Positions 1-64,000 of a stretch of 64,000 bases of DNA are shown here, piece after piece (the stretch's first letter is position 1; each line of letters opens with the position of its first letter). The stretch is from the NCBI GenBank assembly GCA_018821925.1, contig JAHJLF010000030.1, positions 5,851 through 69,850 on the forward strand, given 5' to 3'. Made by a program: the position numbers and the translations under genes. Source of the stretch: Candidatus Edwardsbacteria bacterium (GTDB lineage Bacteria; Edwardsbacteria; AC1; EtOH8). Below the pieces are notes generated by a model. The model saw nothing but the letters and a program-made list of their open reading frames with translations. It had not been told where the DNA came from and ran no database searches.

Positions 1-2
1 AC

Positions 3-1175
3 TACCGCGAGGTGCCCTATCTCATCCGGTTGGCCACCCGCACCGATACGGTGACGGTCCGTTATCCGATCGGTCTGGGAACCATTGAGTTCAAGGAACA
101 ACCGGATAACAGCATCACCATCATCCTGAACCGGAAAGAGACCGATTCGATCCCGGACGAGCTGGAGATCAGGACGCCGGCTGTCAATTTCGAAAAAAGC
201 ATCTCGGTATACGGCAGCGACGACAGGGCGGCCTGGCAGGCCCTGGCCGTCAGCCAGCCGATATTCGACTATTCGCGGCACATCGACGTCCGCAACACCA
301 GTGTTACCCTTAAAGGTCCGGCCTTCTCTTATTACAAGGTGGTGATTGGAAACGCGATCGAGGTCAAACGATCGCCCTTTAGCCAGATCGTTACCGAGGC
401 CGGGACTCGGCCGGGGGTGCGTTACGAATCTTTTATACAGAACACCGAACCGTTCCGCATTGAGCGGGCCGCGTTCTTCGGAGTCAAATCCGAGGTCCGG
501 GCCGCCAATCCACTGCAGGTTGCCTATCCCCTTCCGGTGACGTTCTCGGCTTCCGACACCGTGAAAAAGGCGACGCTGATCTATTGCCGGTCCGACCGGC
601 AGCCCGTTAATGAGATCCGCCTGGCAACCGCCAGCCGGATATTCAGGAGGCAGGTTTTGGTGGAGGGAACAAACGATACATCCAAAACCGCAGATTGGAC
701 TACCTTGGCTACAGGCATCGTGCAACGGCTGACGATGGGAGCCTTTCACCGGGAGAACCTGAGCATCCTGCTGGGAGGATGGCAACGGTATCCGCGATAC
801 CGTCTGAGGATCGCTAATGAGGACAATCCTCCCATCGAGGTGACCGAAGTCACGGCAATGGGCGGAATCCACCAGATATATTTTTTCCATAATCAGGCTG
901 AAACGCTGACGGTGTATTATGGCGGGGAGGATGTCAAACCGCCGCGGTATGACGTGGCGGCCATGCTGGCCGACATTCCCCGGGTTGAAGGCGCTCAGTG
1001 GCGTCTGGGGGCGCAGCTGACGGCAGACAAAAAGGGGCCGGGCCGTTACCGGGTGTGGCTCAGTCCCAAAAACATCCTGATATTCTCGCTGGTGGTTATG
1101 GTTGGTGTGCTGGCCGTGGTGCTGTTTCTGATAGTTAAAAAAGTTGAGCAGGGCACTGACCAGAAAAATGAATAA
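3..1175 (+). CDS. DUF3999-like envelope protein, 5'-truncated by window edge
   Basis: Frame is open to the window start (YREVPYLIR...). C-terminal 'VYYGGEDVKPPRYDVAAML' followed by one TM helix resembles the DUF3999 family. Confidence 0.6.
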   Translation, partial: YREVPYLIRLATRTDTVTVRYPIGLGTIEFKEQPDNSITIILNRKETDSIPDELEIRTPAVNFEKSISVYGSDDRAAWQALAVSQPIFDYSRHIDVRNTSVTLKGPAFSYYKVVIGNAIEVKRSPFSQIVTEAGTRPGVRYESFIQNTEPFRIERAAFFGVKSEVRAANPLQVAYPLPVTFSASDTVKKATLIYCRSDRQPVNEIRLATASRIFRRQVLVEGTNDTSKTADWTTLATGIVQRLTMGAFHRENLSILLGGWQRYPRYRLRIANEDNPPIEVTEVTAMGGIHQIYFFHNQAETLTVYYGGEDVKPPRYDVAAMLADIPRVEGAQWRLGAQLTADKKGPGRYRVWLSPKNILIFSLVVMVGVLAVVLFLIVKKVEQGTDQKNE

Positions 1176-1214
1176 TGGTTCCCATGATTTGGTAATTTGA
1201 ATTAGGAGTGTGTT

Positions 1215-1697
1215 ATGGACATTAAGACGGTTTCCATACAGAAACCAGAGGACATCAACTTCATCCTGGGGCAGTCCCATTTTATCAAAACAGTAGAGGA
1301 TCTCTACGAGATATTGGTCTCCTCTGTCCCCGGGATAAAATTCGGGCTGGCCTTCTGCGAGGCCTCGGGTGTCTGTCTGATCAGAGCCGAGGGAACGGAT
1401 AAAGAGATGATCGCGTTGGCAGTTGAGAACGCCGGGAACATCGGGGCCGGGCACAGCTTCATAATATTTTTAAGGGACGCCTATCCCATCAACGTCCTCA
1501 ACGCTGTAAAGAACTGCCCAGAAGTATGCCGCATTTTCTGCGCCACCGCCAATCCCTGTCAGGTGATAGTGGCTGAAAGCGAACAGGGGCGGGGCATACT
1601 GGGGGTGATAGACGGCTTCGCCCCCAAGGGCGTGGAGGATGAGGAAGGCGTTAAGTGGCGAAAAGAGCTTCTGCGCAAGATCGGATATAAACAATAG
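1215..1697 (+). CDS. Adenosine-specific kinase family (DUF355)
   Basis: N-terminal '[18 protein letters not shown]' and C-terminal 'GILGVIDG...[11 protein letters not shown]' are typical; RBS AGGAG. Confidence 0.85.
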
Positions 1698-1729
1698 TTA
1701 AAAAATTTGAACTTCATGGGATTAAAAAG

Positions 1730-3490
1730 ATGAATGCTTTTTTTAAAATTGTTTTTTGGGCTGGCGCGACGTTTTGGCTTTTTCTTTCATCCGTCACCGC
1801 CCAGCCGCCGATAACCGGCCGCCTGGCGTCAGCATTAGAAAAAACCAAGGCCGATACGACGATAGTGGTGTTGGTATTCTTTTACGACAAGGGATTTTCC
1901 ACCAAGGACGAATTAAGAAGCGCTTTGGATCGGCGCGGCCTGCAGTTGTCTCCGCGGGCTCTCAAGCGCAGGGCCAAGATGGGCCGCCAGGAGATGACTT
2001 TTGAGGACCTTCCGGTAAATACCGATTACGTCCATCGGATCGAGTCCCTGGGCGCAAAACACCGACAGTCATTAACCTGGTTCAACGCCGCCAGCTTCGA
2101 GATGACCGGATCGCAGGTTAAGACCTGCCAAAACCTAAGCTTTGTAAAAACCATCGATCTGCTTCCGGCCCGCAGAAAAAGGATCATGCCGGAATTAGAA
2201 ACCATCAGCCCTAAGATGCCGGATACCGAAAGCCCCAAGGCCCATCTGCTGAACTATGGCCCGTCATTTACCCAGGACAGCCTGATCAACGCCGTGATCT
2301 GCCACGACTCCGGCTATTCCGGGGCCGGGGTGCTGGTGGCCATGCTCGACAACGGCTTCCGCAAGGGCCATCAGGCTTTCGATTCGATCCGTAGTTCCGG
2401 GCGGCTGGTGGACGAATGGGACTTCTGCAGCAGCGCCGATACTGTCGATTGGGACGCGCACGGTACAGCCATCTGGTCGGCGGCCGGCGGCTACGTGCCA
2501 GGACAGCTGATCGGCCCGGCCTATAAATCCCTGTGGGCCATCTATCACACCGAGGACATGAGCCAGGAGATGCCGGTGGAGGAGGACCACTGGGTGGCCG
2601 CCCTGCAACGGGCCGACTCGGTCGGCGCGGAGGTGGTCTCCAGTTCGCTGGCCTACCGCGATTTCGACTTGCCCCAATATTCGTATTCCTACGAAGACCT
2701 GGACGGCAACACCGCCATTTCATCCCTGGCCGCCCGCCATGCCGCATCGCTGGGCATCATCGTCTGCAACGCCATGGCCAACTCCGGCCCGTCGCTGGGA
2801 ACCCTGGCCGCCCCGGCCGACGCCGATTCCATCATCTCGGTGGGCGCCACCGATTCCTTCGGGATCATCGCCAGCTACAGCTCCCGCGGCCCGACCTACG
2901 ACGGAAGGCCGAAGCCGGAGGTCTGCGCCCAGGGAACCCAGGTCTATCTGGCCTCCTGGACCACCACCACCAGCTACGGCCGGGGATCCGGCACCTCCTG
3001 CTCCACCCCCTTGGTGGCCGGGGCCTGCGCCCTGATCCTGGAGGCCCACCCCGACTGGACGCCGATGCAGGTGCGGGAGGCCTTGATGATGACCGCCAGC
3101 CGAAGCACCAGTCCTGATAGCAATACCTACGGCTGGGGAATTATCGATACCTGGGCGGCCATACATTATTCAGCCAGCGGCGCAACCGGGGAAAACCCGC
3201 AGCCAAGGGTCGGGCCGGGGCTGGCGCTTTCCTGCCGGCCGAATCCGATGCGGTCAGAAGCTGTCATAAGTTTTACCATGCCCAGACCGGGCAGCGCTAA
3301 GCTGTCGGTCTATGACATAACTGGCCGGCTGGTATATCAATCACCGACCATCAATGCCGCCCCGGGAAACAACCAATTCTCCTGGTACGGTCGTGATTAT
3401 TCTGGCCGATTGTTGGGTAACGGGGTTTATTTCTGCCGGGTAAACGGCGGAGGCCAGGCCGGAATAATAAAGATCACCATTATCCGCTGA
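1730..3490 (+). CDS. Secreted S8 (subtilisin-like) serine peptidase with C-terminal FlgD-Ig/T9SS-like sorting domain
   Basis: Signal peptide; triad motifs LDNG, HGTA, GTSCSTP; tail 'PNPM...SVYDITGRLV...WYGRD...GVYFCRV'. Confidence 0.9.
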   Translation: MNAFFKIVFWAGATFWLFLSSVTAQPPITGRLASALEKTKADTTIVVLVFFYDKGFSTKDELRSALDRRGLQLSPRALKRRAKMGRQEMTFEDLPVNTDYVHRIESLGAKHRQSLTWFNAASFEMTGSQVKTCQNLSFVKTIDLLPARRKRIMPELETISPKMPDTESPKAHLLNYGPSFTQDSLINAVICHDSGYSGAGVLVAMLDNGFRKGHQAFDSIRSSGRLVDEWDFCSSADTVDWDAHGTAIWSAAGGYVPGQLIGPAYKSLWAIYHTEDMSQEMPVEEDHWVAALQRADSVGAEVVSSSLAYRDFDLPQYSYSYEDLDGNTAISSLAARHAASLGIIVCNAMANSGPSLGTLAAPADADSIISVGATDSFGIIASYSSRGPTYDGRPKPEVCAQGTQVYLASWTTTTSYGRGSGTSCSTPLVAGACALILEAHPDWTPMQVREALMMTASRSTSPDSNTYGWGIIDTWAAIHYSASGATGENPQPRVGPGLALSCRPNPMRSEAVISFTMPRPGSAKLSVYDITGRLVYQSPTINAAPGNNQFSWYGRDYSGRLLGNGVYFCRVNGGGQAGIIKITIIR

Positions 3491-3543
3491 ACCTGTTTTT
3501 TCCCCAGTAAAACTTTACCGATAATTTACTAAGAGGATCGATT

Positions 3544-5997
3544 TTGCTGATCAAAGATTTTAAAAAGGCCGCCCTGATCTACCGGGGCCGGGAGATATCC
3601 TACGCCGAGACCATCTCCCTGGTGAACCGCTTCGCCTCCTGCTATCAATTAAAGAAAGGAGACCGGGCAGCTGTCTTTGCCGAGAACCGCCCAGAGTGGA
3701 TCCATGCATATTTTTCTATATGGAAGAACGCCGGCATCTCGGTGCCCATCGATTACCTGGCCCCGGCCGATGAGGTGGCCTACATATTAAATGATTGCCG
3801 ACCAACGGCTGTCTTCTGTTCGCACAAGACCAAAGAGGTTTTGGCCGAAGCAGTCAATTTGCTGGAAGGGGCCTACCGCCCGGAGATCCTGACCTTCGAG
3901 GAGTTTTCTCTGCCGGAAAATGCGCCGGACAAGATAGCGGACGAGCCGGACAAGCATGAGACCGCCACCATCATCTACACATCCGGCACCACCGGCAGTC
4001 CCAAGGGGGTGATGCTGACCCACGACAATATTATGGCCAATATCGAGGACGTGGTGGACAACACCAAAATATACACCGCCGATGACCGGCTGCTGGCCAT
4101 CCTCCCGTTCCACCACATCTTCCCGCTGATGGGGACCATCATGGCCACCCTGTATTGCGGCGCCACCCTGGTGATCCTGGAGAAGATCTCCTCCGAGGAG
4201 ATACTGAACGCCCTGAAGCAATACCGGATCACCATCATCATCGGGGTTCCCCGGCTGTACCGGCTGTTCCACAAGGGGATGATCGACGAGGTCAATGCCA
4301 GCCCGGCCGCCAGAATGCTGCTGAAGCTTACCCGTGGGTTAAAGCAGCCGGCTTTTGGTCGATTGATCTTTAAAAAGGCCCAGGAGGCCTTCGGGGGGCA
4401 TATCAAATACTTCATCTCCGGCGGGGCCAAGCTGGACGAAAGGGTGGGCGGCGACCTTTACGCCATGGGCTTCGAGGTGCTGGAGGGCTTCGGCATGACC
4501 GAGGCCGCCCCGATGATAACCTTCACCAAGCCCGGCCAGGTAAGGATCGGCTCCCCCGGCACCCCCACCAGCCAGACCGAGGTCAGGATACTTGACGGCG
4601 AGGTGCTGGCCCGGGGCCGCAATATAATGAAGGGCTATTACAACAAGCCGGAGGACACCGCCGCCATTTTAAGGGACGGCTGGCTGCACACCGGCGACCA
4701 GGGCTATCTGGACAACAAGAACCGCCTATTCATCACCGGGCGCAAGAAGGAGATCATCGTCCTGTCCAGCGGCAAGAACATCAATCCCGAGGAGATCGAG
4801 AACCGCATCCTGTCTCTCTCCCCGCTGATCAAGGAGATAGGGGTCTACCCCCGGGATGAGAAGCTGGGGGCGGTTATCCACCCCGATTTCCTGGCGGTCA
4901 AGAAACAGCAGGTGGTCAACCTGCGGGAGACCATCAAGTGGCTGGTGCTGGACAAGTTCAACCTGACGGTGCCCAGCCACAAGAAGATCCACCACTTCAC
5001 TCTGGTCAATGACGAACTGCCCAAGACCCGGCTGGGCAAACTGAAAAGATTCCTTCTGCCGCAGATGGACGCCAAAACCGCCGAGACCCACCGCTTGAGG
5101 CCCGATCCCGACACCGAAGAATACCGGGCGCTTAAAACCTACCTGGAAAAGGCCCTGGATCAGTTGGTCTATCCCGACCAGCATCTGGAGTATGACCTGG
5201 GGCTGGATTCCCTGGGAAAGATAGAGCTGGACCTGTTCCTGGAAAAAAACTACGGGATTAAACTGGAGGACCAGGAATCGGTGGCCCACCATACGGTGGA
5301 GGCCCTGAGCCAGCTGATCGCCGAACAGAAAAAGACTGTCAGCACAGAGCCGTCGGACTGGCACAGCACCCTGCAGGAGAAGACCGACTTTCCGCTGCCT
5401 CAAAGCCGGTTCATGCAATGCCTGATGAAATTGACCACCGCGCCCCTGTTCCGTCTATACTTCCACCTGCGGGGACAGGGACAGCAGAATCTGCCGCCTG
5501 GCCCGTTCATCCTGGCCCCCAACCATCAGAGCTTTCTTGACGGGATATTCCTGGCCATCCTGCTGCCCAATAAAATACTCAAAAATACTTTTTTCCTGAC
5601 CGCCGGAAAACATATTAAAACACCCATCAACCGTTTCTACGCCAACCACAGCAACCTGCTGGTGATGGACATCAACCGGGACTTAAAGAGCACCTTGCAG
5701 CAGGCGGCGGCGGCCATCCGGCAGGGCAAAAACCTGGCCATCTTCCCCGAGGGGGCCCGTAGCCGGGACGGCAATCTGTTGGAGTTTAAGAAGACCTTCG
5801 CCATATTGAGCAAAGAACTGCAGGTGCCGGTGGTGCCGGTGACCATCTCCGGGGCCTATGCCTCGTTCCCCATTGGCCGCAAGCTACCCAAGGCCGACAA
5901 GGTGTCGCTAAAATTCCTCCCAGCCATTTACCCGGGACAGATGGACTACGACCAGATCACCAGTCAGACCAAGCAAGCTATTGCGGAGAATATTTAA
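3544..5997 (+). CDS. Long-chain acyl-CoA/ACP synthetase - ACP - PlsC-type acyltransferase fusion
   Basis: AMP-binding YTSGTTGSPKG and GFGMTE; phosphopantetheine motif GLDSLG; acyltransferase NHQSFLD and IFPEGAR. Confidence 0.9.
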   Translation: MLIKDFKKAALIYRGREISYAETISLVNRFASCYQLKKGDRAAVFAENRPEWIHAYFSIWKNAGISVPIDYLAPADEVAYILNDCRPTAVFCSHKTKEVLAEAVNLLEGAYRPEILTFEEFSLPENAPDKIADEPDKHETATIIYTSGTTGSPKGVMLTHDNIMANIEDVVDNTKIYTADDRLLAILPFHHIFPLMGTIMATLYCGATLVILEKISSEEILNALKQYRITIIIGVPRLYRLFHKGMIDEVNASPAARMLLKLTRGLKQPAFGRLIFKKAQEAFGGHIKYFISGGAKLDERVGGDLYAMGFEVLEGFGMTEAAPMITFTKPGQVRIGSPGTPTSQTEVRILDGEVLARGRNIMKGYYNKPEDTAAILRDGWLHTGDQGYLDNKNRLFITGRKKEIIVLSSGKNINPEEIENRILSLSPLIKEIGVYPRDEKLGAVIHPDFLAVKKQQVVNLRETIKWLVLDKFNLTVPSHKKIHHFTLVNDELPKTRLGKLKRFLLPQMDAKTAETHRLRPDPDTEEYRALKTYLEKALDQLVYPDQHLEYDLGLDSLGKIELDLFLEKNYGIKLEDQESVAHHTVEALSQLIAEQKKTVSTEPSDWHSTLQEKTDFPLPQSRFMQCLMKLTTAPLFRLYFHLRGQGQQNLPPGPFILAPNHQSFLDGIFLAILLPNKILKNTFFLTAGKHIKTPINRFYANHSNLLVMDINRDLKSTLQQAAAAIRQGKNLAIFPEGARSRDGNLLEFKKTFAILSKELQVPVVPVTISGAYASFPIGRKLPKADKVSLKFLPAIYPGQMDYDQITSQTKQAIAENI

Positions 5998-6014
5998 GAC
6001 AATATTTTTCACCC

Positions 6015-6110
6015 AACTCATCCCCGCCTGTCGGACAAACATGGGCAGTGCCCCCTTCTCTTTGCTTCGATAGACTCAGCACAAGTCCCAGAGAAGGGCA
6101 GGGGTGAGTT
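6015..6110. repeat. Composite REP-like palindrome (CCCT..AGGG family with nested CTTCG..CTCAG unit)
   Basis: aactcatcccc...ggggtgagtt outer arms; cccttctc/gagaaggg stem; internal cttcgatagactcagcacaag. Confidence 0.6.
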
Positions 6111-6145
6111 CAGATTTTTTAATCTTTTATTTTTAAAATTAAATT

Positions 6146-8803
6146 ATGCCACTCTATAACCAAACCATAGAACAATCACTGACCGAGCTGGGTTCCGACC
6201 ATTACTCCGGCCTTTCGGACAATCAGGTTATTGAGCGCCTGGCCCAATACGGCCCCAACAAACTGGCCGAGGGCAAGCGGGTCGGGCCGCTGAAGATATT
6301 CTTCGACCAGTTCAAGAATATCATGGTGGTGATCCTGCTGATCGCGGCGGTGATCTCCGGGCTGACCCACGACCTGACCGATTCCTTCGTCATTTTGGCC
6401 ATCGCCCTGATCAACGCCGTCATCGGCTTCCTGCAGGAATACCGGGCCGACCAGGCCATGGCCGCCCTGAAAAAACTTTCCCAGCCGCTGGCCAAGGTGG
6501 TCCGCAGCGGCAAGGTGCTGGAGATCCCCTCGGAGGATCTGGTGCCGGGAGATATCATCTTGATCGAGGCCGGCTCCCGCATCCCGGCCGACGCCCGGAT
6601 ACTGGAGGCCGCCTCGCTTAAGATAGAGGAATCCTCTCTGACCGGGGAGTCCCTGCCGGTGGAAAAAACTTCTCACCCCATTGAAAACGAGGTTCCCCTG
6701 GCCGACCGGAACAACATGGCCTTTTTGGGCACCATCTGCGTCTACGGCCGGGGAAGGGCAGTGGTGGCCGCCACCGGAATGAGCACCGAGCTGGGCAAGA
6801 TAGCAAAGTCCATCCAATCCCTCCGGCAGGGCCAGACCCCGCTGCAGAAAAGGCTGGCCGGGCTGGCCCGGATCCTGGCCCTGGCCACGGTGATCCTGTG
6901 CGCCGTGATCTTTCTGGCCGGGTGGCTGCACGGCATCCCGATATCCATCATGCTGCTGACCGCCATCTCCCTGGCAGTGGCGGCCATCCCAGAGAGCCTG
7001 CCAGCGGTGATTACCATCGTCCTGTCCTTCGGTGTGCAGAAGATGGTCAAGAAGAACGCCCTGGTAAAAAAACTGCCGGCGGTGGAGACCCTGGGCTCGG
7101 TCTCGGTGATCTGCTCGGACAAGACCGGCACCCTGACCCAGAACCAGATGACGGTCAAAAAGGTCTTCTGTGGAGGTATTCTTTACGATGTCGAAGGGGG
7201 CGGCTACCAGCCCCAGGGAAATATCCTGTCCCCCGGCGGGAATATCGCACCTGACGATCAATTCCTACAGTTACTGAAGGCCTCCTGCCTGTGCAACGAC
7301 GCCACCCTGTTCCAGGAGAAGGCCGCCGGCTCCGATGCCTGGAGGATAACCGGCGATCCCACCGAGGGGGCCTTGTTGACCCTGGCCGCCAAGGCCGGGC
7401 TGTGGCGCGATTCTTTGGAGAAGGACCTGCCCCGGGCGGGCGAACTGCCCTTCGACTCCGAACGCAAGATGATGACCACCATCCACCGGATGGACGATGG
7501 ACGGTATATCTGTTATGTCAAGGGCGCCCTGGATAATCTGGAGCGGATATGTCTGGACTTTCCCGCTAAGGCTAACGAGGTCAACAAGTCCCTGGCTGAT
7601 GGCGGACAGCGGGTGCTGGCCCTGGCCTGTAAGATCATCGACGATCTGCCGGAGAAGCTGGAAATAAATGAGATCGAGAGAGGCCTGACATTCCTGGGGC
7701 TGGCTGCCATGATTGACCCGCCCCGGGAGGAGGTCCGGGCCGCAGTGGAGCAGTGCCGCAGTGCCGGCATCCGTCCGGTGATGATCACCGGAGACCACCC
7801 GGCCACCGCCCTGGCCATCGCCCGGGAGCTGGGGATATTTTCGCCCGGCGATCTGCATCTGACCGGAATGGAGCTGAAAGCCCTGAGCGTGGAGGAGCTG
7901 GCGGAAAAGATAGAGCATATCTCCCTCTTCGCCCGGGTCTCGCCGGAGGACAAGATCAAGATAGTCCAGGCCCTGCAGAGCAAGGGGCGGATCGTGGCCA
8001 TGACCGGCGACGGCGTCAATGATGCCCCGGCTTTAAGGGGAGCCGATATCGGCATCGCCATGGGCATAACCGGGTCCGACGTCTCCAAGGAAGCCTCGGA
8101 CGTGGTGCTACTGGACGATAACTTCGCCACCATCGTGGCGGCGGTGGCCGAAGGGCGGCGGATCTACGACAACATCCGCAAATTCGTCCGCTACATGCTC
8201 TCCACCAACTCCGGTGAGATTTTGACCATGTTCGCGGCCATTATGATGAATATGCCTCTGCCACTGATACCAATACAGATACTGTGGATCAACCTGGTGA
8301 CCGATTCCCTGCCGGCGCTGTCCTTAGGGCTGGAGCCGCCCGAAAAGAATATCCTGGACCGTCCGCCGCGCCGCCCCGAAGAGAGCCTTTTCTCCCACGG
8401 CCTTTGGCAACACATCGTTTGGGTGGGCCTGCTGATGGCCGCCGGCACACTGGTGCTGTTCCGCTACGGACTGAGCCTGGGCTACGGCGAGGGATATGCC
8501 CGCACCATGGCCTTCACCTGCATGTCGGTTTACCAGTTGTGCCATTCCCTGGCCATACGTTCGGAACGATTTTCTGCCTTTACCACCGGCTTCTTTACCA
8601 ATAAACACCTTTTGGGTTCGGTGTTGTTGGTTCTGGGGCTGCAAATACTTTTATTGTATTGCCCCCCCCTGAGCGGTATTTTTAAACTGGTGCCTTTAGC
8701 GGCCAAGGATCTGGCATTGAGCCTGGCTGTAGCAACCTCGGTTTTTTGGGCGGTGGAGCTGGAGAAACAGCTGATTAAAAAATATTTTCCAAAAACATAT
8801 TGA
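6146..8803 (+). CDS. P-type ATPase, type IIA (Ca2+/cation-transporting)
   Basis: TGES, IPESLP, DKTGTLT phosphorylation motif, TGDGVNDAPAL; multiple TM helices. Confidence 0.95.
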   Translation: MPLYNQTIEQSLTELGSDHYSGLSDNQVIERLAQYGPNKLAEGKRVGPLKIFFDQFKNIMVVILLIAAVISGLTHDLTDSFVILAIALINAVIGFLQEYRADQAMAALKKLSQPLAKVVRSGKVLEIPSEDLVPGDIILIEAGSRIPADARILEAASLKIEESSLTGESLPVEKTSHPIENEVPLADRNNMAFLGTICVYGRGRAVVAATGMSTELGKIAKSIQSLRQGQTPLQKRLAGLARILALATVILCAVIFLAGWLHGIPISIMLLTAISLAVAAIPESLPAVITIVLSFGVQKMVKKNALVKKLPAVETLGSVSVICSDKTGTLTQNQMTVKKVFCGGILYDVEGGGYQPQGNILSPGGNIAPDDQFLQLLKASCLCNDATLFQEKAAGSDAWRITGDPTEGALLTLAAKAGLWRDSLEKDLPRAGELPFDSERKMMTTIHRMDDGRYICYVKGALDNLERICLDFPAKANEVNKSLADGGQRVLALACKIIDDLPEKLEINEIERGLTFLGLAAMIDPPREEVRAAVEQCRSAGIRPVMITGDHPATALAIARELGIFSPGDLHLTGMELKALSVEELAEKIEHISLFARVSPEDKIKIVQALQSKGRIVAMTGDGVNDAPALRGADIGIAMGITGSDVSKEASDVVLLDDNFATIVAAVAEGRRIYDNIRKFVRYMLSTNSGEILTMFAAIMMNMPLPLIPIQILWINLVTDSLPALSLGLEPPEKNILDRPPRRPEESLFSHGLWQHIVWVGLLMAAGTLVLFRYGLSLGYGEGYARTMAFTCMSVYQLCHSLAIRSERFSAFTTGFFTNKHLLGSVLLVLGLQILLLYCPPLSGIFKLVPLAAKDLALSLAVATSVFWAVELEKQLIKKYFPKTY

Positions 8804-8828
8804 CAAAAGCCTTTTCCGGGCGTAGAAT
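8800..8828 (+). promoter_or_regulatory. sigma70-type promoter
   Basis: TTGACA (8800-8805) - 17 bp - TAGAAT (8823-8828), followed by AAGGAGG RBS. Confidence 0.8.
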
Positions 8829-8850
8829 GAATCCATAAGGAGGACAGTCT

Positions 8851-9012
8851 ATGCCCAGCTGTATCTTTATGCACACCTGCATGTTTCCGGGATACGGACC
8901 GGACCATGACCCCCGCTGTAATATGGCCCCGGGGATTATAGTAGATAAAGCCGCCTGCCAACAGGCGGCTTTATGCGTTCATCCCAAAAGGCCACGGAGT
9001 GTCCCGGTATGA
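8851..9012 (+). CDS. Unannotated 53-aa Cys/His-rich small ORF (possible leader peptide)
   Basis: MPSCIFMHTCMFPGYGPDHDPRCNMAPGIIVDKAACQQAALCVHPKRPRSVPV; AAGGAGG RBS; stop overlaps the next ATG (ATGA, 9009-9012). Confidence 0.6.
   Translation: MPSCIFMHTCMFPGYGPDHDPRCNMAPGIIVDKAACQQAALCVHPKRPRSVPV
8945..8974 (+). terminator. Perfect 13-bp hairpin inside the small ORF (terminator/attenuator candidate)
   Basis: ATAAAGCCGCCTG-ccaa-CAGGCGGCTTTAT. Confidence 0.5.
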
Positions 9013-9569
9013 TACCCGTACCAAAAAAAGCCAAAGAAGATAAGAGCCGCCTCGGGCTGGCCGAGCCCTCCATGGAGCAGGAGGAGGCTTTCCGGAAATT
9101 GGCGGCCGATTACCGGGCGGCCGGGGAGCAACGCTATACCAATCTATACGACGTCCACGGCATGGCCTTTGACCGTTACATCAAGGACCTGCAGCGGGAA
9201 TATCTGGAGCGGGACCTGTCGGACGGGCGGGTGCCCTGCAACACCTTTTGGATGCTGTCGGACCAAGAGACCATCTGCGGAATCAGCCGACTGCGGCATT
9301 ACCTGACTCCGGAGATAGAGATGGAGGGGGGCCACATCCTACTGGAGGTGCCGCCCTCCCTGCGCCGCCGGGGGTACGGTTCGATCCTTTTGGAAATGAC
9401 CCTGGAACGGGCGGTGGAGCTGAAGATAACCAAGGCTCTGCTTACCTGCGACTGGGACAACTTCGGGGGCATCCGGGTCATCAAGAACAACGGCGGAATG
9501 CTGGAGAACACCATATTATCAACCATTACCGGTAAAAAAGTGATGCGCTTCTGGATCGATCTGACATAA
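9009..9569 (+). CDS. GNAT-family N-acetyltransferase (COG3981-like)
   Basis: 'LRHYLTPE...GGHI...VPPSLRRRGYGS...ALLTCD..N.GGIRVIKNNGG'. Start placed at ATG 9009 (ORF track starts at 8973). Confidence 0.85.
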   Translation: MIPVPKKAKEDKSRLGLAEPSMEQEEAFRKLAADYRAAGEQRYTNLYDVHGMAFDRYIKDLQREYLERDLSDGRVPCNTFWMLSDQETICGISRLRHYLTPEIEMEGGHILLEVPPSLRRRGYGSILLEMTLERAVELKITKALLTCDWDNFGGIRVIKNNGGMLENTILSTITGKKVMRFWIDLT

Positions 9570-9725
9570 TCCTCTCTATAAACACACCCGTTGTCTCCCC
9601 GGCAGCCAAAAGGCTTTCGGGTTTTTTATTTTAAATATGTTTTTTATCATTGTATTCAACCTGAAAATGATATAAAATAAATATTTAACGGTCGGGTCTT
9701 TCATCTCTTTTTTGGGGAGGGACCG

Positions 9726-10562
9726 ATGCGGGCCTGCATCGTCTATTTTTCACAGACCGGGAACACCCAAAAGATAGCCGAGGCCATCCAGGAACAGATG
9801 GCCAAAGCGGCCGGAGATTGCGCCCTGCTGCGCCTGGAGGAGGCCGACCCGGCCATCTTCTCCAATTACGATCTGGTCGGGTTAGGGTTGCCGGCTTTCT
9901 ATTTCAGGGAGCCCATTAATGTCAATCATTTCTTTAATGATCTGCCCGATCAAGGCAACACCGGCCGGCCAAAACCATTCTTCTTTTTTGTCACCCACGG
10001 CGGCACCCCCGGCGATGTGTATTCCCGGATCGACCGGCTGGCCGCCTCCCGGGGCCTGGAGACCATGGGGTTTTTCCAATGTTTGGGGGTCGATACCTAT
10101 CCTCCGTTTGCGGACAGAAAACCCTTGACCGCCTACGGACATCCCGACCAAAATGACCTGTTGCAGGCCAAGGCCTTTGCCAAAGACGTCATTCATAAGG
10201 CCGGAGCGTATCTTAGCCGGGGCGAATTTAAAAAGCCCAAGATCCCCGGGAATTGTATCACCCGGACCGTGGCCGGTTTTTTCAGCGAACGAAAAATACG
10301 CATGCGGATGAGGCAGCATCTGCTTCCGGCAAAAAAGATCCGGGAAAGTGCCTGCACCAAATGCGGCCTTTGTGTGGAAAGCTGCCCCCAGGGCATCATC
10401 AGCCTGAATCCCTATCCGTCCATCGACGAATCAAACTGCATCGCCTGCTATCACTGCCAACGGATCTGCCCTACCGGCGCCATAGACTGCGACTGGCGGG
10501 TCTTCAAATTCATCAGCGGCGAATATCTTCGATCCCAAAAGCCAATACCTCCCATTGATTGA
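9726..10562 (+). CDS. EFR1-family flavodoxin-ferredoxin fusion
   Basis: YFSQTGNT flavodoxin start; two CxxCxxCxxxCP 4Fe-4S motifs; GGGAGG RBS. Confidence 0.9.
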   Translation: MRACIVYFSQTGNTQKIAEAIQEQMAKAAGDCALLRLEEADPAIFSNYDLVGLGLPAFYFREPINVNHFFNDLPDQGNTGRPKPFFFFVTHGGTPGDVYSRIDRLAASRGLETMGFFQCLGVDTYPPFADRKPLTAYGHPDQNDLLQAKAFAKDVIHKAGAYLSRGEFKKPKIPGNCITRTVAGFFSERKIRMRMRQHLLPAKKIRESACTKCGLCVESCPQGIISLNPYPSIDESNCIACYHCQRICPTGAIDCDWRVFKFISGEYLRSQKPIPPID

Positions 10563-10587
10563 ATACATTACATTTTAGGAGCATATA

Positions 10588-11715
10588 ATGTCCCGCAAAA
10601 AAACATCCCTTGAGAAAAACATCCCGGACCAGGCCGGAGAGAATCCTACCCTGAAGCTGATCGAACGCCTGACCGCGGCTCCCGGGCCGTCCGGCTACGA
10701 GACCCGGGCCGCCTTCGCCGCCGGGGAGGAGCTGGCCCCCTTCGCCACCAAGGTCAAGGTGGACAAGATGGGCAGCGTGGTGGCCTTTAAGAAGGGGCTG
10801 TCCCGGGACGGCAAAAAGATCCTGCTGGCCGCCCATCTGGACGAGATCGGCCTGCTGATAACCGGCATCGAGCCGGGGGGGTTCCTGCGCTTCACCCAGG
10901 TGGGAGGATTCGACGCCCGGGTGCTGCTGGGCCAGGAGGTGATGCTGCACCCGGTCGGCCGGTACGGGCCGGACACCCGGATCGCCCTGCCGGGGATCAT
11001 CGGAGCCAAGCCCCCGCATTTCCAGACCCCGGAGGAATCGAGCCAGGTGATTCCCATGGAGGATCTGTATATCGACTTGGGATTGGATGAGGCGGCGGCC
11101 AAAGCCAAAATCAGCATCGGAGACCTGGCCACCCTAAGGATGCCACTTACCAATCTCAAGAACGACCGGGCGGCCGGAAAGGCTATGGACAACCGAGCCT
11201 GCATCGCCATCATGGTCCAGGCCCTGGAGATACTCAGCAAATGCCATCACAGCTGGGATGTTTATGCGGTGGCCACCGTCCAGGAGGAGGTGTCCGGCCT
11301 GGGGGCGCTGACCTCCGCTTTTGACATCCATCCCGACATAGGTATAGCCATAGACGTCACCCACGGCGATATGCCGGGAGTGCCCGACAACGACACTTTT
11401 GCCATCGGCAAGGGACCCACCATCACCGTCGGGCCCAACATCCACCCGGCCATCGCCGACAAATTGAAGAAGGTGGCCAAGCGCGAGGAGATCCCCTTTC
11501 AGATAGAACCCTGCGCCGGCATCACCGGGACCGATGCGGTGGATATTCAGATATCCCAAGAGGGCATTCCCACCGGCCTGCTGGGCCTGCCCCTGCGTTA
11601 CATGCATACCCCCGTGGAGACCCTGGCGGCGGTGGACGTGGAGCGCTCGGCTAGACTGTTGGCCCGTTTCATCCAGGATCTGGACGACATAAACTTGGAA
11701 TGGAAGGACGACTGA
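10588..11715 (+). CDS. M42 family aminopeptidase (paralog 1)
   Basis: AAHLDE, MDNR, QEE, IDVT, YMHTP metal-ligand motifs. Confidence 0.92.
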   Translation: MSRKKTSLEKNIPDQAGENPTLKLIERLTAAPGPSGYETRAAFAAGEELAPFATKVKVDKMGSVVAFKKGLSRDGKKILLAAHLDEIGLLITGIEPGGFLRFTQVGGFDARVLLGQEVMLHPVGRYGPDTRIALPGIIGAKPPHFQTPEESSQVIPMEDLYIDLGLDEAAAKAKISIGDLATLRMPLTNLKNDRAAGKAMDNRACIAIMVQALEILSKCHHSWDVYAVATVQEEVSGLGALTSAFDIHPDIGIAIDVTHGDMPGVPDNDTFAIGKGPTITVGPNIHPAIADKLKKVAKREEIPFQIEPCAGITGTDAVDIQISQEGIPTGLLGLPLRYMHTPVETLAAVDVERSARLLARFIQDLDDINLEWKDD

Positions 11716-11766
11716 AAAGACCTTCCGGGCAACACTGGCTATGCAATTGATCAAAACATATAATAC

Positions 11767-11910
11767 ATGTTAAAACCAGTGGACAAAGAAAAGGCAAAAC
11801 AGGCCGTGAGCCAGTACTTTGAAAAGAAAAAGAAGACAGAACAAGAAGGCCAACAATCGGCTCCAGTGGATGGCGATCCTGCGAGCGGCCCCGCCACCAC
11901 TGAGCCGTGA
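11767..11910 (+). pseudogene. Probable 3' remnant of a gene-cassette ORF reading through an attC site
   Basis: 47 codons (MLKPVD...EGQQSAPVDGDPASGPATTEP) ending inside the attC stem; no convincing RBS. Confidence 0.4.
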
Positions 11911-11918
11911 CGTTAGGC
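11848..11918 (+). mobile_element. Integron attC site
   Basis: GGCCAAC ... GTTAGGC ends. Arms CGGCTC/GAGCCG, AGTGG/CCACT and TGGCG/CGCCA pair, leaving unpaired C and A (= G and T extrahelical bases on the bottom strand). Confidence 0.75.
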
Positions 11919-11945
11919 AACATTTCATCAACTAAGGGAGTTAAA

Positions 11946-12278
11946 ATGGCAGTTCCGGTTTTAGCAATCATCAAAGCCTTTGGGCCTTACATTGCTCAAA
12001 TAGCGTCCGCTGCAATACCTGCCTTTACATCCAAATCTGAAGCCGTTAAAGCCGATCCTGTTTTAACAAAACAGATCGAAGAACTCCAATCCGCAGCAAC
12101 ACAGAATGCTCAATCTATTCACGTTTTAGCTAAAAAAATGCAACAGGCGGTACAAGGCATTGAGACTGCTGCTCAGGAGGTAAAGAAACAGGTTGATACT
12201 TACAAGATAATGCTTTTGCTCTCTTTGGGTTTATCTCTTGTATCTCTTGCAACATGTATTTACCTTCTTGCCAAATAA
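11946..12278 (+). CDS. Cassette-borne hypothetical protein (coiled coil + C-terminal TM), lower GC
   Basis: AAGGGAG RBS before ATG 11946; lies between two attC-like sites. Confidence 0.75.
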   Translation: MAVPVLAIIKAFGPYIAQIASAAIPAFTSKSEAVKADPVLTKQIEELQSAATQNAQSIHVLAKKMQQAVQGIETAAQEVKKQVDTYKIMLLLSLGLSLVSLATCIYLLAK

Positions 12279-12279
12279 A

Positions 12280-12345
12280 TGCCTACAACAAAGTTATGCG
12301 TGACGCTGTTCTAAAGCGCCGCGCCCCTTACTTTCGACATTAGAA
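12280..12345 (+). mobile_element. Degenerate attC site
   Basis: TGCCTACAAC (TGCCTAAC, the reverse complement of the upstream GTTAGGCA, plus 2 nt) ... AAAGT/ACTTT arms ... ATTAGAA (GTTRRRY with G>A). Confidence 0.5.
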
Positions 12346-12386
12346 CCCACGAATTAGTTATAATAATTTTATTGACGGGATATAAA

Positions 12387-13436
12387 ATGTTAGATCTGAA
12401 ATTGATAGCAGAGATCACCAACGCATTCGGGGTCAGCGGCTGCGAGGGCGAGATCCGCAACATCGTCCGCAAACACATCACCAAGAACGTCGACCAGATC
12501 CGGGTGGACGCCTTGGGCAACCTGATAGCTTATAAAAAAGCTTCTCCTTCGCAAAAGCTACGGCGAACAGGCCGGGCTTTAAAAGTGATGCTGGCTGCCC
12601 ACATGGACGAGGTGGGATTGATGGTCACCTCCATCGATAAATCGGGATTTCTGCAGTTCGACAAGGTGGGCGGGGTAGACAACCGGGTACTGCTGGCCAA
12701 GAAAGTGCTGGTGGGAAAGGACAAGATCCCCGGGGTGATCGGCTCCAAGGCTATTCACCTTATTGCCCGTAAAGGAGAACATAAAAAAGTTTCTCCTCAC
12801 AGTGATCTATCGATCGATATCGGAGCCAGCAGCCTGGAGGATGCCCAGAAGTTCGTCTCCCCGGGCGATTATGTGATGTTCGACACCAAGTTCGAGGACT
12901 GGGGGAAAATCCTCAAGGCCAAGGCCTTTGACGACCGGATCGGCTGTTATCTGATGATCGAACTGCTTAAGGGAAAATACCCCTTTGACATCTACGCCGC
13001 CTTCACCACCCAAGAGGAGGTCGGTTTGCGGGGCGGCCGGGTGGCGGCCTATAGGGATGAGCCGGATATGGCCTTCATCCTAGAAGGCACCGGGGCTGGT
13101 GACATGCCCCAGCCCAAAGAACGTGACGAAAGCCTGGTGCCGGGCCTGGGACTGGGGCCGGTAATCACCATCATGGACCGCTCGGTGTTCTGCGACCAGG
13201 GCCTGGTGAAACTGTTGACCGACACCGCCCGGGCCAACCGCATCCCCCATCAGATCAAACGGCCGGGAATAGGCGGCACCGACGCCGGACGGATCCACCT
13301 AAGCAAAGGCGGCGTCCCCACGGTAGTGCTGGCCATCCCCTCGCGCTACATCCATTCGCCGGTGTGTCTGTCCAGCAAAAAGGATATCGAGAACGGCCTG
13401 AAGCTGATGCGGCTGGCACTGAAGAAGGTCAAATAA
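12387..13436 (+). CDS. M42 family aminopeptidase (paralog 2)
   Basis: AAHMDE, FDDR, QEE, LEGT, YIHSP; start placed at ATG 12387. Confidence 0.92.
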   Translation: MLDLKLIAEITNAFGVSGCEGEIRNIVRKHITKNVDQIRVDALGNLIAYKKASPSQKLRRTGRALKVMLAAHMDEVGLMVTSIDKSGFLQFDKVGGVDNRVLLAKKVLVGKDKIPGVIGSKAIHLIARKGEHKKVSPHSDLSIDIGASSLEDAQKFVSPGDYVMFDTKFEDWGKILKAKAFDDRIGCYLMIELLKGKYPFDIYAAFTTQEEVGLRGGRVAAYRDEPDMAFILEGTGAGDMPQPKERDESLVPGLGLGPVITIMDRSVFCDQGLVKLLTDTARANRIPHQIKRPGIGGTDAGRIHLSKGGVPTVVLAIPSRYIHSPVCLSSKKDIENGLKLMRLALKKVK

Positions 13437-13497
13437 AAAAAGAGAGCCCGGAGGCTCCCTTTAAAGATCGTTGTATTAATAGAATATCAGCGGCGGA

Positions 13498-13854
13498 TCA
13501 TACCGCCACGGCTATCTGCTCCAGAAGCTTCTGAGTATCGAACGGCTTGGAAACCACATCGACCACTTTGAACTTATTTGCCCGGGCCTTAAGTTCGGGA
13601 CTGCCGAAGGCGGTGATCATGATCACCGGAAGCTCCGGCCAGCGATGCCGGACCTCGCACAGCACCTCGATGCCGTCCATACCGGGCAGCATGTAGTCCA
13701 GCAACAACAGGTCGGCAGGGGTTTTCCCCATCTGTTCCAGCCCGTCCTGGCCGTCGTAGGCCACCATGGCCTCGTACCCCTCAGACTCCAGCAGGGTGGT
13801 CATCATCTCGCCAACTGCCGGCTCGTCGTCGATGATCATTATTTTCTTGCTCAT
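13498..13854 (-). CDS. Single-domain response regulator (CheY-like receiver)
   Basis: IIDDE, LLDYMLPGMDG, ITAFG, SKPF; start placed at MSKKIMII. Confidence 0.9.
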   Translation of the reverse strand: MSKKIMIIDDEPAVGEMMTTLLESEGYEAMVAYDGQDGLEQMGKTPADLLLLDYMLPGMDGIEVLCEVRHRWPELPVIMITAFGSPELKARANKFKVVDVVSKPFDTQKLLEQIAVAV

Positions 13855-14014
13855 CAGCTCTCCATGATTGATATATGGAACTATCTGCCGCCCCTTAAGC
13901 AGGACATCAGTATATAACAATAATTTTTATAAAGTCAAGCTTTTTTTAATACGATCAATATCCGCCCGGAACGTCTGCTGTATGAAGTTGTTTCCGAAGC
14001 CATGGCTTTTACCA

Positions 14015-14043
14015 TTGACAGAGGGGATAAAAAGCAATAATAT
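14015..14043 (+). promoter_or_regulatory. sigma70-type promoter
   Basis: TTGACA - 17 bp - TAATAT upstream of M42 paralog 3. Confidence 0.7.
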
Positions 14044-14109
14044 TAACCATTACGCCCTAGGTTAATAAATATTTATAAAAAAAGATAACCCTTTACAAGG
14101 AATTATTTA

Positions 14110-15114
14110 ATGAAAGACATCATCAAAAGACTCACCGAGACCTACGGCCCGTCCGGCAGCGAGGGCAAGATCAGGGAGCAGATCAAAAAGGAGATCCGGG
14201 GGCTGGCCGACCAGGTCAGCACCGATGTGCTGGGCAACCTGATCGCAATCAAGAAGGGTAAGGGCTCCCGGGTGATGGTGGCGGCCCACATGGACGAGAT
14301 CGGATTCATCATTACCCATATAGATAAGAACGGCTTCCTGCGCTTCTCCAATATCGGCGGGATATATCCCTACAATATCATCGCCCAGCGGGTGGTCTTC
14401 GAAAACGGCATCATCGGCACAATCAACGAGGAGCGCTCGGAGAAGCCGACCGACCCCAGGCGGCTGGACCGGATGTATATCGACATTGGTGTCAAGGATC
14501 ATAAAGAAGCCTCGGCCAAGGTGTCGGTGGGCGACGTGGCCGGGTTTCACCGGGCCTGCGAATTCTTGGGAAACAGGGCTATAGCCAAATCCATGGATGA
14601 CCGGATCGGCTGCGCCATCATGATCGAGGTCATGAAACAGCTCAAGAAAAGCCCCAACCAGATATATTTCGTCTTCACCACCCAGGAGGAGGTGGGGCTG
14701 CGGGGGGCCACCACCGCCGCTTTCGGGGTAGCCCCGGACCTGGGGATAGCGGTGGACATCACCGGGGCCTTCGACACCCCCGAGGAGAAGCCCAAGCTGC
14801 CGTCGGTGCTGGGCAAGGGGACCGCCATTAAGATCAAGGACGCCGGGATGCTGGCCCACCCGGCAGTGAAAAAACTGCTGGTGGATACCGCCAAGGCCGG
14901 CAGGATCCCCTACCAGTTTGACATTCTGGAGGGCGGCACCACCGACGGGTCGGTAATCAACAAGACCCGGTCCGGCATACCCACCGGGGTGCTGTCGGTG
15001 CCCACCAGGTATGCCCACTCGGCCTCGGAGATGGTGGATATGGTCGACGTTAAAGCCACGGTGGACCTGTTGGTCAAACTGCTCTCATCTAACCTCAAAG
15101 CCAAGGGGTTCTAA
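14110..15114 (+). CDS. M42 family aminopeptidase (paralog 3)
   Basis: AAHMDE, MDDR, QEE, VDIT, YAHSA. Confidence 0.92.
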   Translation: MKDIIKRLTETYGPSGSEGKIREQIKKEIRGLADQVSTDVLGNLIAIKKGKGSRVMVAAHMDEIGFIITHIDKNGFLRFSNIGGIYPYNIIAQRVVFENGIIGTINEERSEKPTDPRRLDRMYIDIGVKDHKEASAKVSVGDVAGFHRACEFLGNRAIAKSMDDRIGCAIMIEVMKQLKKSPNQIYFVFTTQEEVGLRGATTAAFGVAPDLGIAVDITGAFDTPEEKPKLPSVLGKGTAIKIKDAGMLAHPAVKKLLVDTAKAGRIPYQFDILEGGTTDGSVINKTRSGIPTGVLSVPTRYAHSASEMVDMVDVKATVDLLVKLLSSNLKAKGF

Positions 15115-15154
15115 GCCAAGATTTGTTAACTCTATATTTGTTATTATCTAAAAA

Positions 15155-15946
15155 ATGAAAAAACGGGAACGCTATATATCATTCATAATCGCGCCGCATC
15201 ACAAGGCCCCGCCATGGCAGATGGATATCTCCTATACCAACCTGAAGCGCATCGCCATTCTGCTGGCCGGATTTCTGCTGCTAGCGATATTTTTCATGGT
15301 CAATTACGGCCATATTTTCTGGCGGGCCAGCCAGTATGAGATAATGAAAAATAGAACCCGGGAGGTTGAAGAGAAATTCAGCGAGCTGCGAGAGCTGAAA
15401 CAGGAGCTCTCCGACCTAAAAAGAACCGAGGTAAAATTACAACACATGCTGGGCATCTCCCAGCAGCCGGTCCTGCTTTCCTTGAACGACATTACCCGGA
15501 ACACCTCGTTAAATGCCTCGATTGCCGGAGAACCGGCTCCCTTGAGCAGCCCCAAAGATACGGTATCCTTGAGCATCGAGCGCTCGACCCCCAGCATCAT
15601 GCCGGTCAAGGGATGGATCTCGGCAAAAATAGGAGCCAATCATAATGGCATTGATATCGCCGCCCGGGAGGGCGACCCGGTGGTGGCGGCGGCCGACGGC
15701 ATAGTCATCTTTGCCGGATGGGATAATTATTTCGGCAACAAGGTGGAGATAGCCCACGGCCAGAAATTCAGCACCATGTATGGCCACAACGCCAAACTAT
15801 TTGTCAAAGAAAAACAGATCGTCAAACAGGGGCAGGTGATCGCGCTGGTGGGCTCCACCGGGCAAAGCTCCGGCCCCCACCTGCATTACGAGGTCCGGAT
15901 CAACGGCAAACCGGTCGATCCATCCTATCACTGGATAAATCATTGA
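15155..15946 (+). CDS. M23 family metallopeptidase (N-terminal TM + coiled coil)
   Basis: HNGIDIA and GPHLHYEVR zinc motifs. Confidence 0.92.
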   Translation: MKKRERYISFIIAPHHKAPPWQMDISYTNLKRIAILLAGFLLLAIFFMVNYGHIFWRASQYEIMKNRTREVEEKFSELRELKQELSDLKRTEVKLQHMLGISQQPVLLSLNDITRNTSLNASIAGEPAPLSSPKDTVSLSIERSTPSIMPVKGWISAKIGANHNGIDIAAREGDPVVAAADGIVIFAGWDNYFGNKVEIAHGQKFSTMYGHNAKLFVKEKQIVKQGQVIALVGSTGQSSGPHLHYEVRINGKPVDPSYHWINH

Positions 15947-15965
15947 CAGCGCCTTAAAATTTCTC

Positions 15966-16068
15966 TTGACAATCTCGGATTAACCTGATATATTTACTGG
16001 GCTGACAAATAAATACGTATCCCCTTTATGAAATCGCGGACTTTATTTCCGTGATTTCTTTTTCTTTT
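15966..16068 (+). promoter_or_regulatory. Promoter followed by an intrinsic-terminator-like hairpin upstream of dnaA
   Basis: TTGACA(15966)-17 bp-TATATT(15989); hairpin GAAATCGCGGA/TCCGTGATTTC (16030-16058) plus T tract. Confidence 0.5.
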
Positions 16069-16079
16069 TATAGCCATCC

Positions 16080-16345
16080 TGTGGAAAAGTGTGTGGATAA
16101 CTCCATCCCGGCGGTGTTTCGTATTAAGTCCTTGTTAAATCAAAAATTAGCCCCAACTATGGCCATGTGGATAAATAATAAATCAACTGTTGAATATTTG
16201 TGTTACTTGTTTTAATGCAACACCTTGTGCTGATCGACCACCTGTGGATAAATCTGTTAAGAACTTAAAAACTGCATCACCATTAATGTAATAAGCCACA
16301 ACCCTCAACAACCCTTAAAAACACTGCCTTTCTGATTGTGGATAT
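16080..16345. promoter_or_regulatory. DnaA-box cluster (oriC part 1 / dnaA autoregulation)
   Basis: Perfect TGTGGATAA at 16092, 16166 and 16243; 1-mismatch boxes at 16080 and 16337; all in the same orientation. Confidence 0.85.
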
Positions 16346-16348
16346 CCT

Positions 16349-17689
16349 ATGAACCAACAAATACAAGCGCTGTGGGCCCAGTCCCAGGACAGGATCAAGG
16401 AACGGATAGGTTCCCAGAGTTTTGACACCTGGATAAAGCCTCTGACCGCCCTGACGGTTGGCGAGGACAGCCTGACCCTCAAGGTTCCCAACCACTTTTT
16501 TGTGGAATGGCTGGGGCAGCATTACCTTAATATGATGAAAGAGGTGGTCTCGGATATTTTTCATAAGCCCCTTTCCATAGTCCTGGTCCCTCCGGTGGGA
16601 GAAACCCAGGCCGCCGCCCGTCAAAAACCGGAGAGAACCGAATTCGTCCCGGCCCAGCCGACCAGCGAGAGCGGCCTCCGGGAGAGATATATCTTCGATA
16701 CCTTCGTCATAGGAAAAAGCAACGAGTTCGCCTACGCCACCGCTTTCGCCACCGCCCAGGATCCCGGCAAACTGTACAACCCTCTGTTCATCTACGGGGG
16801 GGTGGGGCTGGGAAAGACTCATCTGATGCAGGCCATTGGCCATTTCACCAAGCGCAAGAGGCCAAAGGCCCGGGTGCTGTATATTCCGGCCGAGAATCTG
16901 ATGAACGACTTGGTCTATGCCATTCAGAACCGCAAGATGCTGGAGTTCAAGAACCGTTATCGTTCGCTGGATATTCTGCTGCTGGACGACGTCCAATTCC
17001 TGTCCGAAAAATCCGGCCTGCAGGAGGAGATATTTCATACTTTCAACTCGCTGTATGACGCCCGCAAACAAATCGTCCTGACCTCCGACCGGCCGCCCAA
17101 GGATATCTCTCATCTGGAGGAGCGCTTGGTATCCCGCTTTCAAAGCGGCCTGGTGGCCGACATCCAGGCTCCGGATCTAGAGACCCGGGCGGCTATTCTC
17201 AAAAAGAAGGCCGAGCTGGACGGCCTCTCCATCCCCAACGATGTCATCTATTTCATCGCCGCTTCGGTGAAATCCAACATCCGTGAGCTTGAAGGGGCAT
17301 TGATAAGAGTGGTGGCTTTCTCCTCGGTGTCGGACCAGGAGCTGACGGTTGATTTTGCCCGGGAGGTCCTCAAGAACATTATCTCCCAAAAATCCCGCCT
17401 GATATCCATCGAGCTTATACAGAAAATAGTGGCCAACTACTATTCCATCCCCGAAGAGGCTCTCAAGTCAAAAAGGCGGATCAAAAAGCTGGTGCTGCCC
17501 AGGCAGCTGGCCATGTACCTAAGCCGGGAGCTAACCGCGGCCTCACTCAACGATATCGGCAACCGCTTCGGCGGAAAGGACCATACCACGGTGCTGCATG
17601 CCATATCCAAGATAAAGAAAATGATAGCCTCAGACGATGAGATAACCTCCCAGGCCGAGAGGATAACTGAGTTGATCAACGGTGGATAG
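16349..17689 (+). CDS. dnaA: Chromosomal replication initiator DnaA
   Basis: YNPLFIYGGVGLGKTHL, LLLDDVQF, NIRELEGAL, FGGKDHTTVLHA. Confidence 0.99.
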   Translation: MNQQIQALWAQSQDRIKERIGSQSFDTWIKPLTALTVGEDSLTLKVPNHFFVEWLGQHYLNMMKEVVSDIFHKPLSIVLVPPVGETQAAARQKPERTEFVPAQPTSESGLRERYIFDTFVIGKSNEFAYATAFATAQDPGKLYNPLFIYGGVGLGKTHLMQAIGHFTKRKRPKARVLYIPAENLMNDLVYAIQNRKMLEFKNRYRSLDILLLDDVQFLSEKSGLQEEIFHTFNSLYDARKQIVLTSDRPPKDISHLEERLVSRFQSGLVADIQAPDLETRAAILKKKAELDGLSIPNDVIYFIAASVKSNIRELEGALIRVVAFSSVSDQELTVDFAREVLKNIISQKSRLISIELIQKIVANYYSIPEEALKSKRRIKKLVLPRQLAMYLSRELTAASLNDIGNRFGGKDHTTVLHAISKIKKMIASDDEITSQAERITELINGG

Positions 17690-17933
17690 AATATTAATTT
17701 CTTTATTTTAACCCACCTGCCTGTTGACCACTGTTGACAACACCTCCAGATATCAACAGCTGATCAAAAACATATCCCCAGGATATACATTCTTTAATTT
17801 TTTCAACAGCATCGCTTTATATCAAACCGTCAACAATATCAAGATTTACTATTGACTTTTATTATAATTTAGATATATCATATATTAGTTCTTAAGTATA
17901 AATTTAAAACCAGAAATTTGGAGCCGGTATCAA
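17690..17933. other. AT-rich dnaA-dnaN intergenic region with degenerate DnaA boxes (oriC part 2 / unwinding element)
   Basis: Very AT-rich; TGTTGACAA, ATATCAACA, ATATCCCCA, TTTTCAACA are 2-mismatch boxes. Confidence 0.65.
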
Positions 17934-19043
17934 ATGAAATTTTCCGTTAACCAGGAGAAACTTTTCACCTGCCTACAGAGCCTGATTGGGGTGGTGCCGA
18001 CTAAGAGCACTTTTCCGGTTCTGAACAATATCCTGATAGAGGCTAACAACAATAAACTGAAATTATCGGCCACCGATCTGGAGATAGCGGCTGTGACCCA
18101 GATAGAGGCCCAAACCGCCAGCAACGGTTCCATCACCGTGCCGGCCAAGCAATTCTTCGAGATAATCAAACAGCTGCCGCCATTAAATGTGGATTTTGAG
18201 GTCACCGGCAATAAAGTAACCATCAAATGCGACCGCAGCCGCTTCAATATCATCGGCCTGCCCAAGGAGGACTTTCCTAAGATACCGGAGATCAGTAAGG
18301 AAAAGAGCGTCAAACTTGGCAGCGGAATACTGCAGAACATCATCAAGAAGACCCTATTCGCGGTGTCCACCGACAGCTCCCGTCCCGACCTGTGCGGGGT
18401 ATTCCTGCAGATGAGCGGCGACAAACTTAAAGTTGTCACCACCGACGCCCACCGGCTGGCCATGCTGGAGACCATGATCCCGCCTATCTCCCAGAACAGC
18501 GAGCTGCTGTTGTCTCCTAAGGGCCTGAACATCGTCAATCGGATGCTGCCCGGCTCGGATACCGAGATCACCCTGCGGTTTGATGACAGCTATTCTCAGT
18601 TCAGTTTTGAGGACACCCAAGTCTATGCCCGGCATATCGAGGGCCCCTACCGGGATTACGAGAAGGCCATCCCTAAGACCAACAAAAAGACCCTGACCGT
18701 CAACGTGGACCTGCTGACCGCGGCGGTGCGCCGGGTGGCTATATTGTCCGATACCTTTACCCATCAAATCAGGCTTTCCTTAAAGGCCGACAGCATAGAG
18801 CTCTCCAGCCAGACGGTGGATATCGGCGAGGCCAGAGAGACCATCGCCGCAGTGTTCAAGGGCGAGGATATGGAGATAGGATACAATGCCAGCTACCTGC
18901 TGGACATCATCAAGAACGTGGATTCCGAGGAGATGATCTGCTCCCTGAACACCTCATTGTCGGCCGCCCTGATCAATCCGGCCAAGCAGGCTGAGGACTA
19001 TAGCCTGATGTACCTGCTGATGCCCATCAGGCTTCCGGAATAG
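17934..19043 (+). CDS. dnaN: DNA polymerase III beta sliding clamp
   Basis: SATDLE, VTTDAHRLA, IGYNASYLLD, YLLMPIRL C-terminus; follows dnaA. Confidence 0.98.
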   Translation: MKFSVNQEKLFTCLQSLIGVVPTKSTFPVLNNILIEANNNKLKLSATDLEIAAVTQIEAQTASNGSITVPAKQFFEIIKQLPPLNVDFEVTGNKVTIKCDRSRFNIIGLPKEDFPKIPEISKEKSVKLGSGILQNIIKKTLFAVSTDSSRPDLCGVFLQMSGDKLKVVTTDAHRLAMLETMIPPISQNSELLLSPKGLNIVNRMLPGSDTEITLRFDDSYSQFSFEDTQVYARHIEGPYRDYEKAIPKTNKKTLTVNVDLLTAAVRRVAILSDTFTHQIRLSLKADSIELSSQTVDIGEARETIAAVFKGEDMEIGYNASYLLDIIKNVDSEEMICSLNTSLSAALINPAKQAEDYSLMYLLMPIRLPE

Positions 19044-19061
19044 AGAGAAAAATAATTACCC

Positions 19062-19116
19062 AAAAAAGGAAGTAAGCCTTTTGGCCGGGCGCCGGATTTA
19101 TTACTTCCTTTTTTTT
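19062..19116 (+). terminator. Intrinsic terminator after dnaN
   Basis: AAAAAAGGAAGTAA ... TTACTTCCTTTTTTTT inverted repeat. Confidence 0.7.
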
Positions 19117-19147
19117 AATCCGAAATCAAATCAATTACAGGTGAATA

Positions 19148-21406
19148 TTGGCCGCTGAGCAGAATATAAAACCCCAGGAGACCAGCCTCTACGAGGTGAT
19201 AGATCTGTTATGGAGAAGGAAGACCCTGATCCTGGTCTGCCTGGCCGGGATATTGCTGCCTATCATCATCGCCAACTTCACCCTGCCGCCGGTCTACGAG
19301 AGCCAGACCACCATCATCTTCGAGCAGAGCCGGGAGCCTATTGCTGCTTTCGATGTTTCCGATGCCTTCAGCCGCAAGAGCTACATCGTCAACCAGATTG
19401 AGGAGATCAAGGCCCGGACCCTGGCCGAGGAGGTGGCCCAGAAGCTGGACCCCGAGACCGCCGCCGAGATACTTAAGGACCAGGACCGGGGGTTATCAGA
19501 GGAGGGCCGGTATCAAATTTTATCCCAGCGGATAAAGAAGGGCATCTCGGCCGAGCCCATCCGGGACTCCGACGTGATCCTGATAAAATTCCAGGGGCCC
19601 ACCCCGGCCAGCGCGGCCCGGGCGGTCAACCTGGTGGCCGAGACGGTCAAGGAACGCAGTTCCAAGGTCAAGAGGGAGCAGGCCTCATCCACCAGAAAAT
19701 TCATCGAGGTCCAGCTGCCGGCGGTGGAGGCCGGGCTGGCCAAGGCCGAGGATGCCATCAAGGGATTCAAGTCCCGCAATCAGGTGGTATCGCTGTCCGA
19801 CGAGGCCCGGGAGGTGCTGTCCCGGATGACGGAGATAGACAAGATGTACGCCGTTACCGTTACCCAAAAGATGGCCCTGGAGAAAAAGTTGGAAGCCATC
19901 TACTCCAAATTAGATTATAAAGCAGATTTCTCCGATGGCGGCAGTAAAATGACCTCCGGTGCGGTGGCCGACTCTCTAAGGAAAAGCCTGCTGGACCTGC
20001 AGATCGAGGCCACCCAGCTTTCCATCAAGGGCTACCTGCCGGAACACCCCCAGATACACAAGCTGAACAAACAGATCGAGGCCACCAAGAATAAGCTGGT
20101 GGAGGAGCTGGCCAACATCAATAAAGGGGGCCTGGCCAAGCCTATGCCGGAGATGTCCGACTTGCTGGCCCAGATACCGCCCCTGCAGATAGAGCTGATC
20201 TCCCTGGAGGCCCGGGAGCTGGCCATCAGGGATTTCAGCACCGGCTACGAGAGCGACCTCTCCAAGCTGCCCTACAAGGAGCTGGAGCTGACCCGGCTGC
20301 TGCGGGCCAAGGATGTCAACGAGAACATCTATAAGATGCTGCTGGAGAAATACGAGGAGGCCAAGATCACTGAGGCCGGCAAGATCGGCAATGTCCGGGT
20401 GATCGACCCGGCCAAGGAACCCCTGAGTCCAATAAAACCCCGCAAGGCGTTGAATATCTTGATCGGCCTGGTGGTGGGGCTGGTGCTGGGGGTGGGCCTG
20501 TCATTCTTCCTGGACTCCATGGACAATTCGGTCAAGACCGCCGAGGAGATAGAGACCAATTTCGGGATACCGGTGCTGGGCCTAATTCCCAGCATTCAGT
20601 CAGAAGGCTCACGCCGGAAAAAGAAAAACGGCCAGGACGAGATAACAAAGATTGCCTCCACATTGGTGACCAAATACACCCCCCGCTCGCCCATCTCCGA
20701 GGCCTACCGGGCCATCCGGACCAACATCCAGTTCTCCAAGATCGATGCCCCACTGCGCTCCATCGTGGTGACCTCGGCCGCGCCATCGGAGGGCAAGTCC
20801 ACCACCGTGGCCAACCTGGCCTTCACCACCGCCCTGGCCGGGGCCAAGACCCTGCTGATAGACGCCGACCTGCGGCGCCCGGTGGTCCATTCGCTATTCG
20901 GGCTGGAGCGGGAGCCGGGGATGACCAACATTCTGGCCGAGCGGCTGGCCCCGGAAAAGGTGATCAAGCCCTCCGGGGTGGAGAACCTGGACATCCTGAC
21001 CTGCGGGGCCATCCCGCCAAACCCCTCGGAGCTTTTAGGCTCCCAGAGGATGAAAGAGCTGGTCAATCAGCTTAAAGGGAAATACGATCTGATATTGTTC
21101 GACAGTCCGCCGGTGATCACCGTTACCGACACCGCGGTGCTGTCCAACCAGGTGGAGGGGGTGGTGCTGGTGGTGCTCTCCCACGGCACCGACCGCCGGG
21201 CTTTGGCCCGGGCAAAATCGCTTCTTACCAATGTCAACGCCAATATTCTGGGTTCGATCCTCAATAAAATAGACCTGACCGGGATCGGCTCAAGCTATGA
21301 TTATTACTATCACTATCATTATTACTACTACAGCGACGACGGCCAAAAGGTCAAACGCAAAGGGCGGTTCTGGGATATCCTGCGTCCGGGGGGAAAGCGG
21401 GGGTAG
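19148..21406 (+). CDS. Wzc/GumC-type polysaccharide co-polymerase with BY tyrosine-kinase domain
   Basis: Two TMs flanking a coiled-coil periplasmic domain; Walker A SEGKST, IDADLRRP, LFDSPP; C-terminal Tyr cluster YDYYYHYHYYYY. TTG start. Confidence 0.93.
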   Translation: MAAEQNIKPQETSLYEVIDLLWRRKTLILVCLAGILLPIIIANFTLPPVYESQTTIIFEQSREPIAAFDVSDAFSRKSYIVNQIEEIKARTLAEEVAQKLDPETAAEILKDQDRGLSEEGRYQILSQRIKKGISAEPIRDSDVILIKFQGPTPASAARAVNLVAETVKERSSKVKREQASSTRKFIEVQLPAVEAGLAKAEDAIKGFKSRNQVVSLSDEAREVLSRMTEIDKMYAVTVTQKMALEKKLEAIYSKLDYKADFSDGGSKMTSGAVADSLRKSLLDLQIEATQLSIKGYLPEHPQIHKLNKQIEATKNKLVEELANINKGGLAKPMPEMSDLLAQIPPLQIELISLEARELAIRDFSTGYESDLSKLPYKELELTRLLRAKDVNENIYKMLLEKYEEAKITEAGKIGNVRVIDPAKEPLSPIKPRKALNILIGLVVGLVLGVGLSFFLDSMDNSVKTAEEIETNFGIPVLGLIPSIQSEGSRRKKKNGQDEITKIASTLVTKYTPRSPISEAYRAIRTNIQFSKIDAPLRSIVVTSAAPSEGKSTTVANLAFTTALAGAKTLLIDADLRRPVVHSLFGLEREPGMTNILAERLAPEKVIKPSGVENLDILTCGAIPPNPSELLGSQRMKELVNQLKGKYDLILFDSPPVITVTDTAVLSNQVEGVVLVVLSHGTDRRALARAKSLLTNVNANILGSILNKIDLTGIGSSYDYYYHYHYYYYSDDGQKVKRKGRFWDILRPGGKRG

Positions 21407-21490
21407 CCAGTGGCCGAGTTGCCGGTGTTTCGATACATTCCTTCGGAACACTCAACGGCCGGCAGTATCGAGGCTACTGGCTAGGATCCG

Positions 21491-21529
21491 GACCCCACCC
21501 CACCCTCCCCTAAAGCATTAGAAGAGGGA
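21491..21529. repeat. GACC..CCCT/AGGG palindrome family copy
   Basis: gaccccaccccaccctcccctaaagcattagaagaggga; core matches the copies at 51765 and 62971. Confidence 0.7.
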
Positions 21530-21601
21530 ATAATTTACCTCAGCGTCTCTGCGGTGAAAAAACTTCGCAACAATCATACAATAACTTTTATATAACAAGA
21601 A

Positions 21602-22609
21602 ATGTCTGACATCAAAGTAGCGGTAGTAGGCTGCGGCCAGTGGGGAACGAACCAGGTCCGGACCTATGCCAGCTTACCAGGGGCTTCTTTAGCCTGGCTG
21701 GTGGACGCCAGCCCCAAGAATCTTCAGCGGGCTAAAAATTTTTCCGAGACCGCCAAAACGGCCGGGGAGCTTAAAGAGGCCCTGCAGGACAAAGATCTCC
21801 AGGCGGTGGTGATCGCCACCAATTCCGAATCGCACCATGCCCTGGCCAAAATGTCTTTAGAGGCCGGCAAGCACGTGATGGTGGAGAAACCCCTGGCCCT
21901 CAATGTCAAGGATGCCAAGGAGCTGGTGAAGATCGCCAAAGACAAGGACCTGATACTGATGACCGGCCACCTCCTGCTGTACCATCCGGCGGTCAGGTAT
22001 TTGAAGGAACTGGTGAATAGCGGCGAGCTGGGCCAGATCCTCTATCTGTACTCCACCCGGGTCAACCTGGGAGCCATCCGCAAGAACGAGAATGCCCTAT
22101 GGAGCCTGGCCCCCCACGACATCTCGGTGATGCTCTATTTGATGGACCAGAACCCGGACAAGGCACTGGCCAACGGAAAATGTTTTCTGCAGAAGGACAT
22201 CGAGGACGTGGTGTTCTTCTCGCTGGATTTCCCCGGCGGGCAGGTGGCCCAGGCCCAGGTATCGTGGCTGGATCCCCACAAGATCCGCAAATTCACGGTG
22301 GTGGGGAGCAAGAAGATGGTGACATTCGACGACATGGAGGCCACCGAGAAGATCCGGATCTACGACAAGGGGGTCAATCAGGAGAAACGCTATGGCAGTT
22401 ATGACGAAGTGCTGACCCTGAGGGACGGCGATATTCATATTCCGTATTTTAAGATGCAGGAGCCGCTGAAGATAGAAGCCGGGCATTTTATAGAGTGCAT
22501 TAATGAGCATAAAAAACCGTTGAGTGACGGGCAGAACGGGCTGGACGTGGTGAAGATACTGGCGGCGGTGAGCCTTTCGCTGAAAGAGGAACGAGCGGTT
22601 AAGATATAA
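21602..22609 (+). CDS. Gfo/Idh/MocA oxidoreductase (nucleotide-sugar dehydrogenase-like)
   Basis: GCGQWG, VEKPLA, LWSLAPHDIS, VSWLDPHKIR. Confidence 0.9.
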   Translation: MSDIKVAVVGCGQWGTNQVRTYASLPGASLAWLVDASPKNLQRAKNFSETAKTAGELKEALQDKDLQAVVIATNSESHHALAKMSLEAGKHVMVEKPLALNVKDAKELVKIAKDKDLILMTGHLLLYHPAVRYLKELVNSGELGQILYLYSTRVNLGAIRKNENALWSLAPHDISVMLYLMDQNPDKALANGKCFLQKDIEDVVFFSLDFPGGQVAQAQVSWLDPHKIRKFTVVGSKKMVTFDDMEATEKIRIYDKGVNQEKRYGSYDEVLTLRDGDIHIPYFKMQEPLKIEAGHFIECINEHKKPLSDGQNGLDVVKILAAVSLSLKEERAVKI

Positions 22610-22655
22610 AAATGACAAGCATTCGGAACCGATATAACTGAATAATGTTTTTTTG

Positions 22656-22678
22656 CCGGTCTTACGACCGGTTTTTTT
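22656..22678 (+). terminator. Intrinsic terminator
   Basis: CCGGTC-ttac-GACCGG followed by T7. Confidence 0.7.
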
Positions 22679-22699
22679 ATTGCCCAGACAATTTAGGTA

Positions 22700-22923
22700 G
22701 ATTGCTTCACTTCGGTAGCCATTCAAGGTGCCGGGCTCAGTGCAGGCTCTTGCCAGGCGTGGATGTCTTTTCGCAATGACACGGGGTTCAGCGGGGCGGT
22801 AAAGGGGGCGGGTCTGAGACCCGCCCCTACGATAATCCCGATTAGAGGCAGGACATACCTATGCTTCTGCGGCAAAAACCAGATTGCTTCACTTGTCAGC
22901 CCCCGGTGTCTTTTCGCAATGAC
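22700..22923. repeat. Cluster of REP-like elements
   Basis: Two GATTGCTTC...TCGCAATGAC units (22700-22780, 22882-22923) and a GGGGCGGGTC/GACCCGCCCC-TAC unit (22799-22830). Confidence 0.7.
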
Positions 22924-23163
22924 ATGATACTAAAGGACAAAAATCTTTGTGTCTTGAGAACCATTAGTAAAAAAATATACGTGAACCCCGTAAAAGCGGG
23001 GGTGCCTTGGTGGTTGAAACCCCCGTCTGTTATTGCCCAAAATTTATACATATTTAATACTTGCTTTAAACCGGTTGTTGTTATAAAATAAGATGTTAAA
23101 ACATTTTTGTCAAACCACTTAGACAATATAATCAATAATAATACCTTTTCAGGGAGGGATGCC

Positions 23164-24828
23164 ATGCCTGCGCCAAAAAAGAAAAAGACCATACACGGGG
23201 CCGTCTCCCGCCGGACCGCCCTGATGCCCACCGCCAAGAGCGAGCTCTCCAGCCTCAAGATGAAGCTGAAGGTGCTCCAGCGGGTCAACGAGATCGCCGC
23301 CAGAACCTTCGATGTCCAGCCTCTTTTAGACCGGGCCATGGACCTGGTGACAGAGATCGCGCCCTCCGAGGCCGGGTCATTACTGTTATTGTCCTCCGAT
23401 CGCACAACTTTGAAATTCTCCATCGTCAAGGGACCGGCCGCCCCCAAGCTGGAGGGGCTGGAAGTTCCTGTCGGGCAGGGCATCGCCGGCTGGGTGGCCA
23501 AGACCGGCATCCCGCTGATCGTCAATGACGTGGCCTCCGAGCCCAAGTGGAAGAAGGAGATCGCCGACAATGTGGAGTTCCCCACCCGCAGTATCCTGTG
23601 CGTGCCCTTAAAATCGCGGGCCGAGGTGATCGGGGTGGTGGAGCTGATCAATAAGCTGAGGGACGAGGACTACAACGACGACGACCTGGAGATCATTGAA
23701 CTGCTGGGAGCCCATCTGTCCACCCTAATAGAGAACAGCCGGCTGTATTCCGAGGCCCGGGAGAAGGTGGAGCGCATCTCCGCCATGGCCGAAACATCGG
23801 CCTTGATCTCCTCTTCATTAGACGTCAAACGGGTGCTGGAGACGGTGATGACGGTGGCCAAGGACGTCATCGATGCCGAGGCCTCATCCATATTTTTATA
23901 TGACGAGGAGAAGCACGAGTTCTTCTTTGAGATCGCCACCGGCGATGCCGGCGATGCGGTCAAACAGATACGGGTGCCGTGGGGCAAGGGGATGGTGGGC
24001 TGGGCGGCCGAGCATATGCAGACCCTGCTGGTGCCGGACGTCACCAAGGATCCCCGCTTCTATTCCAAGGTGGACGAGAAATCGAAATTCATCACCCGCA
24101 ACGCCATCACCGTGCCCTTAAAGCCCAAGAATAAGCTGATCGGGGTGGCCCAGGTGCTCAATAAGAAGGGCGGGCTGTTCTCTCTGGAGGACGTGGAGCT
24201 GTTCGAGACCCTGGCCCGCCAGGCGGCGGTGGCCATCGAGAACGCCAGTCTGTACACCGACCTGCAGGAATTATTCTTAAACTCGATCCGCACCGTGGTC
24301 AGCCTGATAGACGCCAAGGACGACTACACCGCCGGCCATTCCTCTCGGGTTACCCAGTACTCGCTGATGATCGCCGATCAATTGGGCTTCGGGCCTGAGG
24401 ATCGCAAGCGGTTGGAGCTGGCGGCCCTGCTACACGACGTGGGCAAGATCGGGATGCCGGACGCCATCTTAAAGAAACCTTCCGGCCTGACGGCAGAGGA
24501 ATTTGCCATCGTCAAGGACCACCCCAACAAGGGGGCCGAGGCCCTGGAGCCCATCAAGCAGATGAAGGCCATCATCCCCGGGGTGCGCTATCACCACGAG
24601 AAATTAGACGGCAAGGGATATCCGGCCGGCCTGTCCGGCGAACAGGTGCCGCTGGATGCCCAGATCATCTGCGTGGGGGATTCATACGACGCCATGAACT
24701 CCGACCGGCCCTACAGGAAAGGGCTGGGGATGGAGGAATCGGTCAGACGTCTGCGCCAGGACAGCGGGACCCAGTTCAATCCCAAATTAGTGGAGGCTTT
24801 CGTCAAAGCACTGGAGGAGGATAAATGA
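23164..24828 (+). CDS. GAF-GAF-HD-GYP phosphodiesterase
   Basis: Two GAF repeats (GIAGWVAKTG, GMVGWAAEH); LHDVGKIG and HHEKLDGKGYP; GGGAGG RBS before ATG 23164 (ORF track starts at 23107). Confidence 0.92.
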   Translation: MPAPKKKKTIHGAVSRRTALMPTAKSELSSLKMKLKVLQRVNEIAARTFDVQPLLDRAMDLVTEIAPSEAGSLLLLSSDRTTLKFSIVKGPAAPKLEGLEVPVGQGIAGWVAKTGIPLIVNDVASEPKWKKEIADNVEFPTRSILCVPLKSRAEVIGVVELINKLRDEDYNDDDLEIIELLGAHLSTLIENSRLYSEAREKVERISAMAETSALISSSLDVKRVLETVMTVAKDVIDAEASSIFLYDEEKHEFFFEIATGDAGDAVKQIRVPWGKGMVGWAAEHMQTLLVPDVTKDPRFYSKVDEKSKFITRNAITVPLKPKNKLIGVAQVLNKKGGLFSLEDVELFETLARQAAVAIENASLYTDLQELFLNSIRTVVSLIDAKDDYTAGHSSRVTQYSLMIADQLGFGPEDRKRLELAALLHDVGKIGMPDAILKKPSGLTAEEFAIVKDHPNKGAEALEPIKQMKAIIPGVRYHHEKLDGKGYPAGLSGEQVPLDAQIICVGDSYDAMNSDRPYRKGLGMEESVRRLRQDSGTQFNPKLVEAFVKALEEDK

Positions 24829-27101
24829 GCAATGCCCTAAGAAGCAAAAAAACCACCGGAGCTTTGGTGGGAATCGCCGTGGTGGCCGTGGTGCTGGCGG
24901 TCTCATATTTATGGCCCGGCCTGTTCCAGGGGATGGAGAATAAAACATATGATCTGCGCTACCGCTTAAGGGTGGGCCAGATGGGCGAACAGGACATCGA
25001 TGATGTGGTGATCGTTGATATTGATGAGACATCACTGGCCCAGCTAGGCAGATTCTATAATTGGCCCCGGCTGTATCATGCCAAGGTGGCCGATTATCTG
25101 GCCCAGGGCGGCGCGGCGGCGGTGTCCTTCGATATCCTGTTCATGGAGTCCGACAGCCTGACCCCCAATATGATCCAGCTCTATCAAGACACCAAGACGG
25201 AGCAGATTCAGGAAAAATTATTATTATTGACGCCCAAGAAACAAAAGATCTTACCGCCGGCGGAGGTAATCCAAACGGTGCTGGAGGCCTGGGGATACGA
25301 TCAGGATTTCGGCGCGGTGACCGGGCAGTCGGGAATCGCTTATTTTCCCTTCTACTTGTCCACCGGGGAGCCTAACGACAGCTCGGACCTCAGCACCCGG
25401 AGGTGGGTTTACTCCTTCCCTGCCGAAGTTACTGAAAAATATAAATATATCATGTCTTCCGGGGATCTCTATCAGGTGGCCACCCTCTCACCTCCGGTTC
25501 CGACCCTTTTGGAATCGGCCCGGGGGACCGGGTATTACAACATCGAGCCGGATGATGACGGGGTAACCCGCCGCCAGCCCCTGTTCCTGGCCCTCAATGA
25601 CCGCAATTACGCCTCGATGGACTTCCAGATCGTGCTGGACATACTGGGGATCAAAAAAGAAGAGGTAACGGTAGAATTGGGTAAGTATATCCGGGCCGGG
25701 GATAAATTAAAGATTCCCATAGACCAGAACGGCAGGATGTTGATAACCTACTTCGGGCAGTACAAGAAATTCCGCTATATCTCATATTCCGATGTCCTGA
25801 CAGAGAATGTACCGGCCGAATATTTCAAGGATAAGATCGTAATCATCGGGGCCACCGCTGCCGGTTTAATGGATCTGCGGGTGGTGCCCTTCTCAAATAT
25901 CTTTCCTGGCCCGGAGATCCACGCCAGCATCATGGAGACCATGCTGTCGGGAAAATTCGTGCAGGTTATTCCCTGGCACATACAATTGGCCATGCTGATA
26001 GCCTTCGGCCTGCTGACGGTGTTTGTCTCCCTGCGCTTCAAGCCGGTTATCGCCGGCCTGGTTCTTTTCGCGCTTATGGCATTTTATCTAATAGCCGCCA
26101 ACTGGGTGTTTGAAAGGTCGCTGCTCTGGATAGAAATGGTACGGCCCCTGGCGGTGGTGCTGTTCACCAACATGGCCATTCTGGGCTACCGCTACCTGAC
26201 CGAGGAGAAGCAGAAGGTCTGGATCAAGAACATGTTCCAGGGCTACATGTCCAAGGATCTGGTGGACAAGATCATGGCCAACCCCGATCTTCTGCTGATG
26301 GGCGGCGACAAGAAGGAGATCACCGTCTTCTTCTCGGACATCAGGGGCTTCTCCTCGTTCTCGGAAAAATTAGGCACCCCGGAGCGGCTGATCGCCCTGA
26401 TCAACGAATACCTGGGCAACATGTCGGACGTGGTGCTGGAGCACGGCGGATACATCAGCAAGTACGAGGGTGACGCCATCATGGCCTTCTGGGGCGCCCC
26501 CACCGATGATCCCCAGCACGCCGAGACCTGCATCAAGTGCGTCTGGGCCATGAATCAGCGGCTGAAAGTTCTCAACGCCGACCTGGCCAAACGGCAGATG
26601 CCCAATCTGTTCACCCGGTTCGGAATCAACACCGGCCAGGTGACGGTGGGCAACGTGGGTTCGGAGCGCAAGAAATCATACACCGCCATGGGCGACTCGG
26701 TTAACCTGGGTTCGCGCTTAGAGGGGGCCAACAAGGAATACGGCACCGCCATCATGATCTCGGAGTTCACCTACGCCAAGGTCACCGGGCTGTATCCGGT
26801 CCGGGAGCTGGACCTACTGAGGGTGGTGGGCAAGGAACAGCCGGTGCGGGTGTACGAACTGCTGGGCTTGTCCGAGGCCGACGTGCCGGAGAAGAAGAAG
26901 CAAGCGGTGGAGATCTATTTAAAGGGCTTGGCGGAGTACCGGGCCAAGAACTGGGATGGTGCTATCGCCCTGTTTCAGCAGGCCCTGGAGGTGGACCCCG
27001 AGGACGGGCCCAGCCAGACCTATATCGGGCGCTGCGAGGACTTCAAGGTCCTGCCCCCGCCGGAGAACTGGGACGGCGTGTTCGTGATGAAGACGAAATA
27101 G
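24825..27101 (+). CDS. CHASE2 sensor - class III adenylate cyclase with C-terminal TPR
   Basis: CHASE2 'DVVIVDIDETSL..GRFYNWPR'; cyclase FSDIRGFS, KYEGDAIMAFWG, YTAMGDSVNLGSRLEG; ATGA overlap with the upstream gene. Confidence 0.92.
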   Translation: MSNALRSKKTTGALVGIAVVAVVLAVSYLWPGLFQGMENKTYDLRYRLRVGQMGEQDIDDVVIVDIDETSLAQLGRFYNWPRLYHAKVADYLAQGGAAAVSFDILFMESDSLTPNMIQLYQDTKTEQIQEKLLLLTPKKQKILPPAEVIQTVLEAWGYDQDFGAVTGQSGIAYFPFYLSTGEPNDSSDLSTRRWVYSFPAEVTEKYKYIMSSGDLYQVATLSPPVPTLLESARGTGYYNIEPDDDGVTRRQPLFLALNDRNYASMDFQIVLDILGIKKEEVTVELGKYIRAGDKLKIPIDQNGRMLITYFGQYKKFRYISYSDVLTENVPAEYFKDKIVIIGATAAGLMDLRVVPFSNIFPGPEIHASIMETMLSGKFVQVIPWHIQLAMLIAFGLLTVFVSLRFKPVIAGLVLFALMAFYLIAANWVFERSLLWIEMVRPLAVVLFTNMAILGYRYLTEEKQKVWIKNMFQGYMSKDLVDKIMANPDLLLMGGDKKEITVFFSDIRGFSSFSEKLGTPERLIALINEYLGNMSDVVLEHGGYISKYEGDAIMAFWGAPTDDPQHAETCIKCVWAMNQRLKVLNADLAKRQMPNLFTRFGINTGQVTVGNVGSERKKSYTAMGDSVNLGSRLEGANKEYGTAIMISEFTYAKVTGLYPVRELDLLRVVGKEQPVRVYELLGLSEADVPEKKKQAVEIYLKGLAEYRAKNWDGAIALFQQALEVDPEDGPSQTYIGRCEDFKVLPPPENWDGVFVMKTK

Positions 27102-27150
27102 ATTATGGTGAATGGATTACGGATCACAGGGGACGATGGGTTTATTAATG

Positions 27151-27192
27151 GTCATTGCGAGAAGACAGCAGAACCGGGCAAATGAAGCAATC
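27151..27192. repeat. REP-like GTCATTGCGAG..GAAGCAATC unit
   Basis: Reverse complement of the units at 22700 and 22882. Confidence 0.65.
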
Positions 27193-27213
27193 TGAAAAAC
27201 TACTATCCTTTTT

Positions 27214-27255
27214 ATCCCCTCGTTGATCAAGGAGGGGACAAAGGGGTGGTCTAAA
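27214..27255. repeat. Palindrome copy left of the DUF559 gene
   Basis: atcccctcgttgatcaaggaggggacaaaggggtggtctaaa; 41/42 identical to 28206-28247. Confidence 0.85.
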
Positions 27256-27274
27256 ATGCTTGGAGTATTAATGC

Positions 27275-27631
27275 ATGACGCAGAGACATAACAAACCGGA
27301 ATATAAACCGGTAAGAAAATATCTGCGCAATAATTCAACCCAGGCTGAGATAATCCTCTGGCGATTTTTAAAGAAAAAACAATTGAACGGTTTGAAGTTC
27401 CGGCGCCAGCATAGCATCGGCGGGTTTATAGTTGACTTTTATTGTCCCGAAAAGAGACTGGCCATAGAGTTGGACGGTGACGTTCATGAGGTGGAGAGGC
27501 AGGCGGGTTATGATAAAGCCAGGCAGAAAGCCATAGAGGCGCTGGGGATAAAAATATTAAGATTTGCCAACGAAGAGGTCATTGAAAACATTGAGGGCGT
27601 CATAAAAGCAATAGCGGCGAAAGCTGATTGA
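27275..27631 (+). CDS. DUF559 (Vsr-like PD-(D/E)xK) endonuclease domain protein
   Basis: 'LRNNSTQAE..LW..L...QL.GLKFRRQH.IG.FIVDFYC....LAIELDG..H' signature. Confidence 0.92.
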   Translation: MTQRHNKPEYKPVRKYLRNNSTQAEIILWRFLKKKQLNGLKFRRQHSIGGFIVDFYCPEKRLAIELDGDVHEVERQAGYDKARQKAIEALGIKILRFANEEVIENIEGVIKAIAAKAD

Positions 27632-27666
27632 CCACTCCCTACCCCCTCCTTGAATAAGGAGGGGAT
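27630..27666. repeat. Palindrome copy right of DUF559, inverted relative to the left copy
   Basis: gaccactccctaccccctccttgaataaggaggggat; starts within the DUF559 stop codon. Confidence 0.8.
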
Positions 27667-27695
27667 GATAAAAGCGTGAATGTTGTGAGGGCAAT

Positions 27696-28178
27696 ATGAA
27701 AAAAGTAATTTTTATTACATGTCTACTTTGGCTTAATGGTGTTTTATTGTATGCTCAACAAACCGATACTACTTTGATAAAAACCGACACCTTGCCAAAG
27801 TATGGGACTTTAAAAGTGATTGTTTTGGATTCTGATACCAAAGAGTTCTTACCGGGAGCAATGGTTATACCGCAAGGATTTGGAGATACAGTATTCACGG
27901 ATATTAACGGCATATGTATAATAAAAGAAGTTATTTCCGGTAACTATAGATTGTTTGTAAAAATACCGACCCACTTCATTTTGTTAACAGATCAATTTAA
28001 AGTGGAAAATAATTTATTAACAAGGATTAAAGTTAAACTAAAACATGATCCCAAGGCACCTATTAATCAGGCTGCAGACGATATGGCAGATAATGTACCA
28101 ATGATACAAAGGGATAAAACGTCATCTTATCGCGTTTACACTGAAGAAGAAATAAAACGATACCCCAGCAAACCGTAA
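27696..28178 (+). CDS. Secreted CarboxypepD_reg-like domain protein (AT-rich)
   Basis: Signal peptide; 'GTLKVIVLDSDTKEFLPGAMV...TDING...GNY'. Confidence 0.7.
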   Translation: MKKVIFITCLLWLNGVLLYAQQTDTTLIKTDTLPKYGTLKVIVLDSDTKEFLPGAMVIPQGFGDTVFTDINGICIIKEVISGNYRLFVKIPTHFILLTDQFKVENNLLTRIKVKLKHDPKAPINQAADDMADNVPMIQRDKTSSYRVYTEEEIKRYPSKP

Positions 28179-28205
28179 TATTTACAGGAACAAACCATTA
28201 CAATG

Positions 28206-28247
28206 ATCCCCTCCTTGATCAAGGAGGGGACAAAGGGGTGGTCTAAA
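28206..28247. repeat. Palindrome copy (direct repeat of 27214-27255)
   Basis: atcccctccttgatcaaggaggggacaaaggggtggtctaaa. Confidence 0.85.
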
Positions 28248-28265
28248 TATCAATCTGACAAATAA

Positions 28266-28529
28266 ATGACGACCGACAAAAGCCAGACTTACGACGTATT
28301 AAAAATACCCGATTTCCGAAAATTCCTGTTCGGTAGGTTCTTTGTCACCATCTCCATCCAGATGACCGCGGTCATCGTGGGCTGGCAGATCTACCAGATA
28401 ACCAAGGACCCCATGGCCCTGGGCCTGGTGCCGTCCCTGTTGTTCAACAGCGGGATGACCCTGGCGGTGGCCGCCGCGGGGGCTAAACTGGCGCCCAAGC
28501 TGAGGGAGCATATGGAAAAGACAGAATAA
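28266..28529 (+). pseudogene. Internally deleted MFS transporter (EntS/DUF894-like)
   Basis: 87 aa made of a typical MFS N-terminus (FRKFLFGRFF...GWQIYQIT.DPMALGLV) joined to a typical C-terminus (PSLLF..GMTLAV....APKLR). Confidence 0.65.
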
Positions 28530-28595
28530 CTCTGCCCCGGAGGCACAGAGACACGGCGGTGTGGGTAGGTAACGCCTAAAGGGAGATTAAAGACA

Positions 28596-29168
28596 ATGAA
28601 AAAAATATTTACCTTTTGTTTTATTGTTTCTACAATAGCGTTTTCGCCGGTTATTGCAGGTGCTGACTCAACAGGCTATTTTACTGGGTATGTAATTGAT
28701 GCTAAGACAAAAGAGCCCATGGTTGGCGCTGTTGTTCAAATTATTGGCACCAAGATGGGCGCCAATACCAACATGGACGGAAGGTTTGTGATTGTGGATG
28801 TTCCGATGGGAATATATTCCCTGGAGATCAGGACGATGCTTTATTATACAAAGACAGTCAAGGATGTTAAACCGACTATGTTGGCACTAAAGGATTCTTT
28901 AATTCCAGATACATTGACAGGATGTGTTAAAAATATAAACGTGGATAAAGAGGTAATATCTCAAAGAAAGAGATACTTTGCAATTAAAGTTACCAATCAA
29001 AGCGGCAGATTAGATACTATCACGGTGTGGCCTTTTAATAAGGATGATATGGAAAAGTGGGTAAAAGCCTGGAATCATTCACCAACACCAAGAATAAAAA
29101 ACCCGGATGAAACCCAAACAATACGGACATGGAATGAAAAAGAGATAAAAAGGATGCCCGGGAATTAA
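28596..29168 (+). CDS. Secreted CarboxypepD_reg-like domain protein (AT-rich)
   Basis: Signal peptide; 'TGYVIDAKTKEPMVGAVVQIIGTKMGANTNMDGRF'; GGGAG RBS. Confidence 0.75.
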   Translation: MKKIFTFCFIVSTIAFSPVIAGADSTGYFTGYVIDAKTKEPMVGAVVQIIGTKMGANTNMDGRFVIVDVPMGIYSLEIRTMLYYTKTVKDVKPTMLALKDSLIPDTLTGCVKNINVDKEVISQRKRYFAIKVTNQSGRLDTITVWPFNKDDMEKWVKAWNHSPTPRIKNPDETQTIRTWNEKEIKRMPGN

Positions 29169-29202
29169 TGGTAAGCATTACAACTAACCTTATTGTGAAG
29201 TA

Positions 29203-29328
29203 CACTCAGCCTGACAGAAAATTGTCACACTGAGAGGACGTCTCGCCCGACAGGCTGAAGTGTGTAAATAAATATTAAAATCGGTCACCCATTCGGATTG
29301 ACTAACAAGAAGTCTGCCTCAGGGTGAC
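29203..29328. repeat. Cluster of GTCAC..CTGAG / CTCAG..TGAC REP-like units
   Basis: cactcagcctgac; gtcacactgag...gaagtgtg; gtcaccc...cctcagggtgac. Confidence 0.55.
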
Positions 29329-29359
29329 AGTACCAGAAATAAAGGAGCAGATACAATAA

Positions 29360-30112
29360 ATGTCTAACCAACCATACCAGGTCAAATTGGAGATCTTCGA
29401 GGGTCCCCTGGACCTGCTGTTATACCTCATCCGGCAGGAGGAGCTGGACATCTACGACATTCCCATCGCCCGGATCACCCAGCAGTACCTGGAATACATC
29501 GAGATCATGAAGGCCCTGGACATCGACCTGGCCGGGGAGTTCCTGGTAATGGCCGCCACCCTGCTGAAGATCAAATCCAAACTCCTCCTGCCGCATCACG
29601 TGGAGATCGAGGGCGAGATGGAGGATCCCCGCAAGGACCTGGTGCGCCAGCTGCTGGAATACAAGAAATTCAAGGAGGCCGCCTCCCGCTTAGAGGACCG
29701 CGAGGAGGTGCAACGGCTGATGTTCCCCCGGCCCAAAGGGGCCATCGAGAAGCAGGAGGAGGTCCAGGCCGAACCGCCGGTGCCGGAGGTGGGGCTGTAC
29801 GAGCTGTTGTCGGCCTTCCGGCAGGTGGTGGAGCGGATAGACAAAGTGAGGCTCTACGAGATTGTGGGCGAGGACATCACCATCGAGGACCGGATAGACT
29901 TCATACTGAAGCAGGTGATGGAAAACGAGCAGATGAATTTCAGCGACCTGTTCGCCGGAGAACGGAGGAAGCTGGTGATAGTAGTCACTTTCTTCGCCCT
30001 GCTGGAGCTGATCCGGCTGGGCCGGGTGAGGGTGGTGCAGGACGCCTTGTTCGGAGAGATAATAATCCGGAAGGCCGGAGGGCAGATGGCCATCAAGCCC
30101 GAAAGCCAATGA
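29360..30112 (+). CDS. scpA: Segregation and condensation protein A
   Basis: FEGPLDLLLYLI...IPIARIT.QYL...AGEFLVMAATLL.IKS; FFALLELIR. Confidence 0.95.
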   Translation: MSNQPYQVKLEIFEGPLDLLLYLIRQEELDIYDIPIARITQQYLEYIEIMKALDIDLAGEFLVMAATLLKIKSKLLLPHHVEIEGEMEDPRKDLVRQLLEYKKFKEAASRLEDREEVQRLMFPRPKGAIEKQEEVQAEPPVPEVGLYELLSAFRQVVERIDKVRLYEIVGEDITIEDRIDFILKQVMENEQMNFSDLFAGERRKLVIVVTFFALLELIRLGRVRVVQDALFGEIIIRKAGGQMAIKPESQ

Positions 30113-30120
30113 AAAGCTGA

Positions 30121-31293
30121 ATGAAAAAAACATCCCGAGCGTTATATCTGCTTTTGGCCCTAGCGCTGTCGTCGCTCACCTTCGGCCAGGGCATAGACGA
30201 CCAGGAGGACGCCCTCAAAGAGGTCAAACGCAAACTGACAGAAGCCCGGGCCCGGGCCTCGGAGCTCAAGGGGCAGGAGAAAGGCATCCTGGGCCAGTTG
30301 GAGCGAACCTCGGAGCAGGTCCGCTTGACCCGGCAGGTATTATCGGCCCTCCGGCAGAAGGAAACCCGCCTGAACAAGGACCTGAAAAGCCTGGGGGAGC
30401 AGCTGCTGACCACCGAATCACAGCTGGTCAAACAGGAGGCTCTGATGGCCGTCCGCTTAAGGGAGATGTATAAAAAAGGCGGCCTGTACCAGTGGGAGGT
30501 TCTGGTTTCGGAGCGGTCCTTTGCCGATATGGCCAAAAGGTACAAGTACATGAGCCTGATAACCGAACAAGACCGGAAGCTCTATAACAACATCGACGGC
30601 AAGAAGCGTCTGATTGTTCAGGACAAACAGGAGCGGGAGAGCAAGCTGATGACCCTGGCCCAGGTCAAAGGCGAGACCGAACGGGAGGCGTCCAACCTGA
30701 GTGCTGATGAGGCCAAGCAGAAGAAATTGTTAAGCCGAGTTCAGCGGGAGAAATCATCCAAGGAGGCGCTGGTCAAGGAGCTCCAGGAGGCCGCCAGGAA
30801 ACTGCAAAAGATAATCGACCGCCTGGAGAAGGAACGTAAAGCAGAACTGGCCCGCAGCCACAACTCCCATGTACCGGCGGCTCCCAGCTATCTGGAGAGG
30901 AACCAGGGCTCGCTGAACTGGCCGGCCGATGGAAAACTGTACTCCAGCTTCGGCCTGAAGAAACACGAAAAATACAACACCTATATCCAGAATAACGGAA
31001 TAGACATCCTGTCGGCCACCGGGGCTCCGGTGCGGTCGGTGGCCGCCGGCAAGGTGGTCTACGCCGAGAGATTCATTGGCTACGGCAACGTGGTGCTGAT
31101 AGACCACCAGTCGGGTTTCTATACCCTTTATGGAAACCTGAGCGATATCCTGGTGGCCACCGGATCCCGGGTGGAGATCTTCCAGCAGATCGGGACGGTG
31201 GGTGGCTCGGTGGACGGCCCCATCCTGCATTTCGAGGTCCGTAAAGGCGGCAAGCCGGTGGATCCCCTGCAATGGTTGAACAAGAAACGATAA
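30121..31293 (+). CDS. EnvC-like murein hydrolase activator (coiled coil + degenerate M23)
   Basis: Signal peptide, long coiled coil, NNGIDI (His replaced) and ILHFEVRK. Confidence 0.88.
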   Translation: MKKTSRALYLLLALALSSLTFGQGIDDQEDALKEVKRKLTEARARASELKGQEKGILGQLERTSEQVRLTRQVLSALRQKETRLNKDLKSLGEQLLTTESQLVKQEALMAVRLREMYKKGGLYQWEVLVSERSFADMAKRYKYMSLITEQDRKLYNNIDGKKRLIVQDKQERESKLMTLAQVKGETEREASNLSADEAKQKKLLSRVQREKSSKEALVKELQEAARKLQKIIDRLEKERKAELARSHNSHVPAAPSYLERNQGSLNWPADGKLYSSFGLKKHEKYNTYIQNNGIDILSATGAPVRSVAAGKVVYAERFIGYGNVVLIDHQSGFYTLYGNLSDILVATGSRVEIFQQIGTVGGSVDGPILHFEVRKGGKPVDPLQWLNKKR

Positions 31294-31330
31294 TTAGTTG
31301 TTTAAAGCAGAACAGATAAAGAGGATAATA

Positions 31331-31360
31331 AAAAGCCCCCGCTATCGGCGGGGGCTTTCT
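31331..31360. terminator. Bidirectional intrinsic terminator between convergent genes
   Basis: AAAAGCCCCCGC-tatcg-GCGGGGGCTTTCT. Confidence 0.8.
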
Positions 31361-31393
31361 TATTCCGAGAATGTGTTTTTGCGGAAAATGTTT

Positions 31394-31888
31394 CTATTTC
31401 TTTCCGGCCAGCACCATCTTCCTGGTATATGGTATCAGCCCTCCGGCGTCAATGATGGCCTGCCGGGCCTGAGGCAGGGGAACGATGGGAAATTCTTTCC
31501 CCGTTGTCACGTTCCGGACGTTCCCACCCTCAACCACCAGTTCGTCGCCCTCACTGGCCTCGATGGTCGGGCAGATCACCATGTACAGGCCCACGTTGAT
31601 GGAGTTCTGCAGGAATATCCGGGAAAAATTCTTGGCGATCACCTTCAGGCCCCAGCCCACCAGGCAGGAGGCGGCCTGTTCCCGGGAGGAGCCGCAGCCG
31701 AAATTCTTGTCGGCCACGATGAAGCTGCCGGGCTCGATCTGCTTGGATTTCAGCTTCTGGTTGAACGCGGCGTCGTCCACGAAGGCGAACTGGGGGGTCT
31801 CGGTGGGGAGAACCGTGGCCATAAAGCGGCCGGGATAGATGATGTCGGTGGAGATATCGGCGCCCAGTTTCAATACTACTTTACCCAT
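31394..31888 (-). CDS. LeuD/HacB-like aconitase-family small subunit
   Basis: DISTDIIYPGR, NFGCGSSREQA, FSRIFLQNSIN.G. Confidence 0.93.
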   Translation of the reverse strand: MGKVVLKLGADISTDIIYPGRFMATVLPTETPQFAFVDDAAFNQKLKSKQIEPGSFIVADKNFGCGSSREQAASCLVGWGLKVIAKNFSRIFLQNSINVGLYMVICPTIEASEGDELVVEGGNVRNVTTGKEFPIVPLPQARQAIIDAGGLIPYTRKMVLAGKK

Positions 31889-31890
31889 GA

Positions 31891-33330
31891 TTATTTCCTC
31901 CCTTTCTTTTTAAGACCCCGAGCCTGTCGAGGGGCGGCTTTTTTCACGGTCTTCTTGGCCGGTCTTTTGGCCACAACTTTTTTCTTGGCCTTGGGCTTAA
32001 CGGTTTTGATCTTGGGCCTTTTCACAGAGACCTTGGGGGCCGGGGCCACGGTGCGGGGATCGGTGATCTCTCCGGTGATGGCCGAGGCCGCGGCGGTGGC
32101 CGCCGAGCTCAGGTAGACCTCGGCGTTGGGATTGCCCATCCGCCCCTTGAAATTCCTGTTAGTTGTGGCCAGGGCCTTGTCGCCATCGGCCAGAGCCCCC
32201 TGGTGTATGCCCAGGCAGGGGCCGCAGCCGGAGTTCATCACCACCGCGCCGGCCTTCATGAATATTTCCACATAACCCTTCTTCAAAGCCTGCTGGTAGA
32301 TACGGGTGGAGGCCGGGAACACCAGCATCCGGACGCTGCGGGCCACTTTCTTGCCTTTTAAGATTCCGGCGGCTATGGCCAGGTCATCCAGACGGCCGTT
32401 GGTGCAGGAGCCGATCACGATCTGCTGGATCTTGATTCCCTTGGCGGCGCCCACCGGCCTGACATTGTCAACGGTGTGTGGGAAGGCGATTTGGGGCTCC
32501 AGTTTTGAAACGTCGATCTCCACCACCTGCTCATAAACAGCGTCGGCATCCGGGCCGAACAGTTCGGGGATGTTCTTGACCCCGGCTTCCTTTTTCAGGT
32601 AGCGCACGGTCTCGGCATCCGGCGGGACGATGCCGCCGGTGGCTCCGGCCTCAACGGTCATATTGCACAGCACCAGCCGGCCGGAGGTGGACATCTTTCT
32701 GATGGTCTCGCCGTGAAACTCTATCACCTTGAAGTTGGCGCCCTCGGCGGTCAGTTTTCCGACTAGGTGCAGAATGATGTCCTTGGGCTCGACGTATTTG
32801 GGAAGCGTCCCGTTGACCACCACCTTGATGGTCCCCGGCACCTCCACGTTCAGTATCTTGCCCAGGGCCCAGACCGCGGCCATCTCGGTGGCCCCGATGC
32901 CGAAGGAGAAGGCTCCCAAGGCTCCGTGGCTGGTGGTGTGGCTGTCGGTGCCGACGATTACCTGGCCCGGCAGGTCGTAGCCGCTCTCGGGAAGGATCTG
33001 GTGGCAGATGCCGCCCTCGTCGCCCCGGATGTCGTGGAACTTGGTGATGCCCTGCTTGGCCACGAACTCGCGGATCTTCTTCTGGTTCCCGGCGGTCTTA
33101 GAGCTCTCGGCCGGCACCCGGTGGTCGAAGATGATGGCGATCTTAGAAGGATCCCAGACCTTGGCTTCGATCCCGGTGTCCTTGTAGATCTCGTTGAATT
33201 GGTTGATCACCAGCGCGCCGTTCTCGTGGGACATGGCCAGGCTGACCTTGGGCTCGACCACATCGTTCACTTTGACCGATGCCTGGCCGACGGCCTTGGC
33301 CAGGATCTTTTGGACCATTGTCATTCCCAT
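31891..33330 (-). CDS. LeuC/HacA-like aconitase-family large subunit with Lys-rich C-terminal tail
   Basis: DHRVP, GTDSHT, IGSCTNGR, GCGPCLG, TNRNF.GRMG; final 51 aa are strongly basic. Confidence 0.95.
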   Translation of the reverse strand: MGMTMVQKILAKAVGQASVKVNDVVEPKVSLAMSHENGALVINQFNEIYKDTGIEAKVWDPSKIAIIFDHRVPAESSKTAGNQKKIREFVAKQGITKFHDIRGDEGGICHQILPESGYDLPGQVIVGTDSHTTSHGALGAFSFGIGATEMAAVWALGKILNVEVPGTIKVVVNGTLPKYVEPKDIILHLVGKLTAEGANFKVIEFHGETIRKMSTSGRLVLCNMTVEAGATGGIVPPDAETVRYLKKEAGVKNIPELFGPDADAVYEQVVEIDVSKLEPQIAFPHTVDNVRPVGAAKGIKIQQIVIGSCTNGRLDDLAIAAGILKGKKVARSVRMLVFPASTRIYQQALKKGYVEIFMKAGAVVMNSGCGPCLGIHQGALADGDKALATTNRNFKGRMGNPNAEVYLSSAATAAASAITGEITDPRTVAPAPKVSVKRPKIKTVKPKAKKKVVAKRPAKKTVKKAAPRQARGLKKKGRK

Positions 33331-33378
33331 TACTTAACTCCTATGTAAAATGATAGTGTATTTTGTAAATAATAAGCG

Positions 33379-34068
33379 CTATAAATTTGACTTAAATGAG
33401 GGATAATGCCTTCTTTGCTCAAAGAGGTTATTATCTTTCTTAGCAAGTTCAGCGACCTGCGTCCCCCGTAGTGTTAATTTACATGTTTTTAAATCGTCTT
33501 TTTTGTAAGTAATCAAACCATTTTGTTCAAGAACGTCAATATCTTCTAAAAATACCGGATCATTTCTATAAGCATCAACTAAAGTTGGCCATTCTTGTGG
33601 ATTAAGGAACAATTCTGAAAGAACTCTTCGATGTCCCTCGCTGTATGCGATTCTATGTATCTCAGATGTTTGGAGGAGTTCTACCACGCGTTGTTTTTTA
33701 CTACCAGCAGTTGGCCCGATTTCCCGTATGATTTCTTCTGCTAGTTTTTTATTTAGTGTCTCAATATCCGTTTTAGATGCGGAACGCTCACCGAGGGTAT
33801 ATTTCTGTTCAAGATACTTAGAATAATAGCTATCTTCCTGCATTTCTGGGCGAAATTTTGTTTGTAGCATAAAAATGCTTAATAGAAATAAAGGTACATT
33901 AATGATAGAGGCAATAACTAATAGACCCGAAGCCCAGCTGGGGCTATTAATCTGTATTGCAGCAAATAAATAAATCCCGTCAACAATAATTAGTCCCGAA
34001 AGCCATGCAGCTAGTAATTGTATAGGTTTAGTTACTTTTTCGGGAAGAATGCGTGTGTTGTTTTTCAT
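33379..34068 (-). CDS. AT-rich hypothetical membrane protein (2 TM + possible winged helix)
   Basis: 229-aa ORF with markedly low GC; hydrophobic N-terminal segments; C-terminal 'LEQNGLI...LTLRG'. Confidence 0.7.
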   Translation of the reverse strand: MKNNTRILPEKVTKPIQLLAAWLSGLIIVDGIYLFAAIQINSPSWASGLLVIASIINVPLFLLSIFMLQTKFRPEMQEDSYYSKYLEQKYTLGERSASKTDIETLNKKLAEEIIREIGPTAGSKKQRVVELLQTSEIHRIAYSEGHRRVLSELFLNPQEWPTLVDAYRNDPVFLEDIDVLEQNGLITYKKDDLKTCKLTLRGTQVAELAKKDNNLFEQRRHYPSFKSNL

Positions 34069-34124
34069 AAAGTAAAGCTATTATTTTAATATTCTTCACT
34101 TTGGAGGTCATTGGTTATAATATC

Positions 34125-35312
34125 TCAGATCGCAGCCTTTTCCTTCATGGCCGTGATCTGTTCCGCCGTGTAGCCCAACTGGGTAAGGATCTCGTTTTGG
34201 TGCTGGCCCAAAGTCGGGGGCGGGGCGTCGATTGAAGCCGGGGTGGCCGAGAACTTGGCCGACAGGTTGAACAGCTTCAGCTCGCCCAGGTCCGGGTCCT
34301 TGATGCTTTCGATGGTCTTGCGGTATTTCACCTGCTCGGCGGCCAGGGCCTTCTCTAAGCTGAAGATGTCGCCGGTGGGGATGCCCTTGGCGTTCAGCGC
34401 CTCCACCCAATAGTCGGTGGTCTGCTGTTTAAGCTTGGCCTCCAGCAGGGGGGTCAGTTCTTTTCGGTTCTTCTTGCGGGTATCCCGCTCCTGGAACCGG
34501 GGATCGGTCAGCAGTTCCGGCACGCCCAGCACGGTGGCCAGATCCTCCCACTGTTTCTGCTGGTTGGCCGCGATGTTGACGAAGCCGTCCTTGGTCACAA
34601 ACATGCCCGATGGCGCGGCGGTGAAATTGTCGTTGCCCATAGCCACCGGCTGCTGTCCGCCGATCAGCAGATTGGCCGCCACCCAGCCCATCAGGGGCAT
34701 GATGGAGTCCAAAAGGGCGATGTCTATGAACTGGCCCTCGCCGGTCTTCTCCCGGTAATACAGGGCGGCCATGATGGCGAAGGCGGCATTGAGGCCCCCC
34801 ACCGTATCGCACACCGGGAAGCCAGCCCTAAGTGGGTGCAGGCGCTCGTCGCCGTTGACGTCCATCACCCCGGACAGGCCCTGGATGATCTGGTCGTAGG
34901 CCGGCTTGAAGGCGTCGGGCCCGGCCTGGCCGAACCCGGAGATGGCGCAGTAGACTATTTTCGGATTTATCTTTTTGATCTCGGCATAGGAGAAGCCCAA
35001 ACGGTCCATCACGCCGGGACGGAAATTCTCCACCACCACGTCGGCGGTCTTTATAAGCTTACGGAAGATCTCCTTGGCCTCTTCGGCCTTCAAATTAAGC
35101 GTAATGGATTTCTTGTTGGCGTTCTGGGCCAGGAACGAGGTTCCCATCAACTTTTGATTCAGGGCCGGAACCGCGCCCAGCTTGCGGGCCAGGTCGCCGC
35201 CCTCGGGGTTCTCGATCTTGATCACCTCGGCCCCCAACAGGGCCAGGTGCATGGTGGAGAAGGGCCCGGACAGGACGTTGGTCATGTCCAGCACCCGGAT
35301 GTTATTCATCAT
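34125..35312 (-). CDS. CaiB/BaiF (family III) CoA-transferase domain, currently in frame with the upstream lyase
   Basis: RVLDMTNVLSGP, GAEVIKIE, ADVVVENFRPG, YDQIIQG; own ATG at 35312 preceded by GAGG. Confidence 0.9.
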   Translation of the reverse strand: MMNNIRVLDMTNVLSGPFSTMHLALLGAEVIKIENPEGGDLARKLGAVPALNQKLMGTSFLAQNANKKSITLNLKAEEAKEIFRKLIKTADVVVENFRPGVMDRLGFSYAEIKKINPKIVYCAISGFGQAGPDAFKPAYDQIIQGLSGVMDVNGDERLHPLRAGFPVCDTVGGLNAAFAIMAALYYREKTGEGQFIDIALLDSIMPLMGWVAANLLIGGQQPVAMGNDNFTAAPSGMFVTKDGFVNIAANQQKQWEDLATVLGVPELLTDPRFQERDTRKKNRKELTPLLEAKLKQQTTDYWVEALNAKGIPTGDIFSLEKALAAEQVKYRKTIESIKDPDLGELKLFNLSAKFSATPASIDAPPPTLGQHQNEILTQLGYTAEQITAMKEKAAI

Positions 35313-36230
35313 TTTTTTCGGCCTCGGCTTTATAAGTGAGCCGGACTTGAGCACGGCGCCCGGCAATTCGCGGTTAAAGAACACGGAAACCTCCTGAGCG
35401 ACATCCAGCAGGCGGAACAGGTCGATGTCGGTCCGGAGCTCGGCCCGCTGCAGGGAGTGGACGAAATCCTCGGTGCCGACGTTCCCGGCCGCCACCTTGG
35501 TGAAGGGGCATCCCCCAAGTCCGCCCACCGCCGTCTCGATGTACTTCACTCCGGCGTTGATGGCGGCATAGCAGTTGGCCATTCCCAACCCATAAGTATT
35601 GTGGAAATGGCAGGCCAGTTCCACCTTGGGATCCATCTTCCGGATGGCGGAGAACAGCCGCTCCACCTGCTGGGGATTGGCGTGCCCGGCGGTGTCGGCC
35701 AGGCTGATGTTCCTGATCCCGGCCTCCAGGTATTTTTTGACCATGGCCAGCACCTTGTCTTCAGGAATGGCCCCGTCGAAGCCGCAGCCGAAGGCCGACT
35801 GCACCGAGGCCTGGACCTTCTTGCCGGCGTCCTGGGCCTTTTTAGCCATAGACAGGATCTGGCCCATGGCCTTGGTCGGGCTCATGCCGGTGTTCTTCTG
35901 GCTGTGGGTCTCGGAGGCCGAGACGCCCATGCAGAACATCTCCACCCCGCAGGCCAGCCCCCGCTCGAAACCCTTTTCGTTGAGCACCAACCCGGATAGG
36001 ACGGCCTCCGGCCTCTTTTTGCCGTTCTTGGCATAGTGCTCGAACAGGGCGTCGGTGTCGGCCATCTGGGGCACCTTCACCTGATGGACGAAGGAGCCCA
36101 CCTGGATGATGTCCACCCCGGAACCCATCAGATCGTCGATCCATTTGATCTTGACGTCCGTAGGCACCGGCTGTTTTTCGATCTGCAGACCGTCCCGCAG
36201 GCCCACCTCGTGAATATAAATTTCAGACAT
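35313..36230 (-). CDS. HMG-CoA lyase / citramalyl-CoA lyase-like (DRE-TIM) domain
   Basis: EVGLRDGLQ, SLADTAG, ACHFHNTYG, GGLGGCPF, GNVGTED. Start placed at 36230; no stop before the CoA-transferase. Confidence 0.9.
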
Positions 36231-36273
36231 AATTTTTAATATTATAATTTGTGGTTGGTGTACTCCGCTGCCG

Positions 36274-36375
36274 GTCATTCCCGCGCAGGCGGGAATCCAT
36301 AGAAAGGCCTGGATTCCTGCTTCCGCAGGAATGACAACCCGTGAATTGTAGGGGCGCATCGCGATGCGCCCCTAC
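36274..36375. repeat. Two REP-like elements
   Basis: GTCATTCCCGCGCAGGCGGGAATCCA...TGGATTCCTGC..GCAGGAATGAC and GTAGGGGCGCATCGCGATGCGCCCCTAC. Confidence 0.8.
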
Positions 36376-36385
36376 ATGGTTTGTT

Positions 36386-37504
36386 TTATAATTTTTTGGC
36401 GATGGCCTCGGCCATTTCCAGGGTCTTGTTGGTGCCACCCATGTCGTAGGTTTTAACCTTGCCCTCCTTGATCACCTCGGCGGTGGCCTTTTCTATCTTG
36501 TCGGCTTTCTCGGTCTCGCCCAGCCAGGTCAGCATCATTTTGGCCGCCAGAATGGTGGCGATGGGGTTGCACTTGTACATCCCGGCGTATTTGGGTGCCG
36601 AGCCGTGGGTGGGTTCGAATACCGCCAGTTTTTCGCCGATGTTGCCGGAGCAGCCGAAGCCCAGGCCGCCCACCATCTGGGCGCACAGGTCGGAGACGAT
36701 GTCGCCGAACATATTGGTGGCCACCAGCACCTCGTAGTTCATGGGGTTCTTCAGCAGCCACATGCAGATGGCGTCGATGTTGGCGTCGTCGCACTGGATG
36801 CCGGGGTAATCCTTGGCCACTTCCTTGCCGATCTCCAGGAACAGCCCCTCGGTGGCCCGCACCACGTTGGCCTTGTGGATAATGGTCACCTTCTTGCGGC
36901 CGTATTTCTTGGCGTATTCGAAGGCCGCCCGGATGATCCGCTCCGAACCCTTGCGGGTGTTGATCTTGCAGGTGATGGCGTACTGGTCCAGGGCCACATC
37001 CTTGAAGGCGGCGAAGCCCTTGGCGTTCTTCAGCAGGACGTCTTTGACCTCCTGGGGCACCGGGGAAAATTCCACCCCGGCGTACAGGTCCTCGGTGTTC
37101 TCCCGGAACACCACCAGGTCGATGCCCTCCTTGTAATTGATGGGATTGCCGGGGAAAGCCCTGCAGGGGCGCAGGCAGGTGTACAGGTCGAACAGCTGGC
37201 GCATCCGGACGATGGGCGAGCGGTAGACCATGCCCTTGCCCTGCAGCTCGGGAACCAGCTCCTTCTCGGCGGCCTTGACCGGCTTGGAGGTGATGGCGCC
37301 GAACATGGCGGCGTCAACCTTGCCCAACAGGTCAATGGTCCTTTGGGGGAAGGAATCGCCCTCCTTGCACCAGAACTCCCAACCGATGTCGCCGTGGATG
37401 TACTCGGCATCCAGCTTGACCTTGTCCAGCACTATCTTGGCGGCTTCCAGGGCCTCGATCCCGATGCCGTCGCCCGGCAACCAGGCTATCTTGTACTTGG
37501 CCAT
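36386..37504 (-). CDS. Beta-decarboxylating dehydrogenase (isopropylmalate/homoisocitrate/isocitrate family)
   Basis: LPGDGIG, FRENTEDLY, HKANV, NMFGDIVSD, FEPTHGSAPK. Confidence 0.93.
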   Translation of the reverse strand: MAKYKIAWLPGDGIGIEALEAAKIVLDKVKLDAEYIHGDIGWEFWCKEGDSFPQRTIDLLGKVDAAMFGAITSKPVKAAEKELVPELQGKGMVYRSPIVRMRQLFDLYTCLRPCRAFPGNPINYKEGIDLVVFRENTEDLYAGVEFSPVPQEVKDVLLKNAKGFAAFKDVALDQYAITCKINTRKGSERIIRAAFEYAKKYGRKKVTIIHKANVVRATEGLFLEIGKEVAKDYPGIQCDDANIDAICMWLLKNPMNYEVLVATNMFGDIVSDLCAQMVGGLGFGCSGNIGEKLAVFEPTHGSAPKYAGMYKCNPIATILAAKMMLTWLGETEKADKIEKATAEVIKEGKVKTYDMGGTNKTLEMAEAIAKKL

Positions 37505-37715
37505 TTGAATAACTCCTTATGGTAATAGTGATTTACGTTGACGTGGTGTTGGAATTGGTATTTTACCTCAAAAAAAATACTGCGTCAAGCCAAAACAGAA
37601 ATTACTTTGGGATTAATTTATCAGGGTCGACCATATAACCGGTCTCGTTATCAGCAGCGTCATCCAAACATGCAGTTTCCTAGACATAAAAAAGCCCTCC
37701 AACAATAGAGCAATA

Positions 37716-37744
37716 AAAAGCCCCGCATAAAAAGCGGGGCTTTT
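37716..37744 (-). terminator. Intrinsic terminator after the thiolase
   Basis: AAAAGCCCCGC-ataaaaa-GCGGGGCTTTT. Confidence 0.8.
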
Positions 37745-37769
37745 AAAAGCAGATGGAATTAAACGATTT

Positions 37770-38972
37770 TCAGACCCTCTCGATCACCATTGCAATACCC
37801 TGTCCCACCCCAACACACATGGTGCACAGCGCCCTCTTTAGATTGCTTTTCTGCAATTGGAGGGAGGCGGAGACAAGAATTCTGGCGCCGCTCATACCCA
37901 ACGGATGACCAAGGGCGATGGCCCCACCCAGGGGGTTGATCCGGGCATCGTTATCGGCCAGACCCAATTCCCGGATACAGCCCAGCGCCTGTGCGGCAAA
38001 GGCTTCGTTGATTTCCAAAATGTCCATATCATTTAGCGTCAGTTTCAGCCGATCCAACAGTTTTTTTGTCGCCGGAACCGGTCCCATTCCCATTATCCTG
38101 GGGGGGACCCCGGCCGTGCTCATTCCCAGGATCTTGGCCAGGGGGGTCAGGTGGTATTTTTTTAAGGCACTCCCGGATGCCACCAGCAATGCCGCCGCCC
38201 CGTCGTTAATCCCTGAAGAGTTGCCGGCGGTGATCGTTCCTTGTGGGCGGGTTATCGGCTTAAGCTCCCCTAATTTTCCCAAGCTGACCTTCCGGGGGTG
38301 CTCATCCCTGTCAATAATTATAGGATCGCCCTTGCGCTGCGGGATATATACAGGGATGATCTCTCTTGATAATGAGCCGTCATTCTGCGCTATCTGCGCT
38401 TTCTCCTGGCTCCAGAAGGCAAATCTATCCTGGTCCTCCCGGCTGATCCCGTATTCGGTGGCGATGTTCTCGGCCGTTTCGATCATGGATTCAGTGCCGA
38501 ATCTTTTTTCAAACGACTGGTTGACGAACCTCCACCCGATGGTGGTGTCATATAGCTCGATTTTCCGGGAGAACGCTTCGGCCGCTTTCCCCATCACAAA
38601 CGGAGCCCGGGACATGCTTTCCACGCCGCCGGCCACGATCAGATCCGCCTCTCCGGCCCGGATGAATCTGGCTGCAGTGCCCACGGCATCCATTCCGGAT
38701 CCGCACAGACGGTTCACTGTCAGCCCCGATACGGTTTCCGGCAGGCCGGCCAGCAGCAGCGCCATCCGGGCAACGTTCCGGTTGTCCTCCCCGGCCTGGT
38801 TGGCGCAGCCCAGTATCACATCATCGAGCGACGGCCAATCGACGCCCCGGTTGGCATCGACCAGCGTTTTCAGGGGAATTGCCGCCAGATCGTCAGCCCT
38901 CACCGATGAAAGAGCCCCCCCGTACTTTCCTACCGGGGTCCTGACTGCGGCGCAGATGAAAACGTCTTGCAT
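37770..38972 (-). CDS. pcaF: 3-oxoadipyl-CoA thiolase (PcaF/PaaJ type)
   Basis: EDNRNVARMALLLAGLP, NRLCGSG, YDTTIGWRFVN, GHPLGMSG, CVGVGQG. Confidence 0.88.
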   Translation of the reverse strand: MQDVFICAAVRTPVGKYGGALSSVRADDLAAIPLKTLVDANRGVDWPSLDDVILGCANQAGEDNRNVARMALLLAGLPETVSGLTVNRLCGSGMDAVGTAARFIRAGEADLIVAGGVESMSRAPFVMGKAAEAFSRKIELYDTTIGWRFVNQSFEKRFGTESMIETAENIATEYGISREDQDRFAFWSQEKAQIAQNDGSLSREIIPVYIPQRKGDPIIIDRDEHPRKVSLGKLGELKPITRPQGTITAGNSSGINDGAAALLVASGSALKKYHLTPLAKILGMSTAGVPPRIMGMGPVPATKKLLDRLKLTLNDMDILEINEAFAAQALGCIRELGLADNDARINPLGGAIALGHPLGMSGARILVSASLQLQKSNLKRALCTMCVGVGQGIAMVIERV

Positions 38973-38978
38973 AGATAT

Positions 38979-40337
38979 TTATTTCAAATATGGTTTTATG
39001 TGCCTGAACCCGCTCAGGGCCGCTTCGGACAGGAGGTCTATCTCCTTCTGGGTCACTACGGTGGAGAACACACAGGAACAGGAGTTGATGATTATCACGC
39101 CCTTTTGGTAAAGATGCTCCAGGAACAGATTGATGATCTTCTTGGCCTTTTCATCCTCGTAGCTCTCACGGTAGGTGGTTGGCGGGTTCTCCCGGAAATG
39201 GATCTTGAACATGGACCCCTCCCCGGTGATGCAGATGGGCAGGCCGGCGACCTGGGCGGCCTCGAAGATCTGTTTTCGGGCAATCTGGGCGGTAACATTC
39301 AGCTTATTCACCGCCTGGCGGTCGAACATCTCCATGGCAACCCTTCCGGCCGTCATCGACACCGGATTGGCCGAAAAGGTTCCGGACAGGGGAAATCGGA
39401 AGCTGTTGTGGCCCGGGTCAAGCACGCTCATGACGTCGTCGCGTCCGGCAAAGGCCCCGATCGGAAAGCCGCCGCCGATGATCTTCCCCAGCGAAGTGAG
39501 GTCCGGCGCCACGGTGTAATTGCCCTGAGCGCCTTGGTAGTTGACCCTGAAACAGATAACCTCGTCGAAAGCCAGCAAGGCCCCGTTCTGGCGGGTCCAG
39601 GCATGGATCGCTTCGACGAATTCCTGGCTGGCTTTTATCATCCCTATCCGGTGGGGGATGGGATCGACAATGACGCAGGCGATCTCCCCGGCATATCGGT
39701 CAAGAATTTTAATCGTTCTTTCGATGTCGTTGAATGGATAAATGACCACGTCGTCAAGGACGCCTTGGGGAGTGCCGTACACGTTCGGCACCTTGTTCGG
39801 CAGGTCCGGGTTGCCCCAGTTCGATGGGTTGGCGCTCTGGCTGGTCTCGGCACAGTCGTAACTGCCGTGGTATCCGCCCTCCGCCTTGGCGATCTTGGGC
39901 TTGCCGGTAAAGGCCCTGGCGGTCTTGATCATGGCCATGACCGCTTCGGTGCCGGAATTTACAAAACGTATCTTCTGAAAGCCGGGGACCCGATTGCACA
40001 AAAGTTCGGCCAACTGGATCTCAACCTCGGTCCCAATGGTGAAGGCGGTGCCCCTCCGTATCTGGGCGCAGACGGCCTCGACTATGGCCGGATGCGCGTG
40101 TCCATGGATGAGCGAGGCGATATTATTGGCGAAATCCACATGCTTTACTCCGTTGATGTCGGTAACATAGCATCCCGAAGCGCTGGAAACATAGAACGGA
40201 TGGGGCTTGCGGTAGACCAGATTGCGGCTGACTCCGCCCGGCAGGCACTCGCAGGCCCTTTTATACAAGGCTTCCTCGGTGTTGGTTACGGCATTGCCGT
40301 CATTTAATCCGTCAGTCATCCTAAAACCCTCCGACAT
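38979..40337 (-). CDS. Class III PLP aminotransferase, GSA-aminomutase-like (candidate beta-amino acid / beta-aminoacyl-CoA transaminase)
   Basis: PGGVSR, FVNSGTEA, GYHG, FDEVI, SLGKIIGGGFP (PLP Lys), GTFSANP. Confidence 0.88.
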   Translation of the reverse strand: MSEGFRMTDGLNDGNAVTNTEEALYKRACECLPGGVSRNLVYRKPHPFYVSSASGCYVTDINGVKHVDFANNIASLIHGHAHPAIVEAVCAQIRRGTAFTIGTEVEIQLAELLCNRVPGFQKIRFVNSGTEAVMAMIKTARAFTGKPKIAKAEGGYHGSYDCAETSQSANPSNWGNPDLPNKVPNVYGTPQGVLDDVVIYPFNDIERTIKILDRYAGEIACVIVDPIPHRIGMIKASQEFVEAIHAWTRQNGALLAFDEVICFRVNYQGAQGNYTVAPDLTSLGKIIGGGFPIGAFAGRDDVMSVLDPGHNSFRFPLSGTFSANPVSMTAGRVAMEMFDRQAVNKLNVTAQIARKQIFEAAQVAGLPICITGEGSMFKIHFRENPPTTYRESYEDEKAKKIINLFLEHLYQKGVIIINSCSCVFSTVVTQKEIDLLSEAALSGFRHIKPYLK

Positions 40338-40338
40338 T

Positions 40339-40992
40339 TTATTTGGTATGAAGCGGAACCGCCGTTATGCTCTGGAGAAAATCGAATTCCACGCCCGGCG
40401 CCATCTCCAAAACATGCAATCCGTCACTCCTCACTTCGATAACGGCGTATTCCGTGAATATCCTGTCGACCACCCCTTTGCCGGTAAGCGGGCAGGTGCA
40501 TTCTTTCACGATCTTCGCTTCCCCGGTTTTGGTGGTATGCTGGGTGATCACAAAAATGGTCTTGACGCCCTGGACCAGGTCCATGGCTCCGCCCACCGCC
40601 GGGATGGCATTGGGCTCCCCGGTAGACCAGTTGGCCAGGTCGCCGCCGCCCGAGATCTGGAAGGCCCCCAGCACGCAGATGTCAATATGCCCGCCCCGGA
40701 CCATGGCAAAACTGTCGGCATGGTGAAAATAGCAGGCGCCCTTTATGGCCGTCACCGACCTCTTTCCGGCGTTGATCAGCTCATCGTCCTCTTGGCCCGG
40801 CAGGGGGGAGGGCCCCACCCCCAGCAGGCCGTTCTCGGTATGGAACAGCACCTCGCTTCCTTCCGGAATGTAATTAGCAACCAGCTCCGGCAGTCCGATG
40901 CCTAGGTTGACATAAGAGCCGTCGGGTATGTTCTGGGCGACCTTCTGGGCCATCTGCTCGCGGGTCCATCCTTTTACGGCTTCACTTTTCAT
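40339..40992 (-). CDS. pcaJ: 3-oxoacid (3-oxoadipate-type) CoA-transferase beta subunit
   Basis: YVNLGIGLP, TENG (catalytic Glu), GGAMDLV. Confidence 0.85.
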   Translation of the reverse strand: MKSEAVKGWTREQMAQKVAQNIPDGSYVNLGIGLPELVANYIPEGSEVLFHTENGLLGVGPSPLPGQEDDELINAGKRSVTAIKGACYFHHADSFAMVRGGHIDICVLGAFQISGGGDLANWSTGEPNAIPAVGGAMDLVQGVKTIFVITQHTTKTGEAKIVKECTCPLTGKGVVDRIFTEYAVIEVRSDGLHVLEMAPGVEFDFLQSITAVPLHTK

Positions 40993-41699
40993 GGATATCT
41001 CTTGTTCTCTTTAAGGAGTTGGTTTTCACTGGCCGGATTGGGCACCGCCACCACCTTGCGCACGAAGATCCCCGGGGTGATCACTGCCTCGGGATCGATC
41101 TCGCCCACGGCAACGATGCGACCGGCCTGGACTATGGAGGATCGAGCGGCCATGCACATGATGGGGGAGAAGTTACGGGCCGTCTTATTATAAAGCAGAT
41201 TGCCGTAGCGGTCGGCGGTCTTGCATTTGATCAGGGCGAAATCGGCTGTTAGTCCGGGCTCCAGCAGGTAGGTCTTTCCGTCGAAGATCCTGGCCTCCTT
41301 GCCCTCGGCCAGCGGCGTGTTTACCGAGGTGGGGGTATAGAATGCGGGGATGCCGGCCCCTCCGGCCCTTATCCTTTCGGCCAGGGTTCCCTGGGGCACC
41401 AGCTCAAGCTCGATCTCCCCTTTGCAGTACAGCTCCGGGAAGACCACCGACTGGGCGGTTCGGGGGAAGGAGCAGATCATTTTTTTAACCTGGCGGTTCT
41501 CAATCAGGGCCGCCAGTCCAACATGACCGTTGCCGGTGTTGTTGCTGACCACTGTGAGATTTTTTGCCCCGTGGTCTATTAAGGCGTGTATCAGCTCGAT
41601 GGGGCTGCCGGCCTCGCCGAAGCCGGCTATCATTACCGTGGCCCCGTCAAAGATATCGGCCACCGCCTGGGCGGTAGATGTTACTATCTTATTGATCAT
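40989..41699 (-). CDS. pcaI: 3-oxoacid (3-oxoadipate-type) CoA-transferase alpha subunit
   Basis: DGATVMIAGFGEAGSP, SNNTGNG, CSFPR, PQGTLAERIRAGGAGIPAFYTPT. Confidence 0.85.
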   Translation of the reverse strand: MINKIVTSTAQAVADIFDGATVMIAGFGEAGSPIELIHALIDHGAKNLTVVSNNTGNGHVGLAALIENRQVKKMICSFPRTAQSVVFPELYCKGEIELELVPQGTLAERIRAGGAGIPAFYTPTSVNTPLAEGKEARIFDGKTYLLEPGLTADFALIKCKTADRYGNLLYNKTARNFSPIMCMAARSSIVQAGRIVAVGEIDPEAVITPGIFVRKVVAVPNPASENQLLKENKRYP

Positions 41700-43251
41700 G
41701 GTTGTTCGCGGCCAGGACCGTTGCGGTTAGGTCCGGCTTGTCCTGATGGGGCTTGGCCACGGATTCCTCCAGCCGCTTTTCAATGTCCGCCAACTCGTCC
41801 TCGTAGAAATGCTTGTCAGCGCCGTAGGGCTTCAGATTGGCGATGGTATTTTCTTTTTCGTCGTATTTTGCCAGGTAAACCTTGTCCATCCAGGCCATAT
41901 CCCGGGCCTCGTTGAACTTCAGGGCAAAAACGGTTTCGCCGTTTACCTCGACTGTCCCCAGCAGCGATATCTTACCAGCCGAGGAGGTCATGGTGATGTA
42001 TCTGGAGGGTCGGTTTATGGAAGCCAGGGAACGATATACCTTGCTGAACACCTTGTTTATGTCGGCCAGCGGCGCTGTGAAGTAGTGATGCTCGCCGGTG
42101 GGCCTGGCGCAATACATGGAGTGAAACCCTACCGAAAGCATGGCCAGCACGTTGCCCAGGTCGATCCAGTTCTGGGCCGAACGATCGACGTCCACTTCGC
42201 CTTTTTCGTTGGTGAACAGACTGATGTGATTCATAATGGGACTCTGGCTCTTGACGGTCGCGCCGTGCGCCTGTAATCTCCTGATGGCTGCAATAGTGCT
42301 GGGGTTGAGGATCTCCCTGGGGGTGGAGAAATGGGACATGAACGCCAGTTGGATGCCGTGATCCTTGAGTTTCCTGAACAATCCAAGCATCTGGTCGTAA
42401 TCCCGGGAAAGAATGAGCTCTGGATGGTATGTCAGAACGCGGGTGCCCAGGCGGACCGTCTTGATGTGCAGCAGTTCGGGATCCTCAATGATCGGGTTGA
42501 TGTATTCCGCAAAGCGATCAGCGGTCAGATAGCCGGCGTCGCCGCCGGTGATCAGGATGTCAGTCACCTCCTGGTGCTGTCTGAGGTATTGGTGTATCTG
42601 GCTAACGTCTTTCTGACAGAACATATCCTCATCGCCCCGGACCTGGGCGTGCCGGAAGCAGTAATTGCAGAAGGCAAAGCAATGCTGGGTCTGGATGTCG
42701 AAGATAAGCTGGCACTGGGGATACTTGTGCTGGCTGCCGTCGACGATCTCGACCTCCCCATCCCTGTTCCGGAAAGCCGGTTTGTTCAGTTTTTGCTTGC
42801 CGTCGTGGGGGTTGGTCTCCCTGATGTGATCCTTCACTACTTTTTGCCGCTGAGCCTCGGTTTGGGCGTTTAAGTAAGCCTGGGTTACATCGGAGCGTAT
42901 CATGCCGGGCTGGGGAAAAACCAACTGAAAGACGGAATCTTTTTCAAAATCCAGCCAGTTTATTGTGTTTAAAACGTGCCGGGTGGCCATAAAGCGGTAA
43001 ACCTCGATAAATAACTCCCGCTCCCGGATATCTCTTAACTCGATGCCGTTTTTTCGCAGTATTTCCACGATCTCCCGGAAACCCTCCAAGCCCACATACT
43101 GTGCTTTATCGTTGAATAAGATTTTTGTCTTCTCTCTAAACCCGGAGTATTGAGGATAGGCCGAATGCAGCCGGTTTAGTAAACCATCGGGCAGAAGATT
43201 TTCCTGCTGGACGACATCGCTAATTTCGCTGGAGAAAAAGAAGTGATTCAT
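41689..43251 (-). CDS. KamA-family radical SAM protein (putative PLP-dependent 2,3-aminomutase)
   Basis: HKYP, CFAFCNYCFR (CxxxCxxC), ILITGGD, RLGTRVL, SHFSTPRE, and SAGKIS at the position of the KamA PLP lysine (GGGGK). Confidence 0.85.
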   Translation of the reverse strand: MNHFFFSSEISDVVQQENLLPDGLLNRLHSAYPQYSGFREKTKILFNDKAQYVGLEGFREIVEILRKNGIELRDIRERELFIEVYRFMATRHVLNTINWLDFEKDSVFQLVFPQPGMIRSDVTQAYLNAQTEAQRQKVVKDHIRETNPHDGKQKLNKPAFRNRDGEVEIVDGSQHKYPQCQLIFDIQTQHCFAFCNYCFRHAQVRGDEDMFCQKDVSQIHQYLRQHQEVTDILITGGDAGYLTADRFAEYINPIIEDPELLHIKTVRLGTRVLTYHPELILSRDYDQMLGLFRKLKDHGIQLAFMSHFSTPREILNPSTIAAIRRLQAHGATVKSQSPIMNHISLFTNEKGEVDVDRSAQNWIDLGNVLAMLSVGFHSMYCARPTGEHHYFTAPLADINKVFSKVYRSLASINRPSRYITMTSSAGKISLLGTVEVNGETVFALKFNEARDMAWMDKVYLAKYDEKENTIANLKPYGADKHFYEDELADIEKRLEESVAKPHQDKPDLTATVLAANNHDQ

Positions 43252-43345
43252 GGGTTATCTCGGTTATGTTTATGATTATTGACTGTCGAAACCGTTGCCC
43301 GGGGCGGCGATTGGCCGGTTTATTCACGGGTCCCCTTGGGCAGGG

Positions 43346-43711
43346 TTAGGGCAATTTCTTTTTCCTCGGTATTTTCACCGGGCTTTTCCGGCATACCTTG
43401 TTCATCCTCAGGTGATCGTCGCTGACCATGCTGTCCTGGTTGGCCCATTGGGTGATATGCTTAAGAAGGATCGGGACGTATTCATTGGCGGCGGCGGCGG
43501 ACAGCCGGTAGTTGACCCATAGGGTGTCCCGTTTGTCCTCAACCAGTCCCGCATCCTTGAGCTGACGCAGGTGGCGGGAAACGCTGGGCTGGGAGATGCC
43601 CAGGACCGTGGTTAACTCATTTACGCTCCGGGGATTATCCTGAAGCATTTTGAGTATTCTAATCCGGTTCTTGTCCCCCAGGGCCTTGAACACCTTGACT
43701 AAATTTTTCAT
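43346..43711 (-). CDS. ArsR/SmtB-family transcriptional repressor
   Basis: FKALGDKNRIRIL, SQPSVSRHLRQLKDAGLV. Confidence 0.92.
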   Translation of the reverse strand: MKNLVKVFKALGDKNRIRILKMLQDNPRSVNELTTVLGISQPSVSRHLRQLKDAGLVEDKRDTLWVNYRLSAAAANEYVPILLKHITQWANQDSMVSDDHLRMNKVCRKSPVKIPRKKKLP

Positions 43712-43731
43712 AATGTATGCCTTGAAATGCT

Positions 43732-43783
43732 TATATAGCTATATGGCTATATAGATGATATCAAAATACCGTCCGGTTGTCAA
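43732..43783 (-). promoter_or_regulatory. Promoter and palindromic operator of the ArsR-led operon
   Basis: Minus strand TTGACA (43783-43778) - 17 bp - TATCAT (43760-43755); inverted repeat TATATAGC-6 bp-GCTATATA (43732-43753) lies over the predicted start site. Confidence 0.7.
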
Positions 43784-43823
43784 ATGTTTTTTTTATTGCT
43801 TCGGCGAATAAATGGCGCAATGT

Positions 43824-43931
43824 GTCATTCCCTGACCGCTCCCTCATTCCCTCTCCACATTGGAGAGGGAAGCCGGCAGGCGGGGAGAGGTCGGGAATCC
43901 AGGCCTGGATGCCATTCTTCAATGGCATGAC
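43824..43931. repeat. Nested REP-like element
   Basis: GTCATTCCC..GGGAATCCAG..CTGGATGCC..GGCATGAC outer unit containing CCCTCTCC-acatt-GGAGAGGG. Confidence 0.7.
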
Positions 43932-44144
43932 AACAAGGATGTTCGATAAACGATAAGGATTATTGATCTATTTAATTGCAAGAGTAATAATCCAAATTAG
44001 TTCCCTCTAGGTATTCGATAGTGTGACGGCGGGGGGAAATATAAGCCGAATGTCTGCTTGCGAAAACACCATAATTTATGATATGATAAACCCTCGCAGG
44101 TTGCCCCAAGATCAACCAAACGAACAGCGGCCAGGAAAGAGCAT

Positions 44145-44882
44145 ATGAAAGATCCCATAATCGGGCTTACCGCCCTGCGCAGCCCCGACCAGACCAGCTA
44201 CCACCATATCCTGACCGGGCCCTATGTCCGGGCCGTGACCGGGGCCGGAGGGTATCCCATAGTGGTGCCGTCCATCGTTGATCGCTGTGACGAGGCCCTG
44301 GATATGATGGATGGGCTGTTGCTAATCGGCGGGGGCGATATTGAAGCCAAGCACCTGGGCGCCGAGAATCATCCCAAGGCAAAATTTTTCAATCCGCTTC
44401 GGGATGAGTTCGAGCTGGCAATGATCAAGAAGGCTGCCAGCAGAAAAATGCCCATGTTCGGCATCTGCCGGGGCATGCAGATAATGAATGTCGCCCTGGG
44501 CGGCTCGCTTTACCAGGACATCAACGACGAACAGGGCACGGCCTTTGACCATATGCGGGAGCAGACCCCAGATGAGCTGGTGCACTCGGTCAGCATCGCC
44601 CCGGATTCCTGCCTGGCCTCCATCCTGGGAACCACCTCGGCCTCGGTGAACAGCGTCCATCACCAGGCGGTCAAAGATTTGGCTCCGGGTCTTAAGGCCG
44701 TAGCCTGGACCCCGGACGGTGTGATCGAGGGCCTGGAATCCTGCTCCGGTGAGGCAGGGTTCATGCTGGGAGTGCAGTGGCATCCCGAGCGGATCGCCGA
44801 GACCATGCCGGAGCAGAGAAGACTGTTCGAGAGGTTTGTCAAGGCGGCGGAGGGATTTAAGCAGGGGGGCCAAAAAGGGTAG
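44145..44882 (+). CDS. Gamma-glutamyl-amide hydrolase (PuuD / peptidase C26 family)
   Basis: GLLLIGGGD, GICRGMQ (Cys), VNSVHHQ, QWHPE. Confidence 0.9.
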   Translation: MKDPIIGLTALRSPDQTSYHHILTGPYVRAVTGAGGYPIVVPSIVDRCDEALDMMDGLLLIGGGDIEAKHLGAENHPKAKFFNPLRDEFELAMIKKAASRKMPMFGICRGMQIMNVALGGSLYQDINDEQGTAFDHMREQTPDELVHSVSIAPDSCLASILGTTSASVNSVHHQAVKDLAPGLKAVAWTPDGVIEGLESCSGEAGFMLGVQWHPERIAETMPEQRRLFERFVKAAEGFKQGGQKG

Positions 44883-44911
44883 CCTGTAACCTGTATACAG
44901 TATTCAGTACG

Positions 44912-45979
44912 ATGAAACGAAAATTAACATATATATTAGTAATTGCCATAGCTTCCGCGGGGATAGCATCAGGGCAAGATAGCTTGGCGTCGGTTGTTTC
45001 CGGAAACACAATCACGTCCAACAAAAAAGATACAATTCTAACTACGGAATTGATGTTATGGAGTAACTTGGGGGGCCTAAACGACAGTTTATTAGATATA
45101 GCATGGTATCAAAATGTATCTGACATAATAGGTATTTATCATGAGCAAGATACGATTAATTATTTTACGGGTGGTAACTTTGATAGAAAAACCGGCCAAA
45201 TAATACTGGGTAATAAATATCCCTTTTACCGCAAGGAACCAGTAAAATTAGTTTACCAATACAGGTATGATTCAACTAATGTGTTAAACTGGTATGGTGG
45301 GGTTTCCTGTAATGTTGGGTTTGGTAAATATATACGGTGTTATTTGCCAGAGGCGCACAGTGGCGAAAAAAATCTTACACCATATTTATCTTTTATAGAA
45401 GCTAATATTTGTGTTGGAAAGAAATCTTTTTCCACTTCACTTGGTATCGCATACAGCTCAAATAGTTTATTAGGGCTTACGGGGCCAGACACTATCGAAA
45501 ACAGTAACGAAAAAATCGCACCCTATGTGCTTATTGATTTTACCATCCCGTTGTTGATTCATTATCGTTTACCAATTACTGAAAATCTATATTTATGTCC
45601 CGAAATCGGTTGTACCTATCTTGGGTTTAAAGATGAATACCGAGCGTATGATAAATTAACTACTATTGAAACTGTAAATATCAATGAGAACAAAAAAACG
45701 TTAAGTCCACAATTTGGATGTAACGTGAAACTATTAACGCCGATCCGTTTGTGGAATTGGAGAGGGCAAAAATCGCATCTTTTCGTTAGTGGCAAATACG
45801 ATTATATAACAGCTTTCAGCGGCATTCATAATTTTGATCTCAACATTGGTCAATATACCTTAGCAAGCTTGCCGTTTTGGAGCAAGGGCGAATTTTCCTT
45901 TGTATTTCAACAAAGTCAAAGCGATTGGTTTTTATCGCGTCATTATGGTGTTGCATTAACTGTCATGACCAACAAATAA
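44912..45979 (+). CDS. AT-rich secreted hypothetical protein, possibly beta-barrel
   Basis: Signal peptide; aromatic-rich alternating segments; low GC. Confidence 0.6.
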   Translation: MKRKLTYILVIAIASAGIASGQDSLASVVSGNTITSNKKDTILTTELMLWSNLGGLNDSLLDIAWYQNVSDIIGIYHEQDTINYFTGGNFDRKTGQIILGNKYPFYRKEPVKLVYQYRYDSTNVLNWYGGVSCNVGFGKYIRCYLPEAHSGEKNLTPYLSFIEANICVGKKSFSTSLGIAYSSNSLLGLTGPDTIENSNEKIAPYVLIDFTIPLLIHYRLPITENLYLCPEIGCTYLGFKDEYRAYDKLTTIETVNINENKKTLSPQFGCNVKLLTPIRLWNWRGQKSHLFVSGKYDYITAFSGIHNFDLNIGQYTLASLPFWSKGEFSFVFQQSQSDWFLSRHYGVALTVMTNK

Positions 45980-46061
45980 AATAACTTGGCGTTCTTCGCG
46001 TCACTTCGGTAAACTCAGCGCATCGCTTTGCGGCAAAATAATTTTTCAGGAGCACAAATAA

Positions 46062-47861
46062 TTGTCCCAAGCTAACATTAGAAATTTCTGCATAATCGCC
46101 CATATAGACCATGGGAAATCCACCCTGGCCGACCGTCTATTGGAGACCACCGGGTCCATCATGAAGAAGGACATGCAGGAGCAGGTGCTGGACAGCATGG
46201 ACCTGGAGCGGGAGCGGGGCATCACCATCAAGATGCATCCGGTCAAGATGAACTACCGCTCCCCCAGCGGACAGGATTATATCTTCAACCTGATAGACAC
46301 TCCGGGCCACGTGGATTTCGGCTACGAGGTTTCCCGTTCCCTGGCGGCCTGCGAGGGCGCCATCCTGGTGGTGGATGCTACCCAGGGGGTGGAGGCCCAA
46401 ACGGTAGCCAACCTCTACCAGGCGGTCAACCACAACCTGACCATCATCCCGGTCATCAATAAGATAGACCTGCCCTCGGCCGAGGTGGAGCGTAGTAAAC
46501 AGCAGATCATCGAACTAATTGGATGCGACGACGAGGACATATTATTGGTCAGCGCCAAGACAGGCCTGGGCATCGACAAACTGCTGCAGGTGATCATCGA
46601 AAAGATCCCGGCGCCCTCCGGGAAAACCGAGGGGCCGCCCCGGGCCATGATCTTCGACTGCATCTTCGACGTCTACCGCGGGGCGGTGCCGTACATCCGG
46701 ATGGTAGAGGGCAGTTTGAAGAAGGGCATGCAGATCAAGCTGTTCTCCAACGAAAAGATCTTCGAGGTCACCGAGGTGGGGACCCTCAAGCTGGGCATGT
46801 ATCCCAAGGATATATTGCTGACCGGCGAGGTGGGCTACGTGGTGGCCGGCATCAGGACCGTCTCCGACGCCCGGGTGGGCGACACCATCACCGACGCCGA
46901 ACATCCGGCCCAAGGCCCCTTGCCGGGCTACAAGCAGGTCAAGCCCATGGTCTACGCCGGGCTGTATCCCACCGAGAACCAGCAGTATCCCGAACTGCGG
47001 GAGGCCCTGGAAAAACTGGTGCTCAACGACTCGGCCCTGTCCTACATCCCCGAGACCTCGGGGGCCCTGGGCTTCGGTTTCCGCTGCGGGTTTTTGGGCA
47101 TGCTGCACATGGAGATCGTCCAGGAGCGCCTGGAGCGGGAATACAATCTTTCCCTGATCAACACCGTGCCCAACGTGGAGTACAAGGTCTACAAGACCGA
47201 CGGAACCGTCCTGCAGGTGGACAACCCGGCCGAGATGCCCTCCGAGGTCAGCATTGAAAAGGTGGAGGAGCCGTATGTGGCCGCCGAGATCGTGGTGCCG
47301 GCCGAGTTCATTGGCAACATCATGAAGCTGGGGCAGGACCGGCGGGGCATCTATAAAAAACTGGAATACCTGGATCCCACTAGAGGGATACTGTTCTACG
47401 AGTTTCCGCTGGCCGAGATCATCTTCGATTTTTACGATAAACTCAAAAGTCTCTCCAAGGGCTATGCCTCGTTGGACTACGAGATGCTGGAATACCGCCA
47501 GTCCGAGCTGGTCAAGCTGGATATCCTGATCAACGGGGATCCGCTGGACGCGCTGTCCTCCATCGTCCACAAGCAGCACTCCTTCGAATGGGGCAAGACC
47601 CTGGTGGGGAAGCTGCGCAAGCTGATACCGAGACAGCAGTACGAGATCGCCATCCAGGCCGCCATCGGCAGCCGGATCATCGCCCGGGAGTCGGTCAAGG
47701 CTTACCGCAAGAACGTCACCGCCAAGTGCTACGGCGGGGACATCACCCGCAAGCGGAAACTGCTGGAGAAACAGAAGGAGGGCAAGAAGCGGATGAAGCA
47801 GGTGGGCAACGTGGAGATCCCCCAGGAGGCCTTCCTGGCGGTTTTAAAAGTGGGGGACTAA
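46062..47861 (+). CDS. lepA: Elongation factor 4
   Basis: [49 protein letters not shown]. Confidence 0.99.
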
Positions 47862-47980
47862 CGGGGAATAGATGATAGGGAATGGATTATGGGGTTAGAT
47901 ATTTGGTGTTATTGAGAGCGATCAATATCTTTGTGTGTTCTGTGCCTTTTGTGGCAAAATAAAAAGCAAACTATAATATT

Positions 47981-48694
47981 TTGAATGATATGAATAACAA
48001 ATCTTTTAAAAAATTCTGGCACGACTGGCTGTGGCCGCTGCTGTTTGCGGTGATCGTGGTCAAATTCATCATCAACCCCTTTCTGCTGGAGGCCTACGAG
48101 GTGCCCACCGGCTCCATGGAGAAGACCATCCTGCCGGGCGACCGGCTGTTCGCTGAGAAATTCACCTACGGCCTCCACATCCCCTTTACCGATAAGACAG
48201 TGCTTTCGATGACCTCGCCCAGGCCGGGACAGATGGTGATCTTCCGCAGCCCCTACGACGGACTGACCCTAGTCAAGCGCTGTATCGGCCTGCCCGGCGA
48301 CACTATCGAGGTGAAGAACAAGGATCTCTACCTGAACGGCAAAAAGATGGAACAAAAGTTCGTCCAGCATACCGATCCCGAGGAATATCCGTTCCCGCAG
48401 GTCTTCATCAACCCACGAACGATCCAGGGAGACTGGGAAAGCGGACGAAACTCCGACCGCTACTGGGTGCGCGACAACTTCGGGCCGATAGTCGTTCCGC
48501 CGGACTGCTACTTCATGATGGGCGACAATCGCGACGAATCATTCGATTCCCGTTACTGGGGGCCGCTGCCCAAAAAGAACATCCGGGGGAGGGTGATGTT
48601 CATCTACTGGTCGTGGGACAAGCAGTCCGACATTCCGCTAGGTAAATTCTGGCAGCGGTTCAGGCTGAACCGCATAGGCAAGATACTGAGCTAA
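47981..48694 (+). CDS. lepB: Signal peptidase I (copy 1)
   Basis: PTGSMEKT (Ser), VKRCIG (Lys), GDNRDESFDSRYWG. Confidence 0.95.
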   Translation: MNDMNNKSFKKFWHDWLWPLLFAVIVVKFIINPFLLEAYEVPTGSMEKTILPGDRLFAEKFTYGLHIPFTDKTVLSMTSPRPGQMVIFRSPYDGLTLVKRCIGLPGDTIEVKNKDLYLNGKKMEQKFVQHTDPEEYPFPQVFINPRTIQGDWESGRNSDRYWVRDNFGPIVVPPDCYFMMGDNRDESFDSRYWGPLPKKNIRGRVMFIYWSWDKQSDIPLGKFWQRFRLNRIGKILS

Positions 48695-48728
48695 AAAATA
48701 TTTAAAAATAAAAAACCAAAAATATAAC

Positions 48729-49448
48729 ATGCTGAAAGCTCACAATAACCGCAAGAAGTCCTGGTACCGGGACTGGGCGGAGTCCATAATCTGGGCGGCG
48801 GTGATGGCTCTGATTATCCGTAGTCTATTGATCCAGGCCTTCAAGATACCATCCGGCTCCATGGAGGACACCCTGCTGGTGGGGGATTTTCTGATGGTCA
48901 ACAAGTTCATCTACGGCACCAAGATCCCATTCACCGACCGGGTGATCCTGCCGGGCATCCGGCCGCCGGAGCCCGGCGATATCGTGGTGTTCAAATACCC
49001 GCTGGACGGGCGCGATTTCATCAAGCGCTGCGTGGCGGTGGAGGGCGACACCGTGGAGGTGATCGGCCAGGACCTCTATGTTAACGGCAAAAGGCCCGAT
49101 GAGCTCTATGCCGTCCACAAGGCCTGGGACAGCACCCAGAACAGGGACACAGTCAAGAATATCTGGAAGCCGGATTATCAGAAGGCCTGGGAGGAAAGAA
49201 AATTCGTCCAGCTGGGCTGGATGCGCGACAACTTCGGTCCGGTGGTGATTCCGCCGGGGAACATCTTCGCCATGGGCGACAACCGGGACAACTCGCTGGA
49301 TTCACGCTTCTGGGGTCCCCTGCCCAAGAATCTACTTAGGGGCCGGGCGCTGTTCATCTACTGGTCCTGGGATTCGGAGAACGGCGAGCCCTTCTGGATG
49401 TTCTGGAAGAATATCCGCTTTCCGCGGCTGGGCGATCTGATCAAGTAG
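48729..49448 (+). CDS. lepB: Signal peptidase I (copy 2)
   Basis: PSGSMEDT, IKRCVA, GDNRDNSLDSRFWG. Confidence 0.95.
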   Translation: MLKAHNNRKKSWYRDWAESIIWAAVMALIIRSLLIQAFKIPSGSMEDTLLVGDFLMVNKFIYGTKIPFTDRVILPGIRPPEPGDIVVFKYPLDGRDFIKRCVAVEGDTVEVIGQDLYVNGKRPDELYAVHKAWDSTQNRDTVKNIWKPDYQKAWEERKFVQLGWMRDNFGPVVIPPGNIFAMGDNRDNSLDSRFWGPLPKNLLRGRALFIYWSWDSENGEPFWMFWKNIRFPRLGDLIK

Positions 49449-49607
49449 GGGCTGCTAATACGCTTTTTTACCCACTAAACACACGAAAATAAAACCGGAA
49501 TACTATTATTTCCATAATCAAAAAAAATAATCACAGCGATGAAAAGACAGATCTGATCTCTCGGAGGCAAATCATTATTTGTGGCAGATCTTAGAAGAAA
49601 GGTTCTC

Positions 49608-50729
49608 ATGCCGGATGATATCATTATCAAGCAGGCGGTCAGTCGGGCGGATATTGATGATTTCATAAAGCTGCCATGGGGCATCTATCGAAACGACCCC
49701 TGCTGGGTGCCGCCGCTGATCGCCGAGCAGCGCAAGATGCTGGATACAGGGAAGAACGCCTTCTTTGAACATGCCCGGGCCGCCTACTTTCTGGCCCAGC
49801 GGAACGGCCAAAGCATCGGACGCATTTCCGCCCACATCGACGACAACAGTAATGATTTTCATAAAGAGAAATGCGGCTTCTTCGGTTTCTTTGAATGTAT
49901 AGATGACCAGAATGCCGTTCAGGCCCTGTTTACTGCTACCGGGAACTGGCTGAAAGAACAGGGCATGGACACCATTCGGGGCCCGTTCAACTTCACCACC
50001 AACGACACCGCCGGCCTGCTGATAGACGCCTTCGACTCCCCGCCGGTGATAGAAATGACCTACAACCCGCCCTATTATCCAAAACTTATCGAGGGATGCG
50101 GCCTGGTAAAAGCCATAGATTTTTATGCCTATTTCTTCGACGTGGAGAAGATGGATGGCCGGCGGGTAAGACTGCTGGCTGAGAGGGTGGAGAGGAAGGG
50201 GATCACCTTCCGGAGCATCGATAAAAAAAAGTTCGCCCAGGAGGTGAAGATATTCAAGGAGGTCTACAACCAGGCCTGGAGCCATAACTGGGGATTTGTT
50301 CCCCTGACCGAACACGAGATAGATCATTACGCCGAAAATTTCAAGGATATCGTGGACCCGGATTTCGTGATTTTCGCCTTCGATGGGCAGAAGCCGGTGG
50401 GCTCGCTGTGGGCCCTGCCGGATTACAATTACGTCATCAAAAAGCTGAACGGCAGGATGGGCCCGCTGGAGATGATAAAATTCCTGTGGCATAAAAGAAA
50501 GATCACCCACGCCAGGGTGCTGACCGCCGGTGTGGTTAGCGACTACCAGCACCGGGGGATAGAGGCCGGGCTGATCAGCCGGGTCTTTGAAAACGCCGTC
50601 AGAAAGGGCTTCAAGACAGGGGAGCTTTCCTGGGTGCTGGAGAATAACGTCATGATGAACCGGTTGGCCGAGGCGGTGGGGTCGAAGATCTACAAAACCT
50701 ACCGGGTATATGAGAAAAAGATAACCTGA
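49608..50729 (+). CDS. YghO/bCerS-like GNAT-fold acyltransferase
   Basis: FIKLPW..Y.NDPCWVPPL, GRISAHID, FGFFECIDD, RGPFNF, MTYNPPYY, ELSWVLENN. Start placed at ATG 49608. Confidence 0.75.
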   Translation: MPDDIIIKQAVSRADIDDFIKLPWGIYRNDPCWVPPLIAEQRKMLDTGKNAFFEHARAAYFLAQRNGQSIGRISAHIDDNSNDFHKEKCGFFGFFECIDDQNAVQALFTATGNWLKEQGMDTIRGPFNFTTNDTAGLLIDAFDSPPVIEMTYNPPYYPKLIEGCGLVKAIDFYAYFFDVEKMDGRRVRLLAERVERKGITFRSIDKKKFAQEVKIFKEVYNQAWSHNWGFVPLTEHEIDHYAENFKDIVDPDFVIFAFDGQKPVGSLWALPDYNYVIKKLNGRMGPLEMIKFLWHKRKITHARVLTAGVVSDYQHRGIEAGLISRVFENAVRKGFKTGELSWVLENNVMMNRLAEAVGSKIYKTYRVYEKKIT

Positions 50730-50737
50730 CTTGTAAA

Positions 50738-50811
50738 ACCCCTTCCCCGTCGGGGAAGGGCCTGCACTGAGGAGAATTTTATTTTACCTTGCGAAGTGGG
50801 CAGGGGTTAGG
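50738..50811. repeat. Composite palindrome (CCCTTCCCC/GGGGAAGGG with nested CTGAG..CGAAG unit)
   Basis: cccttccccgtcggggaagggcctgcactgagg...gcgaagtgggcaggggttagg. Confidence 0.6.
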
Positions 50812-50818
50812 TAATAAT

Positions 50819-50855
50819 AAAAGAGGCCGCCCTAATTCTGGGCGGCCTCTTTTTC
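50819..50855. terminator. Bidirectional intrinsic terminator
   Basis: AAAAGAGGCCGCC...GGCGGCCTCTTTTTT. Confidence 0.8.
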
Positions 50856-51722
50856 TTTGTCTTTCACCGGCAGGAAATGCGGGTTCCATAGCTCGGTGAT
50901 GATGATAGCCAGCGCGGCCAGCACGAACCCGGCGATGACGTCTATCACATAATGCAGCCTTAAGAAAACCGTGGCCATGATCAGCAATATCCCCACCGGC
51001 AGCATGAAGGCGAACAGTTTTTTGTGATGGGCGTGGGCGTAGTACAGCACTATCAGGGTTATGCCGGTATGGCCGGAGGGGAAGCAATCCCTTTTATTGA
51101 ATTCGTTGGCGGTCAGGAAATCCAGGATCTGGTTGCCCCAGAAAAGGCCCTTGACCGGGGCGGCTTGTTGGCCGGTCAGGGTAAAGCGCGGCCCGACGGC
51201 CGGCACCAGCAGGTATCCCACATAGGAGATGAAAAACCCGATAGTTACCGCCAGAAAAAGATGCTCCAACTCGTGGTGCTTTTGGTCGAAATGTAAAAAG
51301 ACGGCCAGAACCACCGGCAGAAAATAATAACTGGAATAAGCCAGGGCCAGCAAATCCACCATCCAGGGAAAGGTCATTCGCTCCAGCCAGACGGTGGGAT
51401 GAACCCCGAACATGGCGAAATCAATCTTTATTAGATAGCTGTCCAGGTCGGGCCGGATATACTGGGTAATATAGCCCAGGCTCTGGAAGACTGGCAGTAT
51501 CCCGGCGTAGGGCGCTAAATGGCGGAGGGTCTTGGTGAATTTATTGGGCCAGCGAGTATTCAGAAATATCACCAGAGCATAGGCCGCCAGGGTTAGTCCG
51601 TAGATGTAGAATATCTGCGGCCAACCTTTCAATTTTGGCAGGAAGATCAGGGTCAGCAAAGAAAGGCCCAGAATGAACCACAGATAGAGCCATTCTACTT
51701 TTTTTAGCTTGATGTCTTTCAT
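50832..51722 (-). CDS. PAP2-superfamily membrane enzyme (AUR1/IPC-synthase-like)
   Basis: Multi-TM; VPAVGPR, DCFPSGHT, HYVIDVIAG. Start placed at MKDIKL. Confidence 0.85.
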   Translation of the reverse strand: MKDIKLKKVEWLYLWFILGLSLLTLIFLPKLKGWPQIFYIYGLTLAAYALVIFLNTRWPNKFTKTLRHLAPYAGILPVFQSLGYITQYIRPDLDSYLIKIDFAMFGVHPTVWLERMTFPWMVDLLALAYSSYYFLPVVLAVFLHFDQKHHELEHLFLAVTIGFFISYVGYLLVPAVGPRFTLTGQQAAPVKGLFWGNQILDFLTANEFNKRDCFPSGHTGITLIVLYYAHAHHKKLFAFMLPVGILLIMATVFLRLHYVIDVIAGFVLAALAIIITELWNPHFLPVKDKEKEAAQN

Positions 51723-51764
51723 GAATGTAATTTTACCATAGATGTAATTATACGTCAATTGATT

Positions 51765-51819
51765 GACCCCACCCCTGCCCCTCCCCTAACGCATTAGGAG
51801 AGGGATAAAGGGTGGGGTC
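51765..51819. repeat. GACC..CCCT/AGGG palindrome family copy (full, both arms)
   Basis: gaccccacccctgcccctcccctaacgcattaggagagggataaagggtggggtc. Confidence 0.8.
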
Positions 51820-51829
51820 TTTAATTTAT

Positions 51830-53530
51830 TTACTCCTTGACTGCTTTGCCCCAGGATTCCTTCAACGGCACGGTGCGGTTGAGCACCAGCTTGCCTTCCC
51901 TGGAATCCGGGTCGACGCAGAAATATGCCAGACGTTCCAATTGTATAGCTTCCCCCGGCTTGACCTTGGCCAAGGCCGGTTCGCATTTGCAGGAGGGGAT
52001 GATTTTCAGCGAATCCGGATTTAGGTTGGCGGTAAAATCCTGCCCCTCCGGGGCATCGTCCGGATTCTCTTTGGTGAACAGCTTGTCATAAAGCCGGGCC
52101 TCGGCCTCAATGGCATGTTTGGCCGACACCCAGTGCAAAGTGGCCTTGACCTTGCGGCCATCCGGGGCATCGCCGCCCTTGGTGGCCGGGTCGTAGGTGC
52201 AGCGAAGTTCGGTGATGTTTCCCGAAGCATCCTTTATGGCCTCGGTGCAGGTGATGAAATAAGCCCAGCGTAGGCGCACCTCGCGGCCCGGCGACAGGCG
52301 GTAGAATTTCTTGTGCGGCTCCTCCATGAAATCGTCCCGCTCCAGATACAGCTCGCGGGAGAAAGGCACTTTGCGTTTTCCGGCCGAGGGATCCTCGGGG
52401 TTGTTGACCGCGTCCACTTCCTCACTCTGGCCCTCGGGATAATTGGTGATGACCACCTTGACAGGATTGAGTATCCCCATATATCGCGGCGCCCGCTTAT
52501 TAAGGTCCTCCCGAACATAATGCTCCAGCAGGGCATAATCCACCAGGCTGTCGCGCTTGGCCACCCCGATCCGCTCGCAGAAATTTTTGATGGCCAGCGA
52601 GGAGAAACCGCGGCGGCGCATCCCGGCCAGAGTGGAGAGCCGGGGATCATCATATCCTGTCACCTTTTTGGTCTTTACCATGTCGATGAATTTTCTCTTG
52701 CTCATCACCGTATAGGTCATATTAAGCCTGGCGAACTCTATCTGCCGGGGATGATAGATGCCCAGCTGGTCCAGGAACCAGTCGTATAGCGGACGATGGT
52801 CCTCGTATTCCAGCGAGCACAGCGAATGGGTGATGCCCTCGATGGAATCCTCCAGGCCGTGGGCCCAGTCGTACATGGGGTAGAGGCACCACTTGTCGCC
52901 CTGGCGGTGGTGAGGGGTGTGCAGAATGCGGTACATCACCGGGTCGCGCAGGTTCAGATTGGGGTGGGTCATGTCTATCTTGGCCCGCAAGGTCCTGGAG
53001 CCGTCGGGGAATTCCCCGGCCCTCATCCGGCGGAACAGGGCCAGGTTCTCGTCAACGCCACGGTCGCGATGGGGGCTGTTCTTTCCCGGCTCGGTCAGGG
53101 TTCCCCTGGTCTTGCTGACCTCCTCGGCCGCCAGGTCGCAGACGTAGCCTTTGCCTTTTTTGATGAGCTCCTCGGCCCATAGATACATCTGCTCGAAGTA
53201 GTCCGAGGCGAACAGCAGGCGGTCGCCGAAATCGGCCCCCAGCCATTTTACGTCTTCTATTATCGCGTCCACGAACTCCTGCTCCTCCCTGGCCGGGTTG
53301 GTGTCGTCGAAGCGCAGGTTGAAAAGCCCGTTGAATTCCAAAGCAATGCCGTAGTCTATCCAGATGGCCTTGGCATGGCCGATGTGGAGGTAGGCGTTGG
53401 GCTCCGGCGGGAAGCGGGTGTGAACCGATTTGAAGCGGCCGCTCTTAAGGTCCTCGGCCACGGCCTCGCGGATGAAATTGGTGGCGGCCGCGCCTTCAAT
53501 GGGGGTCTTGGTGTTTTCGGTGTTGTTCAT
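51830..53530 (-). CDS. glnS: Glutaminyl-tRNA synthetase
   Basis: [40 protein letters not shown]. Confidence 0.97.
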
Positions 53531-53550
53531 GTATCTATTTTATTAATTAG

Positions 53551-53868
53551 TTAAAAAAGGTTTGCCACTTTTGCTGTAGCGATAGCACCTATGATAGTAG
53601 CAAATGCTAATATTCCATTTAACCAAACAAGACGTTTACTTAATTTGGATGTGGAGTCATTGAAGGCTTTTATTTCTTGTCTTGTTTCGTTTAATTCTTT
53701 GGTAACGGCTTTAACATTACCGTTGACTTGATCAATAGCTTGATATATATCTATCGTGCATTTTGCAAAAACTGTCATTATTCCTTTTACTTCTCCAACT
53801 GCACTTGGGAAACAATTTGCGTTTTTTAATACCTCTTCGATATCACGTTCTCTTAAACTTTTATCCAT
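53551..53868 (-). CDS. AT-rich hypothetical protein (coiled coil + C-terminal TM)
   Basis: 105-aa ORF filling the gltX-glnS gap; low GC. Confidence 0.65.
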   Translation of the reverse strand: MDKSLRERDIEEVLKNANCFPSAVGEVKGIMTVFAKCTIDIYQAIDQVNGNVKAVTKELNETRQEIKAFNDSTSKLSKRLVWLNGILAFATIIGAIATAKVANLF

Positions 53869-53872
53869 AACA

Positions 53873-55327
53873 TCATCCTCCTAATTTATCAATACCTTTG
53901 GAAATTCGTCTCAAAGTCTCCTCTTTACCCAGCACTTCCGCCAGGTCAATGGCTCCGCCGGGGGAGCTTTCCTTGCCCGACAGGGCGGTGCGGATAGGCC
54001 ACAGCATCTGCCCGGTCTTCAGCCCCTGGGTCTCTATCAGCCCAAACAATGCATCATGTATTGTCTCGTGTTTCCAAATTTCCAAACTTCCCAGCACAGT
54101 CAGGGCCAGTTGTAATGACTCCAGCGAAACGGCCTGGTCAGTCTTCATCTTCTTGTTCACGTAAAGCGAAACATCGTATTCCGGCAGGGTGTCTATAAAA
54201 TCCACTATCCCGGGGATGTCGCTCAACACTTCGGTTCTTAACTGGACCAGCTTGCTGAGTTTTATAAAGTCGATATCGGTTCTTTTAATGGCTTTCTGAT
54301 AATAGGGCGTTGCCATCTGGTTGAACTGCTCGGGAGTCAGTTTACGGATATATTCGCCGTTCATCCATTTAAGTTTGTCGGGGTCGAAGATGGCCGGGGA
54401 ATTGTTCAGCCCCGATATATTGAATATCTTCTTCAATTCGTCCAGCGAAAAGATCTCCCGGTCGTCCTTGGAATTCCAGCCCAACAGGGCGATATAATTG
54501 ACGATGGCCTCGGCGAGATAGCCCTGGTGGTAAAAATCCTCGAAGGAGGCGTCGCCCTCCCGCTTGGAAAGCTTCTTCCCGGCAGACTTCATTATCAAAG
54601 GCAGATGAATGTAGGCCGGGATCTCCCAGCCCAGGGCCTGATAGATCAGGTTATATTTCGGCGCCGAGGACAGATATTCGCTGCCCCGGATGACGTGCGA
54701 TATCTGCATCAGGTGATCGTCCACCACGTTGGCAAAATTGTAGGTGGGCAGTCCGTCCGATTTTAAAAGAATTCCGTCCTCCAGGGTATCGTTCTCCACC
54801 GTCACCGAACCATAAACCATGTCATCGAAGGTGGTGCTCCCGCCGCGTGGTATTTTTTGCCGCACCACGCAGGGTTCGCCGGTAACCGCCCGCTTTTTGG
54901 CCTCGGCCGGATCAAGCTCCCGGCAGGGGTCCTGGAATTTGAAGACGGTCTCTTTGCCTTCGGCTTCCTTGCGCAGCGAGTCCAGTTTTTCCTTGCTGCA
55001 GAAGCAGTGATAGGCCCCGCCTTTGGCGATCAGCTTTTCGGCCCATTCCTTGTAAATGTCCTTGCGCTGGCTCTGGATGTACGGGCCGAACGGCCCGTCG
55101 ATATCCGGTCCCTCGTCGTGCTCCAGGCCCACTAATCTCAAAGTATTATAAATAACCTCGACCGATCCCTCCACCAGGCGCTCCTGGTCGGTATCCTCGA
55201 TCCGCAGGATGAACTTGCCGTTCATGGCCCGGGCGATAAGATAGGCGTACAGGGCGGTGCGCAAATTGCCGATATGCATGTAGCCGGTGGGGCTGGGGGC
55301 GAAGCGGGTTCTTACTGGTCCTGACAT
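53873..55327 (-). CDS. gltX: Glutamyl-tRNA synthetase
   Basis: RFAPSPTGYMHIGN, LRIEDTD, VIRGSEY, KKLSKR. Confidence 0.97.
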   Translation of the reverse strand: MSGPVRTRFAPSPTGYMHIGNLRTALYAYLIARAMNGKFILRIEDTDQERLVEGSVEVIYNTLRLVGLEHDEGPDIDGPFGPYIQSQRKDIYKEWAEKLIAKGGAYHCFCSKEKLDSLRKEAEGKETVFKFQDPCRELDPAEAKKRAVTGEPCVVRQKIPRGGSTTFDDMVYGSVTVENDTLEDGILLKSDGLPTYNFANVVDDHLMQISHVIRGSEYLSSAPKYNLIYQALGWEIPAYIHLPLIMKSAGKKLSKREGDASFEDFYHQGYLAEAIVNYIALLGWNSKDDREIFSLDELKKIFNISGLNNSPAIFDPDKLKWMNGEYIRKLTPEQFNQMATPYYQKAIKRTDIDFIKLSKLVQLRTEVLSDIPGIVDFIDTLPEYDVSLYVNKKMKTDQAVSLESLQLALTVLGSLEIWKHETIHDALFGLIETQGLKTGQMLWPIRTALSGKESSPGGAIDLAEVLGKEETLRRISKGIDKLGG

Positions 55328-55414
55328 AATATGAATGAACTCTTTCTTGTCTGAAAATTTATTTTGGTTTATAGTTTATCAACCTGAACGATCAATTGCA
55401 ATCAGCCGTTTTTC

Positions 55415-55516
55415 GTCATTCCTGAGAAAGCAGGAATCCATATCCTTAGTTAGATTCCCTCCGGAGTTTACCCCTGGATGCCTGCCTGCGCAGGCATGAC
55501 AGGGATCGGGAATGAC
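55415..55516. repeat. Nested REP-like element
   Basis: GTCATTCCTG..CAGGAATCCA outer unit, CCGGAGTTTACCCC insert, inner TGGATGCCTGCCTGCGCAGGCATGAC, ending GGGAATGAC. Confidence 0.7.
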
Positions 55517-55563
55517 AATATAAAAGAAATCTGCCATAGAAAAGTAGGACCAGATAGGTTCGG

Positions 55564-56046
55564 CTATCTATTCCGTGATATCAGGTAATAGACATTGGCG
55601 ATTACCGCCAGGTCGGCTATAAAACCGATGGCATCCTTCCAGAAGAACCGGGCATTGCGCGGGATCATCACGGTGTCGCCGGGCTTGAGTACCGGGATGT
55701 CAACATCCTTGGTGCTGTTAAGGTATTTGTCGATATTTATCTTCTGATTGAGCCGTTTGGTTCCGTCGTTGCTCGACAGCCTTACCCGGGAAAGGGCGGC
55801 ATACTGGGTGGGCCCGCCGGCCCTGGACATAAGGTCCAGCACCGTCGAGCCGTCCGGCACCCGGTACATGCCGGGACTGTTGACCTCGCCCCAGACGTGC
55901 ACCTCTATCAGCAGGCGCTGGCCGGAGTCCATATAGAACTCCTCCTTTTTAAAGGAGGAGGCATCCTGAGCCATAATAAAGGATGAGCCCATGATCAGAA
56001 TAGCCAGGGGGAATATCGCCAGGCGGATCTTGTCCATCAGTTTCAT
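55564..56046 (-). CDS. Small SLBB-domain polysaccharide export protein (Wza-like)
   Basis: Signal peptide; VHVWGEVNSPGMY, LDLMSRAGG, LKPGDTVMIP; hydrophobic C-terminal helix. Confidence 0.8.
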   Translation of the reverse strand: MKLMDKIRLAIFPLAILIMGSSFIMAQDASSFKKEEFYMDSGQRLLIEVHVWGEVNSPGMYRVPDGSTVLDLMSRAGGPTQYAALSRVRLSSNDGTKRLNQKINIDKYLNSTKDVDIPVLKPGDTVMIPRNARFFWKDAIGFIADLAVIANVYYLISRNR

Positions 56047-56147
56047 ATTTAATACCCCGCTTGAGTTTCAAATATATTTCACCGCAAAAAACCGATACCA
56101 ATTTATCGGATCCCTGCGGTGAATTGAAATGATCGATAGCTGTACTG

Positions 56148-57860
56148 TTAACCCTTGATCTTCTTCAGGCGGTCCTTGGCCTTGGCCAGATAATCCTTGG
56201 CCTTGGCGTGGCCGGGATCGGATTTCAATAATTTCTGGAAGGTTTTGACAGCCTTGTCGTATTCCTCGTTCATATACTGCTTGACGCCGGTCTTGTAAAG
56301 TGCGTTGATCTCGTCGGCCGACAGTTTGGCCGAGGCGGCCGGCTTGGGAGCTGCGGCTTTGGGTTTTACGGTCCTGGCCGGCTTTGCCGATACGGTTGTT
56401 TTGGGCGCCGGCGGCACGACCGGGGCGGAGACCTGGGGCGGCTGATAGGTCCGGCTAGCAGTGGTATTATAAGCCACCGGGGCGGAGGCGATGGGCTGCA
56501 GGGTCAGATCGTTGACGACCTCCTTGCGGTCCCTGGTGGTCAGCACCATATTCTGCGACCGGTACCCGTCGGCGGTGACGGATAAGTTATATTTCCCCGG
56601 GGGAATCAGGGTGCTATACTCCCCGCTTTGGGGATTGGCGCTGAATTCCGGCAGATCTTTGCCCACGAAACTGAAGCTGGCTGCGATCGGCTGACCGGTG
56701 GCGGCATCGGACACGGTGCCCTTGATGGTCCCCAGTTTGCGCTTGAGGGTCAGATCCCATTTTTCCTTCTTGCCCGGTTCTACTTTGATCTTCCTCTCCA
56801 GCCAGCGATAGCCGTTGGCGTAGATATGGATCTTGTAATCGCCCGGCGGCAGCTCGGCCAGGTATTTGCCGATATCGTCGCTGACGGATCCTGGGATCCC
56901 GGCGCCGGGGAAGGTGATCATACCCTTCATGGGCACCCCGGTATCGCGGTCCTTTATCAACCCGGCGATGGCCCCGGTGATCACACCGGAGATGGCCCGC
57001 CCGGCGGCGGCCGGCAAATCCAGCCCCAGGGTTATCTGCCAGGGGGCAGAGGCCTTGGTCAGGCCGATGTCGGCCGAAAGGGAGAGGCCCAGGATGTCCA
57101 GCGGGACATAATGGATGCCGGGGGTGAACCTAGCCTCGGTGCGGTCGAAGCCCCGGCCCGAAAGGATTAGGGAATCCGGCAGGGAATCCGTTGCCGCGCC
57201 CACTCTCATTTCGGCCGAGACCTCGGCAAAGGCGGAGAATTTCTGGCTGAAGCCGTACTCATATCCCACCCCGGCCGGGACCTGCGGACGCTGGTCGCCC
57301 CGGGTCAAAAATCCCAGGTTTACATACATGGTGGACTGCCTGAGATTTATATCGCCCAGTATTTTGGCCCCAAAATCCAGCTTGCCGCTTTGGGATGGGC
57401 CGTCGTTATATTTATCCTTGTCCATGGGGATCGAGATGATGGGCATTATTCCCAGATCCACCATTTGATCGGCCAGGGCCAGGCTGTATTTGGCAGAGAT
57501 GGTGATGTCGCCGGGGCAGCCCAGGGTGTTGTCCAGGCTGTCGCCGCCGGGGCTGGTGATGGTCCATTGTTCTCCGTGGGCCAGGCCGCTCAGCATCAGC
57601 GACAGATTTGGCAGGGGGGCAAAGCTCAACAGCTGGTGACTCCAGATGTCGTTGTATGAATTCTCGGCCCCGGCCAGATAGGAGACGCTCTGCTGGCTGT
57701 AGCTGGAGAATGAGTTTACCGTGCGGTAGCCGAACATGGAGCCGGCCTTGGCCGATTGCAGATGCACCAGCCCCGGCCCGCCGATGATTGGGAACCGGGC
57801 GGCCCAGGAGAGCGATGCCGTCAGGGACAGCACTATGATCAAACGGAGAAACAATTTCAT
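56148..57860 (-). CDS. Secreted multidomain protein: barrel-like N-domain, CarboxypepD_reg-like repeats, Pro/Lys/Ala linker, C-terminal TPR (paralog 2)
   Basis: Signal peptide; 'GTIKGTVSDAATGQPI'; 'YKTGVKQYMNEEYDKAVKTFQKLLKSDPGH.KAKDYL'. Confidence 0.75.
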   Translation of the reverse strand: MKLFLRLIIVLSLTASLSWAARFPIIGGPGLVHLQSAKAGSMFGYRTVNSFSSYSQQSVSYLAGAENSYNDIWSHQLLSFAPLPNLSLMLSGLAHGEQWTITSPGGDSLDNTLGCPGDITISAKYSLALADQMVDLGIMPIISIPMDKDKYNDGPSQSGKLDFGAKILGDINLRQSTMYVNLGFLTRGDQRPQVPAGVGYEYGFSQKFSAFAEVSAEMRVGAATDSLPDSLILSGRGFDRTEARFTPGIHYVPLDILGLSLSADIGLTKASAPWQITLGLDLPAAAGRAISGVITGAIAGLIKDRDTGVPMKGMITFPGAGIPGSVSDDIGKYLAELPPGDYKIHIYANGYRWLERKIKVEPGKKEKWDLTLKRKLGTIKGTVSDAATGQPIAASFSFVGKDLPEFSANPQSGEYSTLIPPGKYNLSVTADGYRSQNMVLTTRDRKEVVNDLTLQPIASAPVAYNTTASRTYQPPQVSAPVVPPAPKTTVSAKPARTVKPKAAAPKPAASAKLSADEINALYKTGVKQYMNEEYDKAVKTFQKLLKSDPGHAKAKDYLAKAKDRLKKIKG

Positions 57861-57868
57861 AAGAGAAA

Positions 57869-59527
57869 CTATCCTCTAATTTTCTTTAAACGTTCCTGGC
57901 TCTTTTTCAGGTAATCCTTGGCTTTGGTGTTTCCGGGGTCGGCCGCCAACAGCTTTTTAAAAGTGGCCACGGCCTTGTCGTATTCCTCGCTCATGTATTG
58001 CTTGACACCGGTCTTATACAGGCCAGCCACCTCCTTGGGGCTTAAGCCGGGCGCCTTGGGAGCAGGCGTTCTTACCGGTTTGGGCTTTACCGTCGCGGCC
58101 ACCGGCGGCTTGGCTGGTTTTTGGACTACTGCCGGCTGAACCGGCTTGGGTTTAGGAATGGGTTGCAGTACGATATTCTGAATGGATTCTTCCTTGTCCG
58201 TCAAACTGATGTTGGTTTGATAAGGCTGATAGCCTTGGGCGATCACAGACAGATCGTATTTTTTTGGGGCGGCCAGGGTGAAACTAAAGCCCCCGGTAAC
58301 CTGGTCGTTGTTGTATCTGTCGCCGCTGCCGTTCAGGGTGATGACGGCCAGCACCGGCCTGCCGGTGGCGGCATCGGCCACCTGTCCCTTGATGGTGCCC
58401 TCCCGGGGGCTGAGGGTCAGATCCCAGGACTGCGATTCGCCGGATTTGATCTCTAACTTCCGGTCAACCGTCCGGAAACCGTTGGCCATCACCTTGATAT
58501 TGTAGGTGCCGGGATTCAGCTTTAATTGATAGCTTCCGTTGGGCTCGCTGACCACCGCCGGTACATTGGTGCCGGGGAAGCTGATCATGCCCCTGATCGG
58601 CTGGCTGGTCCGGCGGTGTTTTATCAGGCCGGCGATGGTGCCGGGCATAATGATGGACCTGATAAGCCCGGCGGCGGCCGGGAAATCCAGCCCCAGAACC
58701 ACTTGCCAGGCTGGGGTGGCCTTGGTCAGCCCGATATCGGCGGCCAGGTTAACGCCCAATAAGGGAAGCGGAACAAAACGAAGTCCGGGAGTTAGCCTGG
58801 CTTCGGTGCGGTCGAAGCCCCGCCCTGAAAGAATCATAGAATCGGGCAGGGAATCCTTCAGAGAACCGATCCGCAGTTCAGCCGAGGTTTCCATGAAAGC
58901 CGAGAACCGGCTGTTTATTTCATAATTGACACCCAGCCCGGCCGGGACCTGGGGACGCTGGTCGCCCCGGGTGAAAAACCCCACATTTACCAGGATGCTG
59001 GTTTTGTCCATGGCAATATCGGTCAGCAGTTTTCCCCCGAAATCAACCTTCCCGGTCTGCGAGGGTGAATCCTGAAATTTCTTTTCATCCATGGGAATGG
59101 AGACCATCGGCATGGCCGCCAGGTCCACCTGGCCGTCATAAAGCTGGAGGCCGTATTTGGCGGCTATGGTAAAATCGCCGGGGCAGCCCAGGGTGTTGTC
59201 CAGGCTGTCTCCTCCGGGGCTGTTTATGCTCCATTGCTCGGCATGGGCCAGGCCGACCACCATAAAGGCCAGGTTATTCATCGGCGAATAATTTACCAGG
59301 TTGTAGCTCCACAGGTCGCTGTACGAATTATCGCTGCCCGGCAGATAGGACACTTTCTGACCGCCGTAATTGGTGATGGCGTTGAAGCTTCTGAAACCAA
59401 AGCCCTGTCCGGCCTTGGCCGACTGTAGATGGATCAGTCCCGGCCCGCCCAAAAGCGGAAACCGCGCAGCTTGTGCGGCACCAAACGCCACAATCAGGGT
59501 CGTCAGAATTAACATATGTCTTTTCAT
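57869..59527 (-). CDS. Secreted multidomain protein, same architecture (paralog 1)
   Basis: Shares blocks with the neighbour (SPGGDSLDNTLGCPGD, TRGDQRPQVPAG, ILSGRGFDRTEAR, YKTGVKQYM.EEYDKAV). Confidence 0.75.
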   Translation of the reverse strand: MKRHMLILTTLIVAFGAAQAARFPLLGGPGLIHLQSAKAGQGFGFRSFNAITNYGGQKVSYLPGSDNSYSDLWSYNLVNYSPMNNLAFMVVGLAHAEQWSINSPGGDSLDNTLGCPGDFTIAAKYGLQLYDGQVDLAAMPMVSIPMDEKKFQDSPSQTGKVDFGGKLLTDIAMDKTSILVNVGFFTRGDQRPQVPAGLGVNYEINSRFSAFMETSAELRIGSLKDSLPDSMILSGRGFDRTEARLTPGLRFVPLPLLGVNLAADIGLTKATPAWQVVLGLDFPAAAGLIRSIIMPGTIAGLIKHRRTSQPIRGMISFPGTNVPAVVSEPNGSYQLKLNPGTYNIKVMANGFRTVDRKLEIKSGESQSWDLTLSPREGTIKGQVADAATGRPVLAVITLNGSGDRYNNDQVTGGFSFTLAAPKKYDLSVIAQGYQPYQTNISLTDKEESIQNIVLQPIPKPKPVQPAVVQKPAKPPVAATVKPKPVRTPAPKAPGLSPKEVAGLYKTGVKQYMSEEYDKAVATFKKLLAADPGNTKAKDYLKKSQERLKKIRG

Positions 59528-59772
59528 GATCTACCTCCAAACCATAAATTAAAGGGAAAAGCATCCCGTGAGTTGTGTTAAAAATCAAGACAAATACTAC
59601 AACTCCAATAGCATAGATTAGCATATTTAAGTAATAAATGTCAATATTATTGATAAAATAAATTGATTTACGATAAGGGCTTGCGTTTTTTAAAGGCGCG
59701 AATATTAATTCCTTGATTTTAAGCCCAAGTTTTAGTATTCTTACTCTTTACCGTGGTCTATTAAGAAAGATT

Positions 59773-61131
59773 ATGAAAATAAACGATACCATAGCCGCCA
59801 TAGCCACCGGCACGGGGCCGGCCGCCCTGTCCATGGTCAGGATCTCCGGGCCGGATTCGGCCAATATCGGCAATGCCATTTTCTCCGGGAAGGTGAGGCC
59901 ATCGGCTATGAAAAGCCATGTGCTGTATTACGGGCATATTGTTGATGCCGGAGGCACCCGGCTTGATGAGGCCATGTTGGTTGTTTTAAAGCCGCCGCAT
60001 TCTTTTACCGCCGAGGAGATGGTGGAGATCACCTGCCATGGGGGTGCGGCATCGGCCGGCGCGGTGCTGGAGGCGGCCCTGGCCGCCGGCGCCCGTCCGG
60101 CCCGGCCGGGAGAATTCTCTTTGCGGGCCTTTCTTAACGGCCGGATAGACCTGGCCCAGGCCGAGGCGGTGTGCGATATCATCAACGCCAAGACCGGCGC
60201 CGCCGCCCGGGCCGCCTTAGAAAGGCTCTCCGGGGGGCTCTCCCGCAAGGTGGCTGCCGTCAGGGAGAGCCTGCTGGATGCGGCCGCCCTGGTGGAATCC
60301 ATGATAGACTTTCCCGAGGAGGATCTTCCTCCGGCAGATTCAAGGGACCTCATTAAAAAAATTGAACTGGCGGAGAGCCAGGTCAAACAATTATTAAAAG
60401 GCAGCCGGGCCGCCATGGTGCTCAAGGACGGGGCCCGGGTGGTGATAGCCGGAAGACCCAATGTGGGGAAATCCAGCCTGTTCAACATGCTGCTCAAGGA
60501 GGAGAAGGCCATCGTCACCGAAACGGCCGGCACCACCCGCGACGTGCTGGAGGGCTGGATAGATATCAAGGGCATCCCCGTCCGTTTGTTCGATACTGCC
60601 GGCCTAAGGGAAACGTCCGATAACATCGAGGCCCACGGCGTCAGCCGGGCCCGGGGCAAGCTGGAGCAGGCCGACCTGGTGCTGTTGGTGCTGGACGGCA
60701 CATCGCCCATAACGGCCGAGGACCAAAGACTTTTATCCGAGACCGAAAAATACCATCGCTTGGTTTTGTTAAATAAAAGCGATCTGGGCCATCCCTCCAA
60801 TAGTAAAGCCGATAGATCCTGGCTGAGGATCTCGGCTATTACCGAACAGGGCCTGCCGGAATTAGAGGGATCCATTGTGTCCCAGCTTACCGACGGACAG
60901 GGCATCGAGGCCGGAGCCGCCTCGGCCGCCAATGCCCGGCAGGTGCAGTTGATGGAGAACAGCTTAAAATATTTGAAAACGGCTATCGACGGGCTTGAGA
61001 AAAAGCTGTCATACGAGCTGTTGGCCAGCGATCTCAAGGCGGCCATCGATGACTTGGGCCAGATAACCGGCCAGACCGTGGGTGATGATATCTTGAACAG
61101 GATATTCGAAAAATTCTGCATCGGAAAATGA
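59773..61131 (+). CDS. mnmE: tRNA modification GTPase MnmE
   Basis: IAAIATG, EITCHGG, AFLNGRIDLAQAEA, GRPNVGKSS, GTTRD, DTAG, FEKFCIGK. Start placed at ATG 59773. Confidence 0.98.
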   Translation: MKINDTIAAIATGTGPAALSMVRISGPDSANIGNAIFSGKVRPSAMKSHVLYYGHIVDAGGTRLDEAMLVVLKPPHSFTAEEMVEITCHGGAASAGAVLEAALAAGARPARPGEFSLRAFLNGRIDLAQAEAVCDIINAKTGAAARAALERLSGGLSRKVAAVRESLLDAAALVESMIDFPEEDLPPADSRDLIKKIELAESQVKQLLKGSRAAMVLKDGARVVIAGRPNVGKSSLFNMLLKEEKAIVTETAGTTRDVLEGWIDIKGIPVRLFDTAGLRETSDNIEAHGVSRARGKLEQADLVLLVLDGTSPITAEDQRLLSETEKYHRLVLLNKSDLGHPSNSKADRSWLRISAITEQGLPELEGSIVSQLTDGQGIEAGAASAANARQVQLMENSLKYLKTAIDGLEKKLSYELLASDLKAAIDDLGQITGQTVGDDILNRIFEKFCIGK

Positions 61132-61178
61132 CGATAGTTGTCTATAAGCATCAAACAATTTAATCATAAAACAATAGC

Positions 61179-61952
61179 ATGCCTTTTACCGCCGCACATC
61201 CGGCCATGGTCCTGCCTATCAAGGCCAGATGGCCGAAATATTTCAGCCTGACCGCCCTGGTGGTGGGCAGCATGGCCCCGGATTTTGAATTCTTCATCCA
61301 TTTCTATCCGCTTCGGGGGCCGGGCCACACCCTGCTGGGCTCGCTGTATTTCAACCTGCCGCTGATCTTCCTGACGGCGGTGCTGTTCCACTATGTGGTG
61401 AAAAAGCCTCTGATATATTGCCTGCCCGCGTCCATGGGCAAGCGTTTTTATAAACTGGCCCAGGATAGATGGTCCATAGCTACGCCCAGGAATTTTATGG
61501 TCTTTACCTATTCCGCCCTGGTTGGCATGCTGACCCATTTCTTTTTGGACGCCTTCACCCATCCCCTGCAGATGTTCCAGAATGTGGCGCCGTTCCTGGT
61601 GAAACGCCTCTTTACCATTCATTTTTACGGGGCGCAATACGGCGTGCCGGCACATAATGTCATTCACCTGGCGGTGACGGCCATCGGCCTCGGGGTGATC
61701 CTTTATTACATCATGAAATTGAAACCGGCCGCGGCCGGAGAGAAAAGAAAGATCGGTCAGCTTTTCAAGTGGGCCTATTGGGGCTCCGGGCTGACCCTGG
61801 CGGTGGCCATCACTGTCCTGCGCACCATTCAGGTGAGGGGCCGGCCGGGGATGGGGTTTTTCGAGCACTACGGGGTCTCCTTTCTGAGCGGCTTGATACT
61901 GGGATTCCTGGCGGTATCCCTGGTCTATAAGGCTTTTCGGGAATTCCGATAG
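61179..61952 (+). CDS. DUF4184 family membrane protein
   Basis: MPFTAAHPAMVLP...ALVVGSMAPDF signature; THFFLDAFTH. Confidence 0.85.
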   Translation: MPFTAAHPAMVLPIKARWPKYFSLTALVVGSMAPDFEFFIHFYPLRGPGHTLLGSLYFNLPLIFLTAVLFHYVVKKPLIYCLPASMGKRFYKLAQDRWSIATPRNFMVFTYSALVGMLTHFFLDAFTHPLQMFQNVAPFLVKRLFTIHFYGAQYGVPAHNVIHLAVTAIGLGVILYYIMKLKPAAAGEKRKIGQLFKWAYWGSGLTLAVAITVLRTIQVRGRPGMGFFEHYGVSFLSGLILGFLAVSLVYKAFREFR

Positions 61953-61980
61953 CCCGAACCAGGGTTCCCGGTCTGAAGCG

Positions 61981-62009
61981 AAAGCAAGCCAAATTTCGGC
62001 TTGCTTTTT
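61981..62009 (+). terminator. Intrinsic terminator
   Basis: AAAGCAAGCC-aaatttc-GGCTTGCTTTTT. Confidence 0.75.
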
Positions 62010-62073
62010 GCGCTTTAAATATGATAGCCTATGCTTATAGAGGGAACTATAGCGTTAATGGTAGTTCCGTCTC

Positions 62074-62958
62074 GTGAAAATGGATATTTCTATGCGCGTA
62101 TATAAACCTGAAGAAAGAGGGAAGCAGCCATTGAACACATTTATGATATCTATTGTAAGAATTGTAACAGTTGGTGTAGCCGTTTTATTTTTTGGACTGG
62201 TGCTTTTTTATATCTTTCAGGACAAAATGATCTTTTACCCCCAGAAGATCAGCCAGGCCGAAGTCGAAGGCATAAGAAAGAACTACAAAAATGTTGAAGA
62301 AATAAGTCTGAAGACAAAAGACGGAATAATCTTAAAGGGTTGGTTTGTTAATAACAGTTCTGCCGACAGGCCAAAGATCCTGTTCTATTTCGGCGGCAAT
62401 GCCGAGGAGGTTTCGTATCTGATAGAAAAAGTCCCGGAGTTCAAGGACTGGTCGCTGGTCCTGATCAATTACCGGGGATACGGCCAAAGCGGAGGGAAGG
62501 TGAGTGAAAGATCGCTTTATAGCGATGCCATCGAAAGCTACGATCATTTTATCGGCCGGCTGGACATCAAAGACCCCAAGATCGCGATCATGGGCCGGAG
62601 TATCGGCACCGGGGTGGCCACCTATCTGGCTAAAAACAAAAGATCTGACGCCGTGATACTGGTTTCTCCATATACCAGCCTGAAGGCCCTGGCAAAAGTT
62701 CACTACCCGCTATTGCCGGCCGGGTTGATACTTAAATATAAGTTCAACTCCATCGAGCGAGCCCCCCAGATAAAAGCCCCCTTGTTGATGATCGTGGCTG
62801 CGGACGACAGAACCATTCCGCCCACCCAATCCTACCAAGTGGCCGAAGAATGGGGCGGGAAGGTGACGGTAAAGGAATTTACCGGGGCTGACCACAACTC
62901 GCTCAGCAGCGACAGCGGCTATTGGCCGGCCATCGCGTCGTTTTTGGACGGCATGTAA
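62074..62958 (+). CDS. Membrane-anchored alpha/beta hydrolase (ABHD13/Bem46-like)
   Basis: FGGNAEE, NYRGYGQS, GRSIGTG nucleophile elbow, DRTIP, GADHN. True start may be further downstream. Confidence 0.88.
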   Translation: MKMDISMRVYKPEERGKQPLNTFMISIVRIVTVGVAVLFFGLVLFYIFQDKMIFYPQKISQAEVEGIRKNYKNVEEISLKTKDGIILKGWFVNNSSADRPKILFYFGGNAEEVSYLIEKVPEFKDWSLVLINYRGYGQSGGKVSERSLYSDAIESYDHFIGRLDIKDPKIAIMGRSIGTGVATYLAKNKRSDAVILVSPYTSLKALAKVHYPLLPAGLILKYKFNSIERAPQIKAPLLMIVAADDRTIPPTQSYQVAEEWGGKVTVKEFTGADHNSLSSDSGYWPAIASFLDGM

Positions 62959-62970
62959 AACTAAACATTT

Positions 62971-63022
62971 GACCTCACCCTTCCCTCTCCTAATGCTTTA
63001 GGAGAGGGGTAGGGGAGAGGTC
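62971..63022. repeat. GACC..CCCT/AGGG palindrome family copy (full)
   Basis: gacctcacccttccctctcctaatgctttaggagaggggtaggggagaggtc. Confidence 0.8.
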
Positions 63023-63042
63023 CGGAATAATAATAGAGGAAA

Positions 63043-63513
63043 ATGAAAGCCAAGCCAGACATCAAAATACGATTAGTAAAGAAAACGGATAGCAACGATT
63101 GGCTGGCCATGCGCCGGGCATTGTGGCCCGATTGTCCGCCCAAAAAGCACCGGGAGGAAATGGCAGAGATACTGGCCGACAAAAAAGATCAGCCGGCATG
63201 GGTGGCCGAGTCTTTAAGCGGAGAACCGGCAGGATTCCTTGAGGCTGCGGTCCGCAACTATGCCGACGGGGCGGGACGGCAGGATGTCGGCTATCTGGAA
63301 GGCTGGTATGTCAAGCCGAAGTTTCGCAAAATGGGCGTGGGCCGGGCGCTGGTAAAAGCAGCCGAGGAATGGGCGGTGGGCCGGGGGTTCTCGCACATGG
63401 GGTCGGACACCTGGGTCGGAAATATGGGCAGCTACAAAGCCCACCAGGCCATGGGATACAAGGATGTGGGCCGGGATATACACTTCGTCAAAAAATTAAA
63501 AACCAAAAGTTAG
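63043..63513 (+). CDS. AAC(6')-I-like GNAT acetyltransferase
   Basis: MRRALWP, GFLEA.VRNYADG, YLEGWYV.P..R..GVGRALV, MGSDT, AHQAMGY match the short AAC(6')-I clade pattern. Confidence 0.75.
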   Translation: MKAKPDIKIRLVKKTDSNDWLAMRRALWPDCPPKKHREEMAEILADKKDQPAWVAESLSGEPAGFLEAAVRNYADGAGRQDVGYLEGWYVKPKFRKMGVGRALVKAAEEWAVGRGFSHMGSDTWVGNMGSYKAHQAMGYKDVGRDIHFVKKLKTKS

Positions 63514-63542
63514 AAAATAAAATCCTTTATAAAGGAGGACCG

Positions 63543-64000
63543 ATGTACGATGGAAAGAAGGTTCGTTTAAGGGCATATCGAAAAGAGGACATCCCGCAGG
63601 CTCTGGAATACATCAATGATCCCGAGGTGAAGAAGAACCTGGTAATAGGGATTCCCTTCCCCCTGAAACTGGAGGACGAGGAGAAGTTCTTCAATGACTT
63701 GAGCGCATTCAAGGATGCGTATTCGTTTGCCATTGAAACTTTGGACGGCTCGAAATACATCGGAGGATGCGGGACGAACAAGGTCGATTGGAAGAACCGC
63801 TACGCCATGGTGGGCATATTCATCGGAGACGAACAGTACCGTAGCAAAGGATACGGCAGCGATGCCATGAAGGTTTTACTGCGCTTCATCTTCGATGAGA
63901 TGAACATGAACAAGGTCAAGCTGGAGGTGTTCTCCTTCAACCAACGGGCTATCAAAAGCTACGTTAAATGCGGCTTCCGCCAGGAAGGGGTGCTGCGGCA
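63543..64000 (+). CDS. RimJ/RimL-family GNAT acetyltransferase, 3'-truncated (absent from the ORF track)
   Basis: AAGGAGG RBS; MYDGKKVRLRAY...VDWKNRYAMVGIFIGD..YRSKGYGSDAM...KLEVFSFNQRAIKSY.KCGF..EG.LR; open to the window end. Confidence 0.9.
   Translation, partial: MYDGKKVRLRAYRKEDIPQALEYINDPEVKKNLVIGIPFPLKLEDEEKFFNDLSAFKDAYSFAIETLDGSKYIGGCGTNKVDWKNRYAMVGIFIGDEQYRSKGYGSDAMKVLLRFIFDEMNMNKVKLEVFSFNQRAIKSYVKCGFRQEGVLR

Follow-up and report, generated by a model that had tools for sequence, protein, structure and literature searches.

The window, by which we mean the whole 64,000-nucleotide stretch of DNA analysed here, contains at 27275..27631 (plus strand) a gene for a 118-amino-acid DUF559 nuclease of the Vsr-like PD-(D/E)xK type (PF04480), with the motif D..ELDGDVH intact. 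Two inverted copies of a short repeat, A and B, enclose the gene. Copy A, of subtype S2 (27214..27255, plus strand; R1 32.5 bits), consists of a hairpin at 27216-27237, CCCCTCGTT-GATC-AAGGAGGGG, with one stem mismatch, then a spacer, ACAAA, and a gene-facing G-rich arm, GGGGTGGTC, at 27243-27251; its distal side bears no C-rich arm. Copy B (27630..27667, minus strand) reads GACCACTCCC, TA, CCCCCTCCTT-GAAT-AAGGAGGGG, with the hairpin and its GAAT loop at 27643-27664 and no G-arm on the distal side. The C-rich arm of copy B (GACCACTCCC, 27630-27639) starts inside the DUF559 stop codon, its GACC beginning at the G of TGA (27629-27631). The coordinates thus confirm the original prediction of inverted copies around the gene, the right one starting in the stop codon.

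A third copy, C (28206..28247, plus strand; 44 bits), forms the right end of the inserted segment, with its hairpin at 28208-28229 and its G-arm at 28235-28243. As had been predicted, it is 41/42 identical to A and encloses a low-GC gene (~35% GC), an ORF between B and C (27696..28178, plus strand) that encodes a secreted-looking protein of 160 amino acids with a weak CarboxypepD_reg-like domain. Copies B and C jointly have the layout of a single full element split at the hairpin. The hairpin pattern occurs four times in the 64-kb window, against 0.07 matches expected, which, with the flank statistics given below, rules out chance as the source of the layout. On the left, the 112 bp that follow the cyclase stop codon and lead up to copy A (27102..27213) are unique to this genome and contain a member of a different repeat family (GTCATTGCGAG...GAAGCAATC); in G002 and G003, only 12-14 bp separate the cyclase stop codon from the start of copy A. 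On the right lies a remnant of an MFS transporter gene (28266..28529, plus strand), in which ~55 N-terminal amino acids are fused to ~30 C-terminal ones; G001 and G009 have the complete gene. The orthologous copies A of G002 and G003 are 40-41/42 identical to that of the window, and the GAAT loop and arm of copy B are kept in both, as well as in a cassette of G004 at a different locus.

The DUF559 protein matches PF04480 over residues 15-115 with 114.7 bits (cut-off, 20.6), and its core, DFYC...IELDGDVHE, fits the Vsr-like PD-(D/E)xK pattern D...E-x-D-G-x-x-H. This catalytic motif is retained in 76/76 proteins of the family. Among known structures, PDB 3HRL was matched at 7e-19 and 3R3P (I-Bth0305I) weakly, at an E value of 0.075; I-Bth0305I/EDxHD and DUF559 belong to a common Vsr/MutH-type fold clade (PMC3424549). 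The Pfam scan yielded only DUF559, MTES_1575 and DUF2726. A Vsr very-short-patch repair endonuclease was rejected, since the Vsr profile gave no match and no methylase gene lies beside the DUF559 gene in the window. Comparison of the window gene with those of G002 and G003 gave dN/dS of 0.09-0.12 at dS of 0.9-1.5, and repeats A and B are 95-98% identical despite saturated synonymous sites. The gene is under strong purifying selection, and its flanking repeats are conserved.

Structure and copies of the repeat

In each repeat a loop joins a pyrimidine stem to a purine stem, and a G-rich arm repeats the purine stem in mirror image; this is the arrangement of BoxC/PIT/"triplex-motif" (TM) elements. 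In the outer arm, G mirrors G, and A mirrors A or T. A cognate third block is present on at least one side of 93/144 hairpins, as against ~40 when flanks are swapped between elements. Copies A, B and C follow the rule, GGGGTGG read backwards pairing with AAGGAGGGG. The hairpins of the original prediction are real, but a nested palindrome is too simple a description: complementarity between the two arms is incomplete, and what they mirror is the purine stem. With this block structure, and with numerous copies scattered over both strands, chiefly in intergenic DNA, the repeats match the build of BoxC/PIT/TM class II elements, the triplex form itself being a prediction; the shape of A to C was computed as hairpin folding, a model in which triplets have no place. 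A, B and C lack T-runs and were not called by terminator or promoter prediction, so these roles were rejected. No known RNA family (Rfam) was found in the window or at cassette loci, and in relatives Acido-Lenti-1 and whalefall-1 gave only sub-threshold matches.

The genome (2.44 Mb) holds 127-146 elements in at least six co-existing subtypes, about 130 of the copies being gene-less; 121 matches to the covariance model were obtained, both strands counted. Several gene-less copies lie in the window. A full S1 element (GACCTCACCC / CCCTCTCCTAA..TTAGGAGAGGG / GGGGAGAGGTC; 50.8 bits; z -5.4) occupies 62971..63022, a site that is filled in G000 and G002 and empty, with no target duplication, in G001, G003 and G004. 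Two other full elements are an S3/S1 hybrid at 51765..51819 (49.3 bits), where the site is occupied in all five species, and an S1 copy at 43834..43892 with a long spacer ahead of its G-arm. The element at 21489..21536 is partial (C-arm and decayed hairpin, no G-arm; 23.6 bits), an S5 element at 6015..~6120 is split by extra inserts (AACTCATCCCC .. CCCCCTTCTCT .. AGAGAAGGG .. GGGGTGAGTT), and at 50740..~50800 an S4 hairpin (CCCTTCCCC gtc GGGGAAGGG) is directly followed by a 'CCTGCACTGAG' mini-insert; in both of the latter, a second small insert divides the element. These solo elements had been proposed as relatives of the repeats around the DUF559 gene; all belong to the same superfamily as A to C, but to other subtypes.

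G001, G004, G009, G010 and G005 lack segment A..C and have an ordinary terminator and the MFS gene in its place; the segment is thus missing from two species belonging to the genus of this genome. The DNA to the right of C directly adjoins the cyclase terminator in G001 and G009. The alignments show that the segment was inserted between the cyclase and MFS genes in an ancestor common to three of the genus's five species, and that it replaced the cyclase terminator. Empty sites, which the original proposal suggested looking for, are seen both for this segment and for the element at 62971..63022. At another site a series was seen across species: the site is empty in G002, G001 and G003 have just the hairpin, G000 has the C-arm as well, and in G004 the cassette is complete. 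At that one site the gene-less copies align with what is left of a cassette. More generally, the presence of gene-less copies differs between species and subtypes are swapped at orthologous fixed sites; within a DUF559 gene of G004, a 59-bp element has taken the place of 46 bp of sequence. No target-site duplication was found at four filled/empty pairs, where target DNA was replaced instead. The C67 cassette is surrounded by a ~72-bp duplicated gene end, and its right flank is not conserved in relatives.

The gene between B and C had been suggested as possible mobilised cargo, a view that finds no support. It is one of four paralogues resident in the genome and the sole bracketed copy, the other three being unbracketed; orthologues in G002 and G003 are 59% and 48% identical to it, and the G004 cassette, at its different locus, contains no such gene. 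Nor does AT-richness mark it as foreign, as the paralogue at 28596 is equally AT-rich, resident and present in relatives.

Coupling of DUF559 genes and repeats

All seven DUF559 genes of the genome adjoin elements. Element-bearing flanks numbered 12/14 for DUF559 and 141/4492 (3.1%) for all genes (binomial, 8e-17), a comparison with a mild circularity, in that some BLAST queries for element mapping were taken from DUF559 flanks. Elements at both ends were found for 11/2246 genes, four of which are DUF559; with the fused gene at C54:7365 as a fifth, 5/7 DUF559 genes and 6/2239 others are so flanked (Fisher, 2e-11). The remainder comprise two spurious ORFs, the 'cargo' gene of the window and ordinary housekeeping neighbours. 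DUF559 is the only kind of gene enriched among those flanked at both ends in the 2246 genes of this genome. The predicted enrichment also holds more widely. Across 17 genomes of the bacterial family, nearly all of the 76 DUF559 genes are element-flanked, and at 79 loci of other phyla 46/77 upstream and 51/75 downstream flanks have a hairpin no more than 150 bp away (expected, 0.042), at tight distances and with arms mostly on the gene side (24 vs 9 and 27 vs 12). In E. coli, a TM-like sequence occurs at the stop codon of ycjD, a DUF559 gene, and a BoxC/TM element lies ~170 bp downstream.

The seven DUF559 genes fall into about six clades, each with its own repeat subtype. Protein clades track the subtypes of their flanks, the window clade being flanked by S2 in 6/7 members, spread over at least four loci, with the seventh at the end of a contig, a match also expected from plain co-inheritance of the gene and its flanks. 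S1 with a TAA loop end is the most abundant and uniform subtype (~30 copies), and no gene is flanked by exactly that variant. The DUF559 gene and the repeats are physically coupled; the gene is co-inherited with its flanks, and from time to time the whole unit moves to another locus.

The prediction that copy number follows DUF559 held for some subtypes but not for others. Six genomes with the cognate gene have 13-22 S2 copies and eleven without it 0-5 (p 4e-4), a contrast that includes two within-genus comparisons; for S3 the figures are 8-18 and 2-13 (p 0.002), these and all other cross-genome tests being confounded by shared descent. S1 and S4 showed no clear dependence (p 0.065 and 0.22). 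For example, without a cognate-flanked gene G003 has 26 and G001 16 copies of S1, and G002 has 14 and G015 17 copies of S4. The DUF559-less G018 and G024 contain ~12 and 7 real elements, and among 5426 complete E. coli genomes 5148 contain the repeat and 3378 contain ycjD, which by these totals leaves ~1,770 with repeats but no ycjD. DUF559 and repeat counts correlate across 41 genomes (rho 0.80), a relation that is weak within the bacterial family (rho 0.47, p 0.058). The covariance model favours relatives, because it was built from the elements of this genome.

Possible roles of the nuclease

The locus represents a single instance of a conserved cassette, made up of a ~0.35-kb DUF559 (Vsr-fold) gene and two inverted repeats with their arms toward the gene. 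We consider it an even call that in such cassettes each nuclease cuts its own repeat subtype and copies spread by repair. Each nuclease would recognise its subtype through sequence together with hairpin or triplex shape, and would nick or cut the cognate repeat. Repair of the break from another copy, by homing-like gene conversion, would keep the copies alike; the same repair-driven copying may carry repeats to new or already occupied sites and keep the gene linked to them. We infer the action of the nuclease on the repeats, and regard DUF559 as a candidate partner of BoxC/TM repeats. A broader proposal, which we put forward tentatively and would sooner expect to fail than to hold, is that DUF559 proteins, E. 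coli YcjD included, are the missing cognate enzymes of BoxC/PIT/TM repeats at large. Clade-specific recognition, cutting and break-repair copying would then define a pan-bacterial class of elements composed of a nuclease and structured repeats, a counterpart of REP/RAYT with a Vsr fold and no transposase-type chemistry.

The association might instead be passive. TM repeats would then be fragile, recombination-prone intergenic spots with frequent gain, loss and replacement of DNA, at which small dispensable genes, including DUF559, are captured and kept, and the enzyme would not act on the repeats. TM loci have been tied to rearrangement, and genes for mobility functions were not found (Holder et al. 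2015, PMC4666352). At the present locus a non-DUF559 gene sits between B and C in the same layout, and elsewhere repeats outlast the gene (G018, G024, S1/S4, E. coli), different subtypes reuse orthologous sites, and insertions replace their target without duplicating it. Against passive capture stand four findings: DUF559 alone is enriched among genes flanked at both ends (4/11, plus the fused fifth), unrelated phyla show the gene flanked with arms in the same orientation and at the same spacing, each protein clade has its own subtype at different loci, and S2 and S3 copy numbers follow the cognate gene. We judge this explanation unlikely.

It is unlikely, too, that DUF559 is a host-side caretaker, a Vsr-like, structure-specific repair nuclease that removes or resolves TM hairpins or triplexes and so limits damage or spread without propagating the repeats. 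Such a role would suit the strong purifying selection and the long vertical retention of cassettes at the same loci, as with that of the window in three species and one with S1 repeats next to a methyltransferase gene in several genera; it would also suit the usual finding that a genome has a single gene for each subtype. The Vsr/MutH-type fold clade to which DUF559 belongs (PMC3424549) and the stable non-B structures that TM DNA forms in vitro (PMC4666352) point the same way. A caretaker, however, would have no reason to be enclosed by two copies of its own substrate in each phylum; genomes with the cognate gene have more copies, not fewer, and many genomes have repeats without the gene.

Expression control is highly improbable: inverted repeats serving as terminators, insulators or inversion sites for a potentially toxic nuclease gene would agree with A and B lying tight against the start and stop of the ORF, and with a 14-fold enrichment of 'DUF559 domain-containing protein' among predicted programmed-inversion targets (PMC9881135), yet the hairpins have no T-runs and are not called terminators, PIT elements acted as neither promoters nor terminators in E. 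coli according to work cited in PMC4666352, the window gene list has no recombinase near the locus, and both the ~130 gene-less copies and the mirror arms would be left unexplained.

Relation to known systems

DUF559 is among the commonest unexplained families of small nucleases. BoxC/PIT/TM repeats have been known since the 1990s from E. coli, cyanobacteria and many other bacteria, and we know of neither a function nor a protein partner assigned to them. If the coupling of the two is functional, it would explain both, account for the reported instability of TM loci, and add a second, mechanistically different system of resident repeat and nuclease beside REP/RAYT, based on small nucleases that may read DNA shape plus sequence. 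YcjD in E. coli K-12 would be a direct test system.

With MITEs and their parent insertion sequences, and with solo LTR-like remnants, the cassette shares terminal inverted repeats around a gene, short gene-less derivatives and one site with a series from full cassette to remnant. Unlike MITEs and insertion sequences, it encodes no transposase from any known family, leaves no target-site duplication and replaces its target. A transposon or MITE was rejected, inverted ends being present and duplication being found in none of four filled-versus-empty comparisons.

The EDxHD/Vsr-like homing endonucleases (I-Bth0305I, PDB 3R3P) resemble DUF559 in fold clade and, weakly (E 0.075), in sequence (PMC3424549). 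Both are small, selfish-looking nuclease genes whose spread would use break repair and leave no target duplication. The DUF559 gene, however, is free-standing, outside any intron or intein, and bounded by structured repeats; it is kept by purifying selection at one locus across species, whereas homing genes cycle and decay. A homing endonuclease proper was rejected on the free-standing position of the ORF between genes and on the Rfam search, which gave no intron.

The likeness to REP/REPIN-RAYT systems (REPtrons) is closer in layout. In both, a single-copy, vertically kept nuclease gene lies between inverted copies of its own palindromic repeat, many copies are gene-less, several gene/repeat pairs occur per genome, and repeats can outlast the gene. 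The original suggestion of a REP/RAYT-like layout without an HUH enzyme has stood up: a dispersed repeat flanks the gene in inverted copies, and the flanked gene is DUF559, not an HUH Y1 (IS200/IS605-like) transposase gene. Thus a Vsr-fold PD-(D/E)xK protein of ~118 amino acids stands in contrast to RAYT, an HUH Y1 transposase; mirror/triplex-type repeats in contrast to GTAG-headed REPs; and tens of copies in contrast to hundreds. Gene dependence is clear only for some subtypes.

With BoxC/PIT/TM repeats (Bergler 1992; Hoyne and Maher 2000, 2002; Holder et al. 2015, PMC4666352), the present elements share the pyrimidine stem, purine stem, mirroring G-rich block and short loops, a population of some tens of copies that lie on either strand, mostly between genes and frequently as inverted pairs, and the rearrangement of loci between close relatives; the E. 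coli element likewise adjoins ycjD. The published work reports no associated gene and states that mobility functions were not found (PMC4666352). In contrast, the elements described here add a C-rich arm on the opposite side, so that both strands read as the motif, and they occur in at least six co-existing subtypes that bracket a nuclease gene.

The DUF559 locus and its repeat family

A 118-amino-acid DUF559 ORF at 27275-27631 of the window (PF04480, 114.7 bits) is bracketed by inverted copies of one element, in agreement with the original prediction. Copy A (27214-27255) consists of a hairpin, CCCCTCGTT-GATC-AAGGAGGGG, followed by ACAAA and then GGGGTGGTC; copy B (27630-27667) is inverted and reads GACCACTCCC-TA-hairpin, with its GACC starting inside the DUF559 stop codon. 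Copy C (28206-28247), 41/42 identical to A, lies behind a 160-amino-acid ORF of 35% GC. The hairpin pattern matched the window 4 times, against 0.07 expected. Six solo (gene-less) sites previously named in the window are all related to this element, but belong to other subtypes, and in two of the six another small insert interrupts the element.

The source genome (G000; metagenome-assembled, 2.44 Mb in 95 contigs, with crude gene calls) contains about 130-145 elements. Below, G001-G004 are other species of the same genus, G005-G024 are further genomes, and C with a number denotes a contig; the window corresponds to C47:5851-69850. When complete, an element runs from a C-rich arm (GACCYCACCC) through a pyrimidine stem, a loop and a purine stem to a G-rich arm (GGGGWGRGGTC), and at least six subtypes occur: S1 (CCCTCTCC), S2 (CCCCTCCTT), S3 (CCCTCCCC), S4 (CCCTTCCC), S5 (CCTTCTCT) and S6 (CCCCTCT). 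The arms co-vary with the inner stem by a mirror rule (G versus G, A versus A or T), and their mutual complementarity is not strict; a cognate mirror arm accompanies 93 of 144 hairpins, versus ~40 after exchange of flanks among elements. Judged by sequence, this architecture is that of the class II "intrastrand triplex motif," first named BoxC and later PIT or TM. The elements matched no Rfam family, and a terminator reading was rejected, the hairpins not being terminator-like.

A mini-insert of ~45 bp (CACTTCG-N22-26-CTCAGTGCAGGCTCT; 45 copies genome-wide, e.g., C1:5306 and C70:5924; no match in Rfam) always lies within a palindromic repeat, in its stem or its loop; its hosts are all TM subtypes and an unrelated GATTGCTT..TCGCAATGAC family. 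It has the appearance of a second, very small mobile element that targets hairpins. It is found in the window at ~50760-50800, ~6040-6100 and 22735-22800, and the S2 element at C58:49562 carries it in G001 and G003 and lacks it in G000. At C34:7300-7350, an S2 element, kept in G003 and G004, is translated in frame (FAPPLDPLLIKEGTGLT) within a purL-like gene, where a different C/G-rich insert occupies the same codon in G001 and G002. The 112 bp from the cyclase stop codon to copy A (27102-27213) are filled, in G000 only, by one copy of another dispersed palindromic family, GTCATTGCGAGAAG ... GAAGCAATC / TCGCAATGAC, found also at C44:13700-13840.

Association of the nuclease gene with its flanks

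Nuclease gene and inverted triplex-motif repeats form a conserved physical unit across phyla. Among the seven DUF559 genes of the source genome, 12 of 14 flanks have an element within 200 bp, versus 141/4492 gene flanks (3.1%; binomial 8e-17), the former count being slightly inflated because some element-mapping BLAST queries were taken from DUF559 flanks; the enrichment of the palindrome near DUF559 was upheld. Elements at both ends occur in 11 of 2246 genes, 4 of which are DUF559; a fifth, fused at C54:7365, also has them, and the remainder comprise two spurious repeat-made ORFs, the ORF between B and C, and ordinary neighbours. In the two DUF559 genes that have no element downstream, the 3' end is altered. 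Most flanking subtypes are also present as many gene-less copies.

At C54:7299-8396, an open frame of 365 amino acids joins DUF559 to a SAM-methyltransferase ORF by way of the hairpin downstream, which is read as PPSPDLSGEGRGEV; the cassette (gene plus flanking inverted repeats) occupies this locus in G002, G004 and G007 as well, the last from another genus. Two ~72-bp copies of a hutU-like gene's 3' end, diverged by 11%, enclose the cassette at C67:43870-44540; an AAA-ATPase-like gene to its right is absent from that locus in relatives.

The association recurs in other genomes. Sampling of the phylum covered 19 genomes; in the bacterial family (17 genomes), most of 76 DUF559 genes have recognisable flanks. 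Gene and flanks are inherited together: clades of a maximum-likelihood protein tree coincide with flank subtypes, the window's clade having S2 flanks in 6 of 7 members (the seventh at a contig edge) at no fewer than four different loci, and the S1, S5 and S6 clades being equally consistent. At 79 loci from other phyla, including Cyanobacteria, Chloroflexota, Spirochaetota, Gemmatimonadota and Proteobacteria, 46/77 upstream and 51/75 downstream flanks have a pyrimidine-stem hairpin within 150 bp, versus an expectation of 0.042 computed from distant parts of those loci. Downstream spacing there is tight (median 35 nt past the match end). The mirror arm is mostly gene-side (24 versus 9 and 27 versus 12), and therefore the window layout, [hairpin + G-arm] gene [C-arm + hairpin], is the one usually seen; in one source-genome clade (C54:7365, C67), the arms lie outside instead. 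A TM-like sequence is located at the stop codon of E. coli K-12 ycjD, and a BoxC/TM element follows ~170 bp downstream of the gene, ahead of fabI. There (locus L106; NC_000913.3 1351039-1351420), ~45 nt of the ycjD 3' end are duplicated between the two. Just upstream of radA, cassettes of differing clades and subtypes are found in G000 (C56:16409-16855), G004 (locus L013) and G011 (locus L020).

The gene is under purifying selection, and the repeats are conserved. For the three orthologous genes of the window locus, dN/dS is 0.09-0.12 and dS 0.9-1.5, a divergence over which the non-coding repeats A and B kept 95-98% identity; the repeats are either constrained or continually made alike. The motif D..ExDGxxH is present in 76/76 proteins. 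Against known structures, the window protein matched 3HRL, a solved DUF559 (7e-19), and gave a weak match to the homing endonuclease I-Bth0305I; a PD-(D/E)xK survey placed both in one clade with Vsr (PMC3424549). Given the low dN/dS, invariant motif and structure matches, the gene encodes a maintained, probably active nuclease.

Copy number, gain and loss

The proposal that copy number follows DUF559 fared differently among subtypes. In tests treating genomes as independent of descent, S2 has 13-22 copies in genomes with a gene flanked by that subtype (its cognate; G000, G002, G003, G004, G008 and G010) versus 0-5 in 11 genomes without (p = 4e-4), with within-genus contrasts of 5 (G001) versus 13-22 and 2 (G013) versus 18 (G010), and S3 has 8-18 versus 2-13 (p = 0.002). 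S1 (p = 0.065) and S4 (p = 0.22) did not clearly follow; genomes without the cognate hold 26 (G003) and 16 (G001) copies of S1, and 14 (G002) and 17 (G015) of S4. DUF559 counts correlated with hits of a covariance model biased towards the source genome's subtypes (rho 0.80 in 41 genomes, shared descent ignored; rho 0.47, p = 0.058, within the family). G018 and G024 have zero DUF559 genes, yet ~12 and ~7 real elements, and 5148 of 5426 complete E. coli genomes carry the repeat versus 3378 (62%) with ycjD; repeats therefore persist without the gene. Dependence of repeat multiplication or integrity on the cognate gene is supported for some subtypes only.

Cassettes and gene-less copies vary by presence and absence, in events of the replacement type. 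G000, G002 and G003 carry the A-to-C segment; in five relatives (G001 and G004 of the same genus, G009, G010 and G005), an ordinary GC hairpin terminator follows the cyclase stop codon, with the MFS gene next, but only its 3' end in G004 and a different gene in G005. The insertion replaced this terminator, and no target duplication is visible between filled and empty relatives. Of the MFS transporter gene beside the cassette (28266-28529), G000 keeps a remnant in which the N- and C-terminal parts are fused; G001 and G009 have the gene intact. Empty sites, which the original prediction had proposed to look for, also exist for solos: the one at 62971 occurs in two species, with three others cleanly lacking it, and that at C58:49562, which gives the upstream gene its stop codon in G000, is absent in G002.

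At site C30:50360, G002 has no element, G001 and G003 have a bare hairpin, G000 has a hairpin with a C-arm, and G004 has, between identical outer flanks, a complete cassette belonging to the window's clade. The series fits gene loss, presumably via recombination between the two hairpins or via microhomology (TTGAC); gene entry at a hairpin with hairpin duplication would be less economical. Orthologous intergenic sites (C30:15024, C30:82615, C61:2015 and C58:38215) differ in subtype between G000 and G001-G004 (G000 has S2 where G001 has S1, for instance), reflecting either overwriting by another subtype or repeated hits on the same sites. A G004 DUF559 gene has a 59-bp S1 element in place of 46 bp. 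Every one of these events is a replacement rather than a staggered-cut insertion.

Mobilisation of cargo was not supported. The ORF between B and C is one of four paralogues in the source genome, the only one bracketed; its neighbour at 28596 is equally AT-rich and present in relatives, and the G004 cassette at another locus lacks such a gene. Orthologues of the ORF are 59% (G002) and 48% (G003) identical, and it therefore evolves faster than the nuclease. Taken together, B and C resemble a single full element whose hairpin this ORF has split.

Possible mechanism and relation to known elements

We give roughly even chances to a mechanism in which each nuclease would recognise its own repeat subtype and cut it, and repair of the break would copy and homogenise the repeats. 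The TM motif was found in >260 genomes and tied to locus instability (Holder et al. 2015; PMC4666352). Among rival readings, passive capture of the gene at fragile repeat sites seems unlikely. That DUF559 is a host caretaker nuclease for non-B DNA is more doubtful still. An expression or inversion switch is very improbable; a 14-fold enrichment of DUF559 among predicted inversion targets has been listed (PMC9881135), which may simply reflect its flanking inverted repeats.

Repeat and fold were each known before; the coupling of the two is absent from the literature searched, DUF559 papers included. New here are a subtype-level dependence test, with a mixed outcome, a single site showing the empty, solo and cassette states in series, replacement of subtypes at fixed sites, selection figures, and an orientation bias across phyla. 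Holder et al. state that no transposase, integrase or other mobility gene was found near the TM motif (PMC4666352); they report no genes associated with their elements, whereas those described here occur with DUF559.

Follow-up and report, generated by a model that had tools for sequence, protein, structure and literature searches.

Among the described systems closest to the locus presented here is a variant of lysine fermentation, reported by Perret et al. 2011 for Cloacimonas and a Bacteroidetes genome, in which a 3-aminobutyryl-CoA aminotransferase, Kat, acts together with AtoDA and a thiolase and which requires KamA, KamDE, Kdd and Kce (PMC3149608). The KamA family itself includes lysine 2,3-aminomutase (LAM; structure 2A5H) as well as the glutamate and arginine 2,3-aminomutases. 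The IclR-pcaI-pcaJ-pcaF operon of R. etli p42e represents the lower beta-ketoadipate pathway. Lysine-ketoglutarate reductase (LKR) and saccharopine dehydrogenase are the enzymes leading from lysine towards 2-aminoadipate. From there the canonical route proceeds by an alpha-transaminase to 2-oxoadipate and by the 2-oxoadipate dehydrogenase complex to glutaryl-CoA, on which a dehydrogenase or decarboxylase acts.

The window, which is the whole 64,000-nucleotide stretch of DNA analysed, holds six tightly packed ORFs, all on the minus strand (as are the promoter and terminator described below), for an ArsR regulator, a KamA-like protein, CoA-transferase subunits A and B, a class-III aminotransferase and a thiolase. 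The original prediction had proposed this minus-strand unit; all six ORFs were found where it had placed them, and its family assignments stand. A sigma-70-like promoter (TTGACA, 17 nt, TATCAT, with a TG extension) is predicted by consensus match, at 11 of 12 positions, 5' of the ArsR gene (43755..43783) and is followed by an AT-rich, partly palindromic stretch, ATATAGCCATATAGCTATATAA (~43752-43731). The KamA-like and CoA-transferase A genes overlap by 11 nt, and the A and B genes share a 4-nt start/stop overlap. The gap between CoA-transferase B and the aminotransferase is 1 nt or 19 nt depending on the start codon chosen for the latter (40337, giving 452 aa, versus the NCBI gene call at 40319, giving 446 aa), and 6 nt separate the aminotransferase from the thiolase. 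The terminator claimed after pcaF was read directly just past the thiolase stop as a strong G+C-rich hairpin with a T-run (37740-37711) within AAAA-GCCCCGC-TTTTTAT-GCGGGGC-TTTTTATTG (37711..37744), and is predicted to end the operon. A consensus terminator scan gave only a weaker adjacent hairpin (37711-37694), and another promoter-like site (37588-37560) precedes the next gene. The downstream Iso_dh, HMGL-CaiB and aconitase genes are not conserved with the cassette in related loci.

The ArsR/SmtB-family winged-helix regulator (121 aa; 43346..43711) scored 87.8 bits on NF033788 (cutoff 55) and matched PF01022. It had been counted as part of the unit, which holds for the DNA at hand; it is a local addition, not beside the cassette in other loci, and other lineages carry a PuuR-like XRE-cupin regulator or none. 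We predict that the ArsR protein regulates the operon locally, in this one genome.

Conservation of the remaining five genes had been named beforehand as a check on the unit, and it turned out to be strong. Of the 102 related loci that are long enough to show all five genes, drawn from genomes and metagenomes of several phyla, 99 have the order KamA-like, CoA-transferase A, CoA-transferase B, aminotransferase, thiolase, and the arrangement is therefore far beyond chance. Beyond the five, no gene family is common to more than 12 of the 80 related loci compared first, so the five genes constitute the functional unit. The aminomutase is encoded in ~450 species-representative genomes, mostly of Bacteroidales and the rest from several further phyla; two Marinilabiliales in culture are among the hosts. 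Peptidase genes are frequent neighbours of the cassette; some cassettes are bordered by genes for an SSS symporter and a YafV-like omega-amidase, and a beta-carbonic-anhydrase-like gene, assigned by eye, follows the cassette in 5 loci.

The KamA-like protein (520 aa; 41689..43251) is proposed to be a divergent KamA-type radical-SAM/PLP enzyme, an acidic amino-acid (2-aminoadipate) 2,3-aminomutase. On the KamA family model TIGR00238 it scored 72.9 bits against a cutoff of 199.2, in a match confined to residues 166-344. It also fell short of every one of the Lys, Glu, Arg and EpmB equivalog models (66.7 bits on the lysine 2,3-aminomutase model TIGR03820, cutoff 525; 59.2 bits on the glutamate 2,3-aminomutase model TIGR04368, cutoff 650), and no Pfam model matched at E ≤ 1e-5. 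The sequence match to 2A5H extends over the core with E=7e-13. An AF2 model (pLDDT 82.5, pTM 0.86) returned 2A5H as the top Foldseek match, with E=1.7e-13 and a target-normalised TM of 0.64 over ~430 columns, and all subsequent matches were at E ≥ 4e-4; the model thus predicts a LAM-type fold. Taken together, the protein is a divergent relative outside the curated KamA family and probably works like KamA.

The cofactor motifs agree with this assignment. The CxxxCxxC motif that the original prediction had pointed out is present as C191/C195/C198, and the stretch C191-x3-C195-x2-C198-F-R200, invariant in 22 family members, aligns to LAM C125/C129/C132/R134. Other conserved positions are GGDA 236-239 and Q336, the SAM-region Gln. 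The candidate PLP-lysine is K427, invariant within 'SSAGK'; most of the full-length KamA-like relatives, among them P0225 and P0242, which are both above the family cutoff, have a conserved Gly-Lys aligned with it. By motif, spacing and the LAM sequence, K427 is a candidate counterpart of LAM Lys337, all sequence alignments to 2A5H ending at residue 322.

What, then, might be the substrate of such an enzyme? LAM Asp293 is replaced by an invariant Arg383 in a gapless alignment bridged by P0129, P0225 and P0242, and the LAM Asp330 position, placed only by spacing from K427, is Thr/Ser420. Because Arg383 stands in for the Asp that binds the epsilon-ammonium group of lysine, the replacement argues against lysine and for a substrate with a distal carboxylate, that is, an acidic one; the comparison of active sites called for by the original prediction agrees with its reading. 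Ruzicka and Frey are said to have reported in 2007 that glutamate 2,3-aminomutase has Lys and Asn for LAM Asp293 and Asp330; the KamA-like protein has Arg and Thr/Ser at these positions. Many uncharacterised KamA relatives also carry Arg at the Asp293 position, and Arg383 leaves the chain length of the substrate unfixed.

CoA-transferase subunit A (PcaI/ScoA-type, 236 aa; 40989..41699) scored 348 bits on TIGR02429 (cutoff 128.5) and subunit B (PcaJ/ScoB-type, 217 aa; 40339..40992) scored 294.7 bits on TIGR02428 (cutoff 243.55). Both thus exceed the cutoffs of the pcaI_scoA and pcaJ_scoB subfamily models, by which PcaIJ and ScoAB are not told apart. Subunit A shares 59.8% identity with the pcaI product, encoded first in the R. 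etli p42e operon, and matches B. subtilis ScoA (3CDK) with 230 bits. The thiolase (400 aa; 37770..38972) passed the pcaF equivalog TIGR02430 (657.5 bits, cutoff 597) and PRK09050 (681.4, cutoff 605). Its best solved relative is the beta-ketoadipyl-CoA thiolase 6PCA, with 551 bits over the full length, as against ~335 bits or less for acetoacetyl-CoA thiolases. It is thus classed as a PcaF/PaaJ-group orthologue of predicted 3-oxoadipyl-CoA type. With the PcaF equivalog cutoff passed, 6PCA closest and ~60% identity to rhizobial pcaI, the 3-oxoadipate assignment is firmer than first stated.

The class-III, GSA-aminomutase-like aminotransferase (38979..40337; PF00202) is proposed to be a 3-aminoadipate or 3-aminoadipyl-CoA : 2-oxoacid transaminase. 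The hemL model gave 352 bits, below its cutoff of 527. The best solved relative, with 363 bits, is 6K8H, an omega-transaminase from Sphaerobacter whose substrates are beta- and gamma-amino acids (PMC10589169). GSA aminomutases followed with 220-245 bits, the beta-transaminase 2YKU with 208 and GABA-AT with 133. These scores place the enzyme closer to beta-transaminases and GSA aminomutase than to GABA-AT-like enzymes.

We propose, at about even confidence, that the operon is a self-contained unit for the catabolism of an acidic alpha-amino acid. [quoted passage not shown] The KamA-like enzyme, with its [4Fe-4S] cluster, SAM and PLP, would shift the amino group from C2 to C3 and convert 2-aminoadipate to 3-aminoadipate, with Arg383, at the LAM Asp293 position, holding the distal carboxylate. 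The class-III aminotransferase would then pass the beta-amino group to a 2-oxoacid, yielding 3-oxoadipate, and the PcaIJ-type transferase would make the CoA ester with succinyl-CoA as donor. In an alternative order, CoA transfer would come first and the aminotransferase would act on 3-aminoadipyl-CoA. The PcaF-type thiolase would cleave 3-oxoadipyl-CoA to acetyl-CoA and succinyl-CoA, which would regenerate the CoA donor, so that the net conversion would be 2-aminoadipate + 2-oxoacid + CoA to succinate + acetyl-CoA + amino acid. Only with 3-oxoadipate would the thiolase product be the usual CoA donor of the transferase family, succinyl-CoA; since it would serve as both product and donor, the five genes would suffice. 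We infer every substrate and reaction of this scheme, even the aminomutase chemistry, as well as which of transamination and CoA transfer comes first and in which direction the flux runs. This route is not described in the literature searched. Counting against 2-aminoadipate, it is a minor metabolite, and the cassette is very widespread.

Lysine would supply the 2-aminoadipate, by way of saccharopine and aminoadipate semialdehyde, and the gene neighbourhood of one lineage bears on this source. Sacchrp_dh and LKR genes lie directly upstream of the cassette, on the same strand, in four Cloacimonadota-type loci (L067, L079, L092 and L093), with 13-bp gaps in the Sacchrp_dh/LKR/cassette stretch of L092, and the best PDB match of the upstream LKR is the human AASS LKR domain (275 bits). 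This synteny is independent support for the 2-aminoadipate reading. The four loci represent one lineage, their KamA-like genes being 87-100% identical, and lysine genes are absent from the 10 kb around most cassettes. The Cloacimonadota-type loci showed no gene for an aminoadipate-semialdehyde dehydrogenase (Aldedh), and the lysine link is therefore incomplete. Downstream of the cassette in L079 are an amino-acid permease gene and a PH1688-like gene of the Sacchrp_dh family. The conserved gene set, the Asp293-to-Arg change, the PcaF-type thiolase and the saccharopine synteny thus all support 2-aminoadipate as the inferred substrate, as first proposed.

Could the same chemistry serve a different amino acid, the generic alternative of the original prediction? 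The succession of aminomutase, beta-transaminase, CoA-transferase and thiolase would suit any alpha-amino acid whose C3 is a methylene, such as meso-diaminopimelate or 2-aminopimelate, leading to glutamyl- or glutaryl-CoA, or leucine or 2-aminobutyrate, leading to isobutyryl- or acetyl-CoA. The nearest relatives of the KamA-like protein at 50% clustering, all uncharacterised and below the family threshold, leave room for such substrates, as do the SSS symporter and the omega-amidase beside a subset of cassettes. We consider them doubtful, since the PcaF-equivalog thiolase and the PcaI-like transferase favour a C6 dicarboxylate, Arg383 speaks against neutral side chains, and 2-aminoadipate better matches the saccharopine synteny. 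Glutamate would also satisfy Arg383, which suits any distal carboxylate. A glutamate 2,3-aminomutase would produce beta-glutamate, which would be converted to 3-oxoglutarate and its CoA ester, followed either by thiolysis to acetyl-CoA and malonyl-CoA or by decarboxylation to acetoacetate or acetoacetyl-CoA and on to two acetyl-CoA. Glutamate is abundant for protein-fermenting anaerobes, in keeping with the peptidase genes that often adjoin the cassette, beta-glutamate is known from methanogens and anoxic sediments, and the beta-carbonic-anhydrase-like gene seen by eye after the cassette in 5 loci would also fit. This route is nevertheless unlikely: the KamA-like enzyme reached 59 bits on the glutamate equivalog against a cutoff of 650, the thiolase is a PcaF orthologue and not an acetoacetyl-CoA thiolase, the cassette is without a malonyl-CoA decarboxylase, and malonyl-CoA as donor would leave dead-end malonate. 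The upstream saccharopine genes suggest lysine-derived carbon as well, yet saccharopine dehydrogenase also yields glutamate.

A B12-independent, Kat-like lysine route would start with the conversion of lysine to beta-lysine. The transferase would then form beta-lysyl-CoA, a Kat-related acyl-CoA beta-transaminase would turn this into 3-oxo-6-aminohexanoyl-CoA, and thiolysis would yield acetyl-CoA and 4-aminobutyryl-CoA. In its favour, the known Kat is a HemL-like class-III enzyme that acts on CoA esters only, with an adjacent thiolase and AtoDA as partner (PMC3149608), the phyla of its hosts also dominate among cassette genomes, and kamA-like genes were noted to be in excess, without explanation, in the metagenome of a digester (PMC3149608). 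We find this route very unlikely, as the lysine-binding Asp293 is Arg, the Asp330 position is Thr/Ser (by spacing only) and the KamA-like enzyme reached 67 bits on the lysine equivalog against a cutoff of 525. The upstream LKR and saccharopine dehydrogenase would compete for lysine and not supply the route, and the termini of Kat (CLOAM0809), deduced from published primers, were absent in the 120 closest homologues (0/120) of the Cloacimonadota cassette aminotransferase. That the genes are chance neighbours, or the KamA-like protein no aminomutase at all, is scarcely credible: the protein lacks a Pfam match (E ≤ 1e-5) and falls under the KamA cutoff, a few loci (L155, L161) carry its gene without transferase or thiolase, and its nearest sister cluster, P0124, lies outside any cassette, but the shared order across several phyla, the overlapping start and stop codons, and the retained LAM fold and cofactor motifs all speak for a functional unit.

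Returning to 2-aminoadipate as the preferred substrate, we compared the cassette with the known systems. The KamA family provides the only strong structural match, with CxxxCxxC plus Arg, GGD and the SAM-region Gln in common and a Gly-Lys motif at the expected place of the PLP-lysine, and the same chemistry is presumed. The KamA-like protein differs from LAM in its 16-18% identity, ~165 extra N-terminal and ~90 extra C-terminal residues and Arg383 in place of Asp293, and its gene sits with catabolic CoA enzymes instead of kamDE/kdd/kce. With PcaIJ and PcaF of R. etli p42e the cassette shares the order transferase A, transferase B, thiolase, and the likeness lies in the thiolase (PcaF cutoff) and in CoA-transferase A (~60% identity). 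The beta-ketoadipate operon differs in that the cassette is without an IclR/PcaR regulator and has an aminotransferase gene separating pcaJ from pcaF and, upstream, one for an aminomutase; the cassette's hosts are anaerobic fermenters, whereas beta-ketoadipate hosts are aerobic degraders of aromatics. As had been claimed, neither the genes called around the unit nor a further 20 large ORFs scanned in the window include kamDE, kdd, kce or kal, or any gene for ring cleavage or lactones; the same held for ring-cleavage dioxygenase, cycloisomerase, decarboxylase and enol-lactonase genes, none of which is common to more than 12 of the 80 related loci compared first. The likeness to the Kat system consists of a HemL-like class-III aminotransferase, an adjacent thiolase and a two-subunit CoA-transferase, in Cloacimonadota and Bacteroidota, and of the logic by which a beta-amino group is transaminated to a beta-keto thioester that undergoes thiolysis. 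It differs in its need for kamDE, kdd and kce, which are likewise common to no more than 12 of those 80 loci, and in the thiolase, which is PcaF-type here and not of the acetoacetyl-CoA type. Finally, canonical saccharopine catabolism has its first two enzymes encoded upstream of the Cloacimonadota-type cassettes. If the 2-aminoadipate reading is true, the amino shift and thiolysis would give succinyl-CoA and acetyl-CoA without oxidative decarboxylation.

The unit under study occupies the minus strand from 43711 to 37770. Its first ORF encodes a 121-aa ArsR/SmtB regulator and its second a 520-aa KamA-like protein, followed by the CoA-transferase subunits A and B (236 and 217 aa), a class-III aminotransferase (452 aa, or 446 aa with the NCBI start) and, as the last gene, a 400-aa thiolase. 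The junctions are 11-nt and 4-nt overlaps and then gaps of 1-19 nt and 6 nt; because the genes overlap or nearly touch, translational coupling is likely. The ArsR gene is preceded at 43783-43755 (minus strand) by a promoter-like site that agrees with the consensus at 11 of 12 positions. A G+C-rich hairpin with a T-run is located 3' of the thiolase stop codon (37740-37711, minus), and the next gene has its own promoter-like site (37588-37560, minus). A check of the called genes near the unit and of 20 further large ORFs turned up none for lysine fermentation or ring cleavage. This layout of six ORFs between promoter-like site and hairpin, together with that absence, therefore confirms the tightly packed unit described in the original prediction and the lack of such genes claimed there. 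The remaining genes of the window are housekeeping genes (dnaA/dnaN, aminoacyl-tRNA synthetases, LepA, signal peptidases, M42 peptidases). Cumulative GC skew climbs over most of the window, which probably lies near the chromosomal replication origin because dnaA adjoins dnaN (16349-19043). Three paralogous M42 glutamyl-aminopeptidase genes in tandem (10588-15114) and a subtilase gene (1730-3490) fit with a proteolytic, amino-acid-fermenting lifestyle.

The five enzyme genes form a cassette that extends well beyond this genome. When one genome per species was scanned, 450 genomes proved to encode an aminomutase relative, and a metagenome scan added 80 further loci. The best 80 of the 450 relatives, at 65-76% identity, belong mostly to Bacteroidales MAGs (Lentimicrobiaceae, Rikenellaceae-labelled bins, Salinivirgaceae); other host labels are Ignavibacteria, Aminicenantes, Elusimicrobia, Cloacimonadota, Acidobacteria, Balneolales, Edwardsbacteria and Deltaproteobacteria. 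Two cultured Marinilabiliales isolates, Ancylomarina salipaludis and Labilibacter sediminis, carry the complete cassette. Conservation of the gene set was a check asked for in the original prediction, and the order aminomutase, CoAT-A, CoAT-B, aminotransferase, thiolase is indeed kept in 99 of the 102 loci with at least 5.7 kb past the aminomutase start. Relative to the window proteins, median identities range from 62 to 77%. Among the exceptions, loci L021 and L139 have no thiolase at the expected position, locus L155 (6793-11038) lacks both transferase and thiolase and has only the aminomutase and the aminotransferase with an Asparaginase_2 gene, and in locus L161 (7834-9525) the aminomutase stands alone, its neighbours being a LysR regulator, an AraC regulator and an MFS transporter. 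Because the reduced variants L155 and L161 exist, the aminomutase may also serve other contexts. When all ORFs within 10 kb were clustered in 80 genome loci, a search aimed at dehydrogenases, decarboxylases and transporters, no family beyond the five was common to more than 12 of the 80. The flanks scanned in Pfam hold mainly peptidases and housekeeping genes. The ArsR gene is specific to this genome's lineage; in 11 loci a PuuR-like regulator of the XRE-cupin type takes its place. Clustering at 50% leaves essentially a single full-length cluster for the family, the next relatives being uncharacterised, sub-threshold KamA-like proteins. The nearest sister cluster, P0124 (608 aa), stands outside any cassette and offers no functional hint because its gene context is unrelated.

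Several local additions were seen. Upstream of the aminomutase, some Bacteroidales cassettes (L013, L016, L018, L024, L027, L028, L036, L045, L046, L048, L128, L130) encode an SSS-family sodium:solute symporter, which is unspecific, and/or a YafV-type omega-amidase, which scores 255 bits on PRK10438 (cutoff 249). Such an amidase is a hint that the amino donor or acceptor is of the glutamine type, or that the substrate is an amide. Directly 3' of the thiolase, five loci (L040, L068, L069, L078, L080) encode a protein of ~210-235 aa, by eye a beta-class carbonic anhydrase, which may be a sign of a CO2-releasing step or mere local synteny. In L025, a 356-aa gene with a Fic motif read by eye (HPFYDGNGRTGR) is inserted between CoAT-B and the aminotransferase (3508-4578) and looks like a mobile or toxin-type insertion.

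The KamA-like protein is a remote KamA relative. With TIGR00238, whose cutoff is 199.2, it reached 72.9 bits; the equivalogs for Lys, Glu and Arg aminomutases gave 59-67 bits, and no Pfam model matched it at E ≤ 1e-5. The AlphaFold2 model, built with 22 homologues as input, is confident, with a pLDDT of 82.5 and a pTM of 0.86. Its sole strong structural neighbour is lysine 2,3-aminomutase (LAM; PDB 2A5H), with E=1.7e-13 and TM 0.64 over ~430 columns; the next matches have E ≥ 4e-4. The CxxxCxxC motif, noted in the original prediction, is kept as C191-x3-C195-x2-C198 and is invariant across the family alignment; with the following R200 it corresponds to LAM C125/C129/C132/R134. Likewise invariant in that alignment are D231 and GGDA 236-239, equivalent to LAM D165 and GGD, and Q336, equivalent to LAM Q258. 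An invariant Gly-Lys places K427, in 'SSAGK', where the PLP lysine is expected, as the candidate for this residue. In public records, the aminomutases are called 'hypothetical protein' or 'L-lysine 2,3-aminomutase' where named, and the aminotransferases 'aspartate aminotransferase family protein' or 'glutamate-1-semialdehyde 2,1-aminomutase'.

In LAM, Asp293 binds the epsilon-ammonium of lysine. A gap-free alignment, bridged via the KamA-like relatives P0129, P0225 and P0242, sets LAM 'IYQCD293LSLGLEHF' against 'MYCAR383PTGEHHYF' of the window protein, with Arg383 at the Asp293 position and invariant in the family. Because the side chain at this position is positive, the alignment argues against lysine and for a substrate with an anionic distal group. 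A glutamate 2,3-aminomutase studied by Ruzicka and Frey in 2007 reportedly has Lys at the LAM Asp293 position. All alignments to 2A5H, from profile and intermediate-sequence searches against the PDB, end at or before residue 322; the second lysine-binding residue, LAM Asp330, would correspond to Thr/Ser420, to judge by the spacing from K427.

The thiolase passed the NCBIfam 3-oxoadipyl-CoA thiolase equivalog with 657.5 bits against a cutoff of 597. Its top solved relative is the Pseudomonas beta-ketoadipyl-CoA thiolase 6PCA at 551 bits, with acetoacetyl-CoA thiolases at ~335 bits or less. Both transferase subunits score above the PcaI/ScoA and PcaJ/ScoB subfamily cutoffs, curated models that do not discriminate PcaIJ from ScoAB. 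CoAT-A shares 59.8% identity with the product of the first gene of the IclR-pcaI-pcaJ-pcaF operon that R. etli carries on plasmid p42e. Among plasmids, the transferase is best matched, at 67% identity, on Tistrella mobilis pTM2 (L087, 337828-350532), near genes for an aldehyde dehydrogenase, an aminotransferase and a DUF1338 protein. DUF1338 is the HglS family, which converts 2-oxoadipate in lysine catabolism; the neighbourhood would be another possible link of the transferase clade to C6 lysine-derived acids. The aminotransferase is GSA-aminomutase-like, yet falls under the hemL cutoffs. Its top solved relative, at 363 bits, is 6K8H, an omega-transaminase of Sphaerobacter thermophilus that has been applied to beta- and gamma-amino acids (PMC10589169).

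A further clue to the substrate lies upstream of the aminomutase in four loci, two labelled Cloacimonadota (L067, L079) and two on metagenome contigs (L092, L093). Here Sacchrp_dh and lysine-ketoglutarate reductase (LKR) genes directly precede the aminomutase on the same strand, giving a seven-gene unit (L079 6324-18193; L067 1986-4796; L092 2426-6668; L093 5829-10205) with gaps of 13 bp in L092. The first gene encodes a 439-aa saccharopine dehydrogenase (Sacchrp_dh_C, 261 bits). The second encodes a 429-439 aa protein whose top solved relative, over the full length, is the LKR domain of human aminoadipate-semialdehyde synthase (275 bits). LKR and saccharopine dehydrogenase convert lysine to 2-aminoadipate semialdehyde, one oxidation short of 2-aminoadipate. 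This last step is a gap, because no aldehyde dehydrogenase gene was seen in the four loci. Since all come from one lineage, the synteny counts as roughly one independent observation. Downstream, L079 also encodes an amino-acid permease, an EamA transporter and a 375-aa member of the Sacchrp_dh family whose closest relative is P. horikoshii PH1688 (3ABI, 227 bits), an L-lysine 6-dehydrogenase. A 47%-identical homologue of the 375-aa protein is encoded a few kb from the cassette in an Aminicenantes locus (L020).

The best explanation of the cassette, to which we give about an even chance, is a 2-aminoadipate pathway. Its reactions are all inferred; the data themselves show the gene set and how well it is conserved, the fold and motifs, and the synteny. 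In a 1,2-amino shift of the radical-SAM/PLP kind, the KamA-like enzyme would turn L-2-aminoadipate into 3-aminoadipate, and the class-III aminotransferase would act as a beta-transaminase to give 3-oxoadipate. The PcaIJ-type transferase would then form 3-oxoadipyl-CoA with succinyl-CoA as the donor, and the PcaF-type thiolase would yield succinyl-CoA and acetyl-CoA. Because the thiolase product of this route regenerates the CoA donor, the five genes would suffice and travel together. Other substrates, either dicarboxylic (diaminopimelate, 2-aminopimelate) or neutral, are unlikely. Glutamate, going via beta-glutamate and 3-oxoglutarate, is an abundant substrate that agrees with Arg383, but it does not suit a thiolase of the PcaF type, and a malonyl-CoA decarboxylase is missing from the cassette; we regard it as improbable. 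Lysine, going via beta-lysine and a step like that of Kat (the 3-aminobutyryl-CoA aminotransferase of a lysine fermentation variant) to 4-aminobutyryl-CoA, has the Kat precedent in its favour; the Arg in place of Asp293 conflicts with it, as do the upstream genes for LKR and saccharopine dehydrogenase, and it is very unlikely. Chance juxtaposition of the genes is excluded by their conserved order.

Past the operon terminator, a separate minus-strand transcription unit (31394-37504) contains genes for a homoisocitrate/isopropylmalate-dehydrogenase-like Iso_dh, a fusion of an HMG-CoA-lyase-like protein with a CaiB-type (family-III) CoA-transferase, a 229-aa protein without family match, and the large and small subunits of an archaeal-type, LeuC/HacA-like aconitase-family enzyme. 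The Iso_dh, lyase-transferase and aconitase genes were considered as part of the pathway but rejected as members of the conserved unit, because the terminator and a fresh promoter-like site lie between, because they are absent beside the cassette in other loci, and because they form a module of their own in a Zixibacteria genome (L090), where lyase, transferase, aconitase-L and aconitase-S are consecutive, separate genes. The fusion is rare; as a protein on its own, the transferase half shows ~78-80% identity among Zixibacteria, Latescibacteria and Eisenbacteria. The lyase/transferase/aconitase unit may be a CoA-dependent alkylmalate lyase module replacing a LeuA/CimA-type synthase. If the Iso_dh/lyase/LeuCD unit (homoaconitase-like) handles homocitrate-type acids, making or consuming 2-oxoadipate, both units could combine into a cycle from 2-oxoglutarate and acetyl-CoA to succinyl-CoA, acetyl-CoA and CO2, or the reverse; it would bypass 2-oxoglutarate dehydrogenase or 2-oxoglutarate:ferredoxin oxidoreductase, and we consider it extremely doubtful. 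In the long ORF 36359-34125, codons 1 to 43 specify 'IPAEAGIQ...IPACAGMT' (36231-36376), recognisable as a repeat-element-like peptide, and a perfect 13-bp hairpin (TGTAGGGGCGCATCGCGATGCGCCCCTACA) lies at 36347-36376. The true start is probably Met44 (36230), matching NCBI's 701-aa gene call. The aconitase-family large subunit ends in a lysine-rich tail of ~50 residues (31891-32040; KVSVKRPKIKTVKPKAKKKVVAKRPAKKTVKK...), unusual for LeuC/HacA proteins.

Each part of the cassette comes from a known family; what is new is how they are combined, together with the likely substrate and the intermediate. Full-text searches of a literature library found '3-aminoadipate' in no paper and no natural pathway linking an aminomutase with 3-oxoadipate enzymes. 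The single '{beta}-aminoadipic' match was a reference title, which we read as a misprint for the alpha compound. If the 2-aminoadipate pathway is true, 2-aminoadipate derived from lysine would have a widespread anaerobic route that does not depend on B12, with the first 2-aminoadipate 2,3-aminomutase, a new activity, and 3-aminoadipate as a metabolite. A large and highly conserved branch of the KamA superfamily, so far without a name, would gain a function, and the label 'lysine 2,3-aminomutase' would be wrong for it. Lysine catabolism would be tied to 3-oxoadipate enzymes in strict anaerobes, where pcaIJF genes would no longer count as evidence of aromatic degradation. Models of protein and necromass fermentation would be concerned, because the ~450 species-level genomes include Bacteroidales, Cloacimonadota, Ignavibacteria, Aminicenantes and others from digesters and sediments. 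The pathway would also offer enzymes for beta-amino dicarboxylic acids and adipate-related C6 chemistry. Since the two cultured isolates hold the complete cassette, the proposal is directly testable.

A known parallel to the transamination step is Kat (CLOAM0809), a HemL-like aminotransferase that uses CoA esters only, and whose gene adjoins a thiolase gene in Cloacimonas and in a Bacteroidetes genome (PMC3149608). Because of this precedent, an order in which CoA transfer comes first and 3-aminoadipyl-CoA is then transaminated would be equally plausible as transamination first. The termini of Kat, deduced from published primers, were absent from all 120 homologues nearest to the aminotransferase of the Cloacimonadota cassette and matched nothing in the related loci either. 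Compared through these primer-deduced termini, Kat would thus be at most a paralogue of the cassette aminotransferase.
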